A DNA stretch of 64,000 nt. It comes from Polyangiales bacterium (GTDB lineage Bacteria; Myxococcota_A; Polyangia; Polyangiales; Ga0077539). The position numbers and the translations under genes were made by a program. The DNA lies in assembly GCA_044229975.1 (NCBI GenBank), contig JBGARZ010000029.1, forward strand, positions 1-64,000, in the 5' to 3' direction. The notes below the pieces were generated by a model that saw nothing but the letters and a program-made list of their open reading frames with translations, searched no databases and had not been told where the DNA came from. This document shows, one piece after another, positions 1-64,000 of the stretch (within the stretch, counting starts at the first letter, position 1; each line of letters opens with the position of its first letter).

Positions 1-40
1 AGTCCCCGGGGCTTACGCCGCAGCGTCAGCCCCGGGGACT
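1..40. terminator. GC-rich hairpin downstream of kdpE (terminator or REP-like palindrome)
   Basis: Perfect 13-bp inverted repeat AGTCCCCGGGGCT (1-13) / AGCCCCGGGGACT (28-40). The flank is cut by the window edge. Confidence 0.4.
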
Positions 41-75
41 GCCACCACGCGAAGTTGTGTGGGAGCTCATAGCCC

Positions 76-780
76 TCACCCCCCATCCCTGAACCGATAC
101 CCCACACCCTGTTCGGTCGCGAGGTGCCTTGGCCTCGCCGGGTCGGCCTCCACCTTCTTCCGCAGCTCCGCCATGTGGACCCGCACGTAGTGCGTCTGGT
201 TCGCATACGCCGCTCCCCATACTTCTTTCAATATCTGCCGGTGCGTCAGCACCTTCCCCGCGTTTTGCGCCAATAGCACCAACAGCTTGTACTCAATCGG
301 TGTCAGGTGAACCGCCGCGCCGTCGCGCGTCACCTCCCGCCGCACCAGATCGATGCGCAGATCACCCGATTCCAGCACGGGCTCCGTGGCCCTTCCGCTG
401 CTCGCCTGCACCGAGTGACGCAGCGCCACCCGCATTCGCGCCAGCAGCTCGTTTACGCCAAAAGGCTTCGTCAGGTAGTCGTCCGCGCCCGCGTCCAGCG
501 CCGCCACCTTGTCGTCTTCGCGACCCCGCGCCGAGATCACCACGATCGGAACCCGCGTCCACTCCCGCATCCGCCGCGTCAGCTCGATGCCGTCGCCATC
601 GGGCAGCCCGAGGTCCATCAACACCAGGTCGGGGTTGTGGCTGCTCGCCTGGCGCACCGCCTCCTCGGCGCTGCCCGCCTCCATGAAGCGATACCCGTGC
701 GACGTCAGCGACGCCCGCAAGAACCGCTGCATCTGCGGCTCGTCTTCCACCACCAGCACCAGCGCACCCGCGTCACTCAT
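76..780 (-). CDS. kdpE: OmpR-family response regulator KdpE
   Basis: Receiver motifs VVEDE, DLGLPDGDG, GADDYLTKPF, then winged helix LRVHM-like segment and TEQGVGYRF. Overlaps the kdpD stop. Confidence 0.95.
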   Translation of the reverse strand: MSDAGALVLVVEDEPQMQRFLRASLTSHGYRFMEAGSAEEAVRQASSHNPDLVLMDLGLPDGDGIELTRRMREWTRVPIVVISARGREDDKVAALDAGADDYLTKPFGVNELLARMRVALRHSVQASSGRATEPVLESGDLRIDLVRREVTRDGAAVHLTPIEYKLLVLLAQNAGKVLTHRQILKEVWGAAYANQTHYVRVHMAELRKKVEADPARPRHLATEQGVGYRFRDGG

Positions 781-3395
781 GGCTCACCGTCCATCGTCGG
801 TTGTTCGCCCACGCGCGGCAGCGTCACCCGGAAGACCGCGCCGCCGCCAGCACGGTTCTCGGCGGTGATGGTTCCGTTGTGGGCCTCGACCATCCCGCGG
901 CAGATGGGCAGCCCCAACCCCACACCACCCACCCCCACGTGCGGACCCCGATAGAACTTCTCAAACACCCGCCCCAAAGCCTCTTCGGGCAAGCCCGGTC
1001 CGCGGTCGGCCACCTCGAAGACCACCGACGACTCGTCCGCACGCGCCGTGATCTCCAATGGACTCTCGGCGGGCGTGTACTTCGCGGCATTTTCCAGGAG
1101 GTTCAACAGCACCTGTTCGATGAGCACCGGGTCCACCGACAACAATGGCAGGTCATCGGGCAATCGCACCGTCACGGGCCTTCCGCCCAACCGCTTCTCC
1201 AATCGCGTCAGCACCGACCCCACCATCTCCTCCAGCGGCACCCACTCGCGCTTCAACGGCAATCCCCCCGACTCCAGGCGGGTCATGTCGAGCAGGTTGG
1301 CCACCAGCCGCTCCATGCGCTCCGCCTCGTCGCAGATCGCGCCCAGCAGCCCCGCCCGCTCCTCCGGCGGAACCGTCGCCGACTCGTCCCGCAGCGTCGT
1401 CGCGGCGCCCGTGATGGCCGCCAGTGGGGTTCGCAGGTCGTGTGACACCGCGCTCAAGAGCGAGCTCCGCATCTCCTCCATCCTCGCTCGCAACGCCGCC
1501 GCCTTGGCCTCTTCGGTGAGCCGCGAGCGCGCCGCCGCCAACGCCGCCTGACGAACAAAGGTGTCGAGGAAATCGCGCGACTCACGGTCCATCGCGCGCG
1601 GGCCGGAGAGCGCCAGGACGCCAAGCACCCTCAACCCCGAACGCAACGGCAGACAGGTGAGACGCGCGCCCGGCAACGTGTCCGTCCCAGCGCCCGCGGG
1701 CTGGCCGTGTTCGAGCACCCACGACACGACGGCCCGCTCGTCCGACCCGAAGGGCATCTCGCCTGACTGCGCGCTCATCGCCAGCGCTCCGTCGCGCGGC
1801 GCCAGCACCACGCCCGCCGCCGTGTGAAACACCTCGCTCGCCTGCTTCGTCAACACGGCCGACACCTGCGCGTCGTCGACGGCAGCGCCCAGCGCCCGGC
1901 TCAATGTGTAGAGGGACACCGTGCGCGCCTCGCGCTCGCGGGTGTTGGACTCTTGTCGCTTGAGCCGCAACGCCAGCGCGCTGATGACCTGGCCCACGCC
2001 AAACATCATCCCGAAGGTCAGCGTGTGCCTCCCGTCCGACACCGCGAAGGTGAACAGCGGCGACACGAAGAAGAAGTCGAAGGCCGCCACCGAGAGCGCC
2101 GACGCCGCCACCGACGGCCCGCGCCCGAAGCGCAGCGCGACCACCATGATGACCAGCAGATAGATCATCGACAGGTCGGCGAGCGTGAGCGCCGAACGCG
2201 CCACCCAGGAGAGCGCCGTCGCCGCGACCACGGCCACCGCCGCCAGGGCGTACCCGGTGACGTTGACCTCCGTCGCGACGGACTCGGCGCGCTCGGTCGG
2301 CGCGGTCTTGTCGGCGTCGCCCGAGATGACGTGGACGTCGATGTCGCCGCTGCCGCGCACCACCTCGTCGAGGAGTGATCCGCGGAAGAGGTCGCGCAGG
2401 CGCGGGTGCGTGGGCTTGCCCAGGATCATCCGCGTGACGTGGTGGGTGCGCGCGTAGGTCAGCAGCGCCGTGCTCACGCGATCGCCGGTGAGGCGGGCCA
2501 CGTCGCCGCCCATGGACTCGGCGAGGCGGAGGTGGGCGTCGAGGCGTTCGAGGTCGTCTTTCGACAACGGCGCGGCGGCGGTGCGCTCGACGTAGACGGC
2601 GACCCACTGCGCGCGGAGGCCCGCGGCCATGCGACGCGCCGCGCGGATGAGGCGCGCCGAGGCGGGCGACGGGCCGACGCAGACGAGGACACGCTCGGCG
2701 GCGGTCCAGGTCTGCTCGATGGCGTTTTCTTCGCGGTAGGCCTGGACGTCGACGTCGACGCGGTCGGCGACGCGGCGGAGCGCGAGCTCGCGCAGGGCGA
2801 GGAGGTTGCCGCGCTGGAAGAAGTTCTGCGTGGCGCGCGCGGCCTGCTCGGGGAAGTACACCTTGCCTTCGCGCAGGCGCACCAGCAGCTCGTCGGGCGG
2901 AAGGTCGACGAGCTCGATCTCGTCGGCGCGGTCGAGCACCGCATCGGGAACGGTCTCGCGCACGCGCACCGAGGTGATCTGCGCGACGACGTCGTTGAGG
3001 CTCTCGACGTGCTGGACGTTGAGCGTGGTGTAGACGTCGATGCCCGCATCGAGGAGCTCGACGACGTCCTGCCAGCGCCTGGGGTGGCGCGATCCGTCGG
3101 CGTTGGAGTGCGCGAGCTCGTCGAGCAGCAGCGTGCGCGGGTTTCGCGCGAGGGCCGCGTCGAGGTCGAACTCCGTCAGCGAACGCCCGCGGTGCTCGAC
3201 CTTGCGGAGTGGCAGGAGCGTGAGCCCGAGGAGCATCGAGCCGGTGTCGTAGCGGCCGTGGGTCTCGACGGCGCCGACCACGACGTCGTGGCGCTGGTCG
3301 AGCATGTCGCGCGCGACCTGGAGCATGCGGTAGGTCTTGCCGACGCCCGGTGCGAAGCCGAAGAAGATCTTGAGGCGGCCTCGTTGCGCGTCCAC
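777..3395 (-). CDS. kdpD: Sensor histidine kinase KdpD
   Basis: GRLKIFFGFAPGVGKTY, DELAH, Usp domain, 4 TM helices, SHDLRTPL H-box, NLLENAAKY and GxG boxes. Start placed at GTG 3395 to avoid overlapping the upstream gene. Confidence 0.95.
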   Translation of the reverse strand: MDAQRGRLKIFFGFAPGVGKTYRMLQVARDMLDQRHDVVVGAVETHGRYDTGSMLLGLTLLPLRKVEHRGRSLTEFDLDAALARNPRTLLLDELAHSNADGSRHPRRWQDVVELLDAGIDVYTTLNVQHVESLNDVVAQITSVRVRETVPDAVLDRADEIELVDLPPDELLVRLREGKVYFPEQAARATQNFFQRGNLLALRELALRRVADRVDVDVQAYREENAIEQTWTAAERVLVCVGPSPASARLIRAARRMAAGLRAQWVAVYVERTAAAPLSKDDLERLDAHLRLAESMGGDVARLTGDRVSTALLTYARTHHVTRMILGKPTHPRLRDLFRGSLLDEVVRGSGDIDVHVISGDADKTAPTERAESVATEVNVTGYALAAVAVVAATALSWVARSALTLADLSMIYLLVIMVVALRFGRGPSVAASALSVAAFDFFFVSPLFTFAVSDGRHTLTFGMMFGVGQVISALALRLKRQESNTREREARTVSLYTLSRALGAAVDDAQVSAVLTKQASEVFHTAAGVVLAPRDGALAMSAQSGEMPFGSDERAVVSWVLEHGQPAGAGTDTLPGARLTCLPLRSGLRVLGVLALSGPRAMDRESRDFLDTFVRQAALAAARSRLTEEAKAAALRARMEEMRSSLLSAVSHDLRTPLAAITGAATTLRDESATVPPEERAGLLGAICDEAERMERLVANLLDMTRLESGGLPLKREWVPLEEMVGSVLTRLEKRLGGRPVTVRLPDDLPLLSVDPVLIEQVLLNLLENAAKYTPAESPLEITARADESSVVFEVADRGPGLPEEALGRVFEKFYRGPHVGVGGVGLGLPICRGMVEAHNGTITAENRAGGGAVFRVTLPRVGEQPTMDGEP

Positions 3396-3403
3396 GCTGC
3401 CGA

Positions 3404-4579
3404 TCAGAACGTCGCGACGGCCCCGAGGTGGAACGCCCAGTCCTGGTCGACGCCGTTGCGGAAGCCCCACCACGAGTAGTGCTGCACTGACGCCTTCACG
3501 CGGTAACCGCGCTCGATGACGTACTGCGCGCCGAGGGTCCAGCGCGACACGCCCGCGTCGAAGTCGACCACCGAGCCCGGCGCGGTGTTGCCGCGGCGGC
3601 GCAGGCCGTCCCAGCGCAGGATGACGTCGAGGTTGCGCAGGACGGGCTGCTCGACCTCCACGTACCAGCCGTCGCGCGTCTGGAAGGTGCGCTCGGGGAG
3701 CGATCCGTCAGGCAGCGCCTGGAGCGCGTACTCGAAGCGCTCCTGGTCGCCGGCGTACATGTCCGTTCGGCGGATGAGGTACTCCGCGCGCACGTTGGTG
3801 CGGCCCGCGCGCAGGTACAGGTCGGCGCCGACGATGGTGTACGTCATGCGGGCGCGGGTGTCGTAGGCGCCCCAGATGGCGGATCCGCCGACGGTGAGGT
3901 CGACGCGGTCGGCGAGGCGCGCGGTGAGCCCGACGCGGCCGCCGACGGAGGGCTGCGAGTTGTTGTCGATGTAGTACGGGGCGGCCGAGCGCGACGCGAT
4001 GAAGTCGACGTCGTAGGGGGTGTCGGTGTTGGCGCGCAGACCCGCGACGGCGTGGGCGGCGTAGTCGAGTTGCAGGCGGCGGCCGAAGAAGTGCGAGCCG
4101 GAGATCTCGATGCCGTTGTCGACGTAGGGGGAGGGGAGCACCGAGCGCCCGAAGTCGAGCATGCGGAGCATGCGGCCCATGTCGTAGGGGAGGGGCTTGT
4201 CCGAGAGGCGGTGGTTGCCCGGGTCGTGGCGCAGACCGAACTCGCCGAAGGTCGGCGAGAAGCGCCCGAGGCGGATGTTGAACTCGTCGGCGAGGCGGAA
4301 GTCGACGTAGGCCATGCCGACCTCGAAGCCGTGGCAGCCGAAGCAGGCCTTCACGTTGGCCGAGGCGTGGCGGGAGATGTCGACGGCGAGCTTGAGCGAC
4401 AGCTCTTCGGTGAAGCCGTCAAGGGTGTGGCTCGCGGGCCGTGGGTCGCTGCGCGCAAAGGGCGTAAAGAGGTAGTCAAGCTGGAGGGTGCCCGCGAGGT
4501 TGAGGTCGATGGACTCCGCCACGAAGGGCGAGAAGACACCGACCAGACAGAGAAGCAGAAGCAGCAGCCGTGACTTCAT
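3404..4579 (-). CDS. Outer-membrane beta-barrel (porin-like) protein with a CxxCH motif
   Basis: Signal peptide, alternating amphipathic strands, C-terminal Phe (LGAVATF); CFGCH at 4331-4345. Confidence 0.7.
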   Translation of the reverse strand: MKSRLLLLLLCLVGVFSPFVAESIDLNLAGTLQLDYLFTPFARSDPRPASHTLDGFTEELSLKLAVDISRHASANVKACFGCHGFEVGMAYVDFRLADEFNIRLGRFSPTFGEFGLRHDPGNHRLSDKPLPYDMGRMLRMLDFGRSVLPSPYVDNGIEISGSHFFGRRLQLDYAAHAVAGLRANTDTPYDVDFIASRSAAPYYIDNNSQPSVGGRVGLTARLADRVDLTVGGSAIWGAYDTRARMTYTIVGADLYLRAGRTNVRAEYLIRRTDMYAGDQERFEYALQALPDGSLPERTFQTRDGWYVEVEQPVLRNLDVILRWDGLRRRGNTAPGSVVDFDAGVSRWTLGAQYVIERGYRVKASVQHYSWWGFRNGVDQDWAFHLGAVATF

Positions 4580-4905
4580 CGCGTCACTCCCACTCCGCCG
4601 TCGGGCGATCGCCGCGCGGCGGAGTACCAGTTAAGAAACCTCATCAGCGCGGGGACCTCATCGGGGGAGATGCCGGAGCCGGGCATCCGGCGCATGCGGT
4701 CGACGTACTCGCGCCAGTGGGCCTCGTCGTCGACGCGCGCGTTGAGCGGACGTGAGAGCGAGTGGCACCGCGAGCAGCGCCGCCCGAAGAGGTCGTAGTC
4801 GTCGCGCAGGTTGGGCGGGACGACGGAGACGTCGAGGCCCTCGCCGCGTTGGTACGCGCCGCACCCCAGGGCGATGAGCGCGCAGAGCATGAGCAGGCGG
4901 CGCAT
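4576..4905 (-). CDS. Small monoheme cytochrome c-like lipoprotein
   Basis: Start MRRLLMLCALIALGC (lipobox-like), CSRCH heme motif, distal Met in RMRRMPG; 4-nt overlap with the porin gene. Confidence 0.75.
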   Translation of the reverse strand: MRRLLMLCALIALGCGAYQRGEGLDVSVVPPNLRDDYDLFGRRCSRCHSLSRPLNARVDDEAHWREYVDRMRRMPGSGISPDEVPALMRFLNWYSAARRSPDGGVGVTR

Positions 4906-4964
4906 CGCGGGCGATGAGGCCACAACGCCGCACGAGCGCGCAAGGGAATCCCGAGCGGCCTGAC

Positions 4965-5393
4965 CTACAAGCGCTCGACCCAGGCGTGGATCACCGCCGC
5001 GAGCGCCTCGCGATGGGCCACGAGCTCGTCCATGTCGCGCAGCTTGATGACGGCGCGGTCGGGCGAGAGCCAGGTGAGCCGCTTCGCCGGGTCGGGAAAC
5101 GCCTTCGCGAAGGCGGCATCGTCCTTCACCTTCGCGCCGCGGTGCAAGACCACGAGCACGGCGTCGCGCTGCCGCAGGTTGATGGTCGCGAAGTAGTCGT
5201 CGGTGCGGAAGCTCGGGGCGTTCCATTTGACGCCCTCGGCGACGCGGGGGTGGGCGGCCAGGATGGCGTCGCGCACGGCGGCGATCTCCGCCTTGAGCGG
5301 GTGATCGAGGTCGCGCATCAGGTCGTCGACGGTGGCGGGTACCTTCGCTCCGGCGGCGGTCGGCTTGCGGGTGGTGGCCATCGGGCGGGTCAA
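4965..5393 (-). CDS. DUF1801 (YdhG-like) protein
   Basis: VDDLMRDLDHP...EGVKWNAPSF signature. Confidence 0.8.
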   Translation of the reverse strand: MTRPMATTRKPTAAGAKVPATVDDLMRDLDHPLKAEIAAVRDAILAAHPRVAEGVKWNAPSFRTDDYFATINLRQRDAVLVVLHRGAKVKDDAAFAKAFPDPAKRLTWLSPDRAVIKLRDMDELVAHREALAAVIHAWVERL

Positions 5394-7441
5394 CGCCCGA
5401 GCACGTCGTCGAAGAAGCGCACGAGCTCGCCGTAGGCGCGCACACGGTTCTCGCGGCGGAAGATGCCGTGGCCCTCGTTTTCGAAGCGGATGTACTCGAC
5501 GCGCTGGCGGCGCGCGCGCAGGGCCTCGACGATCTGCTCGGCCTCGCTCACCGGCACGCGGGGGTCGTTGGCGCCGTGGATCACGAAGAGCGGCGCGCGG
5601 ATGCGGTCGACGTGGTGGATGGGCGAGATGCGGTCGAGCAGCTCACCGTCGCGGGCGAGCGAGCCGTACTCCGCCTCGCGCAACGCGCGACGGTACGAGG
5701 CCGTACGTTCGAGGAAGGTGCGGAAGTTCGCGATGCCAACGATGTCGCAGCCCGCCGCCCAGAGGTCGGGGTCGAGGGTCAGCGCGGCGAGCACCATGTA
5801 GCCGCCGTACGACCCGCCGAGCACGGCGATGCGGTCGGGGTGGACGTCGGGCCGCGCGCGCAGCCAGCGGTTGACGGCGGCGAGGTCGCGCACGCTGTCC
5901 TCGCGGTGCTCGACGTCGTCGAGGTGGGAGAAGCGCTTGCCGTAGCCGGTCGATCCGCGGACGTTGGGCGCCGCGACCACGTAGCCGTGACCCACGAGAA
6001 ACTGGATCACCGCGCTGAAGTAGGGGTTGAACTGCGACTCGGGGCCGCCGTGCACCCACACCACCACGGGCGCGCGCTCGCCCGCTCGCAAGCCCCGCGG
6101 GGTGTAGAGGAAGGTCGGGACGTCGAGGCCGTCGAAGCTGCGAACGTGCTCCAGCGTGGGCTCGACGAGGGCGCTCGGGTCGAGGCCCGCGTGGTCGCTC
6201 GCGGTGACGACAGACACTTCGCCCGAGGGCGTGGCGACGCGGTAGATCTCGTCGGGCGCCGTGGCGCGCGAGAGGTCGACGAAGAGCGCGCTGCCGTCGT
6301 GCGCGAAGGACACCGACGACACGACGCCCGGCGGGAGCTGCGGGCGGGTGAGCTCGCGCGGGTGCGCCGGGTCGGCCGCGTCGTAGAGCCGGAGCTGGCT
6401 GTACCCATCGATGTTGAACACCAGCGCCAGGGTGTTGTGCGAGAGGGCGATGGACTCGATGTCGTGCTCGTCGTCGAGGACGAAGGTGGGCGCGCCGGTG
6501 GTGGGCGCGTCGGTGGGGATGAGCGCCAGGTTCATGGCCTCGCGGCCGTGGTCGGAGAGCACGAAGAGGCTGCGGCCGTCGGCGGTGAAGGTCGGGTGCT
6601 GGTAGCGGACGTCGCCCTCGTGCGGGGTGAGCCGCAGCGCGGTGGGCAGAGCCGGCGCCGGTGGAGGCGTCGCGGGCGCAGGCGTCGCCGCGGCAGCGGG
6701 GCGAGCGGGCGCCGGTCGCGCAGGAGCAGGGCGAGCGGGCGGACGACGCGCGGGCGTGGGGGAGACCGTCGGCGCGGGCGGTGCGGGGGGGGTGAGGTCG
6801 ACGACGAAGACGTCCTGGTCGAAGTTGGAGCGCTCCTCCAACAACACGAGGCGCCGCCCATCGGGCGAAAACGTGATGGCCTCGTGATGCCCGGTGGCCT
6901 CGAAGACGCGGCGCGCGGCGCCGTCCTCGACGGGTCGGACGTAGACGTCGAAGTCTCCGGCCGAGCGGCTGTTGGCGGCGAAGGCGACCTGGTGACCGTC
7001 GTCGGAGAGGGCGCCGAAGAGGGTCTTCACGCGCGGCTCGGGGGTGAGCGAGACGAGCGACTGGCCGTCGGGGAGCGAGCGGAAGATCTGGGTGTTTTCA
7101 TCGCCGCCGGTGTCACGTCCCGTGAAGACGAAGCGGCCATCGGGGTTGTAGGCGACGAACTGCACACGCTCGGTGGCCGTCACGAGGCGACGCCAGGACG
7201 CCTCCGCGGCGGGGGTCGCGCCGACGTCGGCGGCGTGCGCCTGGGGGAGCCCGGCGGTGTCGGAGAGGAAGGTGACGATGTGGCCATCGGGGGAGGGCGA
7301 CGGGCCCCACGCGCGGTGCACGTTGAGGAGCTGGTCGAGCGTCGGACCCGAGCGCGGCTGCCACCGGATGGTGGTGGGGGTCGCGGGGCGCGCGGCGCAG
7401 GCCGAGAGGCACAGAAGGGCGGCGAGGGTGGGGCGCTTCAT
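5390..7441 (-). CDS. S9 (prolyl oligopeptidase family) peptidase, lipoprotein
   Basis: Beta-propeller followed by an alpha/beta hydrolase: VHGGPE, GGSYGG, HGANDPRV, EGHG. Confidence 0.92.
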   Translation of the reverse strand: MKRPTLAALLCLSACAARPATPTTIRWQPRSGPTLDQLLNVHRAWGPSPSPDGHIVTFLSDTAGLPQAHAADVGATPAAEASWRRLVTATERVQFVAYNPDGRFVFTGRDTGGDENTQIFRSLPDGQSLVSLTPEPRVKTLFGALSDDGHQVAFAANSRSAGDFDVYVRPVEDGAARRVFEATGHHEAITFSPDGRRLVLLEERSNFDQDVFVVDLTPPAPPAPTVSPTPARRPPARPAPARPAPARPAAAATPAPATPPPAPALPTALRLTPHEGDVRYQHPTFTADGRSLFVLSDHGREAMNLALIPTDAPTTGAPTFVLDDEHDIESIALSHNTLALVFNIDGYSQLRLYDAADPAHPRELTRPQLPPGVVSSVSFAHDGSALFVDLSRATAPDEIYRVATPSGEVSVVTASDHAGLDPSALVEPTLEHVRSFDGLDVPTFLYTPRGLRAGERAPVVVWVHGGPESQFNPYFSAVIQFLVGHGYVVAAPNVRGSTGYGKRFSHLDDVEHREDSVRDLAAVNRWLRARPDVHPDRIAVLGGSYGGYMVLAALTLDPDLWAAGCDIVGIANFRTFLERTASYRRALREAEYGSLARDGELLDRISPIHHVDRIRAPLFVIHGANDPRVPVSEAEQIVEALRARRQRVEYIRFENEGHGIFRRENRVRAYGELVRFFDDVLGR

Positions 7442-8086
7442 CGCCGCGGGATATCACGGAACGCCTCGCCCGCGGCAGGGAGGCGTCGCCCGCGCGAGGC
7501 GATCAGAAGTTGTAGTAACCGCCCGACTCGTAGCAGCGCATGGTGCTGGTCCCGACGTTGAGGGCGGCGCGGTAACACCGGCCGTTGCCGTCGCTGTCGA
7601 CCCAGGCGTTGTTGCAGTCCGCAAACGCAGTGACATCAACAAGCACAGCCGTCACTCGCCCTGTTCGATCACCCGCTCGTCGTCCGACCAGATCAGCGCG
7701 TGCAGCCGCGGGTTCTCGCGGGTGCTGCCGATGACGTACGAGATCGAGTGACCGCACACGAGGTGACCCACCTCGATGGCGACCTCCGTCGCGCGGCCGT
7801 CGTGGTCGTAGTCGCCCACGTCGAGGAAGGTCACCCACGGGAGACGAGCGTTCGCCTCGGGGGAAAGATGGACCCCGGACGGGACCTCGACGTGCCACGG
7901 GGTGAGCAGCTCCGTCCCGCACTCCGTCAATGAGCGTGCCCATCGGTGGGCGACGAGCATTGGCGTCGAGTCAAGCGCGATGCGTGGTCGGCGCACCACG
8001 TCGGGATGGAGGCGGCGACACGGGGGAGAGATGGTCTCGATCCTTGCGCGACGCGACCCGGCTGCACTACAGCCTGCGCCCCCGAC

Positions 8087-8881
8087 ATGGCACGCACCCA
8101 GCCCGAGTCACGACACACCTCCGAGCTCTGCGAGGCCGCCTACGAGCGGCTCGCGCCCACCCTCGAACCCACCGACGGCACCGAGCTCCTCCCATCTCCC
8201 CCGGAGGTGCGCGCGGTGGTGCGCGCGGCCCTCGACGCCTCCGACCTCGCCGACGAGGGAGAGCTCCCGGCGCGCCTCGCGCGGCTGCCCGCCGAGGAGT
8301 TTGCGCCGACCGTTCCGGCCGACGTGCGCGAGATCGCGCGGGCCATGCGGCACATGCTCGCGCGGCGCGACGAGGCCGAGCAGCAGGGCTCCGGGCTGCT
8401 GCTCACCGATGAGTTCGCGACGCTGGCCCACGACACCCGCGCGCGGATGCTCAAGGTGGCGCTGCACTACTTCGAGGACGACACCGCCAAGGCCGCCGAG
8501 CTCAAGCGCGTCGGTCGCAAGAAGGGCCACGCCCCGCTGCGCGACGACCTGGAGAAGCTCGCGGCCTTCTACGAGGCCGAGCAGGCCGTGGTCTCGCTCG
8601 ACCCGAAGTACTACCGGGCCGACGACGTCGCCGAGGCGCGGCGCATCGCGGCCGAGCTCACGACGCAGCTCCGCGCGGCGCAGTCCGACGAGCTCGCGCG
8701 CTGGGACGACCGGCTCGCCCGCGCCCTGGCGGCGCTGGTCCCGGTCTACGACGAGCTGCGCGCCGCGGGTCAGTACCTCCTCCGCGCCGGTGGCGCCGAG
8801 CGCTTCGCCGCGCTGCCCGGCGCCCGCAAGCGAGCCCGCAAGGACGACGCTCCCGCGGTCGTCGCGCCGCCGTCGGCGTAG
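8087..8881 (+). CDS. Hypothetical helical protein
   Basis: Host-like codon bias from ATG 8087; no motif recognised. Confidence 0.7.
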   Translation: MARTQPESRHTSELCEAAYERLAPTLEPTDGTELLPSPPEVRAVVRAALDASDLADEGELPARLARLPAEEFAPTVPADVREIARAMRHMLARRDEAEQQGSGLLLTDEFATLAHDTRARMLKVALHYFEDDTAKAAELKRVGRKKGHAPLRDDLEKLAAFYEAEQAVVSLDPKYYRADDVAEARRIAAELTTQLRAAQSDELARWDDRLARALAALVPVYDELRAAGQYLLRAGGAERFAALPGARKRARKDDAPAVVAPPSA

Positions 8882-8966
8882 GCGCCCGCTTTCTGGCCTC
8901 GTTGGACCCGGGTGGCCTACGACGGAGCGTCGCTCTGTCGTCCCACTTGAGGGGTACCCGCTTCCG

Positions 8967-11756
8967 ATGCCAGCCCAGCGCGTGTTTCTCGACGGCACCC
9001 GCGCCTGGCTCGACGCCGCCGCCGAGGCGCTCGTCGCCCGCTCCACCTCCGCCGAGTACGTCGACCTCCAGCACCTCGTCGTCGTGCTCCCCGGCGGTCG
9101 CGCCGGTCGCCGCCTCCTCGAACACCTCCAGCGCCGCGCCGAAGCCCGCTCGCTCCCGCTGGTCCCTCCGGCCATCACCACCGTCGGCAACCTCCCCGAG
9201 CGCCTCTTCGAGCGCGAGCGCCCCGAGGCCCCGTCCTTCGCGCGCGACCTCGCCTGGCTCCGCGCCCTCGAAGCCGCTCCGCCCGAAGACCTCGCCCTCA
9301 TCGCGCCGCGCCCACCCGACCACGACGACACCCTCGCGTGGGCCGACCTCGCCGCCACCCTCGCCGGGCTCCACGCCGAGCTCACGGGCGAGGGCCTCTC
9401 CTTCGCCGACGTCGTCGCCCGCTCCGCCGGCCTCGCCGCCTACCGCGACGCCCCCCGCTGGAACGCCCTCTCCCGCCTCCAGCTCCGCTACCTCGCCGAC
9501 CTCGCCGCGCTCGACCGCGACGACCCCTACGAGGCCCGCCGCGCCGCCCTCGCCACGGACGCGTGCCGCACCGACCGCGAGCTCATCCTGCTGGGCGTCG
9601 CCGAGGTCAACGCCGTCCTCCGCGCGATGCTCGACCGCGTCGCCGACCGCGTCACCGCCTTCGTCCTCGCGCCCGCGTCCCTCGCGCACCGCTTCGACGC
9701 GCTCGGCTGCCTCGACGTCGACGCGTGGCACGACGCCGCGCTCGACGTCCCCGACGAGCGCCTCGACATCGTCGAGGGCCCCACCGACCAGGCCGCCGCG
9801 GTCCTCCACGCGATGGCCCGCCTCGGCGGTCGCTACGCGAGTGAGGAGGTGGTGGTGGGCGTTCCGGACAGCGAGGTGGTCGCCCCGCTGGAGCAGCAGC
9901 TTACCCTCCACGGTATTCCCTCGCGCGACGCCGCGGGCATTCCCGTGGGTCGTTCGGCGCCGTACCGTCTGCTCGCGGCCATCGCCGACTACCTCGAACA
10001 CGGCGGCCTCTCCGACCTCGCCGCGCTCATCCGCCACCCCGACCTCGAACGCCACCTGCGCGCCGGCTTCGTCGACGACCCGTCGCTCCGCTTCGGCGAC
10101 TGGCTCACCTGGCTCGACCGCTGCGCCGCGCAGCACCTCATGACCCGCGCCGCGCCCCCGTGGCCGCCCGACGAGCACCACCCCGGCGCGCTCGATCGCA
10201 TCCACGCCGCCGTCGAGGCCCTCGTGAGCGCGCTGCGCGGCGACCCGCGCTCCATCCGCGCGTGGACGGCCCCGATGCTCGCGATGCTGGCGGCCGTCTA
10301 CGGCGAGCTCCCCGCCGCGGGCGGGTCTCCGGCCGATCGGCTCACCGCCCGCTGCTGCCTCGCCATCGCGCAGGGCCTCCACGATCGCTCCGACCTCGAC
10401 CCGCGCGCCGACCGCGTGACCACCGGCTTCCTGGCGCTGCGGCTGGCGCTGCGCGCGGTCGAGGGCGCCACGGTGCCGTCGCCGTCGGCCGAAGGCGCGG
10501 TGGAGTTTCTCGGCTGGCTGGAGCTGCCCCTCGACGACGCGCCCGTGATGATCGTGACGGGCCTCAACGAGGGGAAGGTCCCCGCGGCGACGGCCGTCGA
10601 CCCGTGGCTCCCGGAGCCGCTGCGTCGCCACCTCGGGCTGCTCGACCACGAGCGCCGCTACGCGCGCGACGCCTACGCCCTGAGCGCGATCGCGCGGGGG
10701 CGGCAGAGCGTTCGCTTCGTCGCCGGGCGCCGGTCGCGCGCGTCGGACCCGCTGGCCCCGAGCCGTCTCCTGCTCACCGGCGACGTCGCCTCCGTCGCGC
10801 GCCGGGTGCTCGCCTTCTACGAAGCGGCGACCACCCTCCCACCGCTCGTCGGTGCCCTCGCGGCGGGGCGGGAGACCTCCGCGATGGCGGTGCAACGCCC
10901 ATCCCCGGCGCCTGCGCGCGGGTCGTTGAAGGTCAACGAGCTCAAGCGCTACCTCGATTGTCCGTACACCTACTATCTCGAACAGGTGCTCGGTCTGCGC
11001 GCCTCGGACGACGGCGCCCGCGAGCTCGATCGTGGGGCGTTTACCGGCCTCGCCCGCGACGTGCTGGCGACCTTCGGCGAGCGCGACGGCGGGCGCACCA
11101 CCGACGCCGCGACCATCCGCGCGGCGGTGATGGCGCTGCTCGACGAGACCGCGCTGGCCCGCTTCGGCGCGCACCCGCGGCCCGCGGTGAAGGTGCAGGT
11201 CGAGCTGCTGCGAAAGCGCCTCGCGGCCTTCGCGGGCTGGCAGGCGAGGTGGGCGGCGGAGGGCTGGCGCATCACGCACGTGCGGGCGTCAGCCCCGGAG
11301 GGCAAGGCGATGTTCGACGTGGACGGTGAGCCCGTCGAGCTGCGCGGCCGCATCGATCGCATCGACTACAACGATCGCACCCAGCAGCACGCGGCCTTCG
11401 ACTACAAGACCACGGACACCCCGCGCTCGCCCGAGAAGTCCCACCGCACCAAGAAGGGCTGGATCGACTTCCAGCTCCCGCTCTACCACCACATCGTTCG
11501 CTCGCTTGGCGTCGAGGGGCCGCTCCGCGTCGGGTACCTCGCCCTGCCACGCGACGTCGGGGCGGTGAAAGAACAGCTCGTCGAGTGGGACGCCGCCACC
11601 CTCGCGAGCGCAGACGAGGAAGCGCGCGACGTCGTGCGGAAGATCCGCGCGGGGGCGTTCTGGCCGCCGAAGTACCGCTCGGACTGGTCGCGCTTCGAGG
11701 ACGACTTCGGCGCGCTGAAGCGCGGCGCGTCCCCAGAGCCGGACGGTGCACCGTGA
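8967..11756 (+). CDS. addB: AddB/RexB-like subunit: inactive helicase-like region plus PD-(D/E)XK nuclease
   Basis: C-terminal LRGRIDRID...DYKT...QLPLY; translationally coupled to the addA-like gene. Confidence 0.8.
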   Translation: MPAQRVFLDGTRAWLDAAAEALVARSTSAEYVDLQHLVVVLPGGRAGRRLLEHLQRRAEARSLPLVPPAITTVGNLPERLFERERPEAPSFARDLAWLRALEAAPPEDLALIAPRPPDHDDTLAWADLAATLAGLHAELTGEGLSFADVVARSAGLAAYRDAPRWNALSRLQLRYLADLAALDRDDPYEARRAALATDACRTDRELILLGVAEVNAVLRAMLDRVADRVTAFVLAPASLAHRFDALGCLDVDAWHDAALDVPDERLDIVEGPTDQAAAVLHAMARLGGRYASEEVVVGVPDSEVVAPLEQQLTLHGIPSRDAAGIPVGRSAPYRLLAAIADYLEHGGLSDLAALIRHPDLERHLRAGFVDDPSLRFGDWLTWLDRCAAQHLMTRAAPPWPPDEHHPGALDRIHAAVEALVSALRGDPRSIRAWTAPMLAMLAAVYGELPAAGGSPADRLTARCCLAIAQGLHDRSDLDPRADRVTTGFLALRLALRAVEGATVPSPSAEGAVEFLGWLELPLDDAPVMIVTGLNEGKVPAATAVDPWLPEPLRRHLGLLDHERRYARDAYALSAIARGRQSVRFVAGRRSRASDPLAPSRLLLTGDVASVARRVLAFYEAATTLPPLVGALAAGRETSAMAVQRPSPAPARGSLKVNELKRYLDCPYTYYLEQVLGLRASDDGARELDRGAFTGLARDVLATFGERDGGRTTDAATIRAAVMALLDETALARFGAHPRPAVKVQVELLRKRLAAFAGWQARWAAEGWRITHVRASAPEGKAMFDVDGEPVELRGRIDRIDYNDRTQQHAAFDYKTTDTPRSPEKSHRTKKGWIDFQLPLYHHIVRSLGVEGPLRVGYLALPRDVGAVKEQLVEWDAATLASADEEARDVVRKIRAGAFWPPKYRSDWSRFEDDFGALKRGASPEPDGAP

Positions 11757-14700
11757 GGGTCACGGGCTTCGGCCAGACGGTCATCCGCGCGTCGGCGGGG
11801 ACGGGCAAGACCTGGCGCCTCGGCAACCGCTACATCGGGCTGCTCGCCGCGGGTGTGGCGCCCGAGAGCATCGTGGCCGCGACCTTCAGCCGGAAGGCCG
11901 CCGGGGAGATCATGGAGCGGGTGCTCACCCGCCTCGCGCGGGCCTCGCTCGACCCGGTGGCGGGCCTGCGCCTCGGGGTGGACATCGGTGATCGAGACGT
12001 CACGGCCGAGACCGCGGGTGAGCTGCTGCGCACGGTGACGCGCTCTCTGCACCGGCTGCGGGTGTGCACGCTCGACAGCTTCTTCGGCGACATCGCGCGG
12101 GGCTTCGGTCCGGAGCTGGGATTGCCCGCGGCGTGGGAGATGTCCGAGGAGGACGACACGCAACGTCTTCGGGTCGAGGCGATGGACACCGCCCTGCGCG
12201 AGTACGACATCGACGCGCTGCTGGCCGTGCTGGGCGAGCTCGACGGCGGCGCGCCGAAGCAGTCGGTCATCGAGGGCTTCGACGAGCTGGTGCAGGTGCT
12301 CCACGGCGTCCATGGCGAGGCGGACGCCGCGGCGTGGGGCGCCATCCGGCTCGACTCGATGGCCGACGCGACGGCGCGGGCTGACGCCGCGGCGGTGCTG
12401 CGCGCGGAGCCCATCCGGCACAAGTCGGTGGTCAAGGCGCGCGACACGACGCTGGCCGAGCTCGACGCGCAGGATTGGGAGGCGCTCGTACAGAGCAAGT
12501 TCGTGCGCGCGCAGGCGTCGGGCGGCACCTACTACAACGTCACGCTGGGCGCCGCGGCGATCGCGGCCTGCTCGCTCATCCTGGGGCACGCGCAGTCCGA
12601 GGTGGTCGCCGACCTGGGTCGTCGCACGGTGAGCGCGCGCACGCTGCTCGACGGCTTCGACGAGCGCTTTCGCGCGCTGCAACGACGACGGCGGCTGCTG
12701 CGCTTCGAGGACGTCGCCCGCTCGCTCGGCGATGGTTCGGTGGGCGAACGACTGGAGGAGGTCTTTCTCCGCCTCGACGGGCGCACCGAGCACCTGCTGC
12801 TCGACGAGTTCCAGGACACCTCGCTCACGCAGTGGCGGGTGCTCAAGCCCTTCGCGCAGGTCGCGGTGCGCGAGGGATCGCTCTTCGTCGTGGGCGACGT
12901 GAAGCAGGCGATCTACGGGTGGCGCGGCGGCGTGGCGGAGATCTTCGACGCCGTCCGCACCGACTTCTCCGACATTGCCGAGGAGGCATTGCAGAAGAGC
13001 CAGCGCTCGTCGCCGGTGGTCATCGACCTGGTCAACACGGTCTTCGAGGACATCGACGCCGTGAAGGTGCTGGAGGAGTACGACGGCGCGGTGGTGCGCT
13101 GGGCGAAGGGCTTCCGCACGCACACCACGGCGCGCGAGGAGTTCGGCGGGTACGTTCGTCTGTGCACGGCCCCGCAGGCGGAGGAGGGGGAGAAGCCCAT
13201 CGAGGTCACGCTGGCCTACGCTGCGCGGGTCATCGAGGCGCTCGCGGCGTCGCGGGGGGGATGCTCCATCGGCGTGCTGGTACGCACCAACACCACCGTC
13301 GCCACGCTCACCGACCTCCTGCGCTCGCACGGCGTGACCGTGAGCGGCGAAGGAACCTCCCCCCTCACCACCTCCCGCGCCGTCGAGGCGATGCTGGCGC
13401 TGCTGCGCCTCGCCGACCACCCCGGCGACACCATCGCCCGCTACCACGTCGCGCGCTCACCGCTCGGCGCCGCGGTGGGCTTCACCTCGCACGACGAACG
13501 CGACGCGGCCCGCCGCCTCTCCGCCGAGGTACGTCGCGCGCTGATGGCCGACGGCTACGGCGCGAGCCTCTACCGCTGGACGACGGACGTGGCGGCGAGC
13601 TGCGACGCGCGCGACCTGCGCCGCCTGCTCAAGCTGGTGGAGCTCGGCTACGAGTACGACCGCGACGCGACGCTGCGCCCGACGGACTTCGTGGCGTGGG
13701 TGCAGCAGAAGCGCGTTCCGGACGCCGACAGCGCGCGCGTCCGGGTGATGAACATCCACCAGTCCAAGGGTTTGCAGTTCGACGTGGTGGTGCTGCCCGA
13801 GCTGGAGGGTCCGCTCACGCGCGCGCCCAGCCTGCTCCTCCAGCGGGAGTCCGCCCTCGCGCCGATCAAGGCGGTGAGCCTGCTCGGGAAGCGGGCGCTG
13901 CTCGAAGGGACGCCCCTCGACGCCATGTGGCACGCGGGCATGAGCGACACGCTGATCGAGTCGCTCAACGTCCTCTACGTGGCGCTGACGCGCGCGGTGC
14001 ACGAGGTGCACATGATCGTGGAGCCCACCGAGGAGACGAAGCGCGCGCTGACGGCGACGGAGCTGCTGCGCGCGACGCTCTGCCCCGACGCGGAGGTGCT
14101 CCCGCCCGAGTCGGTGATGTTCGAGCGGGGCGACCCGCGGTGGTTCACGCCTCCGCAGACCAGGGTCACCACCGCGCTCGCGAAGCCGGTGCGGCTCTCG
14201 ATGAAGGCGAGCGCGCACCACGGGCGATTGGAGCGGCAGCGCCCGTCGTCGCAGCACGGCGCGTCGGAGGCGACCCTGGCGTCGGCGCTCGTCCCGCCCA
14301 ACCGCTATGCGCTCCAACAGGGGACGCTCGTCCACGCCTTCTTCGAGCGTGTGGAGTGGCTGGACGACGGTCAGCCCGACAGCGACCTGCTGCTGCGGGT
14401 GGCGCGCGCGTCGGGCTTTTCGGCGGAGGAGTCGGCGCAGCGGGTCGAGCGCTTCGAGGACATGCTGTGGTGGCCGGCGGTGCGCGCGGTGATGAGCCGC
14501 AGCGGCTATCGGGTGGAGCCCGGGGACGTGCTGGAGGTGCGCCGGGAGTTTCCGTTTACGCAGCGCGAGGGGGACTCACTGGTCAACGGCATCATCGACC
14601 GGCTGGTGTTGCATCGTCGCGCGGGCAAGGTGGTGGCCGCCGACGTGGTCGACTTCAAGACCGACAGCGTGGACATCACGAAGGAGGAGACCATCGTCGC

Positions 14701-14830
14701 GCGGGTGGAGTTTCACCGCGGCCAGATGGAGGCCTACCGCCGCGCGGTGGCGCGGATGGAGGGCATCGCGCCCGAGCGGGTGCGGTCGCGGCTGCTGTTC
14801 GTGACGGCGGGGGTCGTGCGGGAGGTGTGA
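11753..14830 (+). CDS. addA: AddA/RecB-like UvrD helicase-nuclease
   Basis: ASAGTGKT, DEFQDT, GDVKQAIYGWRG, IHQSKGLQF, YVALTRA, then C-terminal GIIDRL...DFKT. Confidence 0.88.
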   Translation: MRVTGFGQTVIRASAGTGKTWRLGNRYIGLLAAGVAPESIVAATFSRKAAGEIMERVLTRLARASLDPVAGLRLGVDIGDRDVTAETAGELLRTVTRSLHRLRVCTLDSFFGDIARGFGPELGLPAAWEMSEEDDTQRLRVEAMDTALREYDIDALLAVLGELDGGAPKQSVIEGFDELVQVLHGVHGEADAAAWGAIRLDSMADATARADAAAVLRAEPIRHKSVVKARDTTLAELDAQDWEALVQSKFVRAQASGGTYYNVTLGAAAIAACSLILGHAQSEVVADLGRRTVSARTLLDGFDERFRALQRRRRLLRFEDVARSLGDGSVGERLEEVFLRLDGRTEHLLLDEFQDTSLTQWRVLKPFAQVAVREGSLFVVGDVKQAIYGWRGGVAEIFDAVRTDFSDIAEEALQKSQRSSPVVIDLVNTVFEDIDAVKVLEEYDGAVVRWAKGFRTHTTAREEFGGYVRLCTAPQAEEGEKPIEVTLAYAARVIEALAASRGGCSIGVLVRTNTTVATLTDLLRSHGVTVSGEGTSPLTTSRAVEAMLALLRLADHPGDTIARYHVARSPLGAAVGFTSHDERDAARRLSAEVRRALMADGYGASLYRWTTDVAASCDARDLRRLLKLVELGYEYDRDATLRPTDFVAWVQQKRVPDADSARVRVMNIHQSKGLQFDVVVLPELEGPLTRAPSLLLQRESALAPIKAVSLLGKRALLEGTPLDAMWHAGMSDTLIESLNVLYVALTRAVHEVHMIVEPTEETKRALTATELLRATLCPDAEVLPPESVMFERGDPRWFTPPQTRVTTALAKPVRLSMKASAHHGRLERQRPSSQHGASEATLASALVPPNRYALQQGTLVHAFFERVEWLDDGQPDSDLLLRVARASGFSAEESAQRVERFEDMLWWPAVRAVMSRSGYRVEPGDVLEVRREFPFTQREGDSLVNGIIDRLVLHRRAGKVVAADVVDFKTDSVDITKEETIVARVEFHRGQMEAYRRAVARMEGIAPERVRSRLLFVTAGVVREV

Positions 14831-14835
14831 CGACC

Positions 14836-17097
14836 TTACCCCATCACCTGGAGGTACTCCGCGAGCAGCGTCTTCGTGGCCCCGATGTTGGGGAAGTACA
14901 CCTCCACCTTGAGCTCCGCGCCCGCGAGCACGGCCTTCACCGTCCCCGCGCCGAACTTCGCGTGCTTCACCCGCATCCCGCGCTGCCAGCCGACGCCCGG
15001 GTTGTCCCTCACCAGCACCGGCCCGTCGTGCCCTTCGGCGGGCGGCTCCGGCTCCCTCGCCCTCGCCGGGACCGGGTCGCGCTCCAACCGATATCCCCCA
15101 CCACTACCGTGGTCCTTGGCGGGCATGCTCCCTTCCCCGAAGTGCCTGCGCGGAACCTTCCCCGACAGCACCTCCGGCGGAATCTCCAACAGAAAGCGCG
15201 ACGGCGGATTGATGCGCGTCTGCCCGAAGATCTGCCGAAACCGCGTAAACGACACCGAGAGCTGCTCGCGCGCCCGCGTGATGGCCACGTACGCCAGCCG
15301 CCGCTCTTCCTCCATCTCCTCCGGGTCTGAGCCGAGTTCCGTTCCTTTGTAGGGAAACATCCCGTCTTCGAGCGCGGCGATGAACACCACCCGAAACTCC
15401 AGCCCCTTGGCCGAGTGCACGGTCATCATCGAGATCTTCGGGCTGTCCTCCCCCTCCGGGGTCTCTTCGTTGAGCGTCACCCGTTCGAGGTAGCCCGACA
15501 GCGTGGGCTCTTCGGCCTCTTCCGCGTACTCGTGCATCGAGCCGATGAGCTCCTCGATGTTCTCGTGGCGCGTCTCGTTTTCGACCTCGTTGCTGTCTTC
15601 CAGCATGCGCGCGTAACCAGACTTCTGGAAGACGAGGTTGCCCACCTCCTGCGGGCGGTCGAGCAGGGTCGCCGCCTCGCGCCGCATCTCTCCCATCAAG
15701 GTATAGAACCCCACCAGCGCCTTGCGCGCCGCCCCGCCCACGTCCGCGGGGAGGTCCCCGGAAGCCAATAGCTTCCAGATGGAGGTCTGCCGCGCCGTCG
15801 CGTGGGCCGTGATGCGATCGAGCGTGGTCTTCCCGATCTTCCTCGGCGGAACATTCACCACCCTCAACAGACTGACGTCGTCGTTGGGGTTGAGCACCAT
15901 CCGCAGGTACGCGAGGATGTCCTTCACCTCCGCGCGCTCATAGAAGCGCATCCCGCCATAGATCATGTACGGGATGTTGGCCGCCCGCATCGCGTCCTCG
16001 ATGGGCCGCGACTGCGCGTGGATGCGATAGAACACCGCGATCTCCCGCGCCGGAACCTTCCTCCCCAGGGCGGCCTTCACCCCGTGCGCGATGAGCCGCG
16101 CCTCCTCGCGCTCGTCCTCACACGGGAGGAGCTCGATGGGGGCGCCTTCGAGGTTCTTGGTAAAAAGGGTCTTGCCCTCGCGCTGTTGTGCCTTGGCGAT
16201 GACCGCGTTGGCGGCGCGCAGGATGCGCTGCGTGCTGCGGTAGTTCTGCTCCAGCTTCACCACGAGCGCGTCGGGGAAGTCCCGCTTGAAGTACTGGATG
16301 TTGCGGACGTCCGCCCCGCGCCAGCGGTAGATGGCCTGGTCGTCGTCGCCCACCACACACAGGTTGCGGTGTTCATTGACCATGGCGCGCAGCATCCGGT
16401 ACTGCGCGTTGTTGGTGTCCTGAAATTCATCCACCAACAGGTATTGGAATTGTTCGCGCAGCTCTTCGCGCACCGAGGCGTCGGTCTCGACGAGGTGGGT
16501 GAGCTTCGAGAGCAGGTCGCCGAAGTCGACGGCGCCGTTCTTCGCGAGGTGGGTCTCGTAGGCGGCCCAGACGCGGGCGACCTGCTTGTCGTGGAGGGTC
16601 TGCGCGCTCGCTTCGAGGTCGGCGGGCGAGAGCACCTCCTGCTTGGCGCGGTCGATGGCCCCGAGCGCCGCGCGCACCGGGAGAAACTTCTCGTCGATGG
16701 AGAGCTCGTCGAAGACGCGGTTCATCACCGAGCGCTGGTCGCCGTCGTCGTAGATGGCGAAGTCCTGGCGCAGCCCGGCGCGCTCGTGAAAGCGCCGCAG
16801 GAGCTTCGCTCCGAGGGCGTGGAAGGTGGAGATCCACACGCCGCGGGCGCGGCCGTCGCCGACGAGGCGGTGCACCCGCTCGCGCATCTCCTGGGCGGCC
16901 TTGTTGGTGAAGGTCACCGCGAGGATGCGCCACGGGGGGACGTTCTTGGTGTCGATGATGTGGGCGATGCGGAAGGTGATGACGCGGGTCTTGCCAGAGC
17001 CGGCGCCGGCGAAGACGAGCAGCGGGCCTTCGGTGCGGAGCGCGGCTTCGAGCTGCGGGGTGTTGAGCTCGCGGGTGAGGGTGTCGCGGTCGATCAA
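14836..17097 (-). CDS. pcrA: ATP-dependent DNA helicase PcrA/UvrD
   Basis: AGAGSGKT, DEFQDTN, GDDDQAIYRWRGA, EEERRLAYVAITRA, C-terminal tudor-like VKHAKFGAG. Confidence 0.93.
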   Translation of the reverse strand: MIDRDTLTRELNTPQLEAALRTEGPLLVFAGAGSGKTRVITFRIAHIIDTKNVPPWRILAVTFTNKAAQEMRERVHRLVGDGRARGVWISTFHALGAKLLRRFHERAGLRQDFAIYDDGDQRSVMNRVFDELSIDEKFLPVRAALGAIDRAKQEVLSPADLEASAQTLHDKQVARVWAAYETHLAKNGAVDFGDLLSKLTHLVETDASVREELREQFQYLLVDEFQDTNNAQYRMLRAMVNEHRNLCVVGDDDQAIYRWRGADVRNIQYFKRDFPDALVVKLEQNYRSTQRILRAANAVIAKAQQREGKTLFTKNLEGAPIELLPCEDEREEARLIAHGVKAALGRKVPAREIAVFYRIHAQSRPIEDAMRAANIPYMIYGGMRFYERAEVKDILAYLRMVLNPNDDVSLLRVVNVPPRKIGKTTLDRITAHATARQTSIWKLLASGDLPADVGGAARKALVGFYTLMGEMRREAATLLDRPQEVGNLVFQKSGYARMLEDSNEVENETRHENIEELIGSMHEYAEEAEEPTLSGYLERVTLNEETPEGEDSPKISMMTVHSAKGLEFRVVFIAALEDGMFPYKGTELGSDPEEMEEERRLAYVAITRAREQLSVSFTRFRQIFGQTRINPPSRFLLEIPPEVLSGKVPRRHFGEGSMPAKDHGSGGGYRLERDPVPARAREPEPPAEGHDGPVLVRDNPGVGWQRGMRVKHAKFGAGTVKAVLAGAELKVEVYFPNIGATKTLLAEYLQVMG

Positions 17098-19064
17098 AAC
17101 GGATCCTCTTGAGTCTCTTCAGTGTCGGGGGCGCCTCCGACCATGGTCCAGAAAGCGCGCACCTCCTCCATCGAGGAGAGGCGCGACGCGGGCGGCAGTG
17201 AGGCAATCAGGGTCTTGCCATAGCCCTTGGTGACGATGCGTCGGTCGAGGATGGCGACGATGCCGACGTCCTTGCGGGTGCGGATGAGCCGACCGAAACC
17301 CTGCTTGAGCGCGAGCGCCGCCGCGGGCACCTGAAGGGCCTCGAAGGGCTTGATCCCCTGCTCGATGAGCCGCGCGATGCGGGCGCCCGTCACGGGGTCG
17401 TTGGGCGCATCGAAGGGCAGCTTGTCGATGATGACCAGCCGCAGCGCGTGGCCCGGAACATCCACCCCCTCCCAGAAGCTCGACGTCGCGAAGAGCACGC
17501 CGTCCTTCGCCGCGCGAAAGCGTTCGAGCAGCACGCGCTTGGGGAGTTGTCCCTGCACCCAGGTGGCGTAGTGCCAGGTGTCCTTGAGGGTGTCGTGGAG
17601 CGCGCGCATCGCTCGCAGGCTGGTGCAGAGCACGAAGGCTCCGCCGCGGGTGACGTCGACGAGCCGGCGTATCTCGGCGGCGGCGGCGTCGAGCCAGGCG
17701 TCGTCGCGCGGCTCGGGGATGCTGCGCGGGACATAGAGCCCGGCCTGCTCGCCGTAGTCGAAGGGGGAAGGCAGCGAGTGCTCGGCGGCCTCGGCGGGAA
17801 TGCCGAGGCGCTGCCGGATGAACGCGAAGTCGCCGCCCGTAGAGAGCGTCGCGGACGCGAGGATGACCGCGCCGCGGCGTGACCAGAGGCGCTCCTGCAT
17901 GAGCGGGCCGATCTCGACGGGCGAGGCACCGACGGCGCCGCCGCCGCGGGCGTCGGGTTCGGCGAAGGCGACGTGGGTCTGTGACTCTTCGTCGAGGACG
18001 GTGCGGAGCGACTCCTTCAACGTGGCCGCGCGGCGGGAGACGGAGAGGAGGAGGTCGTTGGTTCCGACGAAGTCGCGGACGTGGTTGAGGAGGCTCTCGA
18101 TGCCCTCTTCGAGGAGCTGCGCGCCGTCCTCGAACTCCCCGCGCCGCATGGACGGTTGGAGGAGCAGCCGTCCCGAGCTGCGGGGTAGAGCCGAGAAGAG
18201 CCGCAGGGCGCCGGCGGAGAGCTGCATGAGGGTGCGCAGCACGGACTGCTCGCGCGAGCGGTCGACGAAGAATCCAGCAGCGCGCAGGGCGCGATCGGCG
18301 TCGCGGACGAGCGTGTCGACGCGGGCGCGGGTGAGCCGCACCCCGAAGAACTCCGTCGCGACATCTTCGAGCGCGTGGGCCTCGTCGAAGATGATGGCGT
18401 CGTGGTCGGGGAGCGCGGCGGCGCCGGAGAACCCGTTGCGCAGGGCGAGGTCGGCGCAGAAGAGGTGGTGGTTGGTGACGATGATCTGCGAGGTCTCGGC
18501 GGCGCGTCGCATCTTCGTGACGAAGCAGTCGTCGTAGAAGCGGCACTTGGCGCCGATGCGGGTCTCGGAGCTGGAGGTGACCTCGCGCCAGACGGGGGCG
18601 TCTTCGGGGAGCGAGGGGAGGTCGCTGCGGTCGCCGGTCTCGGTGTGCTCGACCCATTCGAGGATGCGGTCGATGCCCTGCTCGGGCGCGACGGCGCCGA
18701 CGACGATGGCCTGCCGATACTCTTCGAGGCGACGACGGCAGACGTAGTTGGAGAGGCCCTTCACGAGCGTGACGTCGGGGTGCAGGCCGAGGCGCCGGAG
18801 GGTGGGGATGTCCTTCTCGACGAGCTGCTCACCGAGGGCTTTCGTGGCGGTGGAGATGACCACGCGCTGCGCGCTCTCGGCCGCGGGAACGAGGTACGCG
18901 AGGGACTTCCCGGTGCCGGTGCCGGCCTCGATGAGGAGGGGCATGCCGTCGTGGAGGGCGAGCTCGACGGCGTCGGCCATCCGAAGCTGTTCCTCGCGGG
19001 GCTCGTACCCGGGGAGCACCTTCGCGAGGGGGCCGTTGCGGTCGAGCCTTTCGCGCGCTGCCAT
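17094..19064 (-). CDS. dinG: DinG/YoaA-family Fe-S helicase
   Basis: EAGTGTGKS, DEAH, SATL, FWEGVDVPG, QGFGRLIR. Confidence 0.88.
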   Translation of the reverse strand: MAARERLDRNGPLAKVLPGYEPREEQLRMADAVELALHDGMPLLIEAGTGTGKSLAYLVPAAESAQRVVISTATKALGEQLVEKDIPTLRRLGLHPDVTLVKGLSNYVCRRRLEEYRQAIVVGAVAPEQGIDRILEWVEHTETGDRSDLPSLPEDAPVWREVTSSSETRIGAKCRFYDDCFVTKMRRAAETSQIIVTNHHLFCADLALRNGFSGAAALPDHDAIIFDEAHALEDVATEFFGVRLTRARVDTLVRDADRALRAAGFFVDRSREQSVLRTLMQLSAGALRLFSALPRSSGRLLLQPSMRRGEFEDGAQLLEEGIESLLNHVRDFVGTNDLLLSVSRRAATLKESLRTVLDEESQTHVAFAEPDARGGGAVGASPVEIGPLMQERLWSRRGAVILASATLSTGGDFAFIRQRLGIPAEAAEHSLPSPFDYGEQAGLYVPRSIPEPRDDAWLDAAAAEIRRLVDVTRGGAFVLCTSLRAMRALHDTLKDTWHYATWVQGQLPKRVLLERFRAAKDGVLFATSSFWEGVDVPGHALRLVIIDKLPFDAPNDPVTGARIARLIEQGIKPFEALQVPAAALALKQGFGRLIRTRKDVGIVAILDRRIVTKGYGKTLIASLPPASRLSSMEEVRAFWTMVGGAPDTEETQEDPF

Positions 19065-19135
19065 GATCGAGGAACGCTGGCCATACCACGCGCCCGCACC
19101 CGCGCGATACGACCGCAGGAGGGTGGTGACGGGCT

Positions 19136-20920
19136 ATGTCCGGGCCTCCCGTTGCGCGGCGAAAGCGACTAAGCCTTCGCCGGGTGAACGCGCGACGGAT
19201 CGGGACGTGGGCGGGGTTGTTGTTGGCGGGGGGATGTCATCGCGCGGCGACGACGCCGGCGCGGGGTGATGCGACGGCGGTGGTGCGCGAGGTGGCGCCG
19301 GAGGTTCCGGCGGGGGTGTTGGGTCACGTGCGGGCGGTGCGGCCGAGGGCGACGGCGGAGGTCATCGGTCAGCGGGTCGGAGTGCGGGTTCCGCTCGACC
19401 TGGTGTTGGCGGTGGGGGCGGGCGTTCCGATGGCGGTGCTGGGGGCGGTGGACACGTCGCTGCCGTTGGCGGCGTGCGCCGTGGAGCGCGGGTCGGGCGG
19501 TGAGGTGGCGTGGCTGCTGGCGATGACGCCGCGGAGCGCGGGCGAGGCGCGGACGGCGCTGGCGTCGCGGCATCGGCTGACGCCGGTCGCGGGTCTGGGT
19601 GAGCGGCTGGAGGTGCGCGGTGCGACGCGGGACGCGGGCGCGTCGGGCGTGGCGTGCGCGCTGGTGGCGATGGCGGACGCGTCGTCGCGGGTGGTGTGCG
19701 CGAGCGACGGGGCGTCGTTGGAGCGCGCGGGTCGATGGCTGGCGTGGACGATGGCGGGCGATGGGGCCGCGACGGACGACGACGTGGTGGCGGTGATGGC
19801 GGCGGGCGCGGAAGGTCGGCTGCGGGCGCGCTGGGACGCGGCGACGACGGCGGTGCTGACGGAGTGGACGGAGTCGGCGAGCGCGGAGCGCCGGGCGCAC
19901 GCGGGTCCGCCGGACTACGGGGACCCCGAGGCGGCGCTGGTGGTGCTGACGCGGGTTCGGGACGCGGTGTCGGGGGCGATCGGTGAGCTGCGCGGGCTGC
20001 GGGTGGGCGTTCGGTTGGGGGACGACGGCGCGGCGGTGACGGCGACGGCGGAGTGGCCTCGCGCGGGCACGTCGGCGATGGCGACGGACGCAGTGGCGAG
20101 GGCGGGCGCGGGGCTGGGCGGCGCGGTGGCGCTGGGGCGCTGGGTGGCGCCAGACGCGGACGTGCGCGGGTGGATGCGAACGCCGGGCGACGGCCACCGG
20201 ACGTGGTGGGCGGCGCTGGTGGAGGCGGTGGTGCAGGTGATGGGGACGCGGCTGGGCGACGGGGTGGCCGCGCGGCGGACGCTGCTGGCAGTGGGCGCGG
20301 AGAGCGGTGACGAGGCGGCGCTGGGTGGGGTGCTGGGCGCGGCCGCGGCGGGTGCGACGGGAGCGCCAGGCGCGGGCGGGTCGAGCGCGGGAGGCGCGGA
20401 GTGGACGGTGGTGGTGGCGCAGCGGGACGGGGGGCGATCGGCGCGGAGCGGGCTGACGCGGCTGGCGACGGAGGGGTGGGTTCGCTCGCTGCGCTGGGGC
20501 GGTCGCGCGGTGCGGGTGAGCGCGTGCGGCGAGGGGGCGTGGTGCGTGACGCTGGACGCGGCGGGGGCAGCAGGGGCGACGGCGGGCTCGACGGCGGGCT
20601 CGACGGCGGGGACGATGGTGGTCGCGGTGCGTGACGGGGCGCTGGTGGTGATCGCGGGGGCGAGGGCGCGGACGGCGCTGGACGGCGCGGACGCGCGAGC
20701 ACGAGCGGGCGGGGCGGTGACGGCGGGCGACGCGGGGGCGGCGGGGGAGAGCGTCGTGGTGACGGTGCGGGAGCGAGCGCCAGCGGCGGGAGCTGTGTCG
20801 CGAGCGACGTATGGAACAGCAGTGGCAGAGGGTCCGAACGTGACGGCGACGGGTCGGTGGGTGGTGCCGTGGTGGGTGCTGGAGCGCGCGCGATCGACGA
20901 ACAGACGCGGCGCGCACTGA
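19136..20920 (+). CDS. Hypothetical Ala/Gly-rich putative lipoprotein
   Basis: Long ORF with a lipobox-like LLLAGGC and strongly G-ending codons; start uncertain. Confidence 0.55.
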   Translation: MSGPPVARRKRLSLRRVNARRIGTWAGLLLAGGCHRAATTPARGDATAVVREVAPEVPAGVLGHVRAVRPRATAEVIGQRVGVRVPLDLVLAVGAGVPMAVLGAVDTSLPLAACAVERGSGGEVAWLLAMTPRSAGEARTALASRHRLTPVAGLGERLEVRGATRDAGASGVACALVAMADASSRVVCASDGASLERAGRWLAWTMAGDGAATDDDVVAVMAAGAEGRLRARWDAATTAVLTEWTESASAERRAHAGPPDYGDPEAALVVLTRVRDAVSGAIGELRGLRVGVRLGDDGAAVTATAEWPRAGTSAMATDAVARAGAGLGGAVALGRWVAPDADVRGWMRTPGDGHRTWWAALVEAVVQVMGTRLGDGVAARRTLLAVGAESGDEAALGGVLGAAAAGATGAPGAGGSSAGGAEWTVVVAQRDGGRSARSGLTRLATEGWVRSLRWGGRAVRVSACGEGAWCVTLDAAGAAGATAGSTAGSTAGTMVVAVRDGALVVIAGARARTALDGADARARAGGAVTAGDAGAAGESVVVTVRERAPAAGAVSRATYGTAVAEGPNVTATGRWVVPWWVLERARSTNRRGAH

Positions 20921-20962
20921 CGGAGAATGGAGGGGCGTGGAGTGGGCGGTTCGACGGATTGG

Positions 20963-20991
20963 TTGACAGCGCGCGAGCGAGGCGGTAGCTA
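20963..20991 (+). promoter_or_regulatory. Candidate sigma70 promoter of tRNA-Phe
   Basis: Perfect TTGACA at 20963, 17-nt spacer, weak -10 (TAGCTA), 16 nt before the tRNA. Confidence 0.45.
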
Positions 20992-21007
20992 GGCGACCCC
21001 CAACGAC

Positions 21008-21080
21008 GCCCAGATAGCTCAGTTGGTAGAGCAGGGGATTGAAAATCCCCGTGTCGGCGGTTCGACTCCGTCTCTGGGCA
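21008..21080 (+). tRNA. tRNA-Phe (GAA), CCA not encoded
   Basis: GCCCAGA/TCTGGGC acceptor stem, AGCTCAGTTGGTAGAGC D-arm, GGGGA-TTGAAAA-TCCCC anticodon arm, GGTTCGACTCC T-arm. Confidence 0.97.
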
Positions 21081-22312
21081 CGAATTCCCGGTGATTTCGT
21101 CACTTGGGTCCGTGCCATGGGTGCCACCCGTCCCACCACGTCGCATGAGTCTGTGACGTATGTGTGACGGGTGGCTCGGGCCTTTGGAGGCCTGGCAGTA
21201 GCGCTCGACCCCGCTGGAGCATCGTCCGGCTTCGAGCTCTCGACGTCGGCCCCGGAGTCGCCTGTCTCCTCCTCGGCCTCTGGCTGCCCCGCCTGCCTGG
21301 CGATGAGTCCGCCAAGCTCGCGCGGGGTGAGGCGGCCGTACACCCGCTCGACCATCCGGCTGTCGGCGTGTCCCATGGCGGGGGCGATCAACTGCGGCTC
21401 GACGCCCGCCTTGCGCAGCCAGCGCCCGAAGGTGCGGCGCAGGTCGTTGGGCGAGCAGTGGGCGATCTCCGCGCGGTCGCAGGCGTCGTGGAGGTCACGG
21501 CGGATGTTGGACCACGGCCGGAAGAGGTCGGTGCCGTCGCCGCGGGCGTTGGCGAGCACGAAGGGCAGCACGAGGTGCTGCCAGAACAGCGTGATCGGAA
21601 CCTCGCGGTGCCGGTTCTTGTTCTTGGTGCCGCGGATGACGACGACGCTGCGTTCGCGCGAGACGTCGCCACGCTGGGCCCGGTCGGTGGCGCTCAACTC
21701 CGCGCTGGTGAGCACCATGAACGCGACCCTCGCCGCCCGGTCCGGCGTGAGCTGGTCGAGCAGCCGCGGAAACTCCTCGTAGGTGAGCGACCGCTCCTTC
21801 GGCTTGTACTCCGGCGAGAACTGCGCCGGGAACACCTCGTCCACGTCCCCTCGCCACTGCTTCGAGCGCTTGGCGCGCTTCAGGCTCCGCCGCAGCGTCG
21901 TGAGCTCCTTGTGGATCGTCGAATCGGAAGCGCCCTCCTCGCGCCGCTTCGAGATGACGCCGTCGATCGTCGGAGCGTCGAGCTTCATCGCCGAGAACTG
22001 CTCGCCGAGGATGCGCACCCAGTGGCCCGACTTCTTGCGGTAGAAGTCGAGCGTCGCGGCGCTCCTTCGCCCAGCGCCGACTTGGTCGGAGATGTCCTTC
22101 AGGCCGAGGGTCAGGACGTCGAGGAGGGTCGTCGTGCGCGCGGCTGCACCGGCCGGATCCGCAGCGTCTCGCTCCCACTGTCGGAGCAGAGCTTCGGCGG
22201 CTTTGCGGTCGGTGCAACCGGTCGAGCGCTGGATGCGCCGACCGTCGGCGTAGTAGGCGGCCTGCCAGACGTTCGAGTCGGCCCGGCGGTAGATACGACT
22301 TCCGATCGACAT
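21081..22312 (-). CDS. int: Tyrosine integrase; the frame has no stop before the tRNA and stays open to 19169
   Basis: Arm-binding-like N-terminus (WQAAYYADGRRIQRSTG), core-binding region, catalytic-domain motifs GTKN, PNDLRRT, MGH, VERVY. Confidence 0.88.
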
Positions 22313-22500
22313 GAGTGGATCCTCCGAGCGTAGGTTTCCCAGCTATCGAGATCGACGCGAAGCATGGTCCCGGTGCCGACCGTGCGGCCGGACGCGGCCC
22401 GCAGGTGGCGATAGGCCGCAGAGCGCGAGCAGCCGAACGCCGCCATGACCTCGGCGGCGCCGACGTAGATCGTGAGCGTCAGGGAGCGCGGCGCCCTCAC
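22111..22500 (-). CDS. Excisionase/RDF-like HTH protein overlapping the int 5' end
   Basis: VGAAEVMAAFGCSRSAAYRHL...LRVDLDSWETY matches the AlpA/Xis winged-HTH pattern. Confidence 0.65.
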   Translation of the reverse strand: MRAPRSLTLTIYVGAAEVMAAFGCSRSAAYRHLRAASGRTVGTGTMLRVDLDSWETYARRIHSCRSEVVSTAGPTRTSGRPPTTPTVGASSARPVAPTAKPPKLCSDSGSETLRIRPVQPRARRPSSTS

Positions 22501-23387
22501 GACCGCCTCCCAGTGATGGGCGATTCGCTGGGCCGGCGAGCGGCCGGGCCGCTTGGACCATCGCCGTCCCCGTCATCGCTGCCGTCGGCCCCTTTGATGA
22601 CTCGGCGTGAGGTCGTCTTCCGCCGCGGAGCCCGGCCGCGGAGTCGACCTGCGGTGGAGGGTGCTTTCGGTGAGGTGGATGTCTTGGCAGGGATACTCGC
22701 GGCCTTCTCCGGGCGAGGCTTCTTGGCCGGGCGGGGTGGCGGCATACGGATGGTGACGCCCAACGCGACAACCTTCAGTTGGGCGGGGTTGGGGAAGCCG
22801 GCCAGGGCGAGGAGCGCGGCGTGCTCGCGCACGAAAGTCTCCGAGGCTCGGCGGACGCGCTCGCGCTCCGCGCAGGCACGCGAGAGCGCCTCGCGCATCA
22901 CCTTGGTGAGCGTCGTGGTGACGCCCATGAGCGCGGTGACCCGTTCGACGAGGTGGTGGACTCGCTCGATCAGTGGTTCGGGCAGCGAGACGGGGGAGAG
23001 TTGCTGGTAGGAGTCGGTCGCGACACGCGCATCACGTGCGGTCGTGCGGGCCTCCTGCCGTCGAGGGCCACGAGGGGGATCCGCGACAGTCCAGGTGACC
23101 TGCTTCGAGGAGGTCAGCTCGGCCTCGATGAGGTCGCACCCGGAGACCAACAGTTCGCGGACCGCGCTCGCGAGGGTGACGCGCGGAGACATCGGCGAGG
23201 TCATCGCTTCGACGACGGTCTCCAAGCTGCGAGCGAGGTGGTCGGAGATGAGGAAGGGCTGCACCTTGCGAAGCCGGTCCTGGCGGAAGGTAGGTGTCAC
23301 GGCAGAGAAGTCATATCCAAGTGGAATCTCGATGTCCAGGAAGGCTCGTCGATCTACGCCCAGCCGTGTATGGCTGACCTCCAGCAC
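22497..23387 (-). CDS. Hypothetical protein, possibly tandem ribbon-helix-helix
   Basis: Two similar strand-helix-helix segments; 4-nt overlap with the xis-like gene. Confidence 0.5.
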   Translation of the reverse strand: MLEVSHTRLGVDRRAFLDIEIPLGYDFSAVTPTFRQDRLRKVQPFLISDHLARSLETVVEAMTSPMSPRVTLASAVRELLVSGCDLIEAELTSSKQVTWTVADPPRGPRRQEARTTARDARVATDSYQQLSPVSLPEPLIERVHHLVERVTALMGVTTTLTKVMREALSRACAERERVRRASETFVREHAALLALAGFPNPAQLKVVALGVTIRMPPPRPAKKPRPEKAASIPAKTSTSPKAPSTAGRLRGRAPRRKTTSRRVIKGADGSDDGDGDGPSGPAARRPSESPITGRRS

Positions 23388-23465
23388 GTCGCCCGATTGC
23401 GGGTGAGGCCCGACTGGGTTGGTGTCCGATGTTCAGTGAATGGATGGCGCGCAGTCTCCATTCAC

Positions 23466-24317
23466 TCACGGGCAGGCACAGGGACCGTGCCCACCGATAC
23501 ATCCTCGACGATGGGGACGATCTCGTCGGAAGCCGGAGGGGGCGAGTGGAGGAGTGTCGAGCGTTTCAGCGCGGACCTCATACGGACCTGCCGCGTCGGC
23601 AACGAGCGGCACCGCGATGGACGTCTGCGCAGGCGCTGCGGTCGGAGGATGGGAGCGCGCGAGGTACGCATCGAGGGTCGCCCTGCGCCAGAGGTGGCTT
23701 CTACGCGGTCCGGTCTGGTCGGGGGTGATCAGGCCACGCAGTTTCGCAACCCGGAGCGCACTGTCGTTCGAAAACTTGCAATACTCTGCGGCCTCAGCAG
23801 TAGACAGTAGGACCGCAGTGTCTCCTTCCTGCGGACGAAAAGGCCCCATGGCGGAGCTTTTCGAGGTGGACCCTTTCGAGCGGCGGGTGGGGACCCGCCG
23901 CGATGGGGAAGCGCGAACCGCGGCGGACTGCCGCCCCTGGCCATCCGTCACGATGACCATGGTTCCCGCTGGACCAGCAAAGAGGGTCATTCGTCCCCGG
24001 GGCGTACGGTCGATTCGCTCACGCAGGCCGACCATTTCCTCGGCTGACATCTCCGCTCCCGGATCCATCGGCCAGGTATCTGCTGTGGGCGACGTCGACG
24101 ATCGCCACGCTGTCTTCTTCAAGGCATGCCCCGGCATGACGATGAACTCCGTTCCGGCTGGGCCCGTGAACGCCTGCATGCGGGCGCGGGGGACGTGGTC
24201 TCGTTCATCCTCGATCCCGAACCATTCTTTCAGATCGAGATTCAGCGCGTTCTCCACATTGGCCGCAACGGCACCGGGAGGGCGGCTGGACGCGAAACGG
24301 CGTGATTGAAGGTTCAT
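23466..24317 (-). CDS. Hypothetical protein with a MerR/Xis-like HTH
   Basis: LLSTAEAAEYC...LWRRATLDAYL; internal duplicated GPAGT motif. Confidence 0.55.
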   Translation of the reverse strand: MNLQSRRFASSRPPGAVAANVENALNLDLKEWFGIEDERDHVPRARMQAFTGPAGTEFIVMPGHALKKTAWRSSTSPTADTWPMDPGAEMSAEEMVGLRERIDRTPRGRMTLFAGPAGTMVIVTDGQGRQSAAVRASPSRRVPTRRSKGSTSKSSAMGPFRPQEGDTAVLLSTAEAAEYCKFSNDSALRVAKLRGLITPDQTGPRRSHLWRRATLDAYLARSHPPTAAPAQTSIAVPLVADAAGPYEVRAETLDTPPLAPSGFRRDRPHRRGCIGGHGPCACP

Positions 24318-24491
24318 GGCCGACCTTCATTCAATCGTGCGAGACGCTGCGTCAAGAACTTACGGCATAGTTGACGGCCTGAAAAACAGGGTCAGGACCG
24401 GGGTACCCTCGAGGATTACGAGTTCCCCCGGTCCCGAGAGTGACGACGAGGTGGGGCAATCTCGGTACGGACATGTGGAGACGACACGATC

Positions 24492-25185
24492 CTACTCAGG
24501 GCGAATCAACACCAGCCATCGTAACGAGAACCCTGTAACGTCTGACGGTGCACACGAGCCTTTGTCACGTTCGCAAGTTGACGGGTAACGACAGCGTGCC
24601 GTGTAACGACAACACGCTGTGTAACGAGTCCCTGTGCCGTGGACGGAGGTGCGAGGATCAGGACTCTCCACACGTGTCGCCCGAGCAGACGCCCGTCGCG
24701 CTGCGACAACACCAGGTCTCGGCGAGCGTGTCGCAGGAGCGCGTCGAGCAGAGGTCGAGGTCGATGCACCTCTTCGGACCGACGTAGCCCTCACGGTAGT
24801 CGCAGGCCGTTCCGGCCGGACAGGTCCCGCAGGAGTGTCCGCAACCATCGACCCCGCAGGACGGTTCGGGCGGGCAGGGAAGCGGGACGCAGACGCAGCT
24901 GCCACAGGCCGTCAGCTCCGTGCCGCCCAGGCACAGCTGAGTGCCCGTGCTGGCCATGCCGTGGGACGTGCAGGGGCAGGCTCGAACCTCACCTGGAATG
25001 CACACCCGCGCGGGAGTCGGCGCTTCGGGATCACCGCCACAGCCCGAAAGGTGCGGGAGCGACAGCACGATCACCCACGCCACCGTGAGCAAGCGCGAGG
25101 GCAAGGGAAACGCGGAGCAGGCGAAAACGCGGGGGAAAGCTGACGTTTGGTTCGGCATCGGGACTCCTCGGCCGAAATACGCCAT
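24492..25185 (-). pseudogene. Cys-rich secreted or lipoprotein gene, possibly frameshifted near 24665
   Basis: LSGCGG lipobox, CIPGEVRACPC and DGCGHSCGTC repeats. The ORF stops at 24658 but Cys-rich sequence (TACCRYTARCRYPSTC) continues in another frame. Confidence 0.45.
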
Positions 25186-25246
25186 CTAAAACCGGGTTTT
25201 GCAAGGTGTGTATTCGAGGCCCTCCGATTTCCTACGGTCGCGGCCC

Positions 25247-25612
25247 ATGCACAGCGACCCCGAGCGCCCCTCCTCCGAGCGCCCCAAGTTGGAGGCGGTC
25301 CAAGCCGATGTGCAGGGCCGCCTCGGCGCGAGCCTCCGCCGGTTGAGGGCCGAAAAGTCGTGGGGTCAGGAGGAGGCCGCCTATCAGGCGCACGTGGGGA
25401 TGAGGGCCTACCAGCGTTTGGAGGCGGGCAAGTCGGCCAACCCCACGCTCAACACCCTCGTGCGCCTCGCCTTGGCCTTCGACGTCGACGTGCGAGAGCT
25501 TCTCGTTCCAGCTGAGGCGCCGGCGAAGCGCCGTCCCGGGCGGCCTCGGCGCGTGGCTGAGGAGAAACACGCAGACGAACCCGAACGAGCGAGCCCACCC
25601 TCAGCACGTTGA
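25247..25612 (+). CDS. XRE-family HTH regulator with AT-hook-like tail
   Basis: LRRLRAEKSWGQEEAA...YQRLEAGKSANPTLNTLVRLA; RRPGRPRR. Confidence 0.85.
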   Translation: MHSDPERPSSERPKLEAVQADVQGRLGASLRRLRAEKSWGQEEAAYQAHVGMRAYQRLEAGKSANPTLNTLVRLALAFDVDVRELLVPAEAPAKRRPGRPRRVAEEKHADEPERASPPSAR

Positions 25613-25723
25613 ACGCGCCTTGGGTCGAGGGTCGTCAGCCGCGGTGATCCAAACCCGCCCGCCCACGCTTTGGAGTGACCAGAGGAGGCGGCAACCGAAG
25701 AGCTTGGCTGTCGCTGCGTGCCG

Positions 25724-27028
25724 TTACCGCCCCCCGCTGGGCGGGTGGGAAGCCGCCGGAAGTTCGAGCCGTGGCGTGCCTCGCATCCATTGCCCGAGGC
25801 GAACTGCCACCCGCTGGAGCTGCCAGCTCACGACGGCACTCCAACCGGGCGGGCATGCTGGCGGCAGGCGGTTCCGCGAGGACTGGTTCTCGCCGATGGT
25901 TGCGCCTGCCGCGCTCCGCGGTGGATCCGCACGGGCCATGCGAAGACGCAGCTGGTCGGTCCAGCGTTGGGCGTGTCGTGAGTCGACGCAGCCCTCCAGG
26001 GAGGACTCCCAGCACGTGAGGATCAGGCCCGCCCCGCGGGAGGTGGGCGCGGCCGGCACCTCGGCGAACCAGGCCCCGACAGGCTCGGTGAACACCCCAC
26101 GTACGGGCTCGGCGTTGAGCGCCTGCTCACTGATCGGCGCCGCGACGAACCGCGCGAACCACTCGATGCGATCTGCGGGATCGCAGTGGATCGCCGGCGC
26201 GGTCGAGCAGATGACCTCCGCGAACAGTCGGGCGCGGGCGGCGGCCTTTGTGGCGAGCGAGCCGTGGAGTTCGCGGGTCGCGATCGCCAGCAGGATCTCG
26301 TGCTCCCGCCCGAGCAGCAGATTGCGCGGCCGTGCCCACCACCTCTCGCGGGCGGCCCCATAGATCTCGTCGCGCTGGTCGGGATTGGCGTCGGCGTGGG
26401 CATCGACGTCCTGAAGGCCCGTCAGCAGTTGGGCGAGGTCCGTCTCATTGTGGCGGGTTCGGTCGATGGTCTCGACGGCGGGGTCCGCGGCGAGGCTGTG
26501 ACGAGGAGAATCGACAGTCGAGAGAGACACTGGGATGGGGGCCGCAGGAGGTGCCAGGTCATCTTCGCGGGCGACGCCAAGGGTCGCGGCTGCACGCCTT
26601 TCCAGCGCAACCTTGGGGGGCGCGGGCGGCAAAGACGTGGGTCGGACGGAGGGCGATGGCACGACCGGGGTAGCCAGAGATACGGCGGGCGGAGTGACAT
26701 CGGAAGACGGGAGAGGCGTCGAGGTCTGGGCGGTTCCTTGCTGCCAGACACTCCATGCGCGAAGCGTCGGGGGCGCTTGGACGACGGCATGGACACCTCT
26801 AGAAGAGGGAGTTGGCAGGCTCGGCACCACAGAACTGCCGCACCACCCTTGCACGAATCCGACGAAGAGTTTCCAGCCCTCTGCGCCCAGCCTGGCGATC
26901 CAGCGGAGCGCCCTCACAAACTCTTCCGCGAGCCTGTCGATGACCGTGGGTGACTCCTGAGTGGGAGGGATGTCGTCCCATTCCGTGCGTCCAGTCGGGT
27001 ACCTAAAAGTGACACCGATGTTCATCAC
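25724..27028 (-). CDS. Hypothetical protein with a Pro-rich linker
   Basis: 434-aa ORF; no motif recognised. Confidence 0.45.
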   Translation of the reverse strand: MMNIGVTFRYPTGRTEWDDIPPTQESPTVIDRLAEEFVRALRWIARLGAEGWKLFVGFVQGWCGSSVVPSLPTPSSRGVHAVVQAPPTLRAWSVWQQGTAQTSTPLPSSDVTPPAVSLATPVVPSPSVRPTSLPPAPPKVALERRAAATLGVAREDDLAPPAAPIPVSLSTVDSPRHSLAADPAVETIDRTRHNETDLAQLLTGLQDVDAHADANPDQRDEIYGAARERWWARPRNLLLGREHEILLAIATRELHGSLATKAAARARLFAEVICSTAPAIHCDPADRIEWFARFVAAPISEQALNAEPVRGVFTEPVGAWFAEVPAAPTSRGAGLILTCWESSLEGCVDSRHAQRWTDQLRLRMARADPPRSAAGATIGENQSSRNRLPPACPPGWSAVVSWQLQRVAVRLGQWMRGTPRLELPAASHPPSGGR

Positions 27029-27931
27029 GATGAAGTCTCCTGTGGAGCCGAGAATGATGCCGCTCGACTCATGAACGATCGATTCAGTTCATAGGACCTC
27101 AAACGGCATTGCGAGCAAAATCAACAGGTGATGCCGCCAGCCATCCGAATTGCCATCAACCATGGAAATTGAGGGCACGGGTCTAGGGTTGAAGCTGCCT
27201 CCGCGAGCCAGTTCATCGCTCGTCGAGGGACGCGCCGCATTTCGAGGCGACCCCTTTGTTGTCGCGGAGAACTGGTGAAATGTTCGGTAAATACAGCTCC
27301 TTGCGGGAGCATGGTCGCCGTCCGTACCCCCGCCGTGAGTGCTCCGTGTGAGGTCGTTTCAAATTCGCATTTCGCTGAAGCTCCGGCGAATCGTGCGTTC
27401 GACCTCTCTCCTACGATCAGATCGGCAGGACACCGGAAGGACCGTCCACTTCTGCCGTGGTCCGAGGTGGCTTCGCGAGCGTCGCCCGGAAGACGGTTCA
27501 CCTAGGATGGCTGTTGTAACGACTGGTGACGCCTGTGGACATTGGGCACTCGTTACAAGAACGATCCCAACTATCTTGAACAGATGTCTAGATCGGGGAG
27601 AAGGCCGCCACCTCGCGGAAGGTCGAGCCCCGTGGGAGGCTCATCGGCAGGCCCGCAGACCGGACCACGGCCCCGGTCGAAGGAGTCGCTACTTCATATT
27701 CAGCCAGTTTCTACTTCAAAATGTCCGAGAGCCAGAAAAGCATCGCCAGAGGTATGTTCCGGCAGAAGAATTGATGTTTAGTTCCAAATGGTTATGTCGT
27801 CGTCGAGACGAAGCGGTCCTGCTTGAAATTGGGGTTCGAATTGGGGCGCCAGAATATGCTGCGCAACGGCTACTTCATATTCAACTCAGGGATGCTTCGT
27901 TGCTCCAACGGCGCACCCCGATGGAGGCTCA

Positions 27932-28884
27932 ATGGCAGAGTCAGAGTCCGGTCGACGGTCGACAGCGGGTCCGCCCTCCCTCGCCTCGCTGCCGCAGGGG
28001 ACGCGGATGGTCACGGTCAGCCGCCTGGTGGCTGGTACCCACCGACGTGGCGGAGAGCGTCAGCACCTCGGACGTGTAGCGCCTGGGGAGATCGGGACGT
28101 TTCTAGCCGCGCAGGGCCCCGGCCGTTACCGCATCGCGTGCGTCGGACTCGGAGGCCGTTTCGTCCGGAATGGTGCGTTCGCTGTCGAGGTAGAGCACGA
28201 GAACTTGCAGCCGCAGGTCGTCCGCGCCCGGACCTCCCGCGACTATCTTCCAGAGGGGACGCCATTGGCGTCCGCGCGTCGTCGAGAGCGTCAAGCTATC
28301 CAACGTGTTCGGGCTTTGCGAGAGCAGGTGCGCATCCCGAGCGCGAGAACACTCGTCTGCGCGCCGAGAACCGTGCGAAGGAGGAGGGGCACCTCTCCGA
28401 GAGCCTCCACGCCGAGGGGCATGACGGCCGACTTCGCGCCGAGGTGGAACGACTGGCGCGCGAAGTGGCCGACCTACGGGCTGACCTTGAGCGGCGAGAC
28501 ACGGCCCTGCGTCGGTACGTCGACCAGGTGTTGGCAAAGCAGATCGTGAGCCGCGAAGATCAACAGCCCGTTGGGTGGGTCGAGGCGAGAGCGAACTCGG
28601 GCGCGGCACTGAGCACCAGGAGCGAGTCGGTCGACGGGGACGCGCGGGAAGAGGCGATCGTTGCGGACGAAAGCGCGACTGAGACGCGCAGGGAGGGAAC
28701 CGCTTCGTTCGGTGTGCAAGTGACCGTTGAGCGTGGCGGGCGAGATCGTGGGCTGATGGCGATGTCGAACGTACGCAACGCCCCCGATGAACGACGCCGA
28801 GGGGCCGGACCGGGGCAGCCTCCGGGAGGGGTGGAGGAACTATCTCAATCTCGATCGGGGCTGCCGAAGCGAGGAAGGCCTTGA
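27932..28884 (+). pseudogene. Possible frameshifted coiled-coil protein
   Basis: Heptad-like RVRALREQVR in one frame continues as ERENTRLRAEN...EVERLAREVADLRADLE in another, switching near 28335. Confidence 0.3.
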
Positions 28885-28947
28885 GATCTTTCGAGCGCTT
28901 GCGAACACCATCGACTTGGACAAGCAACCCGCAGAGCGATCGCGGTC

Positions 28948-29451
28948 TCAATCGCTCCGGGCGCGCGCTTTCGCCGTCGTTCGGGGGCTCGCCGACTCTG
29001 ACGCAGCGACAACAGGTACGACGGCTTCCGGCTGAACGTCACCGCCGACCACTGGCATGGAGCCCGGGGCCGTTTCTGGCTCAGGGATAGAAGGGGTGTT
29101 GGGGGCCGCAGCCGTGGTCCCGGCGGCCTCGTCGCCCTTCGAACGATCTTTTGTGGGGCGTCCACGACGCCGCGGCGGCAGATGTTCGGTGGGCTGGAGT
29201 AGGGCAGCGAGGTCGACCGCAAATCCATCCGCTAAGCGGGCGAGAGTAGTCCCCGTCGGGTTGGTCGCCTCCCCTTCGATCGACTGGAAGAACGCCGTCG
29301 TCATGTCGCAGCGATGGGCTGCCTCCTCCTGGGTCAATCCCGCCGCCTTCCGCAGCGCCCGGACGTTGGCGGACAAGCGCGCGACGAGATCCCGGTAGGT
29401 CTTGCTTCGGTAGTGGTGCGAACGCCGACTTTTCCCCGAGGGTCGCGGCAC
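28948..29451 (-). CDS. XRE-family HTH regulator with AT-hook-like motif
   Basis: NVRALRKAAGLTQEEAA...IEGEATNPTGTTLARLA; RRRGRPTK. Start uncertain. Confidence 0.8.
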   Translation of the reverse strand: MPRPSGKSRRSHHYRSKTYRDLVARLSANVRALRKAAGLTQEEAAHRCDMTTAFFQSIEGEATNPTGTTLARLADGFAVDLAALLQPTEHLPPRRRGRPTKDRSKGDEAAGTTAAAPNTPSIPEPETAPGSMPVVGGDVQPEAVVPVVAASESASPRTTAKARARSD

Positions 29452-29595
29452 CGCCCATGCGTACCGGCCGCCCGCGCTTGATAAAACTCTGCCTGCCGGG
29501 TAATAACGGCGGGCCGGTTTGGGGGTGACTGAGCCGCACGCACGCAGGCACGCCGTCTCTACCCCGGCACGTCGTCGAAACCCGTCCATGGAACC

Positions 29596-30144
29596 TTGAG
29601 TGGAGAAGCAAGAATGATGGTCCGAATGATTGTACGAAACCCGTCACTGCCGACCTCGTCGTCATGGAAGGCCGGGGCGATGGTCGTCACGCTGGCCGTA
29701 TCCTTGGGAGCGTCGCGCCACGATGCGACCGCCCAGACCACGGCGAGCTTTTCGGGCGAGCTTCACGGGCTCGCGGGGAAGTGCCTCGACGTTCGGGGGC
29801 CGAGCACAGCCAACGGCACGCAGGTACAAATCTGGGACTGCGTGAACGTCCCCCAGCAGCGCTGGACGCTCACGCCGCGCGGTGAAGTCCGAGGCCTCGG
29901 TGGCAAGTGTCTCGACGTGCGGGGGCCGAGCACGGAGAACGGTACCCCGGTGCAACTCTGGGACTGCGTGAACGTCCCCCAGCAGCGGTGGACCCTGACG
30001 TCGACGGGGGAACTGCGGGGCCTCGGGGGCAAGTGCCTGGACGTCCGCGGGCCGAGCAGCGCCAACGGCACCCCCGTACAGCTCTGGGACTGCGTCGATG
30101 TCCCCCAGCAACGATGGGTGCTGTCCGGCCGCTCCGGCCGTTGA
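29596..30144 (+). CDS. Secreted ricin-B (beta-trefoil) lectin
   Basis: Three copies of GKCLDVRGPS...QxWDC...QQRW preceded by a hydrophobic leader; start uncertain. Confidence 0.9.
   Translation: MSGEARMMVRMIVRNPSLPTSSSWKAGAMVVTLAVSLGASRHDATAQTTASFSGELHGLAGKCLDVRGPSTANGTQVQIWDCVNVPQQRWTLTPRGEVRGLGGKCLDVRGPSTENGTPVQLWDCVNVPQQRWTLTSTGELRGLGGKCLDVRGPSSANGTPVQLWDCVDVPQQRWVLSGRSGR
29755..30126 (+). repeat. Three tandem 126-bp intragenic repeats
   Basis: The KCLD codons recur at 29779, 29905 and 30031. Confidence 0.9.
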
Positions 30145-30225
30145 TCGGAGCGGCAACCCGCCCGCGATCGCAGCCGTGCCTCGCGTCAGCGTCCGCCGTT
30201 CTCGTCGGCGGCGGCCATCAATCTC

Positions 30226-31050
30226 TCAAGGCACCGGCATGCCAACCAATGCCGCCGGGACCACCGCGACGGAGTCGAGCTGGCGGTGGGCGTACGACAC
30301 CATCGTGAGCACCTCCAGCGCCTGCGATTCGTCCATCGGACGCAGAATCTTCGGCTCGTGTGCGGCCGGGTTTCGGAAGGTGCTGAAGAGGAACTTGAGC
30401 AGGTTCACGAAGCCGGTGTGCTCGCTCTTCTTGCTGTCGGTCGTGCGATCGTTGAGCGCGAGGTGCCCGAGCTTGGCGCTGCTCCCGAAGGCCGCATCGA
30501 CGAGGGCGTGCCCGTCGAGGTGAAGTTTCGTCTTCGAGCGCACATGCTCGGCGACGCTCTTCACGGACTCCAACACCGCGTGGAAGAAGTTGTGCTCCAG
30601 CAGTTCTGCCCGGCAGAAACGAAGCACCTCCGGGTGAACCGACCGGCGTGTCAGTTCGGTCCGCAGGGAGCGGGCGCGTTGTTCTGCCTCGCGGAGAGTT
30701 CCAGCGGGCTTCGCCAAGGCCATCTTGCCATCGTCCCCGAGCTGGTACCCGGCGAAAGCGAGGACGTGGTTGAGCTCGTCGCGCCGACGACCGAACGCTT
30801 CCCGATCCTTGGTAAACTTCGCCGGGGCGGTCGCCTTCTCGACGAACTCGATGACCTTATGGGCTCCCGAGTAACGTCGCTGTCCTTCGGCGAGGATGTC
30901 GCAGACGCGCGTCGGCTTGTTTGACGCTGAGACGTCCGTCAGTCCGCACATCCGTGCGACCTCGCTGATCTCCCGGTGCGAGAGGTGTTCGGCGAGCACG
31001 TCGGCGAGCGGTCGGAGATGCTCGGGCGCGATCGGAGCGAGGATCGTCAT
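30226..31050 (-). CDS. TIGR02391 (Ymh)-family HEPN-like protein
   Basis: HPEVLRFCRAELL..NFFHAVLESVK, DGHALVDAAF, SEHTGFVNL, FRNPAAH. Confidence 0.8.
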   Translation of the reverse strand: MTILAPIAPEHLRPLADVLAEHLSHREISEVARMCGLTDVSASNKPTRVCDILAEGQRRYSGAHKVIEFVEKATAPAKFTKDREAFGRRRDELNHVLAFAGYQLGDDGKMALAKPAGTLREAEQRARSLRTELTRRSVHPEVLRFCRAELLEHNFFHAVLESVKSVAEHVRSKTKLHLDGHALVDAAFGSSAKLGHLALNDRTTDSKKSEHTGFVNLLKFLFSTFRNPAAHEPKILRPMDESQALEVLTMVSYAHRQLDSVAVVPAALVGMPVP

Positions 31051-31209
31051 GACCGTCACCCATATCAACCGTCTGCCAAGCCGGCACAGTTTGTGGTCGA
31101 CCAACGGACCGAGGGAATCCGCGCCGCCTGAGATGCCTTCCTCCAGTGCCTCGCGTTTGTCCGCCCTTCGGCCTGACTTCCGAGAAGCGCCCTCCCCCCG
31201 AGCGCCACC

Positions 31210-31550
31210 GTGCTCACCAGCGGTCGCGGCTCGGGTGACGGCCACGGCTCCCAAGGCGCCTTGATCCACAGCCCCAACCGCCGCTGGCTCTTCGCGGTCA
31301 ACGCGGGGAACAACGATGTCTCGTCGTTCCGCGTGCGAGACGACTCGCTCACGCTCGTGTCGATCATCCCGTCAGGCGGCGTACGCCCGGTCCGCCTCAC
31401 GATGCCCGACAACCTCGTGTACGCCCTCAACACCGACGGGGCGGGCGGCATCTCGGACTTCACGTACGACAACGAGGGCGAGCTCCGCTTCCTGCGCCGA
31501 TCGACGCGCCCACTCAGCGGCGCCGCGGCGGCGGGACCGGCTCCGGGGCC
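31210..31550 (+). pseudogene. Fragment of a lactonase-type beta-propeller
   Basis: GSQGALIHSPNRRWLFAVNAGNNDVSSFRV...SGGVRPV...VYALN; only about two blades remain. Confidence 0.6.
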
Positions 31551-31557
31551 GACGTCG

Positions 31558-32200
31558 TCACCTCAGCGTGCTGACAGCCGCTTCCAGCGCGACCCGCGCG
31601 CGCGCCACGGCCACATCGGCGTCGAGCCGCGCCTGCCGCCCCGCGAGCGTCTCGCGCAGCACGGCGAGCGTCGTGGGCAGGTCGCGCTGCCCCAGCTCGA
31701 AGGCGCGGCGGGCGAGGCGCTCGGTCGCGTCGAGCGAGGCGTCCGCGGCGGCGAGCGCGTCGAGCGAGGCCCGCGCGCCCTGCCAGTTCGCGTAGGCCGC
31801 GCAGGTCAGCCTCGGCGAGCGTGAGGGCCGTACGCTCCTCGGTGCGCCGCGTCGCCACCCGCGCCGTCGCCACCGCCGCCCGCGTCTGGTTGCGCTGGTA
31901 CACCGGCAGCGGCAGCTCGACCCCGCCCTGCGCGAAGTGCTCGTTCTCGCGCCCGCCCTACAACACCAGCCGCGGGACGGGCGTGCCCAGCCGACGCTCC
32001 AATCCGGCGCCCGCTTCTGCCGCCCGGCGCAAGGCCGCGGCGCGGAGCACGTCGGCGCGCGAGGGCAGCGCCGCCAGGAGCGCGGAGAGGGCAGGCGGGT
32101 CGTCCGTCGCGAGGCGCCCGCCCACGACGACGTGCTCCTCGGGGTCGAGCCGCAGGACGACCACCGCGTGCAGTTCCGAACGGCGATCGGAGCGGCGCCG
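31558..32200 (-). pseudogene. 3' remnant of a TolC/CzcC-family outer-membrane efflux gene
   Basis: GVELPLPVYQRNQ...ARRAFELGQRDL...ALEAAV spread over two frames, with an in-frame TAG near 31958 and a frameshift near 31800. Confidence 0.65.
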
Positions 32201-32264
32201 GGCGGGTTGTTCCCGGGCGTATGGGGCAACGCGCGCGGCCGCCGGGCGTTCCTCGCGGGTGGGT

Positions 32265-33314
32265 TGGTGGGCGTCGATCGACGACACCCTCGCTCACCAC
32301 AAGGGCCCTCACATCTTCGGCCTCGGCTGCCACCTCGACGCCGTGCGCTCCAGCCGCAAGACCAAGGTCTTCACCTTCGGTCACGTCTGGGTCGTGCTCG
32401 CCCTCGTCGTCCCGCTCCCCTTCGCCCGACGCGGCTTCGCGCTCCCCATCCTCTTCCGCCTCTACCGCAGCGAGAAGCAGTGCGCCGCCACCGGCGCCAC
32501 CTTCCGCAAGAAGACCGAGCTCGCCCGCGAGATGCTCGATCTCGTGGTCACCTGGCTGGCGCCCGAGGAGGGCGGGCTCGCGCGTCGCGTCCTGCTGGCG
32601 ATCGACAGCGGCTACGCCAACGCCACGGTGCTGCGCGACCTGCCGCGGTCGGTCGAGGTCGTCGGTGCGATGCGCCCGGACGCCGCGCTGGCCACCGTGA
32701 AGGGCATGGCGACGCTGTCGCCCAAGACGCTGGCGGCGGACGAGGCGGTGCCGTGGGAGCGGGTGACCGCGACGCTCTACGGGCGGGAGCAGTCGGTGGA
32801 GTACAAGACCGAGCAGGCGCCGTGGGCGCGGGTGTGCGGGGCGCTGTCGCTGAGGATCGTGGTGGTGCGGTGCGCGGTGGGGGAACTGCCGCTGCGGGTC
32901 TTCTTCGACACGGACGGAGCGCGCGAGGTGCGGTCGCTGCTGGAGAGCTACGCGTTCACGCGCTGGCCCATCGAGGTGACCTTCCGCGACTTGAAGCAGT
33001 GGCTGGGTCTGGCGGAGGCGGGGGTGCGGCGGGAGGCGAGCGTGCTGCGGGTGGTGCCCTTCGTGGGGATGGTGTTCTCGCTGTTGGGGCTGTGGCACCT
33101 GCACAGCCCGGTGGCCTCGCTCACGCTCGCGCGCACCGACCGGCCCTGGTACCGGACCAAGGAGACGGTCGCCTTCGCCGACATCCTCCAGGTCGCGCGA
33201 AAGTGCCTCCGCAGCAGGGACTTTCGCGAACTCGCGACCGGGGCGACGAAACGCCCGTCACCCCAACTCGCGTTCGTGTTTGCGACCCCGCCATCGAGCG
33301 CCACCGCTGCGTGA
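32265..33314 (+). pseudogene. 5'-truncated IS701-like DDE transposase
   Basis: IDDT...IDSGY...RWPIEVTFRDLKQWLG; no plausible N-terminus. Confidence 0.75.
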
Positions 33315-33400
33315 CGTGGACCTCTCGTGACAAGGAGCCAGTCCGCGCAAGGACAACTCCGCCTACTCCGCAAGAGCCAAACCCGAGTCAGATCCGGTTG

Positions 33401-34963
33401 GGGTCTGCCTCTCACGCTGATCGAGGGTTGGGGTCAGCGCGTCGCGGCGGGAGTTGAAAGCGCGGGGACCTCTGTGCCATCGCGGGGTTACCACACCGAC
33501 CGCCAACCCAAAGGCCCCGCGATGCAGATCGTCCTCGACGTGCCCGATGAGTGCAAGCCCCTGGTCGACGAGTTGACGCTCCTGCTGCGCGTCGTGAGCG
33601 CGAAGGTCGAAGAGATCCGCACGGCGCCGCGCGCCGACTACGCCGCCATCGAGCGCGAGCTCGCCGTGCGGACCGCCGCCATCGAGACGCAGTCCCACGG
33701 CGTGCTGCTCCGGGCCGCCGACCTCGACGCCCCGCGCATCCTCGTGGACGGCGAGGTCCATCGACGCGTCGGCCGCCACGCCGCGACCTACTACACTGCC
33801 GCCGGCCCCGTCGTCGTCGAGCGCTCGATCTACCGGCCCACGGACGGCAAGGGCGAGCGCACGGTCGATCCGGTGAGCCTGCGCGTCGGCGTGGTGGGCG
33901 ACGGGTGGCTGCCGCACGCCGCCCGCTTCATGGCCTTCCTGCTCCAGCAGGGCACCGCCCGCGAGGCCGCGGCGACGGCCCGCGAGCTGTGCCGCCTGCC
34001 CTACGGGCACGCCAGCTTCGAGCGCGTCGGGCACGCCGTTGCGACGCGCTTCGAGGAGCACGCCCAGACCACCGAGCAGGCGCTCATCGAGGCCTACTGC
34101 GTACCCGACCCGGCGACCGGGATCGCGGTGTCGCTCGACCGCGTCTGCGTCCCGGTCGAGGAGCCGCGGCCGCGGCCCGCCGGGCGCCCTCGCAAGGACG
34201 CGCCGAAGAAGTCGGTGCAGCGGGTCTTCCGGCAGGCGTACTGCGCGACGGTGACGCTGCACGACGCGGCCGGCGAAGCGCTCCACACGATCCGGTACGG
34301 GCGCATGCCCGCGGGCGACGTGACGGGCCTGTGCGAGGGCGTCTGCGACGACGTGCTGGCCCTGCTCACGGCACGACCGTCGCTCACGGTGACCGCGCTG
34401 TGCGACGGGGCGCACGAGCTGTGGGGCCTGCTCGCCGAGCACCTCGCGGCGGTGGCCGAGCGGGTGGTCGTGTGCGAGCTGATCGACCTGTGGCACCTGC
34501 TGGAGAAGCTCGGGGCCGCGGCGCGCGTGCGCCACGACGCCGCGACCGCTGCGATGACGGTCGAGCGGTGGCGCGTGCGGCTGCTCCACCAGCCCGAGAC
34601 CGCGAAGCGGCTCGCCGCGGAGATCGACGCCTGGAGGCTGGAGCGTCCCGGCGACGACGCCGAGTGTCCGGTGCACGACGCCCTGAGCTTCCTGCGCAAC
34701 CACCACGCGCGCCTGGACTACGCGGGGGCGCGACGCGAAGGACGCCCCGTTGGCAGCGGCGCGGTCGAGGCGACCTGCAAGAGCCTCATCGCTGTGCGCC
34801 TCAAGCGACCGGGCGCGCGGTGGAAGCAGCCCTCCGCCGACCGCATCATCCAGCTCCGCGCGCTCGCCCTCTCCGACCGATGGGGCACCGCCATCGACCT
34901 CACGCTTGAACAACTGCGCCACGAGGTGAAACTCGCGGCGTGATCAGCATGGAAGGCAGACCC
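33401..34963 (+). mobile_element. Complete ISKra4-like IS with 22-bp IRs and an 8-bp target duplication
   Basis: IRL GGGTCTGCCTCTCACGCTGATC (33401-33422) matches IRR 34942-34963 at 19/22; TCCGGTTG flanks both ends (33393-33400 and 34964-34971). Confidence 0.92.
33522..34943 (+). CDS. ISKra4-family transposase
   Basis: SLDRV, CDGA, IDLWH, GSGAVEATCK...RLKRPGARW. Confidence 0.88.
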   Translation: MQIVLDVPDECKPLVDELTLLLRVVSAKVEEIRTAPRADYAAIERELAVRTAAIETQSHGVLLRAADLDAPRILVDGEVHRRVGRHAATYYTAAGPVVVERSIYRPTDGKGERTVDPVSLRVGVVGDGWLPHAARFMAFLLQQGTAREAAATARELCRLPYGHASFERVGHAVATRFEEHAQTTEQALIEAYCVPDPATGIAVSLDRVCVPVEEPRPRPAGRPRKDAPKKSVQRVFRQAYCATVTLHDAAGEALHTIRYGRMPAGDVTGLCEGVCDDVLALLTARPSLTVTALCDGAHELWGLLAEHLAAVAERVVVCELIDLWHLLEKLGAAARVRHDAATAAMTVERWRVRLLHQPETAKRLAAEIDAWRLERPGDDAECPVHDALSFLRNHHARLDYAGARREGRPVGSGAVEATCKSLIAVRLKRPGARWKQPSADRIIQLRALALSDRWGTAIDLTLEQLRHEVKLAA

Positions 34964-35290
34964 TCCGGTTGCCCGACGATGTGCTGGTTGACGCATACCC
35001 GGCGGAGTCCGTCGTGAGGATCTGCTCGGCGTTCGTCGTAGGTCTGCAACAGGTGCAGTTCCAACCCGGGCACTACGGTGTTAGACAGCCCACAGGACTA
35101 TGCATTGCGGGTTGCGGACGAGAAACACTTGGGCCACGTTTGATGGGCGACGAGCGGCAACATTGGGCGGCGGTCGGTGAGGATCGCGACGCAATGACAA
35201 ATTGGACGAAAAACGCGGCGACGAGTAGCGACGGACCCCGGACAGTTATCTCGTGCGGCGTCGTCTGACTGAGCCAGCAATGGATTTGAG

Positions 35291-36178
35291 ATGGTCCGTA
35301 CAAGAAAGAATCTATCTGCAAGCGAAATTGCGAGCAATCGTTGGTTCGCGGAGAGGCAGTGTGTCCCTGTTGGCGCGGATGCGAATCCCTTCTCTCTTCA
35401 TGTTCATGCGCTCTGCGAGTGTCTTGCGCATTTTAGTCAGGGGTATTCCATTGCAATGGAGGATGCCGCGACGGCAGAATCCACCTGCGGGATCTGCGCA
35501 AAACTTCTAATGACCGCTCACGATCACCTGGAAACCGCATTTGCTGCCTGGGCAACCGAGAGGCTTCCTACGGCGGAAGCTATTGCGCGGGTTGCACTCG
35601 AGGCTAGCAGTATCCCTTTGTATATCGTGGCAGATCCTTCGTTGCGTGACACACGAGTCGCGTCCTATCTATGGAGTTACGTGGCGGACACGCGCCGGAA
35701 GTTCGATGAGGTGAAACGAGCCTCAAAGATCGAACGCGAGGGACAGAGGGAGTTGGAGTCAGCCGCACTTGCGCGTCGCACCGCGGGTGAGCATGTCGCT
35801 TCTATTCTTCTCGATTTGTTTGAGAATCTCGGCGTATCGTTGCCTGTTGAGGACTGGCCGAACGTTTGGCATCGATTTCAACGGGCGGGTCTGGGAAGCA
35901 CTTATTTGACGGTTTATGCTGCGCTTTCATCGCAGGTGCACGGCGTGCCCGAAGATCTAGTACATCAGCTTCTTGTTTCTTCGCACCAGGATTATTCGAA
36001 GAAGCAGAAAATTGAAAACGGCACTTTCTCCCTTGAAATGCTCTGCGGCGTCGCCGACATCTGGACACTCGCTGCGCTCTGCGTTGCGAGATCCTACGGA
36101 TTCACGAAAGCGGCGACAGCCATCCGTATGGTCCGGGCTGAGTATGGGCTAAGAGCCACGCTTTCGCCTCCGCGATAG
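35291..36178 (+). CDS. DUF5677-like helical hypothetical protein
   Basis: EAIARVALE and YAALSSQVHG motifs; visibly more AT-rich than the host. Confidence 0.55.
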   Translation: MVRTRKNLSASEIASNRWFAERQCVPVGADANPFSLHVHALCECLAHFSQGYSIAMEDAATAESTCGICAKLLMTAHDHLETAFAAWATERLPTAEAIARVALEASSIPLYIVADPSLRDTRVASYLWSYVADTRRKFDEVKRASKIEREGQRELESAALARRTAGEHVASILLDLFENLGVSLPVEDWPNVWHRFQRAGLGSTYLTVYAALSSQVHGVPEDLVHQLLVSSHQDYSKKQKIENGTFSLEMLCGVADIWTLAALCVARSYGFTKAATAIRMVRAEYGLRATLSPPR

Positions 36179-36352
36179 TATCCAAGGGGACTCTTGAAGC
36201 GCTCGATGTTGCGAAGTGAGGTCTAACAAGCCAATGGCGTCGACCGCCCCATTCGCCGATACCCACCCGTAGCACCTAATACGGCGGCACGTCTTCCAGT
36301 CGTTCGGTAGCCCCTCCAGAACCAGCAAGCAATCCTTGAGTAGGTTGAGAGT

Positions 36353-37616
36353 GATGTTGTCCGCGCAGTATCCAGATTCGTTGGTTGAGCGATTGCGCGA
36401 TGCATGGAAACCGCCGCATCGAAGACCACTTGTAGGAGATCCTGGCGGAGTTGCTTTTTCCGATGTCGTGCTGCGTGACGTTGTCGCTCAGTCGTTCTTC
36501 GCTTCGTTGCGCGCAGAAGAAGGCGTGTATCTTCAACACGGTTTGGTTCTGGTTCCCAACCTCGACGTGCTGAGGGGAATTTTCCCGAGCTGGAGCCTGA
36601 TGGCCTTTGAGGGCGAGGTTGAGTTCACCGCAGGTTCGCTCGCAAAGCTCGCTCCCGCGCTGACCAAGCACAACTACGCCGTAGTGGCGGTAGAGCATGA
36701 TCGAGTCACGATAGTTGGGATCGGCAGGCCCCTAGACGGGAACTGGGTGGTGGGCGAGGACCGGTATCCGCGCATTCGGTGCCTCGGTCCCGGCGACCTC
36801 GTGTTTCTGCGCGGTGAATCGGCCCTGTTTCGGTACCGCGGTGGAGAGGTCTTTACGCCGCAGGACGACTACTTCCGTGCATCGGGTGAGCCAGCCATTA
36901 CGATTGCCGAGATCGCCAGCCGTCTCTTCGAGCATCGGCCTGGCATGATCGATGAGGCGGATCGCCTCGCAGTTCGAAATGGCCTCGCGGAGATGATGGA
37001 TGCTGTTGCGATCGCGGGACACGGGGCGCTTCTCGCGCTGCTTGCGCCCGACGATCCAGAAGAGAGCAGTTTACGCAACGCATGTGACTACAGGATCGCA
37101 CCGATCGACTTCGGAACCGCGCTCGTGAACTCGTACGAGTCCGGGATGGTGATGGCGCAAATCGATCAGGAGATGATGGGACCGGGGCCAGACTACGCTC
37201 CGTATCGAGCGCCGACCAAGGACGAACTCGGAGCCGAAGCGGCATGGAATGAGTCGAAGGCTGAGTGGCAAACGTGGAAGGAGTTTGTCGCTGGTGCGGC
37301 CTCTGTGGACGGTGCGGTGCTGCTTACCACAAACCTCCGCGCGCTTGGTTTTGGGTGCAAGCTCCCAAGGGGTACCGGCGCCCCTCCAGCGGTCAAGGCA
37401 CCGGGGCCTGACGGAACGTGGACTTCGTTCGATCTGACGAAGCGGGGTACGCGTCATGCTGCTGCCGCGCAATTCGCTTCCAAGAAGGGGCGCTTGGCGT
37501 TAATCGTCTCGGCGGATGGTCCGGCGGGATGCTTCTATTACAGCGTGGAACAGTCGGGAATCATCTATCGACCCGTGTCCCTCGGACCTTTCGCTCAGAA
37601 CCGATGGTATCCGTAA
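36353..37616 (+). CDS. Diadenylate cyclase (DisA_N) domain protein with a DACNV-like N-terminal domain
   Basis: FFASLRAEEG near the N-terminus; GHGALL, VDGAVLL, GTRHAAA, VSADG. Confidence 0.8.
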
Positions 37617-37810
37617 ACCCCCCTCCGGAGTGCGGTTACGAGGCAAAGTCGATCGACCTCAATGTTTGTTCTACCGCCGTGTTTTTGCCCTCCGGGGCTC
37701 ACACAAAGTGCGGGGAGCCAGAAAACCGGTGGCGGGCGTGTCATCGTGGTGGGCGAACGCGAGCCGGTGATGTTCGCCACGCATCGCGACGATTGCTTCT
37801 CCGAACGAGT

Positions 37811-37993
37811 TCAGGAGAACTGCTTGCGGAGCCAGCCCCAGAAGGACTTCACGGCCGACTTCACGACCCCCTTCACCATCTCCCCGAACCACTCGGCGAA
37901 CGCTGCCACGGCGTTGCGCTCAAGCTCCTCGCGGCGCTGCCGCTGCCGGGCACGCTCGCGCTCAAATCGCTCGCGCTCGTCGTCACTGCTCAT
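37811..37993 (-). CDS. 60-aa peptide with a charged N-half and an amphipathic C-terminal helix
   Basis: ATG overlaps the GTPase 3' end, with GGAGG upstream. Confidence 0.55.
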   Translation of the reverse strand: MSSDDERERFERERARQRQRREELERNAVAAFAEWFGEMVKGVVKSAVKSFWGWLRKQFS

Positions 37994-38759
37994 CGCGCAC
38001 CTCCGCCAAGTCCTCGAAGTTGATGAAGTTCGCCCGTTCTTGGATGAGCCACGCGCGGCTCCGGTCGCACGCCTGCTCGAGGCCGTAGAGCAACTCGGGG
38101 AGCCGGTACGCCCGTGTCGCGCTGTACCAGACGACGCGGTCCTCGGGCAGCTCCGCGATACGTGAGAGCTTCTCGCGAACGTCCCGGGTCCGCGCGACGA
38201 TCGTCGCCTCCTGTTCGGCATCGGGCATGTTGTACCGGCGCTTCCACGCGCCGGGCTGCGCGAGGTCGACCTGGTTGATCCCGACGACGAGGCGGCGCGG
38301 GTCGAGCGAGCCTGCGGCGACGAGATCTCGCAGGGAACGCTGTACGCCCGCGATCGCGCGCACGTCCGCCTTGAGGATCCACAGAGCGACGTCGCACTCC
38401 GGCAGCACGCGTCGGTACGTGTCGACGTGGGCCTCGTCCCGCTCGAGGTCCTCGCCGAGCCCGGGCATGTCGACCACGCGCAGCGCGCCGTCCTTCACGA
38501 GAAGCTCCGTTTCGATCTGGGTGCAGGAGCGGGTGTGGCTCACCTCCCGGCCGGCGTTGAACAGGGCGTTGATCGTCGAGGACTTGCCCACTCCGGTCTC
38601 GCCGATCACGGCGATCCTTGGGGGATCCCGGCATGTCGCGAGCACCTTGGCGCGCAGGGTGTCGAAGGCCTCCGGCGTGACTCCGGCACGCGCGAACTCG
38701 TCCGGCACGCCGGTGGCCTGCTCCAGCAGGCGAATGAATCGACGAATGGGTTCCAACAT
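37983..38759 (-). CDS. YeeP/YkfA-like (Era/MMR_HSR1-type) GTPase
   Basis: G1 GETGVGKS, G3 DMPG, G4 NQVD; RBS GGAGGAG. Confidence 0.85.
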   Translation of the reverse strand: MLEPIRRFIRLLEQATGVPDEFARAGVTPEAFDTLRAKVLATCRDPPRIAVIGETGVGKSSTINALFNAGREVSHTRSCTQIETELLVKDGALRVVDMPGLGEDLERDEAHVDTYRRVLPECDVALWILKADVRAIAGVQRSLRDLVAAGSLDPRRLVVGINQVDLAQPGAWKRRYNMPDAEQEATIVARTRDVREKLSRIAELPEDRVVWYSATRAYRLPELLYGLEQACDRSRAWLIQERANFINFEDLAEVRDEQ

Positions 38760-38968
38760 GCTTCTCCTCCGAGGGTGGGCGATCGACGGGCGGCCTGCGT
38801 GGCCTCCCGAGACTCGCCGATGGTGTGATTCGCGGGCGTAGGGACACCCGCTCGTGGTGCGAGGTTCGACGGTGCCGGGCCTCGTCCACTCGAAGGACGC
38901 GCGACCCCCTCGTGAGCTGACACGCCTTCGGCCGCATCTTCCTCGGCGCGGTGGTACCGTCGCCACCA

Positions 38969-40582
38969 ATGGGAGCTAAGGCGCCGTCGCGCGTCCTGTT
39001 GCAGTTCGCGGGCAACAAGCGGAACGACCCGAAGCACGGCGCGGAACGGCCCGGCGTGCGCGTCGCACGGATGGCGGAGCTCACGCCCCTCGCCCAAGTG
39101 TACGTCCTCGCGACCGCGGGGGACGGCGTGTCCTCGCAGCACGCGGACGAGCTCGCTGGGGAGCTGGGCAAGCACCGGCGCGGGGGCCTGAAGGTGTCGA
39201 CGCGTCCCCTCGGCGCAGGTCAGCCGCCCGACCCCACGTCGCGGGCGTCGGTCCGCGAGTCGTCCGTGCAACTGGTCGAAGCCTTCTCGGGCTCGGAGTT
39301 CGGTGCGCGCTTCAGCGAGACCGAGTTTCTCGTCTCGGCCGTGACCGGCACACCGGCCCAGTGGACCTCGCTTGTTGACGCGCTCGACGGGGCTGGCGCG
39401 CGCCTCGGCGTGGTGTGGGAGCGTCCCGATGGTTCCCTTGCCATCTGGCGGGTGCACGAGGGCGGCCGGAGCGTCGAGCCCGAGCTCGCTCTGCTGGATT
39501 GTGCGCCTGCCGCCTGGAATATTCTGCTTTCCGGGCCGACGGGGGCGGGCAAGTCAGAGGCAGCGCGGCGCCTTCACAATGCGTGGCAGCGGCATCTCCG
39601 CCGGGGCGAGGCCCTCGTCTCTGTCAACGCGGCCGCCATCCCGAGAGACCTCCTCGAGTCGACGCTGTTCGGGTACGAGAAGGGGGCCTTCACCGGCGCG
39701 ACGGAGTCGAAGCGCGGCGCCTTCCAGGAGGCCCAGGGCGGCACGCTGTTCCTTGACGAGGTCGGGGACCTGCCGTTCGACCAGCAGGTGCGCCTGCTGA
39801 CCGCGCTCGACCTCGGCCCGGACATGCGGCGCCGCGTCGTGCGCGTCGGCGCACGCGCGCAAGAGGCGGTCGACGTGCGGCTCATCCTCGGCACGAACCG
39901 CGATCTCTACGCGCTCGCGCGCGAGGGACGCTTTCGGCACGACCTCCTCGGGCGGATCTCGACCCATCAGGTGCAGCTCCCTCCGCTCGCGGAGGTGCGG
40001 CACCGCATTCCCGGCGCGTACCTCGACCAGCTCGAACGGCTCGCGGGCTTGTACCCCGTGCCGGTCCGCTTCACCTTCGACCGCGACGCGCGACTGCAAC
40101 TGCAGGAGTACATGTTCTCGGCCGAAAGCCGTTGGCCCTGGAACCACCGGGACGTGCTCCAGTCCGCCGAGCGCCTGGCGATGCGCGCGTGGGCCGACGG
40201 CCACGGACGCCGACCTGGGGTCGGAGCCGCGGGCGGCCGCGCGCCCCTTGCCTCGAACATCACCGCGCGCCACGTCGAGCGAGAACTCCGTGAGCTTCGC
40301 ACGCGGCACTCCTCACTCGGGGCCGACGGGCTTGAGGCGGGGTGGGCCGCGGTGGAGGCCAGCCTCCGCCCCGAGGCGTGGGAGCGGATGCCCGCGCTCG
40401 AGCGGTGGGAACTTCGCTACCTGCTCGAGGCGCGCACGGCCACCACGACGAAGGCCGACGCCTGGAGGTGGATCGCGGAGCGCAACCTCCTCGACGGGGC
40501 CCGCGACGAGGCGTCGATGAACAACCCGAGCAATGCCTTCGACAAGCGCTGGCGCCGCTACGCCGCGAGGCTCCGCGGATGA
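38969..40582 (+). CDS. Sigma54-dependent activator with an RtcR/CARF-like N-terminal domain
   Basis: GPTGAGKS, ESTLFGYEKGAFTGA, LFLDEVG, FRHDL, WPWNHRD; the N-terminal VTGTPAQ resembles the CARF motif. Confidence 0.85.
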   Translation: MGAKAPSRVLLQFAGNKRNDPKHGAERPGVRVARMAELTPLAQVYVLATAGDGVSSQHADELAGELGKHRRGGLKVSTRPLGAGQPPDPTSRASVRESSVQLVEAFSGSEFGARFSETEFLVSAVTGTPAQWTSLVDALDGAGARLGVVWERPDGSLAIWRVHEGGRSVEPELALLDCAPAAWNILLSGPTGAGKSEAARRLHNAWQRHLRRGEALVSVNAAAIPRDLLESTLFGYEKGAFTGATESKRGAFQEAQGGTLFLDEVGDLPFDQQVRLLTALDLGPDMRRRVVRVGARAQEAVDVRLILGTNRDLYALAREGRFRHDLLGRISTHQVQLPPLAEVRHRIPGAYLDQLERLAGLYPVPVRFTFDRDARLQLQEYMFSAESRWPWNHRDVLQSAERLAMRAWADGHGRRPGVGAAGGRAPLASNITARHVERELRELRTRHSSLGADGLEAGWAAVEASLRPEAWERMPALERWELRYLLEARTATTTKADAWRWIAERNLLDGARDEASMNNPSNAFDKRWRRYAARLRG

Positions 40583-41142
40583 GACGCGCCTAGCCGCCGA
40601 CGGGCCCGCGAGACGATCTGGTCGACGTTGGCGACGGTGGTGCCGTGGGCGCGCGCCACGGCCTCCCGGTCCTCGCCGAGGCCGACCGAGAACAGGATCG
40701 CGTGGTCGCGCGCCGGGAGCTGCGCGAGGGCGCGATGGGCATCGATCCGGAAGATCATCGCGTCCTCGACGCCTGCTCGGTCGATCACGGTTACTGGCCC
40801 TTCGTCGCGCTCGACCGGCGCGTCGCCGCGCCGGAGCCAGCTCCGCGCGCGGTTGTGCAGGGCGACCCGAAAGAGTGCGCGGGGGCGATCCGCGGCCAGC
40901 AGCTGTCGCAGGCTCGCGAGGAGCAGGTCGACCACGAGGTCGTCTCGGCGGTCGCAGTCGACCTCGCGATACGCGTCGAGCACGCACTCTCCCTCGAACA
41001 GGGCGAGCTCGTACAGGCGTCCCAGCCCTGGGCTCTCATAGGGCGACGGACTCGCGCGGATCTCCGTTGCGAGAGCCTTCCAGGCGTCCTGGGTGGACGC
41101 AGAGGGGAGTGGGCGCGAGTGGACGCGCGAAGACGCACGCAT
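40558..41142 (-). CDS. ECF-type sigma70 factor
   Basis: Region 2 LFRVALHNRARSWLRR; region 4 ALAQLPARDHAIL...EAVARAHGTTVANVDQIVSRARRRL. Confidence 0.7.
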   Translation of the reverse strand: MRASSRVHSRPLPSASTQDAWKALATEIRASPSPYESPGLGRLYELALFEGECVLDAYREVDCDRRDDLVVDLLLASLRQLLAADRPRALFRVALHNRARSWLRRGDAPVERDEGPVTVIDRAGVEDAMIFRIDAHRALAQLPARDHAILFSVGLGEDREAVARAHGTTVANVDQIVSRARRRLGASHPRSLAA

Positions 41143-41335
41143 GGGCGAGTAGCTTCCGGGGGTGTGCGGCGAGCTCGCCAAGCCGGGCCCGCACGGCCCG
41201 ACGAGCGTTCGCCAGTCGTTCCCGTCGCCTGCAGAGAGGATGCCGACGCGTGACGTCAGGAATCGCCGCGAGACGCGTCGGTTCTACCCGTAGCACCTCT
41301 CCAACAGGAGAGGACCAGGCGCGATTCGGTGATCC

Positions 41336-42955
41336 CTACCGAGGTGCCACGGCGCAGCGGAACCCGATGTACATGTCGCGCCCCTCGTCGTGCCGGTTCC
41401 AGGAGTGGCGCGGATAGGCTCCCAGCCACGGCTCTGGCGGAATCGGCGCACGCGTCATCCATTCGCCCGCGTGCGCGGGACCCAGGTCGAACGGCGCGGC
41501 CGGGAAGCCGTCCGCGACCCACTCCAACTCGCTTTGGTCCCGCCGCGTGTCCGCCATATCGCCGACGGTGCGGCGCCAGCGCTGAACCTCCACGGCCGCC
41601 GCGCCCTCGACCGCGCGCGCCGCAGCCTCCCACTCCGCAACCGTGGGAAGTCGGCCCTGCCACCGGTCGGCACAGTACGCCTCAGCTTCCTGGTGGAGCA
41701 CGCACGTGACTCGCTGTGCCTCCCCGCCCGACAGGCGCACGCAGCCCGACGTGGCGGCAAGCAGGGCGGGGCGGAACCGTCGAACCTCACCCACCGTCTC
41801 CGCGTGTTGCTCAAGGCAGAACGGGGCGACGGGGTAATGCGTCGTGCGCCCCGGATGAAGCGCGGTTCCCCAGCGCCGCGCCCCCTCGGGCCACGGTTGG
41901 AGCGCCACCTCGCGTGCGTTGTAGAGCACGAAGCCGACCGGGCAGGTCGGCGTGGGAGCCGCCGTCGCGTCCATCTGCGCCCCGGCCGCGTCCAGGGTCA
42001 CGATCGTGAGAGGGAGCGTCGTCGCGTCGGCGGCGCGCGGTCCTTCGGCGTGGGGAGGTGCTCCGGTGGCGTCGGGCGGGGTGGTTCCAACGAGCGGCGC
42101 AGGGGCGCCGCGGAGGGTCAGGGCCAGACCGATCCCCGTGATGAGTCCGACCACCGCCGCGGCGAGCGTCACGACGCGGGACACGGGACCGCTCGCGGTG
42201 GGCGCGGCGGACGTACGGGGGGCCTGCGCCTCGTGCAGGCGTCGCTCAAGGAGGTCGATGCGGGCGTGCGCCTCGTTGCGAGCCTGGGCAAGGGCGGCAG
42301 CCTGCGTGTGAGTCTCCTGGAGAGCGCGCTCCTGGTCGGCGAGACGGGCGCGCGCCTCGTCGCGCTCCTGGCGTAGCGTGTACTCCCACTTGGTGTACTC
42401 GGCCTTGCGAGCGTCTGTCTCGCGCCGCAACTCTTCGATCGCGCGTTGGCTTGCGCTCGTCACTCGATGTGAGCGGTCGCGCATCGCATCGAGCAGGCGG
42501 AGGGTCTCGTGCGGCATCGGCACGTTGAGGAAGCCGTAGAACCAGGCCACGATACGGGAGAGGCCGCGCGCGACGTCGACGGCGTTCTCCTCGTGGTCCA
42601 CGAACTCGAGCTGGTAGTGAGTGGCAGTGTTGCCGAAGCCATGCACGATGTCGACGACGTTGAAGATGTCCTTGCTGATCGGGCTGCTCGGAGTCTCGCG
42701 CTTGAGCTTCTCGTGGCGCACATACGTGTCGACGGTCGGGTTGCGCAGCGACGCGACGCTCTGCGGGGAGTGCTTTGTGAGGATCCCGAGCAGGACGACC
42801 TCGAGGCAGCGTCGCGCGCGCCACGCGAAGACGACCGGGTTGTCCCAGCGTGCCTGCGCGCAGAGATCGAGCTCGGTGACGAGGTCTGCCAGGAGCTGAT
42901 CGAGGCCGTCCGCGGGTAGGGGCGGCTCTTGTTCGGGAGGGGTCCGGTCGGTCAT
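41336..42955 (-). CDS. DUF4145/HEPN-like domain, coiled coil, TM helix and FGE-sulfatase (SUMF1) domain
   Basis: ARRCLE...HGFGNTATH; one TM helix; C-terminal EAEAYC...RLPTVAEWEAAAR...EWVAD...IGFRCA. Confidence 0.75.
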   Translation of the reverse strand: MTDRTPPEQEPPLPADGLDQLLADLVTELDLCAQARWDNPVVFAWRARRCLEVVLLGILTKHSPQSVASLRNPTVDTYVRHEKLKRETPSSPISKDIFNVVDIVHGFGNTATHYQLEFVDHEENAVDVARGLSRIVAWFYGFLNVPMPHETLRLLDAMRDRSHRVTSASQRAIEELRRETDARKAEYTKWEYTLRQERDEARARLADQERALQETHTQAAALAQARNEAHARIDLLERRLHEAQAPRTSAAPTASGPVSRVVTLAAAVVGLITGIGLALTLRGAPAPLVGTTPPDATGAPPHAEGPRAADATTLPLTIVTLDAAGAQMDATAAPTPTCPVGFVLYNAREVALQPWPEGARRWGTALHPGRTTHYPVAPFCLEQHAETVGEVRRFRPALLAATSGCVRLSGGEAQRVTCVLHQEAEAYCADRWQGRLPTVAEWEAAARAVEGAAAVEVQRWRRTVGDMADTRRDQSELEWVADGFPAAPFDLGPAHAGEWMTRAPIPPEPWLGAYPRHSWNRHDEGRDMYIGFRCAVAPR

Positions 42956-43066
42956 GGGGGCGCCGCATTGTAGGGAGCGCGTGTCGCGCTTGAAATGAGC
43001 TTCAACCCCGTGGTCCGGCCAAGGGGGTGTGGGGCCGTGCGACCGGGCGTCGTCCGGCGTTCGTCA

Positions 43067-43657
43067 TCAGCCCACGCGGGCGAACGGGTCGAGGCGGTCG
43101 AGGAGGGCCACGAGCTGATCGGCCTGCGCCAGCGCGTCGTCGCCGGCATGGTGAGGGCGTAGCCCCGGTCGCGTCGGCACCGGCCCTCCGACGGCGCGGG
43201 CGAGGGCGTCGACGTTGCTGCCCGTGCGCCAGGATCCCCCGTGCAGTCCCCAGATCGCGGCCTTGAGGTCGAGGGGCACGTGGTGGAACGGGTTCGTCAC
43301 GCCCGCGGCGCCGAGTGCGTGCAGGACGAACGCCCAGTCGAACGCCGCGTTGTAGCCCGCGAACACGAGCCGACCAGGGCCCGCGGTGGCCGCCCAATCG
43401 GCGAAGGCGGTGGCCGCCCGTGCAGGGGCGTTCCCTCGTGCGCGGAGCCGGGCGAGGTCGAGCCCGTGGATCCGCGTGGCCGCGCGATCCTCTTCGGCTC
43501 CCTCCGGGGGCGCCCACTCGTCGTAATACTCAGCGCCCGTCTGCCAGCGCGCGCCAACCCGGCGGACCACGACCGCGCCGACCGACAGGAGCGCGTGGCG
43601 TCCCGGAAAGGGACCGGAGGTCTCGCAGTCCACGCTGATGAAGATGTCCTCGCTCAT
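43067..43657 (-). CDS. DEDDh 3'-5' exonuclease (Cap18-like)
   Basis: DCE, NAAFD, HHAGDDA; RBS AAGGAG; divergent from the CD-NTase. Confidence 0.88.
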   Translation of the reverse strand: MSEDIFISVDCETSGPFPGRHALLSVGAVVVRRVGARWQTGAEYYDEWAPPEGAEEDRAATRIHGLDLARLRARGNAPARAATAFADWAATAGPGRLVFAGYNAAFDWAFVLHALGAAGVTNPFHHVPLDLKAAIWGLHGGSWRTGSNVDALARAVGGPVPTRPGLRPHHAGDDALAQADQLVALLDRLDPFARVG

Positions 43658-44055
43658 GGCACGACTCCTTATGGGTGTGGGTACGCCGAGGGCGTCGCTC
43701 CGCTTCCAATGCTAGCCGTCGTGGAGTCGTCGGCGCGGCCGACCTTCACGTCGTGTCGGTGACCGGCGAGGGACACTCTCCTCCCTTCGACGGAGTTGCG
43801 CTCCCGCGGTGGAGTCGGTCCCGGACGAAGTCCGCCTGAACCGGTGTTCCGACTCCTCGGAACTTCGCTCGGTCGGGCTCGCCGTTGGAGCAACGACGGT
43901 GCGGTTCCGACGCCGAAGATCCCCGTGGATCGCAGGCCGGGCGAGGTCGGCTGATGAAATGACGATTCGCTGTCAGGAAGAGCCACGCCCAGGAGTCCAT
44001 GGGGGGAACGAGGGCGCGCGACGCCTTCCCAGCGCGGAACTGCGAGGCGGAGAGC

Positions 44056-45057
44056 ATGACGATCAAGGAGCGTTTCGGCCGCTTCACGCGGCAAATCCGG
44101 CCGACCGAAGGGCACATCGACGAGGCCAACCGTCAGACGGCTTACATGATCGAGCGGCTGCACGACGTCGTGGCGGACTCGGAGCGGTTCAAGCTCGAGA
44201 AGGTCTTGAAGGCGGGCTCGAACGCCAAGTTCACGTCGCTGCGTAGGACCCGGGAGAACGTCTTCGACGTCGACCTCGGCGCCTACTACTCCGGCGAAGG
44301 GGCGCGCCGTGAGGACCTCGACAGACTGCTCGACTTCACCTGCCGCCAGCTCCGGAAGATCTACGGCGACACGAAGGACGCGAGCGACTTCGAGGTGATG
44401 AAGAGCGCCGTGCGCGTGCGCTTCCGCAGCGGCATCAAGCTCAACGTCGACGTGGCGCCCATCATCCGCGACGGCGCCCTCGGTCTGACCAACGGGGGCT
44501 GGATCCCACGCAAGGACGGCTGGCGGCTCACCTCGGTGACCTGTCACGTCGACTTCATCCGCAACCGCTCCGCGCGGGCCAATCAGCTCGCCGGGCCGGT
44601 CCACTTCAACCGCCTCGTGCGGCTCGTGAAGTGGTGGAACAACCTCCAGGGCGACGCTGCCCACCCCTCGATCGTCTGCGACCTCCTCACGGCGGCGGCG
44701 TTCGACGCAGTTGGCGTTACCGGGGAGTGGCAGACGAGCCTGCGCAACGTGTTCGGCTTCCTCCGCAAGCACGGCCTCCGCGAGCCCGTGGTTTTCGGCG
44801 ACCACTACGACGCCTCGGCGGTGTCCCTCCCGGCGGCCCCCGTGGTGATTCTCGACCCCGTCAACCGCGAGAACAACGTCGCCTCGACCTGGACGGCGGC
44901 CACGCGTGCCGACTTCCTGGGGCGGGTGCAGGAGGCCTACGACCGCATGATGGAGGCGCGGAGCCACGAGCTCGACGGCGACGAGGAAGCCGCCGTCGAT
45001 GCGTGGTGCGAGGTGTTCGGGGAGGCCTTCCGAGAGCTGTCGGAACCGGCGGAGTAG
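44056..45057 (+). CDS. CBASS cGAS/DncV-like nucleotidyltransferase (CD-NTase)
   Basis: AGSNAKFTSL, DVD, VDVAP, LVRLVKWW, ILDPVNRENNV. Confidence 0.92.
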   Translation: MTIKERFGRFTRQIRPTEGHIDEANRQTAYMIERLHDVVADSERFKLEKVLKAGSNAKFTSLRRTRENVFDVDLGAYYSGEGARREDLDRLLDFTCRQLRKIYGDTKDASDFEVMKSAVRVRFRSGIKLNVDVAPIIRDGALGLTNGGWIPRKDGWRLTSVTCHVDFIRNRSARANQLAGPVHFNRLVRLVKWWNNLQGDAAHPSIVCDLLTAAAFDAVGVTGEWQTSLRNVFGFLRKHGLREPVVFGDHYDASAVSLPAAPVVILDPVNRENNVASTWTAATRADFLGRVQEAYDRMMEARSHELDGDEEAAVDAWCEVFGEAFRELSEPAE

Positions 45058-45066
45058 GGGGCGGCC

Positions 45067-45582
45067 ATGACGATGACACTGACGCGCACGGGCGCCGCCA
45101 CAACGACGTACGAGCGGATCGAGTACGTGACCCGAAAGGTACGCGCCGACCTGTTCGCGATCGTCGACAGCTACCGCTACTTCGACGAGCGTCGCGCGAC
45201 GAACCTCATCGCCGATGTGCGGACCTTCCTCGACGAGGAGGTGCTCGACCGCGTGCAGTTCGTCTGGCTCCGGCGCGGCACGCAGGTCGTTCTGGAAGAG
45301 TTCCGCTACGTCGTCCTGGCGGATGGTAGCGGTTGCGTCGACGCGCGTTCGGGAGGGGTCCCCTACCGCCCCGAGCTCGCGTCGGCGGACTTCCGCGTCC
45401 AGGTGACCTACAGCGACCGCTGGACGCGATTGTCCGACGCCGAGCGCGAGGCGATCCGCAAGCGGCTCGTGCTCTCGTGGGGGCCGGCAGGAAGGCTCGA
45501 CTACGCCGGGGGGAGCTGGGTGACCGACCGGGCGTACGCGAAGGACGGGTACGCCCTCGAACGAAAGCAGTTCACGCGATGA
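45067..45582 (+). CDS. cap7: Bacterial HORMA-domain protein (Cap7-like)
   Basis: Thr-rich N-tail, KVRADL, C-terminal DRAYAKDGYALERKQF resembling CBASS HORMA1; sits between the CD-NTase and the AAA+ gene. Confidence 0.85.
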   Translation: MTMTLTRTGAATTTYERIEYVTRKVRADLFAIVDSYRYFDERRATNLIADVRTFLDEEVLDRVQFVWLRRGTQVVLEEFRYVVLADGSGCVDARSGGVPYRPELASADFRVQVTYSDRWTRLSDAEREAIRKRLVLSWGPAGRLDYAGGSWVTDRAYAKDGYALERKQFTR

Positions 45583-46856
45583 AGCACGATATCCCCATCG
45601 AACTCTACGACTCGCAGGGGCGCAGCGCGGGTGCGCTCCCCGTCAACGCGACCGAGCTTGCGCGCGAGGCCGAGGCCCTGGCGCGCTCGGAGGACCTCGC
45701 GAAGCGCACGGCCCTCGAGCGCGTCCTCCGCAAACACCTCCAGACCGCGAAGTGCGAGGCCGACGCGGCTGAACTCACGGGGGCGGTCGACGCCCTCGAC
45801 GCGGTCCGGAAGGGTGACGGGCCCAGCCGGATCCAGATCAACGTGCGCCCCTCCGGGCGTCAGGGCCACGCGCGGCGGGCCCACGCGGAGGGGGGCCGCC
45901 CGGGCGCGCCTCCAGGGCGGGCGCCAGCGCCCTCAGCGCAGAGGCCCGCGGGCGCGTCGTTCTTCGAACTCGAGCGCGAGTACCCCGACGAGGAGGCCCG
46001 CGCCTGGTATGGCCGGCTCGTCGGGCTAGACGAGCACAAGCAGCGGCTCCTGACCGAACTCGAGATCCTGCTCTTCCCCGAGCGGCTCGAGCGGTGGAGC
46101 GTCGCCCACCACGAAACCGTCCTGCAAGCGTGCGCCCTCTACCGCAACCGCGTGCCACTCGTGGTCCTCCACGGCGACGTCGGCACGGGCAAGACGGCGC
46201 TCGCGGAGACGGTGGGCGACGCGCTCGCGCGCCGCGTCGACGGACGCGTGCACCTGCTCAAGGTCAACACCCAGGTCCGGGGCACCGGCCTCGTCGGCGA
46301 GATGAGCGACCTGATCGCGCAGGCGTTCGCGCAGGCCGTGGCGCGCGCCGAGGCCGCGCCGACGGAGCCGGTGCTCCTGCTCATCGACGAAGCCGACGCG
46401 CTCGCGTCGAGTCGTGAGGGACAGCAGATGCACCACGAGGACAAGGCGGGCATCAACACGCTGCTCCAGCGCCTCGACAACCTCCGGCTCCTGCGCCTGC
46501 CGATCGCTGCGCTCTTCGTCACCAACCGCCCCGAGGCGCTGGACCCGGCGGTGCGCCGCCGCGCCGCGCTCGACCTCTCCTTCGACCGTCCCAACGACGA
46601 CGCCCGTGCCGCGCTCTTCCGCACCGCCGTCCCCGAGCTGCGCCTCTCGCGCGAGCAGCTGGCCCGTCTGGTCCGGATGACCGGCACGGAGCGGGAGGGG
46701 GGCGACGGGGTGCCGTTCACCGCCTCCGACGTGACCGACCGGCTGCTGCCGACGGCCTTGCGCACGGCCTACGTGGGCGAGCGCACGCTTACCGTCGAGG
46801 ACCTCCTCCAGGCCGCCGCCGCGCTGACCCCCTCCCCGCGCTGCGGCACGCGATGA
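45579..46856 (+). CDS. cap6: TRIP13/Pch2-like AAA+ ATPase (Cap6-like)
   Basis: GDVGTGKT, LLIDEADALA, QMHHEDKAGINTLLQRLD, TNRPEALDPAVRRRAA; ATGA overlap with the HORMA gene. Confidence 0.9.
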   Translation: MKHDIPIELYDSQGRSAGALPVNATELAREAEALARSEDLAKRTALERVLRKHLQTAKCEADAAELTGAVDALDAVRKGDGPSRIQINVRPSGRQGHARRAHAEGGRPGAPPGRAPAPSAQRPAGASFFELEREYPDEEARAWYGRLVGLDEHKQRLLTELEILLFPERLERWSVAHHETVLQACALYRNRVPLVVLHGDVGTGKTALAETVGDALARRVDGRVHLLKVNTQVRGTGLVGEMSDLIAQAFAQAVARAEAAPTEPVLLLIDEADALASSREGQQMHHEDKAGINTLLQRLDNLRLLRLPIAALFVTNRPEALDPAVRRRAALDLSFDRPNDDARAALFRTAVPELRLSREQLARLVRMTGTEREGGDGVPFTASDVTDRLLPTALRTAYVGERTLTVEDLLQAAAALTPSPRCGTR

Positions 46857-46869
46857 GCCGCGCGAAAGG

Positions 46870-48666
46870 ATGACCGCCATGCCGGAAGAAATGACCGTCG
46901 AAGGGTACATCCTGGTTGCCCAACCCGTGCACCAACCGATCGCGGATGCGGCGATGGTGCAGGCGATGCCCGAGGCGCACGGGCGGCTGCCCTACCACAT
47001 CGCGACGATCGAGGCGGCCCTGGTGCCGATGACGGCGGCAGGGGTGATCGACTGGCCCGGGGCTCGGCGCGAAGTCGAGCGCGGCTACCACGACCGCCTG
47101 CGCCCGCTCATCAAGCGCCACCCGGCGCACCGACTTGCGTACTTCGGCACCGCGCCCGTCCCGCTCGCGATGCATCTGGGGTACCTGGTCGGGAGCTGGG
47201 TCCCGAGCGACATCTACCAGCTGCACCACCGCGACAAGGTGTGGGCGTGGCGCGAGCCCGCGTCCGACGCCCCCGCGGCGGTGCTGCGCCCGGTGAACCT
47301 GCCCCAGGACGTCGTCCGCGCCGAAGGGGACGTCGTGATCCGGGTGTCGACCTCGAACCGCATCGACCCGGCCGACACGACCGCCGTGGTGCGCGAGCCG
47401 CTGGCCGAGATCGACATCGCCCTGGAGGTCACGGACTTCGACGCGCTAGCCACGCCCGCGGACGTCGAGCGCGTGGCCATGGAGTTCGTTCGGGCGCTCG
47501 ACGCCATCGCCGAGAAGCGCCCCGGCACCCGGGTCGTCCACGTATTCGCGGCGGTGCCCGTGGGGCTCGCTTTCCGGCTCGGCACCTGCGTGAGCGCCAC
47601 GAAGCACCCGCGCGTCCAGACCTACCAGTACGTGCGCACCGCGGACCCCCACTACCACCCCGCGCTCACGCTGCAGGAGGAGGTCGGCGGTGGTCGCCCG
47701 CCGACCGTCGCCGAGCAGGAGCGCGCGGCAGTCCTGCGCGAGACCTGGGCGTCGGAACTTCAGCTCCTGAGAGATTTCGCGCTCCAGATGCAGGACCAGT
47801 CGGCGGCCTCGCCAGGTACCGGGTGGCTGCGTCGCGCCATCCCCCACGAGCCGGACGCCGAGGCGGACTTCTGCGGCCGCTGGCGCACGCTCCCCGCGCT
47901 CTACGAGACGCCCCTCGCTCAGAGCGAGGTGGACCGTGCAGCGCGGAGCGCGCCGGGCGGGTTCGAGTTCGACACGCGCAGCCGACGCTGGGTTTTCGAC
48001 GACGGCCTGTTGGCGCGCATCGCGGTGCGCCTGACGGGGGACGACGCTCGGCGCGCGGGACGGATGTTCCTCCTACACGAGGGGGTGCACCTGCGCACCC
48101 ACCGCCTGACGACGCCGACGAGCGCGCGGATCGGGCGGTTCCCAAAGCTCGTCGAGGAGGTCGACTACCAGGCGGACGTCTGGACGATGCTCCACGACTA
48201 CGCCTTCACGCGCGCCCGCGACCGGGCCGCGACGGACAATGCCCGCCTTTTCTTCCTGCGGACGATCGACACCGCCCTCCAGACGTTCTGGGCCTTCGAC
48301 GACGAGGGGGTCGCGCTGCGCGAGATCCAGATGCGTCGGCTCAACCGCTACCTCCTCTGGTACTGGCAGCAACTGCGGATTGAACACGCGGAGGGTCTGC
48401 GCGACGTCCTGCGGATCCTTTCGGAGAGGCCGATCCTGGAGCTCGCGGGCCCTGCGGTCGTCGCCCGTGAGGAGCGGGTCTTCTACGCGCTCGACCCGCG
48501 GCGGGTCGCGAGCCCCGAACTCGGGGTGCTCGCCGGCAACGCCATCGCGCGGTTCGGGCAGAGCCCAGGCGTGCGGCTCGGCGATCTGATCGAGGGCTTC
48601 CGGGCGAGGGACGGCGAGCTTGTGAAGGATGCGCTACGGGGGGCCTTCGACCAGCTACCCCGGTAG
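46870..48666 (+). CDS. SAVED domain fused to an HExxH metallopeptidase-like domain (CBASS effector)
   Basis: SAVED motifs YFGTAPVPLAMHLG, YQLHH...WAW, VHVFAAVPVGLAFRLG; C-terminal half has LLHEGVH (48076-48090) and EEVDYQAD. Confidence 0.85.
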   Translation: MTAMPEEMTVEGYILVAQPVHQPIADAAMVQAMPEAHGRLPYHIATIEAALVPMTAAGVIDWPGARREVERGYHDRLRPLIKRHPAHRLAYFGTAPVPLAMHLGYLVGSWVPSDIYQLHHRDKVWAWREPASDAPAAVLRPVNLPQDVVRAEGDVVIRVSTSNRIDPADTTAVVREPLAEIDIALEVTDFDALATPADVERVAMEFVRALDAIAEKRPGTRVVHVFAAVPVGLAFRLGTCVSATKHPRVQTYQYVRTADPHYHPALTLQEEVGGGRPPTVAEQERAAVLRETWASELQLLRDFALQMQDQSAASPGTGWLRRAIPHEPDAEADFCGRWRTLPALYETPLAQSEVDRAARSAPGGFEFDTRSRRWVFDDGLLARIAVRLTGDDARRAGRMFLLHEGVHLRTHRLTTPTSARIGRFPKLVEEVDYQADVWTMLHDYAFTRARDRAATDNARLFFLRTIDTALQTFWAFDDEGVALREIQMRRLNRYLLWYWQQLRIEHAEGLRDVLRILSERPILELAGPAVVAREERVFYALDPRRVASPELGVLAGNAIARFGQSPGVRLGDLIEGFRARDGELVKDALRGAFDQLPR

Positions 48667-48703
48667 CGCTGGGTGACAGCGGCAACGTACGAAAGGAGCG
48701 ACG

Positions 48704-49582
48704 ATGGCACGAGGGGATCATATCTGGGTGCAGCGCCCGGGCTACCAGCACCACGGGATCGACGAGGGCGATGGGTTCGTCATCCACTTCACGGGTGTCG
48801 ATAGGACCAAGGAACTCGCCGAGGTCCGCCGGACGCCGATCGCAGAATTCGGCGCGGAGGCCGACATCCTTGTCCAACAGTACGATCCGGGGGCCGTCTT
48901 CGAGCCCGACGTGGTGGTCGCGAATGCGGCGAACCAGATCGGCAAGCGCGACTACCATCTCCTGACCAACAACTGCGAGGTGCTCGCGAAGTGGGCGAAG
49001 ACCGGCGACGCGAGCAGCGCGCAGGTGCTCCGTGTGCTGAACGCGGGATTGGGCGCCAGCGCCATGGTGGCGGGCGCTGCGGCGGCGATCAGCCTCGCCG
49101 GAGCCGCTGGCATGACCGGCGTCTACGGCGGCGCGCTGCTCATGTCGGGGCTCGCGGAGGTCGGGGGCGGTAGCGCCGTGGTGGGGACGGCGGTCCTCGG
49201 CGCGGTGCCCACCGCCGCGGCGATCTATGTCTTTCAACTCGCGATGCGGGACGACTTCACCCAGACGCCGCAAGAACGTCACGCGAGAAAGGTCGCGCGC
49301 GGCGTGGCCATCGGTGCGGGGGTCGGCTCCGTCGCGCTGGCCGTCCTGGCGCTCTACTTCGCGGGGAGGCGCGGGCTCAGTGCGGCCGACATCACCTCCG
49401 GGCTCAACGCCATCGGCACGGTGGTCGGAGGCGGCATGGGTGCCGGGGTCGGCGTCCTCGGCGTCGGAATGTCGCTCGCTTCGGTCTCGGCGGGATGGCT
49501 CGCCTACAAGCAGGCGGGTGGAGACCAGCCGATGCCACGGCTCGTCGGACTCCAGGACATGAGTCCGTCCAGCGTCGGTTGA
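48704..49582 (+). CDS. LRAT-like (permuted NlpC/P60) enzyme with C-terminal hydrophobic Gly/Ala-rich helices
   Basis: GDHI...YQHHGI...VIHF...YHLLTNNCE; RBS AAGGAG. Confidence 0.88.
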   Translation: MARGDHIWVQRPGYQHHGIDEGDGFVIHFTGVDRTKELAEVRRTPIAEFGAEADILVQQYDPGAVFEPDVVVANAANQIGKRDYHLLTNNCEVLAKWAKTGDASSAQVLRVLNAGLGASAMVAGAAAAISLAGAAGMTGVYGGALLMSGLAEVGGGSAVVGTAVLGAVPTAAAIYVFQLAMRDDFTQTPQERHARKVARGVAIGAGVGSVALAVLALYFAGRRGLSAADITSGLNAIGTVVGGGMGAGVGVLGVGMSLASVSAGWLAYKQAGGDQPMPRLVGLQDMSPSSVG

Positions 49583-49882
49583 AAGACGCCGAACGACAGA
49601 GCAACAGGGGGATCAGGTACCGAGGGGTGGCCGGGGAGAGCTGCAGATGAACGCGAACATCGCCGGGATCATCCTGTCAGCCCGCTGATCGCGCAGTTTC
49701 GGGGCGGCAGACGCTGTCAGCGCGGTAGGTGACCTCATCGGCGCTCCGGTCGCGCTGGACACCGTCGCGTACCGAAGTGGGGGCGACAGTTCTCCTGCCC
49801 GGGTCCGCCCGGGGCGTGGAATGCCAGCCGAAGGACATGGGTGGCGCGCGTGCGATGGCCGTTCTTCTCAAGCTGAGAACTT

Positions 49883-52849
49883 GTGGGCACGATTCCTAGG
49901 ATCTCTATGTCACCCTTCCTCGAGGCCGCTGATGTTCTGCGTCTCCCGCTCGCGAGCGAAGGTCGCAAAGGCTTGCGGGACGCGCAGGTCAAGGGCGCGT
50001 ACCTGATCGTCGGCCACTTCTGGGCCTCGTCTCGCCCCGCACTAGCGGTGATGCCGACGGGTAGCGGGAAGACCGCCGTCATCCTGCTCACCAGCATTCT
50101 GCTGCGCGCGCGGCGAGTGCTCGTCATCACGCCCAGTCGCATGCTGCGAGAACAGGTGGCGTCGAAGTTCCGCGCATTCGACCCGCTCATTGCGCTCGGG
50201 GCGCTTTCAGAGGCGGCGCCGCTTCCATCGGTCTACGAGCTCGACAACCGCCCGCTACAGGAAAGCGACTGGACCGACCTCGCCCAGCATCACGTCATCG
50301 TCGCCACGCCCCACGCGGTCAGTCCGAAGCTCAAGGGCGTGGTCCCTCCGCCGAAGGACTTCTTCGACGTCCTCATCTTCGACGAGGGCCACCACGCGCC
50401 CGCCCCGATCTATCGAGCGATCGCAGACGCGCTCCCACAGGCGAAGACCGTCCTCTTCACGGCGACGCCCTATCGTCGGGACGAGCAACCGATTCACGGC
50501 GACCTCGTGTTCACCTACGAACTCGGACAGGCGAGGCGCGATGGGGTGTTTGGCTCTCTTCGCTACGCGCCCGTACACACCCTCGATCTCACGAAGGGCG
50601 ACGAAGCGATCGCGCGGGCGGTCGAGGCCCAGTTCAAGAGGGACCGCGCGGCCGGACTCCGCCATTCGATCATGGTGAGAACCTTGGGACGCACGCGGGC
50701 CGGTGAACTCGAGAAGATCTACAAGGACGTCACCGGGCTCACCCTCGCGCGGGTGGACTCTGCGCAGTCGGCGGCGCGCATCAAGGAGGTCATCGAGAAG
50801 TTGAAGGAGGGGAGCATCGACGGCGTGATCGCGGTCGACATGCTCGGCGAAGGCTTCGACTTCCCGCAGCTCAAGATCGCGGGCCTTCACGCGCCGCACT
50901 CGTCCCTCGCGGTGACACTGCAGCAGTTCATCGGCCGGTTCGCGCGTACGAGCGAGGGGGGCCTCGGAACCGCGACTTTCTTCGCCATTCCGGCCGAGAT
51001 CGAAGGCGAAGCCTCACGCCTCTACCGCCCAGGCGCGGAGTGGAACGAGCTGGTCGAGGATCTGAGCCGCGAGCGCATCGAACTCGAACGCGAGACCCGC
51101 GAAGTCGTTGCGTCCTTCGAGTCGGTCTCCGACGAGGTGCTAGGCGTCGCGTCCGAGACGGAAGCTCGCGCTCTTCTGCATGCCCTCCGTCCGTACTTCC
51201 ATACGAAGGTCTACGATGTCCTCGGTTCGGTGGACCTCGGCGCCGATCTGGGCATCCCAGATTCGTTCGACACGGTGCTCCACCACCACAGCGAGAAGCA
51301 CAATGCGGTCATCTGGATCGGCCGGACGGCGACCCCCGCGCGCTGGTCCACCGCTGAGCAGGTGGCGACCGTCTCCCACGAACTCCTCGTCGTTGCCCAC
51401 GTACCGGAGCACCGCCTTCTGTTCGTGACCACGACCCGGAAGTCGATCACCGACTACGACATGGTTGTCGAGGCGGTCGCGGGCGAAGACGTGCGCCGGC
51501 TGGCGGCGAACGAGATCATGCGCGTGCTGCACGACCTCACGGAAGCGGAGTTCTTCTCGGTCGGCATGCGCAACCGCACGGGTTTCGGAGGGGTAGGCGC
51601 CGAGTCCTACAAGATGATCAGCGGGCGCGCGGCGAGCCGAGCGATCCGCGCGGCCGATGGAGCCCACTACGACCAGGGGCACGTGTACGGGCATGGCAGA
51701 GAGGGCGGGCAGTGGGTCACGATCGGCTGCAGCACCTCGTCCAAGGTCTGGTCGAATCGTCGCGAGGCCCTGCCGGAACTCTTCAAGTGGTTTCGCGTTC
51801 TCGCTGGCAAGCTGCGTGACGTCCGTGCGGTGCAGACGCAGTCGGGGCTGGACCACCTCGGGGTGCCCGTGCGGATCGAGACGTTCGACGAACCCATCAT
51901 CGCGGTGGAGCTGCCCCACGAAGCGTACAGGAAGGAGGGTCTGCAACTCCGCTTCAAGGTCGGTGACGTCGAGCATTCCGCTTGGCTCGTCGACGTCGCC
52001 CCGCGGATCGAGGCACAGGACGACCACTCGGTCACATTCGTTCTCACGGCAGGCACGGAAGAACTCAGGTACCGGTACCGCCTGGACCAACGGCCTCCGC
52101 TCGTCGCGGCGGATGTGCAAGCCGAGGGGGCCTCGATCGTAGGCAACTCGGACCGGTCAGCCGAGAGCGCCCTTGCGTTCTTCACGGAACATCCGCTGCC
52201 TTGCTACACCCGCAGCCTCGGGCGCATCGACGGCGACTTCCTGGCGAAGGCGAGGACCTCGGCGAGCGCCTTCGCCCACGCAGAGCAGATCGATCCGGTC
52301 GACTGGCACACGCTCGGGGTCGACCCGGAACTCGAGAAGCCGAACGGCATGAAAGGGAAGCGCTCGATCTTCGAGTACGTCGTCGACCGCCTCCGCGCCG
52401 AAGGGGTGTCCGTCCTGTTCGCGGACGACGGATCGAACGAGATCGCCGACTTCGTCGCGGTGCGCGTGGCGGGCGCGCTGAGCCACGTCGAGCTGTACCA
52501 CTGTAAGGCAGCTGGCTCTGCGGATGTCCCGACCGACTCCGTCGCCGATGTCTACGAGGTCGTTGGGCAGGCGGTGAAGTGTCGGCGATGGCTCGACCCG
52601 TCGTTGTTGCTCGCCCGAGTGAAGAAGCGCGTTGCCGGTGCGAAGAACTCGAAGTTCGAGGTGGGAGACCTTCCGACGCTTGCCACGCTTCTCGCGAACT
52701 CCTCGAAGGTCGTCTTTCACGTCGTGATCGTGCAGCCCGCGATCCGACACGTGCCCAAGGACACGATCGCGGACATCCTGGGTGCAGCCGACGCCTATCT
52801 TCGTGGCGGGAACGAGCAGCCGTTGCGTGTGTGGGGGACCAAAGGGTAG
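49883..52849 (+). CDS. SF2 (ResIII-like) helicase with a C-terminal PD-(D/E)XK-like domain
   Basis: MPTGSGKT, DEGH, TATP, MLGEGFD, QFIGRFAR; C-terminal DDGSNEIADF...LYHCK. Confidence 0.85.
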   Translation: MGTIPRISMSPFLEAADVLRLPLASEGRKGLRDAQVKGAYLIVGHFWASSRPALAVMPTGSGKTAVILLTSILLRARRVLVITPSRMLREQVASKFRAFDPLIALGALSEAAPLPSVYELDNRPLQESDWTDLAQHHVIVATPHAVSPKLKGVVPPPKDFFDVLIFDEGHHAPAPIYRAIADALPQAKTVLFTATPYRRDEQPIHGDLVFTYELGQARRDGVFGSLRYAPVHTLDLTKGDEAIARAVEAQFKRDRAAGLRHSIMVRTLGRTRAGELEKIYKDVTGLTLARVDSAQSAARIKEVIEKLKEGSIDGVIAVDMLGEGFDFPQLKIAGLHAPHSSLAVTLQQFIGRFARTSEGGLGTATFFAIPAEIEGEASRLYRPGAEWNELVEDLSRERIELERETREVVASFESVSDEVLGVASETEARALLHALRPYFHTKVYDVLGSVDLGADLGIPDSFDTVLHHHSEKHNAVIWIGRTATPARWSTAEQVATVSHELLVVAHVPEHRLLFVTTTRKSITDYDMVVEAVAGEDVRRLAANEIMRVLHDLTEAEFFSVGMRNRTGFGGVGAESYKMISGRAASRAIRAADGAHYDQGHVYGHGREGGQWVTIGCSTSSKVWSNRREALPELFKWFRVLAGKLRDVRAVQTQSGLDHLGVPVRIETFDEPIIAVELPHEAYRKEGLQLRFKVGDVEHSAWLVDVAPRIEAQDDHSVTFVLTAGTEELRYRYRLDQRPPLVAADVQAEGASIVGNSDRSAESALAFFTEHPLPCYTRSLGRIDGDFLAKARTSASAFAHAEQIDPVDWHTLGVDPELEKPNGMKGKRSIFEYVVDRLRAEGVSVLFADDGSNEIADFVAVRVAGALSHVELYHCKAAGSADVPTDSVADVYEVVGQAVKCRRWLDPSLLLARVKKRVAGAKNSKFEVGDLPTLATLLANSSKVVFHVVIVQPAIRHVPKDTIADILGAADAYLRGGNEQPLRVWGTKG

Positions 52850-53152
52850 CCGACGCAAGGACACGGTCTGTCCCGAAGCGGGAGCTTGCTCATGTCCGAC
52901 GGCCAGGCGGCGTTGAGGCCGTGGCATCACGACTAGGTGCATCTTCGTCGCTCCTGCCTTCCCTACGACGCTTGCCCAGCGATCCGCTCTAACGACCGGC
53001 GTTTCGCCCCGCGACGAGGTCGAGGCGCTCCGCGATATCTCCGGCACGGCCGTGCCGTCGTTGGTACCCTCTGCGCCCCGACTCGCGGAGGCATCGGTGT
53101 CAGATCCCCACCGCGGCGGACGTCCTTCCCCCTGGAGCCCCGAACCCACGCC

Positions 53153-55249
53153 ATGCCGCCCCGCCGCAAGAGCCCCGACCCGACCCCGACCCTGCCCATC
53201 GACGTCGCCTCCCCCCGCGAGGCGCCCCGGCGCTTCCAGTCCTTCAGCGAGTTGTCGGCCTTCATCTTCCGCGTGGCTGACCTGCTACGGGGGCCGTACC
53301 AGCCCTCCGAGTACCGCCACGTTTTTATCCCGATGACCGTGCTGCGGCGCCTCGACTGCGTGCTCGCGCCGACGCGCGCGGAGGTCCACGCTCTCTACCA
53401 GTCGCACTACGCGCAGGTGCGGCGGCGCCAGAACGCCGAGGCCGAGGCTGAGCAGGCGACCCTCGACGACCTCAACGACCTCACCTTCTTCAACAAGTCC
53501 ACCCTCGACCTCGCGGGCACGCGCACCGGCAACCTGCTCGACAACCTCAAGGCCTACCTTCGGGGCTTCACGAGCAATGTCCGGCGGCTCTTCGAACAGT
53601 TCAAGCTCGTCACGCACCTCGAACGCATCGCCGCCGCCGACCCGACGCACGCCCTGCTCGATCGCGTCGTCGCGACCTTCGTCGGCGTCGACCTCTCGCC
53701 CGCTGTGGTCGACAACCACATGATGGGGACCGCCTTCGAGGACCTCAACCGGAGGTTCCTCGAGCAGGCCAACGAGAAGGCGGGGGAGCAGTACACGCCC
53801 CGCGACGTCATCACACTCATCGTCGACCTCTGCATCGCCGGCAGCGGCGATCGCTTCGTGAAGGGCGCCGTCCGCCCGAAGATCTACGACCCAGCGTGCG
53901 GCACGGGCGGCATGCTCTCGGTCGCCGACAACCGCCTGCGCGAGCAGAACCACAGGGCGCGCCCGCTGCTCTTCGGGCAGGAGTGGTCTGAGGAGACCTG
54001 GGCCATCTGTCAGGCCGACCTGCTCGTGCGCGGCGAGAACCCCGAGTACGTCGCCCAGGGCAACACGCTCACTGAGGACCGCCACGCCGACGAGCGCTTC
54101 GACTGGCAGCTCTCCAATCCCCCCTTCGGCGTCGACTGGAAGGGCTACGAGAAGGCCATCCGCCGCGAGCACGAGGACGCCCAGTGGAAGGGCCGCTTCG
54201 GCGCCGGCCTCCCCGGCGTGAGCGACGGCTCGCTCCTCTTCGTGCAGCACATGGTCTCCAAGCTCCGCGTGCCGTCGCAGGGCGGCGGGCGCATCGCCGT
54301 CGTGCTCAACGGCTCGCCCCTCTTCACCGGCAAGGCGGGCTCCGGGGAGAGCGAGATCCGCAAGTGGCTCGTCACCGACGACCTGCTCGAAGCCATCGTC
54401 GCCCTGCCCGAGCAGCTCTTCTTCGGCACCGGCATCCCCACCTATCTCTGGCTGCTCAGCAACAAGAAGCCCGCCGAACGGAAGGGCAAGGTGCAGCTCA
54501 TCGACGCCACCGGCCTCGGCGACCGCATGAAGCGGGCGCTCGGCGGCAAGCGCAACGAGATCGGCGACCGCGCCCGCGAGACCATCGTCGCGCTCTACCG
54601 CGACTTCACCGAGGGGCCACAGAGCCGCATCGTCGCCGCGGACGAGCTCGGCTACCGCGAGGTCATCGTCGAGTACCCGCTGCGGATGCGCTTCGCTGCC
54701 ACCCCCGAGCGGGTCGCCGCCGTCGGCACCGAGGCCTCCCTCGGCGAGCGCCGCGCGCGCACCCTCGCCAAGGGAGCGGGCATGGACGCGAAACTCGCGG
54801 CGCTGCGCGGGGCCCTCGCGACGATCGACCCCGGGAAGGTGTTCGCGTCGTGGGCGGAGTTCGCGCCTGCGCTGGAGGCGGTCGCGCAGAAGGCCGGCGT
54901 CCGGATGGGCGCCGACCTGAGGGAGATGGTGATCCAGGCGCTCGGGGAGCGGGACCCGGCGGCGCCGCCGGTACTCGACGACTACGGCAAGGTCATCGCC
55001 GACCCAGAGTTGCGCGACACGGAACACGTCCCACTGACGGAGGAGATCGATGCGTACCTGGAGCGCGAGGTGCGGCCCTTCGAGCGCGACGTCTGGTACG
55101 ACCCGAAGAAGGTGCGCGTCGGGTACGAGATCCCGGTAACGCGCTACTTCCACACCTACGAGGCGCCGCGTGCCCCGGAGGTGGTGCTGGAGGAGCTGCG
55201 CGCCGTCGACCGTGAGCTGCGAGCGCTGATGGATCAGGTGTTGCGGTGA
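53153..55249 (+). CDS. hsdM: Type I R-M N6-adenine methyltransferase HsdM
   Basis: GEQYTPRDV, YDPACGTGGML, NPPFG, GYEIP. Confidence 0.95.
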   Translation: MPPRRKSPDPTPTLPIDVASPREAPRRFQSFSELSAFIFRVADLLRGPYQPSEYRHVFIPMTVLRRLDCVLAPTRAEVHALYQSHYAQVRRRQNAEAEAEQATLDDLNDLTFFNKSTLDLAGTRTGNLLDNLKAYLRGFTSNVRRLFEQFKLVTHLERIAAADPTHALLDRVVATFVGVDLSPAVVDNHMMGTAFEDLNRRFLEQANEKAGEQYTPRDVITLIVDLCIAGSGDRFVKGAVRPKIYDPACGTGGMLSVADNRLREQNHRARPLLFGQEWSEETWAICQADLLVRGENPEYVAQGNTLTEDRHADERFDWQLSNPPFGVDWKGYEKAIRREHEDAQWKGRFGAGLPGVSDGSLLFVQHMVSKLRVPSQGGGRIAVVLNGSPLFTGKAGSGESEIRKWLVTDDLLEAIVALPEQLFFGTGIPTYLWLLSNKKPAERKGKVQLIDATGLGDRMKRALGGKRNEIGDRARETIVALYRDFTEGPQSRIVAADELGYREVIVEYPLRMRFAATPERVAAVGTEASLGERRARTLAKGAGMDAKLAALRGALATIDPGKVFASWAEFAPALEAVAQKAGVRMGADLREMVIQALGERDPAAPPVLDDYGKVIADPELRDTEHVPLTEEIDAYLEREVRPFERDVWYDPKKVRVGYEIPVTRYFHTYEAPRAPEVVLEELRAVDRELRALMDQVLR

Positions 55250-56592
55250 GCGCGCGGGCAATGAAGGACAGCGGGGTCGCGTGGCTCGGGGAGATCCCGA
55301 CGGAGTGGCGGACCGCCAGGATCGTGCGTGTCGCGCGACTGGAGTCGGGTCACACCCCGAGTCGGCAGGTCAGCGACTACTGGAAACCATCGGAGTGCAC
55401 CATCCCCTGGTTCTCGCTCGCCGACGTCTGGCAGCTCCGCAGCGGACGTCAGGAGTATCTCGGCGAGACCGCGGAGAAGGTCAGTCCGACGGGTGTCGCA
55501 AACTCATCCGCTCGGGTGCTGCCCAAGGGCACCGTGGTGCTTTCGCGCACTGCCTCCGTGGGATTCTCCGGGATCATGCCGGTGCCGATGGCCACCACGC
55601 AGGACTTCGCCAACTGGGTGTGCGGTGAACTGCTCTTGCCAGAGTACCTGCTCTTTGTGCTGCGCTCGATGAAGCACGAGTTCGAGCACATGACCCAGGG
55701 CTCGACCCACCAGACGATCTACATGCCGGACCTAAAGAAGCTCGCGATCCCGATTCCGCCGAAGGCGGAGCAGGAAAAGATCGTGAGCCGTATTCGGGCC
55801 TGCACGGTGACGGTCGATACAGTGCTCGCAGCGCATGAGCGCAACCTCGACCTTCTCGCCGAGCGCCGACGCACGCTGACGTCGAGCGCCGTGACGCGCG
55901 GGCTCGATACCATGGCGCCGATGCGCGACAGCGGCTTCGTCGCGACGGGCTTGCTGCCTCAACACTGGCGGCGCAGTCCGCTAAAGCACCTGTTGACCAG
56001 CATCGAGCAGGGCTGGAGTCCGCAATGCGAAGGCCGGCCGGCGAGCGCCGAGGAATGGGGCGTACTGAAGGTCGGGTGCGTGAACGGCACCGACTTCGAT
56101 CCCATGGAGAACAAGCTGCTCCCGAAGGAACTCGACGCTCCGCCGGGGTACCAGGTGCATGACGGCGATCTGCTGATGTCGCGCGCCAACACCCGGGAGC
56201 TGGTCGGGTCGGTCGCGATCGCGGCGACCGGTGGGCGACGGCTCCTGCTCTGCGACAAGCTCTACCGAATCAAGCTCCGCGCGTCGCTCATGCCCGAGTA
56301 CGTGAGCCTCGCGCTGCGCGCCCCGTTCGCCCGGACCCAGATCGAAGCGGCTGCAAGCGGCGCGAGCGCTTCCATGGTGAACATCAGCCAGGATATCGTC
56401 CGCGAACTCCAGATCCCCGTGCCGCCCGTGTCGGAGCAGCGTCAAATTGTTGCCTTCATTCGCGAGCATGCCGCCCCCATCGACGACGCCGCGGAAAAGA
56501 CCCGCCGCGCCGTCGAGCTGCTGCGCGAGTACCGCCAGTCGCTCATCACGGCCGCGGTGACAGGGCGCTTGGGACACGAGGAGACCCACTGA
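55246..56592 (+). CDS. hsdS: Type I R-M specificity subunit HsdS
   Basis: MKDSGVAWLGEIP, two TRDs each followed by PP..EQ, ending SLITAAVTG. Confidence 0.95.
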   Translation: MSARAMKDSGVAWLGEIPTEWRTARIVRVARLESGHTPSRQVSDYWKPSECTIPWFSLADVWQLRSGRQEYLGETAEKVSPTGVANSSARVLPKGTVVLSRTASVGFSGIMPVPMATTQDFANWVCGELLLPEYLLFVLRSMKHEFEHMTQGSTHQTIYMPDLKKLAIPIPPKAEQEKIVSRIRACTVTVDTVLAAHERNLDLLAERRRTLTSSAVTRGLDTMAPMRDSGFVATGLLPQHWRRSPLKHLLTSIEQGWSPQCEGRPASAEEWGVLKVGCVNGTDFDPMENKLLPKELDAPPGYQVHDGDLLMSRANTRELVGSVAIAATGGRRLLLCDKLYRIKLRASLMPEYVSLALRAPFARTQIEAAASGASASMVNISQDIVRELQIPVPPVSEQRQIVAFIREHAAPIDDAAEKTRRAVELLREYRQSLITAAVTGRLGHEETH

Positions 56593-56593
56593 C

Positions 56594-59500
56594 ATGACCC
56601 CCGCCGAGGAGCACCTGGAGACGGCCATTGTCGACGCTCTGGTTGCGAGCGGCTGGATCCTCGGCGAGCGCGCGCGAGTGCTGCCCGCCCGCGCGCTCGT
56701 CCCCGACGACCTCCTCGACTGGCTTCGCGAGGCCCACCCCGAGCAGTGGGCCCGGCTCGCCCACGCGCACGGCGAGGTGCTCGGCCAGCGCCTCGTGAAC
56801 GCGCTCGCTGAGGCGCTCGACAAGAGCAGCACCCCCGAGGTGCTGCGCAAGGGCTTCCCCTTCGAGGGCGAGACCATCGAGCTGGCGTGCTTCCCGCCGC
56901 CCAACGACTTCAACCCGGCGACGACCGCGCGCGCGGCACGCAACCGCCTCGTGGTCACCCGGCAGGCGCCGATCGAGCAGGGGACGACCAAGACCGTCGA
57001 CCTGCTGTTCTCGCTCAACGGCGTGCCCGTCGCGACGGTGGAGCTCAAGCATCGGCCCAACGCGCAGGACGCCGGCGACGCCCGGCGGCAGTACCAGGCG
57101 CGCCCGAAGAACCTCCCGATCTTCCGCTGGCCGACGCGCGCAGTGGTGCACTTCGCCGTCGACGACCACGAGGCGTGGATGACCACCCGGGTCGACGGAG
57201 CCGACACGGCCTTCGTGCCGTTCAACCGCGGCACGCCCGGCGGCGGGGGCAACCCCCCGAACCCCGACGGCTACCCGACCGACTACCTCTGGAAGGACGT
57301 CTGGACCCGCGAGAGCTTCCTCGCGCTGCTCCAGCGTTACGTCCGCCTGCTGCTGGTACCAGTGGAGCGTGATGGTCGCTTCGTGCAGGAGCGCCGGTTG
57401 CTCTTCCCGCGCTGGCACCAGCGCGACGCGGTGCGCGCCCTCGTAGCCGACGTGACTGAGCGGGGGCCCGGGCAGCGCTACCTGATCGAGCACTCGGCCG
57501 GGAGCGGGAAGAGCAACACGATCGCGTGGCTGGCTTGGCACCTCGCGGACCTGCCCTACGAGGGCGGGCACCTCTTCGACAAGGTCGTGGTGGTGACCGA
57601 CCGCACGGTGCTCGACAGCCAGCTCGCGCACACCATCGAGCAGATGACGGCGACGCCTGCACAGGTGCGGCACGTCCGCGAGCACGTCCGCGAGGCCCGG
57701 CGCGAACGGCGGGCGTCGTCGGACGGAGCGACGGCGACGGGCGGTGGGGCGCTGGTCGAAGCGCTCGACGACCCGAGCGTGCGGGTGGTGATCGTGACGG
57801 TGCAGACCTTCTTGCATGCCGACGAGGCCCTCGACGAACGGGCGCGGCGGAGTTTTGCGGTGCTGCTCGACGAGGCGCACTCTGGAGTCGGGGAGAAGAC
57901 CGACGCGGCGATGTCTCGGGCGCTCGGTGAGGCGACTGAGGACGGCGGTGACCCGCTGCTCACATACGCGTTGCAGCGGCAACACCGCAACCAGTCGCTG
58001 TTCGCGTTCACGGCGACGCCGCACCCGGAGACGCTCCACAGCTATGGCCGGTTCGACCCGCTTACGAACAAGTACGCGGCCTTCCACCGGTACACGATGG
58101 CCCAGGCGATCGCCGAGGGATTCATCGTCGACCCGCGGCGAGGCTACCTGCGCTACGAGTCGTACTTTCGCCTGCGCGGCGTCGGGGTAGACGACCCGGA
58201 GGTCGACCAGAAGACCGCGACCGCGGCGATCATGCGCGAGGTCTCGAAGGACCCGAAGGTGATGGGCGCCAAGAGCCACGTGATCGCGCGGCACTTCCTG
58301 GAGAAGGTGCGCGGGACGCTCGGCGGGAAGGCGCGGGCGATGGTGGTGGCGCCGTCGCGCGACGCCGCGGTGCGCTACGGGCGCGCGCTGCGGGCGGCGC
58401 TCGACGCTCAGGGCGCCGGGGACGTCGGCGTGCTGGTGGCGTTCTCGGGCGCGGTGACGGACGCGGTGACCGGGGAGACGGTGACCGAGGCGCAGCTCAA
58501 TGGCTGCAAGGAGTCGGAGCTGCCGCAGCGCTTCGCCTCCAAGCCGAACCGCATCCTAGTGGTCGCGAATAAGTACCAGACGGGCTTCGACCAGCCGCTG
58601 CTGGCGGCGATGTACATCGACCGGACGCTGGAGGGCGTGCAGGCCGTGCAGACCCTGTCGCGGCTCAACCGCCCGCACGGTCCGGGCACCAAGCAGGTCT
58701 TCGCGCTCGACTTCGTGAACGGCACCGAGGTGCTGGACGGTTTCGCGCGCTTCCTCGACGGGACGACGCTGGGCGACCCGCCGACGCCCGAGATGCTCGA
58801 TGACTTGCGGGCGCGCCTCGACGCCGCGGGCATCTACACCGAACCCGAGGTGTTCGCAGTGGCCGAACTCGTGATCACGCCGGGCGGCCTGACGGAGCAG
58901 GAGCGCCAGGAGCGGATCATGGGGCTGATCTCACTGGCGGTGGCCCGCTACAGCGTGCTTGTGCCCATGGCGCAGGAACGGTTCCGCATGGCACTGGTGG
59001 AGTTCCTCCGATTGCATGGGCTGCTCTCACAGGTGGTGCTGGCGCCCGACCGCGATCTGGAGGCGCGGGCCGTATACGGCGCGTGGTTGGTGAAGAGCCT
59101 CGGGGGCGAGGCGCCGACGCGCGCGTACGTCGACCTCAAGGGGAAGATCGAGGTGGAGTACGTGCGGGTGGTCAAGGGCGCCGGGTACCTTGCGGAGCCT
59201 GGTCCCGACGACGACGAGCCGCCGGGGGAAGTGACGCTGAACACGAGCAGCGGCATGCGGCCGGTGGACCCCGTGGTGCGCCTCTCAGAGCTGCTCGCGC
59301 AACTCAACGAGCGCTACGGCGTCGGCGTCGCGGCCGCTGACCGGAACACGCTGGAGGAGATCATCGCGGAGCTGCTCAGCGACGAGGGGGTGCTCGACGC
59401 GGTGCGGGCCAACGCCGACGCGCGGGAGCTGGTACGCGACCGCGAGATCCAGCGGGAGATCCGGCGACGGTTTCGCGAGCGCCAGCGCGAGGGTGATACG

Positions 59501-60043
59501 TTGGCGGCTCACTTCCACGACGACGAGGCGCTGCGCGATGAGCTGATGCGGATCGTGCTGGAGATGGTACAGCGCCGGGCGACGGTCGCAGACGACGGAG
59601 AACTGACGGCCGAGGAGCTGGCGCGACTCGCCGAGCTCGGCGTGCTGCGCAACGGACTAGAGCCGCGACTGCGCGGTTTTGTGCGTCGTATGTTGGAAGG
59701 AACCTTCGGCGGACAGTGGTTCACGGAGCTGATGCGCAGCGTTCCGACAGCGGAGCGCGAGCGACTGGCGGGCGTAGCGCCCGAAATGGTGCTCCACGAA
59801 CGGCTGTACCTGAGCACGCTGGTGGCGGTGATCGAGCGCCAGTGGGGAGCGGCCTTCGCAGCAGTGCTGGAGGGGGCCCCGGCGACTGAGCGTCTGAGTC
59901 GTGCTCAGTGCGTGGCGCTCTTGGAGGTGTTGAATGCGCACCGGGAAGACGCGCATGCGAAGCCGATCCGTGAGGTCGATCTGACGACAGTGCGTGCGGT
60001 GGTAGAGCAACTCCACCGCGTGCTCGACAGGGTGAGAGCCTGA
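56594..60043 (+). CDS. hsdR: Type I R-M restriction subunit HsdR with an extra C-terminal Swt1/HEPN-like domain
   Basis: VDL...NGVPVATVELK, HSAGSGKS, DEAH, FTATP, QTLSRLNR; tail LEPRLRGFV...LYLSTL...W...F...REDAH. Confidence 0.92.
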   Translation: MTPAEEHLETAIVDALVASGWILGERARVLPARALVPDDLLDWLREAHPEQWARLAHAHGEVLGQRLVNALAEALDKSSTPEVLRKGFPFEGETIELACFPPPNDFNPATTARAARNRLVVTRQAPIEQGTTKTVDLLFSLNGVPVATVELKHRPNAQDAGDARRQYQARPKNLPIFRWPTRAVVHFAVDDHEAWMTTRVDGADTAFVPFNRGTPGGGGNPPNPDGYPTDYLWKDVWTRESFLALLQRYVRLLLVPVERDGRFVQERRLLFPRWHQRDAVRALVADVTERGPGQRYLIEHSAGSGKSNTIAWLAWHLADLPYEGGHLFDKVVVVTDRTVLDSQLAHTIEQMTATPAQVRHVREHVREARRERRASSDGATATGGGALVEALDDPSVRVVIVTVQTFLHADEALDERARRSFAVLLDEAHSGVGEKTDAAMSRALGEATEDGGDPLLTYALQRQHRNQSLFAFTATPHPETLHSYGRFDPLTNKYAAFHRYTMAQAIAEGFIVDPRRGYLRYESYFRLRGVGVDDPEVDQKTATAAIMREVSKDPKVMGAKSHVIARHFLEKVRGTLGGKARAMVVAPSRDAAVRYGRALRAALDAQGAGDVGVLVAFSGAVTDAVTGETVTEAQLNGCKESELPQRFASKPNRILVVANKYQTGFDQPLLAAMYIDRTLEGVQAVQTLSRLNRPHGPGTKQVFALDFVNGTEVLDGFARFLDGTTLGDPPTPEMLDDLRARLDAAGIYTEPEVFAVAELVITPGGLTEQERQERIMGLISLAVARYSVLVPMAQERFRMALVEFLRLHGLLSQVVLAPDRDLEARAVYGAWLVKSLGGEAPTRAYVDLKGKIEVEYVRVVKGAGYLAEPGPDDDEPPGEVTLNTSSGMRPVDPVVRLSELLAQLNERYGVGVAAADRNTLEEIIAELLSDEGVLDAVRANADARELVRDREIQREIRRRFRERQREGDTLAAHFHDDEALRDELMRIVLEMVQRRATVADDGELTAEELARLAELGVLRNGLEPRLRGFVRRMLEGTFGGQWFTELMRSVPTAERERLAGVAPEMVLHERLYLSTLVAVIERQWGAAFAAVLEGAPATERLSRAQCVALLEVLNAHREDAHAKPIREVDLTTVRAVVEQLHRVLDRVRA

Positions 60044-60439
60044 CGAAGTACGAGTCCACCGCCGTCGGGGGCTACGGATCCGACGGGATGGCGTGCAGCC
60101 CGAGCGCGCTGAAAGAAAACATGATTGGTCGTTGTGGAGCGGGTCAGGACCGTCGCGCGATTGCATAGCGACGAGTGAGCGGATGATCGAGCACCGGCAC
60201 ATGGGGATGAAACCCGCATAGCATCGACTTTGCGACGTCCGGTCACTGGGCGGATGCGAGGCTTCGGGCGATCTGCCTAGATCTCTACAATCGTCCCGTT
60301 TGACATGGGGGGCTCGGCGCGGCTGTAGATGACCGCTTCGTCACGAAGTGGCGGTCTCACAGGCCAGGGGCGCACCTGGTGACATTCCTGAGCACCCGAG
60401 TACGCCCCACTCCGGAGAGGTGCACGCATCGTGAGCTTC

Positions 60440-60535
60440 AGCGGCGTGTTCCACGTGCTGCATCGTCGCCCGCGCCATTGCAGTCAGCGGGCACTGCTGG
60501 ACGATCCGCTTAAAGACCTCGTCGAACATCGGCAC
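60440..60535 (-). pseudogene. Short N-terminal remnant resembling an IS4-family transposase
   Basis: MFDEVFKRIVQQCPLTAMARATMQH, after which the similarity is lost. Confidence 0.4.
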
Positions 60536-60762
60536 GCCTCGCGGCGCCGAGGATACCCTAGAGCTTCAAGGGAGAGACAAGCGTGCCGCCGGTCCCCCGG
60601 ACTCGCGACTCGGGTCGGACCCTGAAAGGGGTGGGGTTAACGGCTGCATTCTCCTATCGCAGCCAGATACTTGTGTGCCGACACAACCTTCTGGTCGGGC
60701 TGCGCCACACTTAGCGAACCTCACCGAACACTGCGATCCGCAGACACCTGAACACTTGCCTG

Positions 60763-62634
60763 GGGATCGTTCAAGTTGGAGGTTGAACGGGGTGAGAGAT
60801 CGGTGGAGAGCCGCGCCCTCGGTGCAGACGTCCCCCTTCGCGCGCTGCGCGTGACGGCGGCTGTGGTGCGAGTGCGCGCGCTCGCTACGCGGCGTCGAGG
60901 AGCACGTCGTACCAGTTCGCGCCGGGCTTCGCGAAGTCGATGCCGAGCATCTGGTAGGGGCTCTTGCCGCGGCGCGGTCCCGTCGTTCGTCGCTTGAGGT
61001 TGTGGGCCACCGCGTGCAGCGCGATGCGCGAGTCACTGGCGAAGCGCTGCACCGCTTCGAGCACCCGCAGCCGCCGATTGAACGACTCGGTGCCCGACGA
61101 CGAGCGGCGCGGGTGCGCGACCAGATCGAGCCACTGCGCCCGCACCGCGGCGGCGTTGGCGCAGTGACGCGCGACGCCCTCGGCGAGCCGTCGCGCCGCG
61201 CGCTCCGCCCCGATCTGCTCGGCCACCGGGCGCGCCATGTCGTCGGCCTCGACGCGCAGCACCCGCTCCTGCGCCAGCGCCCGCAGCACGTCCCGCGGTT
61301 GCCAGTGGCTACCGGGAGTCATCTCGATCGGCAGCGCCTCCATCAGCACCCGGTGGGTGCCGTAGCGCGCCGCGCTCCGCTGGACGTGCGCGTACGTCGC
61401 GAGCCCCGCGTCGTGGCTGATCCGCAGGAGGATCTTGCCCATCCGCTCGACCGTCGCGGCCACCGTCGCCTCGGTCCACAGCCGCCCCGCGGGGTCCAGC
61501 GGCTGATACAGCGCCCGCAGCAGCAGCTCGGCCTCGCACACGACGTAGAACTCCCGCTCGCAGCGGGCCCGCGCGCGCTCCAGCTTCGCCAGCCCCAGGC
61601 GCGCCTGCTGGCGCGCCGCGCCGTGCAGCTTCCGCATCGCCTTGTCGGCGCTCGCGACCTGCTGCCGGAGCTGGGCCTCGTCGCGCGCGATCGGCGCGAA
61701 GAGGTTCTGCGCCCACCAGTCGATCTCGTGCCAGTAGTCGATCACCTGGGCGAGGCCGCGCGCGTCGATGGCGCCCACCAGGTCGGTGCCCAGGTCGCTG
61801 ATGAAGAGCGCCAGCCCCGTGAAGTCCTTCGTCCATCGCAGCCAGTCCTCGGCGGTGCGCCCGGGGCAGCGGCCGACGTCCAGCACGGCGTTGGAGCGCG
61901 GCTCGGTGACGACCTTGACGCCCGTGCCTTGCAGGAAGACGTCGTCGCCGCAGATCACCCGCAACGCCGCGGCCACCTGCTCGCGAGCTCGGTCGATGAG
62001 CGCGCGTGCCTTGGCGCCGTGGGTCTCAACGTGCTTGTGGAGCGTGCCCACCGAGGGGACACCGCGGTCGTCGAAGGCCACCCCGAGGATCTCGTGCATC
62101 GCGCGGAAGGGGACGTTGTGCTCGGCCATGACGAGCTCCAATCGCGCCAGGCGCCGGGGGTCGAGCACCACGGCGCGGGCGAGCTGCGCGCGGAGCTGTT
62201 GGATCAACGCCTCCGCCTCGCGCGCCTGGGCTTGCAGCTCCACGAGGCGCTGTCGATCGCGCTGCTGGGCGAGGAGGCCGGGGGGCGGTCCGGGTCGCTG
62301 CGGCAGGAGCCCTCGGCGGGCCCGCTCCATCAGGTCGTAGATGCGCGCCGGGCAGGTGTCGTTGGCGGCGGCGACCTGGGCGACCGAGCGCTCCGCGGAG
62401 CGGGTGAGGACATCGACGATCAGGGCCAAGGGCTCGCCCGGCTGGACGAACGTCGCGGAGAGGGGGTACGAAACCAAGCGGGCCTCCTGCGGCGCTGCAC
62501 TGGTTTCTCAGGCGAGGGTGGCGCCGCGGGAGGCCTACCTTCCGCGCCCGACGCCCCTCGGCAACAGAAGCCCTGACATCGACCCGCTCTCCACCGAACT
62601 CATCCGCTCAACTCAACTCGCGTTGAACGATCCC
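60763..62634 (-). mobile_element. Complete IS with 12-bp perfect IRs and an 8-bp target duplication
   Basis: GGGATCGTTCAA (60763-60774) / TTGAACGATCCC (62623-62634); inner IR TCGGTGGAGAGC; CTTGCCTG flanks both ends (60755-60762 and 62635-62642). Confidence 0.9.
60885..62477 (-). CDS. DDE transposase with a DxxH motif, family uncertain
   Basis: GDDVF, FISDLG, IDYWH, RSSSGTESFNRRLR; N-terminal HTH. Confidence 0.8.
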   Translation of the reverse strand: MVSYPLSATFVQPGEPLALIVDVLTRSAERSVAQVAAANDTCPARIYDLMERARRGLLPQRPGPPPGLLAQQRDRQRLVELQAQAREAEALIQQLRAQLARAVVLDPRRLARLELVMAEHNVPFRAMHEILGVAFDDRGVPSVGTLHKHVETHGAKARALIDRAREQVAAALRVICGDDVFLQGTGVKVVTEPRSNAVLDVGRCPGRTAEDWLRWTKDFTGLALFISDLGTDLVGAIDARGLAQVIDYWHEIDWWAQNLFAPIARDEAQLRQQVASADKAMRKLHGAARQQARLGLAKLERARARCEREFYVVCEAELLLRALYQPLDPAGRLWTEATVAATVERMGKILLRISHDAGLATYAHVQRSAARYGTHRVLMEALPIEMTPGSHWQPRDVLRALAQERVLRVEADDMARPVAEQIGAERAARRLAEGVARHCANAAAVRAQWLDLVAHPRRSSSGTESFNRRLRVLEAVQRFASDSRIALHAVAHNLKRRTTGPRRGKSPYQMLGIDFAKPGANWYDVLLDAA

Positions 62635-63122
62635 CTTGCCTGCGAACATGGCAGATCACGGTGCCGGGTGCGTTACAACAGTCGGCTGGGCTGAAAACGA
62701 CCGATGAACTAGACGTCTCCCGTCGTTGTTCCTAGCCTTCGAATGCCTGCGACGAGAACGGCTCGTTCGCAAGCCAAAGTTCGAAACATCAGCTTCCAAT
62801 GTGTTAGCGCGCGACCCAATGGCACTCGGCCGCCGAGTAGCAGTCTCCCCGTGGAATGTGGCGACCATCGTCGCACCCTAAACCACCATATCTGTAGCGG
62901 CCGAGCTTAGGGCGCGATCCATCGGCGTTTCTGACGGTCTAATAGCGATCGGCTTGCGCAAATACCCAACGAGCGACGCGAGTTGCTACGAAGCAGCAAG
63001 TGAGCCTGTCGCCTAGAGCGCTTGCGAGTGTGGCCGGAATTGGTCCACCACAGAGGCATGCGCCTTCCATCGACTTGTAGTGCTCGGCTCCGCGCCGCGG
63101 CATAAGGAGAGGTCTAATAGCA

Positions 63123-63866
63123 ATGTACATTCGCTGGAAGCGACGGCCCTTGTGCGATGAAGTGTACCGAGCGCATGTCTGCTGCCCCCACCAAGGAGAG
63201 GGACGTGAGACGTGGACACCCGTGGTCGTCGGAAGCTCGCGAGTCGCGGGTTTGGGACCGCGCCAGACCGTCTTGTGGCGTCCCGCCGGGAGCATCCGCT
63301 CATGCTGCGCCGTTGACCAGAACGACCCAATTGCTCGCTCGCGCTGGTGGGCGGAGATCGATTCGCAGTTCATAGCGTTTCGCGAGGGGAGAGTCCGCAA
63401 TCCGCATCGTGAGGAGCTTCTGAAAGAACTGCGGTACCTCTACCTCGCTCTCATGAACGCGGTTTCGCCTCCTTCAGACGATGATGAGGAGCTGCTGGAG
63501 GCTTGGTATAAAGTGCAGGGCTTTGTCGATCCCTTCGATGCGAAGTTCTGCGGCCGGCATCGTCACTACTTTCGACTCGCAACTGCGCGTCGAATTGTTG
63601 AAGAGAGCCGCTCTCGGAAGGAAGAGCCACGCCAGGAGCGGGAGGTCCCCCGTCGACCGCGGAAGAGTTCCATCCCCAAGCCCCTTCGCGCCATCGGAGT
63701 TGGCTGGCCTTGCACGAGGATGGATATCATCAGAGCGTACCGGAAGGGAGCGTTCGAGAAGCACCCCGATCGGGGAGGAACCGACGACGGCTTTGTTGCT
63801 TGGGGAAAGGTCTATGAGGCCGCTTTGAAGTACTTCGACGCGCAGTCGGAAGATTCCGTCAGTTGA
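63123..63866 (+). CDS. Protein with a C-terminal J-domain
   Basis: IIRAYRKGAFEKHPDRGG (HPD motif). Confidence 0.7.
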   Translation: MYIRWKRRPLCDEVYRAHVCCPHQGEGRETWTPVVVGSSRVAGLGPRQTVLWRPAGSIRSCCAVDQNDPIARSRWWAEIDSQFIAFREGRVRNPHREELLKELRYLYLALMNAVSPPSDDDEELLEAWYKVQGFVDPFDAKFCGRHRHYFRLATARRIVEESRSRKEEPRQEREVPRRPRKSSIPKPLRAIGVGWPCTRMDIIRAYRKGAFEKHPDRGGTDDGFVAWGKVYEAALKYFDAQSEDSVS

Positions 63867-64000
63867 TCGACGCCGTGACAGGCTGACTACGCGGGTGGAT
63901 TGGCGATGCGTGCATTTCAAGGAAACAACTGTGGTTAAAGTGGGTTGAGGCCGTCACCGCTCGTGAGGCTTTGGATCTGGAAACTTGGCGGAGGTAGAAT

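Follow-up and report, generated by a model that had tools for sequence, protein, structure and literature searches.

A type III CBASS operon of four genes lies at positions 44056-48666 on the forward strand of the window (the whole stretch of DNA analysed, 64,000 nucleotides), with a tRNA-linked integrase to one side and a type I restriction system to the other. The genes encode, in order, a CdnC-like CD-NTase, a single HORMA protein, TRIP13 and a 598-aa SAVED-HExxH effector (Table 1). They are separated by gaps of 9, -4 and 13 bases, with the ATG of TRIP13 overlapping the stop codon of the HORMA gene. A sequence-only reading had claimed such a tight operon, and all four genes were found at the claimed place and strand with Pfam, NCBIfam and PADLOC matches. 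The span it gave (44056..49582) holds for the four-gene operon but not at its end, which takes in a fifth gene that the reading did not mention, encoding an LRAT-domain protein.

Table 1. Features of the CBASS operon and the genes flanking it (positions in the window).
Feature	Position	Strand	Evidence or remark
Divergent DEDDh 3'-5' exonuclease, 196 aa	43067..43657	-	PADLOC 'Exonuclease' PDLC00753, E 7e-31
CD-NTase, CdnC-like, 333 aa	44056..45057	+	Pfam SMODS; NCBIfam NF041116; 6p80
Single HORMA protein, 171 aa	45067..45582	+	Pfam PF18138; PADLOC HORMA
TRIP13/Pch2 AAA+ ATPase, 425 aa	45579..46856	+	PADLOC TRIP13; 6p8v; Walker motifs
TRIP13 N-terminal extension, residues 1-85	45579..45833	+	Codon bias typical of coding DNA; no Pfam family; a single homologue
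SAVED-zincin effector, 598 aa, predicted soluble	46870..48666	+	PADLOC PDLC00754, E 1.7e-171; AlphaFold2; hydropathy
SAVED sensor domain, residues 73-268	47086..47673	+	Pfam PF18145; Foldseek; 7rwk
C-terminal zincin-like domain, residues 273-598	47686..48663	+	Domain model; fold matches
H403-E404-G-V-H407, in predicted helix 390-411	48076..48090	+	Two predicted zinc ligands and predicted catalytic Glu
E429-x-x-D432-Y-Q-A-D436, in next predicted helix 425-450	48154..48177	+	D432 as putative third zinc ligand
LRAT-domain protein with hydrophobic Gly/Ala-rich tail, 292 aa	48704..49582	+	Pfam PF04970

The genes, their order and their motifs are observed directly, and the locus is a type III CBASS: a CD-NTase with intact motifs, HORMA, TRIP13/Pch2 and a sensor-bearing effector are all present. 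The CD-NTase scores 287.9 bits against NF041116 (cut-off 200) and carries G54-S55, D71-x-D73 and D132, which we take to be the catalytic positions from knowledge of the family. Its sole match among solved structures is CdnC from E. coli MS115-1 (6p80; E 1.4e-30). The HORMA protein matches Pfam bacHORMA_1 (PF18138; E 1.3e-34, 120 bits, cut-off 35.6) and the PADLOC HORMA model (E 8e-22), while its sequence found no match in the PDB. TRIP13 matches the PADLOC model of that name (PDLC00914; E 3.5e-102) and, over residues 123-421, the structure 6p8v (E 3.5e-66), with Walker A and Walker B motifs both present. Its N-terminus carries an extra region of about 120 aa, for which a mis-called start was ruled out by the codon bias of the extension and by one homologue. 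By analogy with studied systems, the operon likely synthesizes a cyclic oligonucleotide and serves in phage defence.

The sequence-only reading had given the effector an N-terminal SAVED domain and a C-terminal domain bearing HEGVH and EEVDYQAD, and both were located, with the motifs at H403-E-G-V-H407 and E429-E-V-D432-Y-Q-A-D436. The AlphaFold2 model of the whole protein has a mean pLDDT of 94.5. A membrane-bound effector was ruled out, as there is no transmembrane-like stretch and only a marginal hydropathy peak (1.65) inside a SAVED strand. The SAVED domain is well above the cut-offs of Pfam PF18145 (E 1.6e-39; 136 bits, cut-off 26.2) and NF033611 (131 bits, cut-off 33). Moreover, it matches Cap5, TM-SAVED and SAVED-CHAT by Foldseek (E 1e-12 to 1e-10) and 7rwk by sequence, and SAVED is retained in 101 of the 109 relatives long enough to contain it. 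By sequence, the nearest SAVED domains of known structure belong to Cap5 and bind cyclic dinucleotides, and the SAVED-HExxH family is also found paired with DncV-like cyclases, so the ligand of the effector is uncertain.

The HExxH motif is intact at all three residues in 140 of 147 diverse relatives (<50% identity), in line with the conservation that the sequence-only reading had proposed to check. Among these 140, E429 is kept in 138, D432 in 139 and D436 in all; among the 101 full-length relatives, H403 is kept in 100, E404 in 101 and H407 in 100. The motif is lost while the fusion is kept in seven of the 147 relatives, and in 2 of 67 in a second alignment. Shuffling the domain 20,000 times produced HExxH in only 0.6% of cases; given its conservation in the family as well, the motif is not a product of chance. 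The arrangement had been read as a gluzincin-like HExxH...ExxAD; the HExxH part stands, but the distal motif in register is DxxAD (D432-Y-Q-A-D436). Judging from this register, Asp432 is a likelier third zinc ligand than a Glu, although E429 is nearly as well kept.

The model of the C-terminal domain (pLDDT 96.1, pTM 0.94) was searched against a whole fold library, and 15 of the 20 best matches are zinc peptidases, all of them weak (PepO, ECE-1, Zmp1, neprilysin, selecase, BepA, Ste24 and DPP III). The strongest match has Z 5.5 (rmsd 5.0, 194 residues aligned) and none reaches Z >= 8. Weak matches include BepA (Z 5.0, rmsd 4.1, 138 aligned), Ste24p (4.6), ZMPSTE24 (4.3) and Q74D82 (4.0), which we take to be M48 enzymes. 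Foldseek gave no match at E 0.001 in the PDB or BFVD, and its weak PDB rows contain IrrE (3dte) and PprI (8sln) at E > 1. The structural check suggested earlier therefore returned a peptidase-dominated but weak set of folds, with nothing significant by Foldseek in the PDB. A domain-profile sequence search of the PDB gave nothing useful. None of 67 family members matched the Pfam profiles of M48, U49 (Lit) or M78 (IrrE) at E up to 0.5, and membership of these three families was rejected on this ground; the closest Pfam peptidase match, an unconvincing one, is that of a single member to MPTase-PolyVal (E 0.17). Aligned by hhalign with 13 IrrE-like neighbours, the domain obtained a probability of 1.2%, with only the HExxH helix aligned. 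Atlas neighbours, used only as a lead, include IrrE-like and M48/U49-labelled clusters (0.89-0.91), with Pfam U49 in 21-38% of their members. The proposed resemblance to Lit, IrrE and M48 peptidases holds for the motif and, at the weak level of the fold matches, for fold type, but not for family membership.

The architecture was also claimed as a new CBASS output, which did not hold, as it is already catalogued. The PADLOC 2.0 CBASS effector model 'Peptidase' (PDLC00754) aligns effector residues 11-596 with profile positions 5-596 of 598 (E 1.7e-171), and each effector domain matches it separately (E 4e-97 for the C-terminal domain alone). A second model, 'SAVED_peptidaseM48' (PDLC02018), matches the C-terminal domain alone and more weakly (E 6.8e-18); it represents a sister subfamily, matched by the relatives L161-L163 at E 4e-56 to 3e-113. 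Both models are database entries named by prediction. The loci of Millman et al. 2020 are described as the source of the first PADLOC CBASS models, each built on five or more sequences, and we infer that PDLC00754 is among these models. A passage of Ye et al. likewise reports predicted proteases encoded in HORMA operons. The statement that no SAVED-zincin has been characterised agrees with our literature searches (most subscription journals and supplements lay outside them), which found no experimental study of a SAVED-metalloprotease, PDLC00754 or PDLC02018. The effector is thus apparently a further member of a predicted, already catalogued effector class lacking laboratory study.

The link of the family with CD-NTases was observed directly. 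At a distance of <= 6 kb from the effector, a CD-NTase is present at 60 of the 69 genome loci (47 of the 50 with full flanks) and at 46 of the 77 metagenome loci (22 of the 22 with full flanks), and no gene common to the loci was found besides the cyclase. Next to the effector in 14 of 29 type III loci is a gene on the opposite strand, indicating that the operon ends at the effector. The spread of the family is patchy: it is present in 7 of 301 genomes of the order and none of 8 of the genus, and PDLC00754 was matched in one of 101 genomes of the phylum and none of 14 controls. A domain search of 72,556 plasmids and 50,697 phages gave no match, and no second copy of the effector was found in the genome of the window. 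The divergent DEDDh exonuclease gene, possibly an accessory gene, has a counterpart near one of the 69 genome loci and two of the 77 metagenome loci.

We favour, with moderate confidence, a type III CBASS whose SAVED-HExxH effector works as a signal-activated zinc protease and cuts an essential host protein. Because the protein joins a nucleotide sensor to a conserved zinc-protease motif, proteolysis is likely turned on by the alarm signal. By analogy with homologous systems, infection by a phage would bring HORMA into its closed state and activate the CdnC-like cyclase, which would make a cyclic oligonucleotide, probably cA3 if it follows the cAAA synthesis reported for E. coli CdnC, and TRIP13 would reset HORMA as its homologues do. 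The product may cluster the SAVED domains, in the manner of the ligand-driven filaments reported for SAVED-CHAT and TIR-SAVED, and this clustering would activate the protease, with zinc held by H403, H407 and D432 and with E404 as the putative general base. The activated protease could then cleave an essential protein of the host and so bring the infected cell to a halt, as suggested by Lit and EF-Tu; a host substrate is proposed because no substrate gene is conserved nearby.

Against a host target, both characterised SAVED proteases cut co-encoded partners (CalpL/CalpT and SAVED-CHAT/PCaspase), and the protease may similarly cut a dedicated partner or regulator, starting a cascade or a transcriptional response. 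Candidate partners are the LRAT membrane protein at this locus, an ECF sigma factor or kinase in myxobacterial loci and a caspase in some Bacteroidota loci; ECF-like sigma, kinase-STAND and caspase genes lie beside 8, 9 and 6 of the 69 genome loci, respectively, and in L077 (82% identity), the nearest relative whose neighbouring genes are available, an LRAT gene is again directly downstream. We nevertheless consider partner cutting unlikely. No candidate occurs in more than 16 of the 69 loci, and many Bacteroidota operons consist of the four core genes alone. An LRAT gene is beside none of the 69 genome loci and one of the 77 metagenome loci, counts on which it was rejected as a core substrate or second effector.

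The HExxH domain might also bind metal without being a peptidase and hydrolyse another bond, for example a nucleic acid, nucleotide or acyl linkage. The similarity to peptidase folds is weak, the second-best fold match (9j2e; Z 5.2) is not a peptidase, and the near-invariant arginines R398, R489, R493, R536 and R561 could bind phosphate. Zincin-like folds with other chemistry do exist, such as the RNase YbeY. HEXXH oxygenases are reported as a further case. However, the Glu at the catalytic position is the best-kept residue of the motif (146 of 147 relatives), and an HExxH helix followed 23-24 residues on by an acidic helix is the layout of a peptidase, which makes a non-peptidase improbable. 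Direct destruction of phage proteins (e.g. capsid or replication proteins) with survival of the cell, which would equally predict the absence of a conserved co-encoded substrate, is very improbable, as CBASS effectors characterised in the accounts consulted act on the host by abortive infection and nothing in the analysis points to a phage target.

A wider proposal built on the host-protein reading is tentative, and we regard it as possible but doubtful. The SAVED-HExxH family would be an unnamed branch of zincins in which Asp is the third ligand (HExxH-x23-24-DYxAD) and to which no solved structure comes close; it would also be the first metalloprotease switched by a cyclic oligonucleotide. 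As a second-messenger Lit, it would form a transferable module that kills through a single conserved target in the host and passes among CBASS of types III and II and short CBASS. Its myxobacterial loci with a kinase-STAND-TPR sensor would form a CBASS subtype not yet described, while a sister group would have a receiver-like domain in place of SAVED.

No metalloprotease was found among SAVED effectors in the literature and structures surveyed. If active, the effector would join Lon and CHAT as a third catalytic type of protease under signal control, and what it cuts may point to a host target new to abortive infection. The surprise is limited, since the SAVED-peptidase architecture is already in defence databases. 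The effector lends itself to direct testing: the operon is compact, with four genes, the protein is predicted to be soluble and is well modelled, the active-site mutants to make are clear, and cultured strains of Flavobacterium, Pedobacter, Mucilaginibacter and Corallococcus carry homologues.

Several known systems resemble parts of this locus. In IrrE/ImmA/CapP (M78), an HExxH helix is followed by a second helix about 25 residues on, as in the effector, and the E-x-E-A-[DN]-x-F-A of the IrrE-like neighbours aligns by eye with its D-Y-Q-A-D-V-W-A; the reported zinc ligands of CapP are His96, His100 and Glu129. CapP, however, is a transcriptional regulator activated by ssDNA, and genes of this kind stand separately beside 16 of the 69 genome loci of the family; no CapH/CapP pair was seen upstream of the operon within the window. 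Lit of the E. coli prophage e14 is described as an HExxH zinc protease of phage exclusion that cuts EF-Tu. Unlike the effector, it has no nucleotide sensor; its trigger is the Gol peptide of the phage in complex with EF-Tu. SAVED-CHAT (Haliangium) and CalpL (Lon-SAVED) likewise fuse a cyclic-oligonucleotide sensor to a protease, and in SAVED-CHAT the SAVED domain is N-terminal as well (Foldseek 8tl0; E 1.2e-10). These two, a cysteine and a serine protease respectively, were studied in the setting of type III CRISPR and have co-encoded substrates, whereas the effector is a predicted metalloprotease without a conserved substrate gene. The cyclase/kinase/sigma-factor neighbourhood of Steens et al. 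also occurs in myxobacterial relatives of the effector. The type III CBASS of E. coli MS115-1 (CdnC, HORMA, TRIP13 and NucC) shares its three regulatory genes, among them a single HORMA, and their order with the operon in the window, and its structures 6p80 and 6p8v are the best matches of the cyclase and the ATPase described here; compared with it, the operon in the window has a SAVED-zincin in place of NucC and a TRIP13 with an extra N-terminal region.

The window carries a type III CBASS operon. The four genes that the sequence-only reading had named (CD-NTase, HORMA, TRIP13 and a SAVED-HExxH effector) were all found in place on the + strand, with intergenic gaps of 9, -4 and 13 bases. The only solved-structure match of the cyclase is E. 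coli MS115-1 CdnC (E 1.4e-30), and residues 123–421 of TRIP13 match the E. coli ATPase 6p8v. About 120 extra aa at the N-terminus of TRIP13 show coding-like codon bias; they matched no Pfam family, and a single homologue was found, protein P0253 (57% identity overall).

Features of the window and of one recurrent layout among related loci
Feature	Position	Strand	Remarks
tRNA-Phe, then tyrosine integrase	21008-22312		Probable left end of island
Upstream island genes	36336-42955		Small GTPase, RtcR-like sigma-54 activator, ECF sigma, FGE-domain protein, DACNV protein
DACNV + diadenylate-cyclase-like protein	36336-37616		Second nucleotide-signalling gene, ~6 kb from CBASS
DEDDh exonuclease	43067-43657	divergent	Upstream of operon; PADLOC effector model 'Exonuclease', E 7e-31
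CD-NTase (cyclase)	44056-45057	+	NCBIfam NF041116, 287.9 bits vs cut-off 200
HORMA	45067-45582	+	Above Pfam bacHORMA_1 cut-off
TRIP13	45579-46856	+	PADLOC TRIP13, E 3.5e-102
N-terminal extension of TRIP13	45579-45950	+
Effector	46870-48666	+	598 aa; SAVED at 73-268, H403-E-G-V-H407, E429-E-V-D432-Y-Q-A-D436
LRAT-domain gene	48704-49582	+	Within the range of the sequence-only reading; Gly/Ala-rich hydrophobic tail
Superfamily 2 helicase (988 aa), then type I restriction-modification operon	49883-60043
Kinase-nSTAND1 layout	e.g. L002:4500-12552		Loci L002, L003, L005, L013, L014, L018, L020, L023, L027

The operon lies downstream of the tRNA-Phe and integrase and adjoins the helicase and the type I restriction system, whose HsdR shows a weak Swt1-like HEPN match at its end (E 0.003). 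Contigs C17 and C18 carry partial copies of that tRNA, and no second att site was found on the window's contig. Elsewhere the same genome has another CD-NTase, unrelated to that of the operon and similar to the AGS-C type (G000:C29:113038-114372).

AlphaFold2 predicted the effector at a mean pLDDT of 94.5 in full length, and the C-terminal domain alone at pLDDT 96.1 and pTM 0.94, with HExxH on helix 390–411 and the acidic motif on helix 425–450. The N-terminal half matches Cap5, TM-SAVED, Cap14 and SAVED-CHAT in structure (E 1e-12 to 1e-10). For the C-terminal domain, none of 48,161 solved chains reached Z 8, and the top match was PepO (Z 5.5, rmsd 5.0, 194 residues). Zinc peptidases, assigned by title or by protein name, make up 15 of the 20 best fold matches, including selecase, BepA, Ste24p, neprilysin and DPP III. 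Each score is weak, and it is their mutual agreement that carries the signal. As a lead only, the Atlas neighbours of the domain are IrrE-like and M48/U49-labelled clusters (0.89–0.91). The proposed likeness to Lit, IrrE and M48 is echoed weakly by the fold matches (Z at most 5.5) and does not extend to family membership: Pfam M48, U49 and M78 matched 0 of 67 members, and by profile the effector does not belong to these families. It likely acts like a gluzincin-type protease.

HExxH occurred by chance in 0.6% of 20,000 shuffles of the domain. A search found 116 relatives; after removal of 15 partial matches and of the entry for the window itself, 100 were aligned with the query, and in these 101 rows H403 is kept in 100, E404 in 101, H407 in 100, E429 in 100, D432 in 101 and D436 in 100. 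The C-terminal domain was also aligned separately: this second alignment took in 66 domain-holding genome loci out of 69 (three truncated loci were excluded) plus the window, with H403 in 66 of 67 rows, E404 in 66, H407 in 65, E429 in 67, D432 in 65 and D436 in 67. A profile search against 1.84 billion representatives gave 466 clusters at E 0.001; among the best 150 of these, HExxH is intact in 140 of 147 motif-covering sequences, and among the matches listed these 140 retain E429 in 138, D432 in 139 and D436 in 140, with D432 lying 23–24 residues C-terminal of H407 in 126.

The HEGVH motif of the sequence-only reading (H403–H407) stands; its ‘ExxAD’ reads DxxAD in register. IrrE-like genes at the fetched loci carry E-x-E-A-[DN]-x-F-A after HExxH, which by eye matches D-Y-Q-A-D-V-W-A of the effector and puts D432 on the ligand position, suggesting D432 as the predicted third zinc ligand; hhalign against IrrE-like sequences aligned the HExxH helix alone (probability 1.2%). 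The HExxH-less rows of the second alignment, L043 and L071, both have D432 replaced by N and retain E429 and D436, a loss counted as one event because they are sister sequences in a quick tree. An argument from co-loss of D432 and HExxH is opposed by the best 150 of 466 clusters, where 6 of 7 HExxH-broken rows still have D432. At both loci lacking HExxH and D432 (L043:8001-9710, L071:6155-7858) a caspase gene lies upstream of the cyclase, and the motif is intact at four other caspase-bearing loci.

The peptidase domain is present in 69 of 76 genome loci, chiefly from Myxococcota and Bacteroidota; within the order the family was found in 7 of 301 genomes, and within the genus in 0 of 8. At 60 of 69 genome loci a CD-NTase sits no more than 6 kb away, and where the flanks reach 3 kb or more upstream and 1.5 kb or more downstream the count is 47 of 50. 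Metagenome loci give 46 of 77, or 22 of 22 with full flanks. TRIP13 stands beside the effector at 29 of 69 genome loci, E1-E2 partners at 11, a small gene read as E2-like from a weak match only at 6, a kinase-nSTAND1 protein at 9, an ECF-like sigma at 8, and IrrE-like, WYL and caspase genes at 16, 4 and 6, respectively. A quick 69-row tree puts the window's domain in a group with two Polyangia loci of type II (support 94). Its supported clades contain mixed system types, which suggests that the effector may have switched cyclase partners.

An LRAT gene was seen at 0 of 69 genome loci and 1 of 77 metagenome loci, the 82%-identical L077 (L077:2154-5939), where it lies 3' of the effector as in the window and is followed by a second CBASS with HNH-SAVED and cyclase. 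At 14 of the 29 type III loci the gene called next lies on the opposite strand, and DEDDh-type exonuclease genes lie near 1 of 69 genome and 2 of 77 metagenome loci.

A layout that recurs in myxobacteria, at 9 of the 69 genome and 6 of the 77 metagenome loci, combines a kinase-nSTAND1(-TPR) protein (about 1,100 aa), the SAVED-zincin, a DncV-like CD-NTase, an ECF-like sigma and a second kinase. It may be a CBASS subtype not yet described; the available text of Steens et al. (10.1101/2023.06.23.546230) mentions cyclase, kinase and sigma neighbourhoods and names no STAND protein. In seven relatives (P0171, P0232, P0233, P0241, P0243, P0248, P0251) the peptidase domain keeps its HExxH and follows a receiver-like, non-SAVED N-terminal domain; as leads only, that of P0241 scores 0.93 in the Atlas with a cluster in which Response_reg stands at 24%, and that of P0171 matches CheY at E 1.9. 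Beside a CD-NTase, locus L162 (394-3693) encodes a CHAT-SAVED-zincin triple fusion, in which a single sensor would serve two predicted types of protease; a motif scan of the ORF showed no HExxH. Closely related SAVED domains (P0104-P0117, P0138) are joined instead to EAD1, EAD1-trypsin or CHAT, some within type III operons (L066, L067, L070, L072), and P0138 has two SAVED domains.

The effector is a member of the predicted peptidase-effector family of PADLOC 2.0, matching ‘Effector / Peptidase’ (PDLC00754, 598 positions) end to end (E 1.7e-171). Its C-terminal domain matches ‘SAVED_peptidaseM48’ (PDLC02018; reportedly from Makarova et al. 2020) at E 6.8e-18, and sister proteins L161-L163 do so far better. 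According to the available text, the PADLOC CBASS models were drawn from Millman et al. 2020 (PMC8565338), and Ye et al. (10.1101/694695), citing Burroughs 2015, name predicted proteases among the products of HORMA operons. The models and this statement indicate that the architecture was predicted years ago, so the claim of a new CBASS output falls as regards architecture. The sequence-only interpretation is thus borne out in part: the type III CBASS stands, with an effector predicted to be gluzincin-like. The available portions of PMC9704534, PMC11229360, PMC13434031, 10.64898/2026.10.26.761840, PMC11506125, PMC11153139, 10.1101/2021.12.06.471393 and 10.1101/2022.04.27.489752 describe no SAVED-metalloprotease. 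A literature search, with subscription journals mostly not covered, also found no study of one, in agreement with the earlier remark that no characterised SAVED-zincin was known. The family is provisionally uncharacterised, and the SAVED-zincin appears to be an effector class without experimental study so far. The architecture is not new, and the class is open to a clear experiment.

In the available accounts, closed HORMA together with DNA switches on Ec CdnC, which produces cAAA and, as a minor product, cAA, and TRIP13 resets the enzyme (10.1101/694695); SAVED-CHAT assembles with cA3 into filaments, which activates its protease (10.1101/2023.06.23.546230); SAVED clustering is proposed to be independent of the fused enzyme (PMC13434031); and the host target of Lit is EF-Tu (PMC3014915). 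By homology, the HORMA- and DNA-activated cyclase would make a cyclic oligonucleotide, with TRIP13 resetting it; as in SAVED-CHAT, this would cluster the SAVED domains and switch on the zinc protease, which would then cut a host-encoded protein, as Lit does EF-Tu. A host-encoded target is the most likely one, since the loci share no conserved substrate gene. We are confident that the cyclase product activates the effector, and hold it quite probable that the effector is an active zinc protease; the whole chain, host target included, is moderately favoured. The ligand is less sure, with cA3 given about an even chance, because the relatives pair with DncV-like cyclases and the solved SAVED domains closest in sequence to that of the effector are those of Cap5 types.

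Follow-up and report, generated by a model that had tools for sequence, protein, structure and literature searches.

What is a gene for a predicted LRAT/PLAAT lipid enzyme doing directly behind a type III CBASS operon? The question comes from the window, i.e., the whole 64,000-nucleotide stretch of DNA analyzed here, in which the gene for this protein (P0001) follows four same-strand genes encoding a CD-NTase, a HORMA protein, a TRIP13-like ATPase, and a SAVED-peptidase (Table 1). An earlier note, made from the sequence alone, had described it as the fifth gene of the operon, which is true of its position; its start, 37 bp past the SAVED stop, had also been read exactly, and the ribosome-binding site there is AAAGGAG, 5 nt ahead of the ATG. 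The upstream genes form a type III CBASS operon with CD-NTase, HORMA, TRIP13, and effector all present according to Pfam, PADLOC, and NCBIfam. Its SAVED-peptidase effector, whose nearest named relatives are found in Sorangium and Polyangiaceae and point to a probable myxobacterial host, already has a PADLOC model of its own. We found no consensus promoter or plus-strand terminator between positions 43500 and 50100, a negative result of little weight given the high GC content of the genome. No RNA data set was listed that contains the cassette. Downstream of the LRAT gene, after 324 bp, lie a helicase and a type I restriction-modification system. P0001 is the sole LRAT detected in its genome.

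Table 1. Features of the window in and around the LRAT gene; residue numbers refer to P0001
Feature	Position	Strand	Basis or remark
Divergent DEDDh exonuclease, PADLOC CBASS 'Exonuclease' type	43067..43657	-	PDLC00753, E 7.2e-31
CD-NTase cyclase	44056..45057	+	NCBIfam CBASS_cyclase_a, E 8.5e-86; alternative in-frame ATG at 43999
Bacterial HORMA protein	45067..45582	+	Pfam bacHORMA_1, E 1.3e-34
TRIP13-like AAA+ ATPase	45579..46856	+	PADLOC PDLC00914, E 3.5e-102
SAVED-HExxH CBASS effector, 598 aa	46870..48666	+	Pfam SAVED; PADLOC PDLC00754 Peptidase, E 1.7e-171
Shine-Dalgarno-like AAAGGAG	48692..48698	+	5 nt 5' of ATG, within the 37-bp gap
LRAT/PLAAT-like protein P0001 with duplicated Gly-rich membrane domain, 292 aa	48704..49582	+	ORF call
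Catalytic LRAT domain, residues 2-103 (H16, H28, Y84, N90-C91-E92)	48707..49012	+	Pfam PF04970, E 1.7e-20; invariant columns; PLAAT2 alignment
Gly-rich hydrophobic repeat 1, residues ~112-182	49037..49249	+	Repeat-1 profile test
Charged linker DDxxxxxxERxARxxAR, residues 183-199 (D184, E191, R195, R199 conserved)	49250..49300	+	Family alignment
Gly-rich hydrophobic repeat 2, residues ~198-272, homologous to BnzA segment	49295..49519	+	Profile comparisons
Right edge of shared cassette, where matching to the 98%-identical strain's contig ends	49558..49559		Contig continues, dissimilar

Other features of the surroundings are recorded here for completeness. The window TRIP13 (425 aa) has ~120 extra N-terminal residues ahead of its PADLOC match, most homologous loci encoding a protein of 290-300 aa. 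To the left of the CBASS genes (37811-42955), a small GTPase is accompanied by a charged partner of 136 aa, and the same stretch encodes a divergently oriented sigma-54 activator, an ECF-like sigma factor, and a protein with an FGE-sulfatase domain. The same genome has a second CBASS, consisting of a cyclase and a 4TM effector (L269; G000:C29:111421-114909).

The assignment of P0001 to the LRAT/PLAAT family stands. The Pfam LRAT model (PF04970) scores 74 bits against a curated cut-off of 24.3; no other Pfam family matched, nor did any PADLOC or NCBIfam model. A homologue search returned 119 proteins, and the 73 with the whole architecture (query included, one HD-domain fusion omitted) were aligned. 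Residues H16, H28, Y84, N90, C91, and E92 are invariant in 73/73 members, so the His/His/NCE catalytic residues that the earlier note regarded as intact are indeed so. The order of H16, H28, and C91 aligns with that of PLAAT2 and is the permuted one, defined as a His and a polar residue ahead of the NCE cysteine in the accessible part of PMC3142127. In an AlphaFold2 model of P0001 (mean pLDDT 83.6), the catalytic domain is predicted to have the PLAAT fold: all six Foldseek matches at E ≤ 0.001 are human PLAAT2/3/4 (E 1e-4 to 7e-4), and a VIA comparison with PLAAT4 gave Z 14.2 with an rmsd of 2.1 over 101 residues. A membrane-acting enzyme, as had been proposed, is the likely (predicted) activity. 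Tied with PLAAT4 as the top structural match is a chain (E7) of 8iuf, the respiratory supercomplex of Euglena, with Z 14.3 and an rmsd of 3.5 over 170 residues. A homotrimer prediction, with a score of 0.00, speaks neither for nor against such an assembly.

The window lineage has changes of its own with the triad kept, namely NNCEV and Ala98, together with G229D in P0001 and P0003, and at 20 sites that are otherwise well conserved P0001 does not follow the consensus of the family. Ala98 occupies the position, seven residues past the catalytic cysteine, of the second cysteine of LRAT proper, and 66 of the 73 family members have a Cys there. This second cysteine does not define PLAATs, since PLAAT2 also does not have it.

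Residues 109-275 of P0001 are 47% Gly, Ala, and Ser, with seven GxxxG motifs and four to five hydrophobic segments, which bears out the description of long Gly-zipper-like hydrophobic helices. The tail is duplicated internally, since a profile built on repeat 1 scored a median of 69.7 bits on the real repeat 2 versus 26.2 bits on shuffled sequence. It is as conserved as the enzyme domain (mean modal frequency 0.64 versus 0.67). In the AlphaFold2 model, the catalytic domain leads straight into a predicted helix (residues 106-136), and nothing falls below a pLDDT of 50, residues 111-140 being at 54-57. With the whole model as query, a fold search returned generic helical bundles for the Gly domain (Z ≤ 8.5), and an ESM Atlas search with residues 105-275 gave a best score of 0.85, a lead at most.

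Profile comparisons tie the repeat to the defence system Bunzi. The family and Bunzi BnzA have a common repeat motif, GxxGLSAAGITSGLAxxGxxxGGGMxAG. One family member (L088) matches the BnzA model at E 9e-7; a direct match was obtained in one of six full-length members scanned, P0001 itself having none. Small BnzA-matching proteins that adjoin BnzB-like genes (L229, L230, L231, and L235) contain a single copy of the repeat. The family profile aligned to L229 at 98.3% (hhalign), well above reversed or locally shuffled controls, and repeat 2 scored 43-53 bits on all four versus ≤16 for local shuffles. These four loci are minimal Bunzi-like pairs on viral contigs, each with a 165-195 aa single-repeat protein without a TerB match and a BnzB-like gene. 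In P0001, Pfam detected no TerB domain, and none of the 13 window proteins scanned matched BnzB. A 113-aa Gly-rich gene upstream of the LRAT in L246 had no significant match to the repeat. Dionysus may be a relative.

Close strains show that the gene is maintained and moves with the cassette. A 4007-bp contig of a 98%-identical strain (run X1) matches positions 45943-49558 apart from 69 differences and continues into unlike sequence; short joints that skipped parts of the operon were ignored, either having sides of <30 bases or skipping short stretches. The departure comes right after the LRAT gene, at 49558, which indicates that LRAT travels with CBASS rather than with the helicase. In this lineage, the gene can be counted in the CBASS cassette as the earlier note had it, the contig spanning TRIP13, SAVED, and LRAT. 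The LRAT gene is under purifying selection: of its changes between the two strains, 17 are synonymous and 6 are not (pN/pS 0.12, P 2e-6). In more distant kin, three pairs of LRAT and SAVED clusters (72%/81% identity) lie on equal-sized contigs of 10747, 6971, and 29585 bases, which suggests that the two genes are adjacent there too.

To see which neighbors the gene has elsewhere, we collected family loci from metagenomes (the best 80 of 540 confirmed) and from genomes sampled within the same phylum, order, and class. With the window excluded, 36 loci encode both domains (29 metagenome loci, among those best 80 of 540 matches, and 7 genome loci), and the 12 with at least 10 kb of DNA were counted, the 24 shorter ones being left out. 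A multi-gene defence system was taken as two or more genes side by side that match one PADLOC system at E ≤ 1e-25, a rule fixed after the first loci had been seen; the counts rest on gene calls made in this analysis, with some small ORFs unscanned and kin treated as independent. Such a system is present in 6/12 long loci (L132, L191, L097, L247, L245, and L246). Among random 16-kb windows of this genome alone (20 drawn, one overlapping window dropped), it is present in 1/19 (Fisher P 0.007), or in 2/19 if the island-like L264 is counted (P 0.03). LRATs without the Gly domain had a system in 0/11 long loci (Fisher P 0.014; 11 of 19 candidates were within the size limit).

The six systems are diverse. 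In L191, LRAT is the first gene of a CBASS operon, its stop abutting the ATG of an HNH-SAVED gene (0 bp), followed by a cyclase and an E2; a capH-like HTH gene and a gene for an HExxH protein are divergent. From the layout in the accessible part of bioRxiv 2022.04.27.489752, we read this HExxH protein, which has no model match, as capP. In L132, LRAT is 233 bp upstream of a CBASS cyclase on the same strand, with an E2 and a patatin next and a retron-type RT 6 kb off. Neither of these two operons has a protease effector, the effectors being a patatin and an HNH-SAVED nuclease. In L097, LRAT is on the same strand ~750 bp upstream of cas6 in a type III-A CRISPR locus whose Cas10 has GGDD, whereas in L247 it is convergent with type III-D CRISPR; BREX (L245) and Septu (L246) are near LRAT in the other two. 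No multi-gene system was found in the remaining six (L093, L096, L103, L108, L118, and L192), and the LRATs of L118 and L192 are among housekeeping-type genes. Integrases and transposases are common LRAT neighbors (L096, L099, L103, L107, and L132).

Some of these loci have further content. In L191 (9355-14674), the CBASS operon is preceded by a type II restriction pair and followed by EVE-ATPase and DUF2357 nuclease genes, which we take to be McrBC-like, and Nmad2. In L103 (4460-11126), genes for an OGG glycosylase, a PfkB-NDT fusion, QueC, a radical SAM protein, and a patatin lie near the LRAT+Gly gene and an integrase fragment, with no cyclase within the locus. In L193 (8100-10184; G146), a type I restriction operon includes an LRAT fusion of 695 aa that has no Gly domain; its neighbors in the operon are hsdR on one side and a YgjP-like peptidase on the other. 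The architecture is a different one again in many more distant LRATs (P0077-P0105), which are fusions to PspA/IM30 (PF04012).

The family is patchy, with 7 of the 401 genomes in the order sample matching at E ≤ 1e-20, one of them partially. Plasmids gave 34 N-terminal matches, phages 2, and viral contigs 31 loci, none of them with a full-length relative, and a further 331 genomes of the family to which G206 belongs yielded no new locus. The best reading is of a mobile family that is recruited into defence operons. A stand-alone gene fits the data, because the partners differ between loci, and P0001 can credibly be considered a candidate single-gene defence lipase of a new kind. With modest confidence, we therefore favor the view that the gene encodes a predicted inner-membrane LRAT/PLAAT phospholipase A/acyltransferase, here at the end of a type III CBASS cassette, which is likely to be a self-contained anti-phage factor and is likely not activated by the SAVED protease.

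Among the alternatives, the one that survives best, though we consider it rather unlikely, is that P0001 serves cyclic-oligonucleotide immunity (CBASS and type III CRISPR) as an accessory, dedicated to it but optional. It would then be a second effector, directed at the membrane, and would be co-induced with the operon or activated downstream of the signal through a route other than cleavage by SAVED-HExxH. This alternative is favored because the four tightest same-strand placements (the window, L191, L132, and L097) all adjoin cyclic-oligonucleotide systems; CBASS or type III CRISPR also accounts for 4/6 of the system-positive loci in the unbiased set, and the accessible part of PMC12825302 has an LRAT-like hydrolase adjoining CARF effectors in a type III-B locus. 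In the best tree (32 rows), the three CBASS-side lineages (window clade, L132, and L191) share one side of a branch, but its support is 41/74, 44% of the bootstrap trees recover it, and each of the three lineages is a long branch (1.05 for that of the window). By BLAST, each is nearer to non-CBASS members than to the other two. Against this alternative, P0001 has no known nucleotide-sensor domain (Pfam) and no PADLOC effector match, and cyclase clades and effectors vary between loci, with BREX and Septu as further neighbors. The convergent arrangement in L247 also argues against it, and the 233-bp gap in L132 could contain the CBASS promoter.

We regard as improbable a role outside immunity, e.g., in lipid remodeling or envelope-stress repair, with the gene being mobile cargo that gathers in the integration hotspots where defence genes also collect. 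The enrichment in neighborhoods may reflect mobility alone, since integrases and transposases are common neighbors; half of the long loci show no defence system, the family is patchy, and the PspA/IM30 fusions of other bacterial LRATs would suit such a role. However, the LRAT gene heads a capH-type CBASS operon with no gap in L191, it is kept with the cassette in close strains, and its membrane repeat is related to BnzA. These three observations speak against a cargo role.

The wiring proposed in the earlier note fared worst. In the form weighed here, a cyclic signal would cause SAVED-HExxH to cut the LRAT protein and release or activate the lipase, in a partnership limited to this lineage. 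The arrangement in the window invites this idea, with the two genes adjacent on one strand 37 bp apart, their linkage probably retained in the 72%/81% kin, and the LRAT lineage on a long branch with its own motif changes; SAVED-protease cascades also exist (CalpL-CalpT and SAVED-CHAT, in the accessible part of PMC11229360). Synteny across SAVED-HExxH loci had been named beforehand as a check, absence from homologous operons together with dispensability for defence being what would refute the idea. Of 90 confirmed loci in GTDB, the best 80 were fetched by alignment; 72 have both domains, including 64 with at least 1 kb downstream and 33 of type III (30 of the 64). Neither LRAT nor the Gly domain occurs at any of the 72, and the 30 type III loci with at least 1 kb downstream give 0/30 for LRAT, i.e., the gene is not conserved in homologous operons as a CBASS core effector would be. 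No full LRAT+Gly protein was found in the 50 whole genomes with SAVED-HExxH, one partial LRAT being on a different contig. Conversely, no SAVED-HExxH gene turned up in the metagenome LRAT loci, of which the best 80 of 540 confirmed were examined, and the CBASS carriers L132 and L191 have patatin or nuclease effectors. At least 95 of 96 SAVED-HExxH proteins retain H403-E404-H407 and E429, so the protease (an activity that we assume from the motif and the PADLOC label) persists widely without the LRAT gene. The predicted structure also speaks against the cascade, with the domain running directly into the helix at 106-136 and no segment below a pLDDT of 50, though 111-140 is at only 54-57. Cleavage of the tail would more likely disarm the enzyme, because PLAAT3 needs its hydrophobic tail for recruitment to damaged membranes (accessible part of PMC9338259). 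We reject the protease-substrate pairing, for which 72 loci and 50 whole genomes offer no synteny, and consider the cascade highly improbable. The gene, family, and cassette had been named correctly, and the wiring was probably wrong.

Other SAVED-HExxH loci also show no recurring substrate gene behind the protease, which on its own could favor a cascade. No non-core gene follows it directly in more than three loci, the recurring follower being a cyclase, and no recurring neighboring substrate emerges in the 64 loci with enough downstream DNA (among the best 80 of 90 confirmed). In named myxobacterial genomes (L008-L010, L021, L026, L027, L029, and L034), a recurring gene of 1,000-1,250 aa (cluster 7) precedes SAVED-HExxH, which there usually stands before a different cyclase clade, without HORMA/TRIP13. 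The cluster 7 loci are a better place for seeking a protease substrate.

Returning to the self-contained factor, we propose phage-triggered, protease-independent lipid hydrolysis, by analogy with the recruitment of PLAAT3 through its tail and the hydrolysis of PG and PE in bacteria by a permuted NlpC/P60 toxin. The catalytic domain would face the cytoplasm, no signal peptide being evident by eye, and the two Gly-rich hairpins would hold the enzyme at the membrane. By analogy with PLAAT3, which is recruited to damaged membranes, and with the antibacterial phospholipase Tox-Act1, a membrane disturbance caused by phage would engage the hairpins. Phospholipids would then be split into lysolipids and fatty acids, and the membrane or a phage-made compartment would be breached and the infection aborted. 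The position in the CBASS operon would provide co-expression, not biochemical dependence. A bolder version, which we put forward tentatively, makes P0001 the bacterial counterpart of PLAAT3/PLAAT4: Bunzi-type Gly hairpins would sense the membrane breach at phage entry, and the Cys phospholipase would then destroy the membrane or phage vesicle, and the family would have been recruited repeatedly as a second effector to CBASS and type III CRISPR operons. If true, this would be a new lipase class in bacterial immunity, parallel to an animal antimicrobial enzyme family.

In the openly accessible literature, we found no anti-phage role for LRAT/PLAAT proteins. LRAT beside defence genes is mentioned in passing in the accessible parts of PMC12825302 and PMC12409351; a test of such a gene appears in none of the accessible portions of these two papers, PMC11229360, PMC12994826, PMC3142127, PMC9338259, bioRxiv 2022.04.27.489752, and 2025.09.30.679545. 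The family may already be listed in supplementary tables of large defence screens.

How, then, does P0001 compare with known systems? We consider five. CapV is a patatin phospholipase and the CBASS lipase effector; like it, P0001 has a predicted phospholipid-hydrolyzing, membrane-damaging output in a CBASS setting, but the fold is unrelated, the chemistry is that of a Cys triad, and P0001 is not the sole effector of its operon (L132 carries both genes). With Bunzi BnzA (PADLOC PDLC03833), the family has the Gly-rich repeat in common, whereas it has an LRAT domain in place of TerB, two repeats, and, for P0001 itself, no BnzA score and no BnzB among the 13 window proteins scanned. CalpL-CalpT-CalpS and SAVED-CHAT (accessible part of PMC11229360) resemble the window in having a SAVED-protease with an adjacent gene; the window protease differs in its HExxH metallopeptidase-like domain, and the adjacent LRAT co-occurs with it in one lineage only. 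Tox-Act1 and TseH are permuted NlpC/P60 antibacterial T6SS phospholipases that, according to the accessible part of PMC12994826, can hydrolyze PG and PE and damage bacterial membranes. They belong to the same superfamily branch as P0001 but form separate clades and are secreted toxins with immunity genes, whereas P0001 is predicted to be anchored in the membrane, and we saw neither a secretion gene nor an immunity gene with it. Human PLAAT2/3/4 (HRASLS family), LRAT, and the PF04970 family resemble P0001 in fold, His-His-NCE order, and a C-terminal hydrophobic region. Unlike the human PLAATs, with their one putative TM segment, P0001 is bacterial, is found in defence islands, and has as its tail a 160-residue duplicated Gly-rich domain with four to five hydrophobic segments; its enzymatic output is predicted. 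If the family protects against phage, it would be a new single-gene defence enzyme in which a human-type lipase is joined to a membrane module shared with Bunzi.
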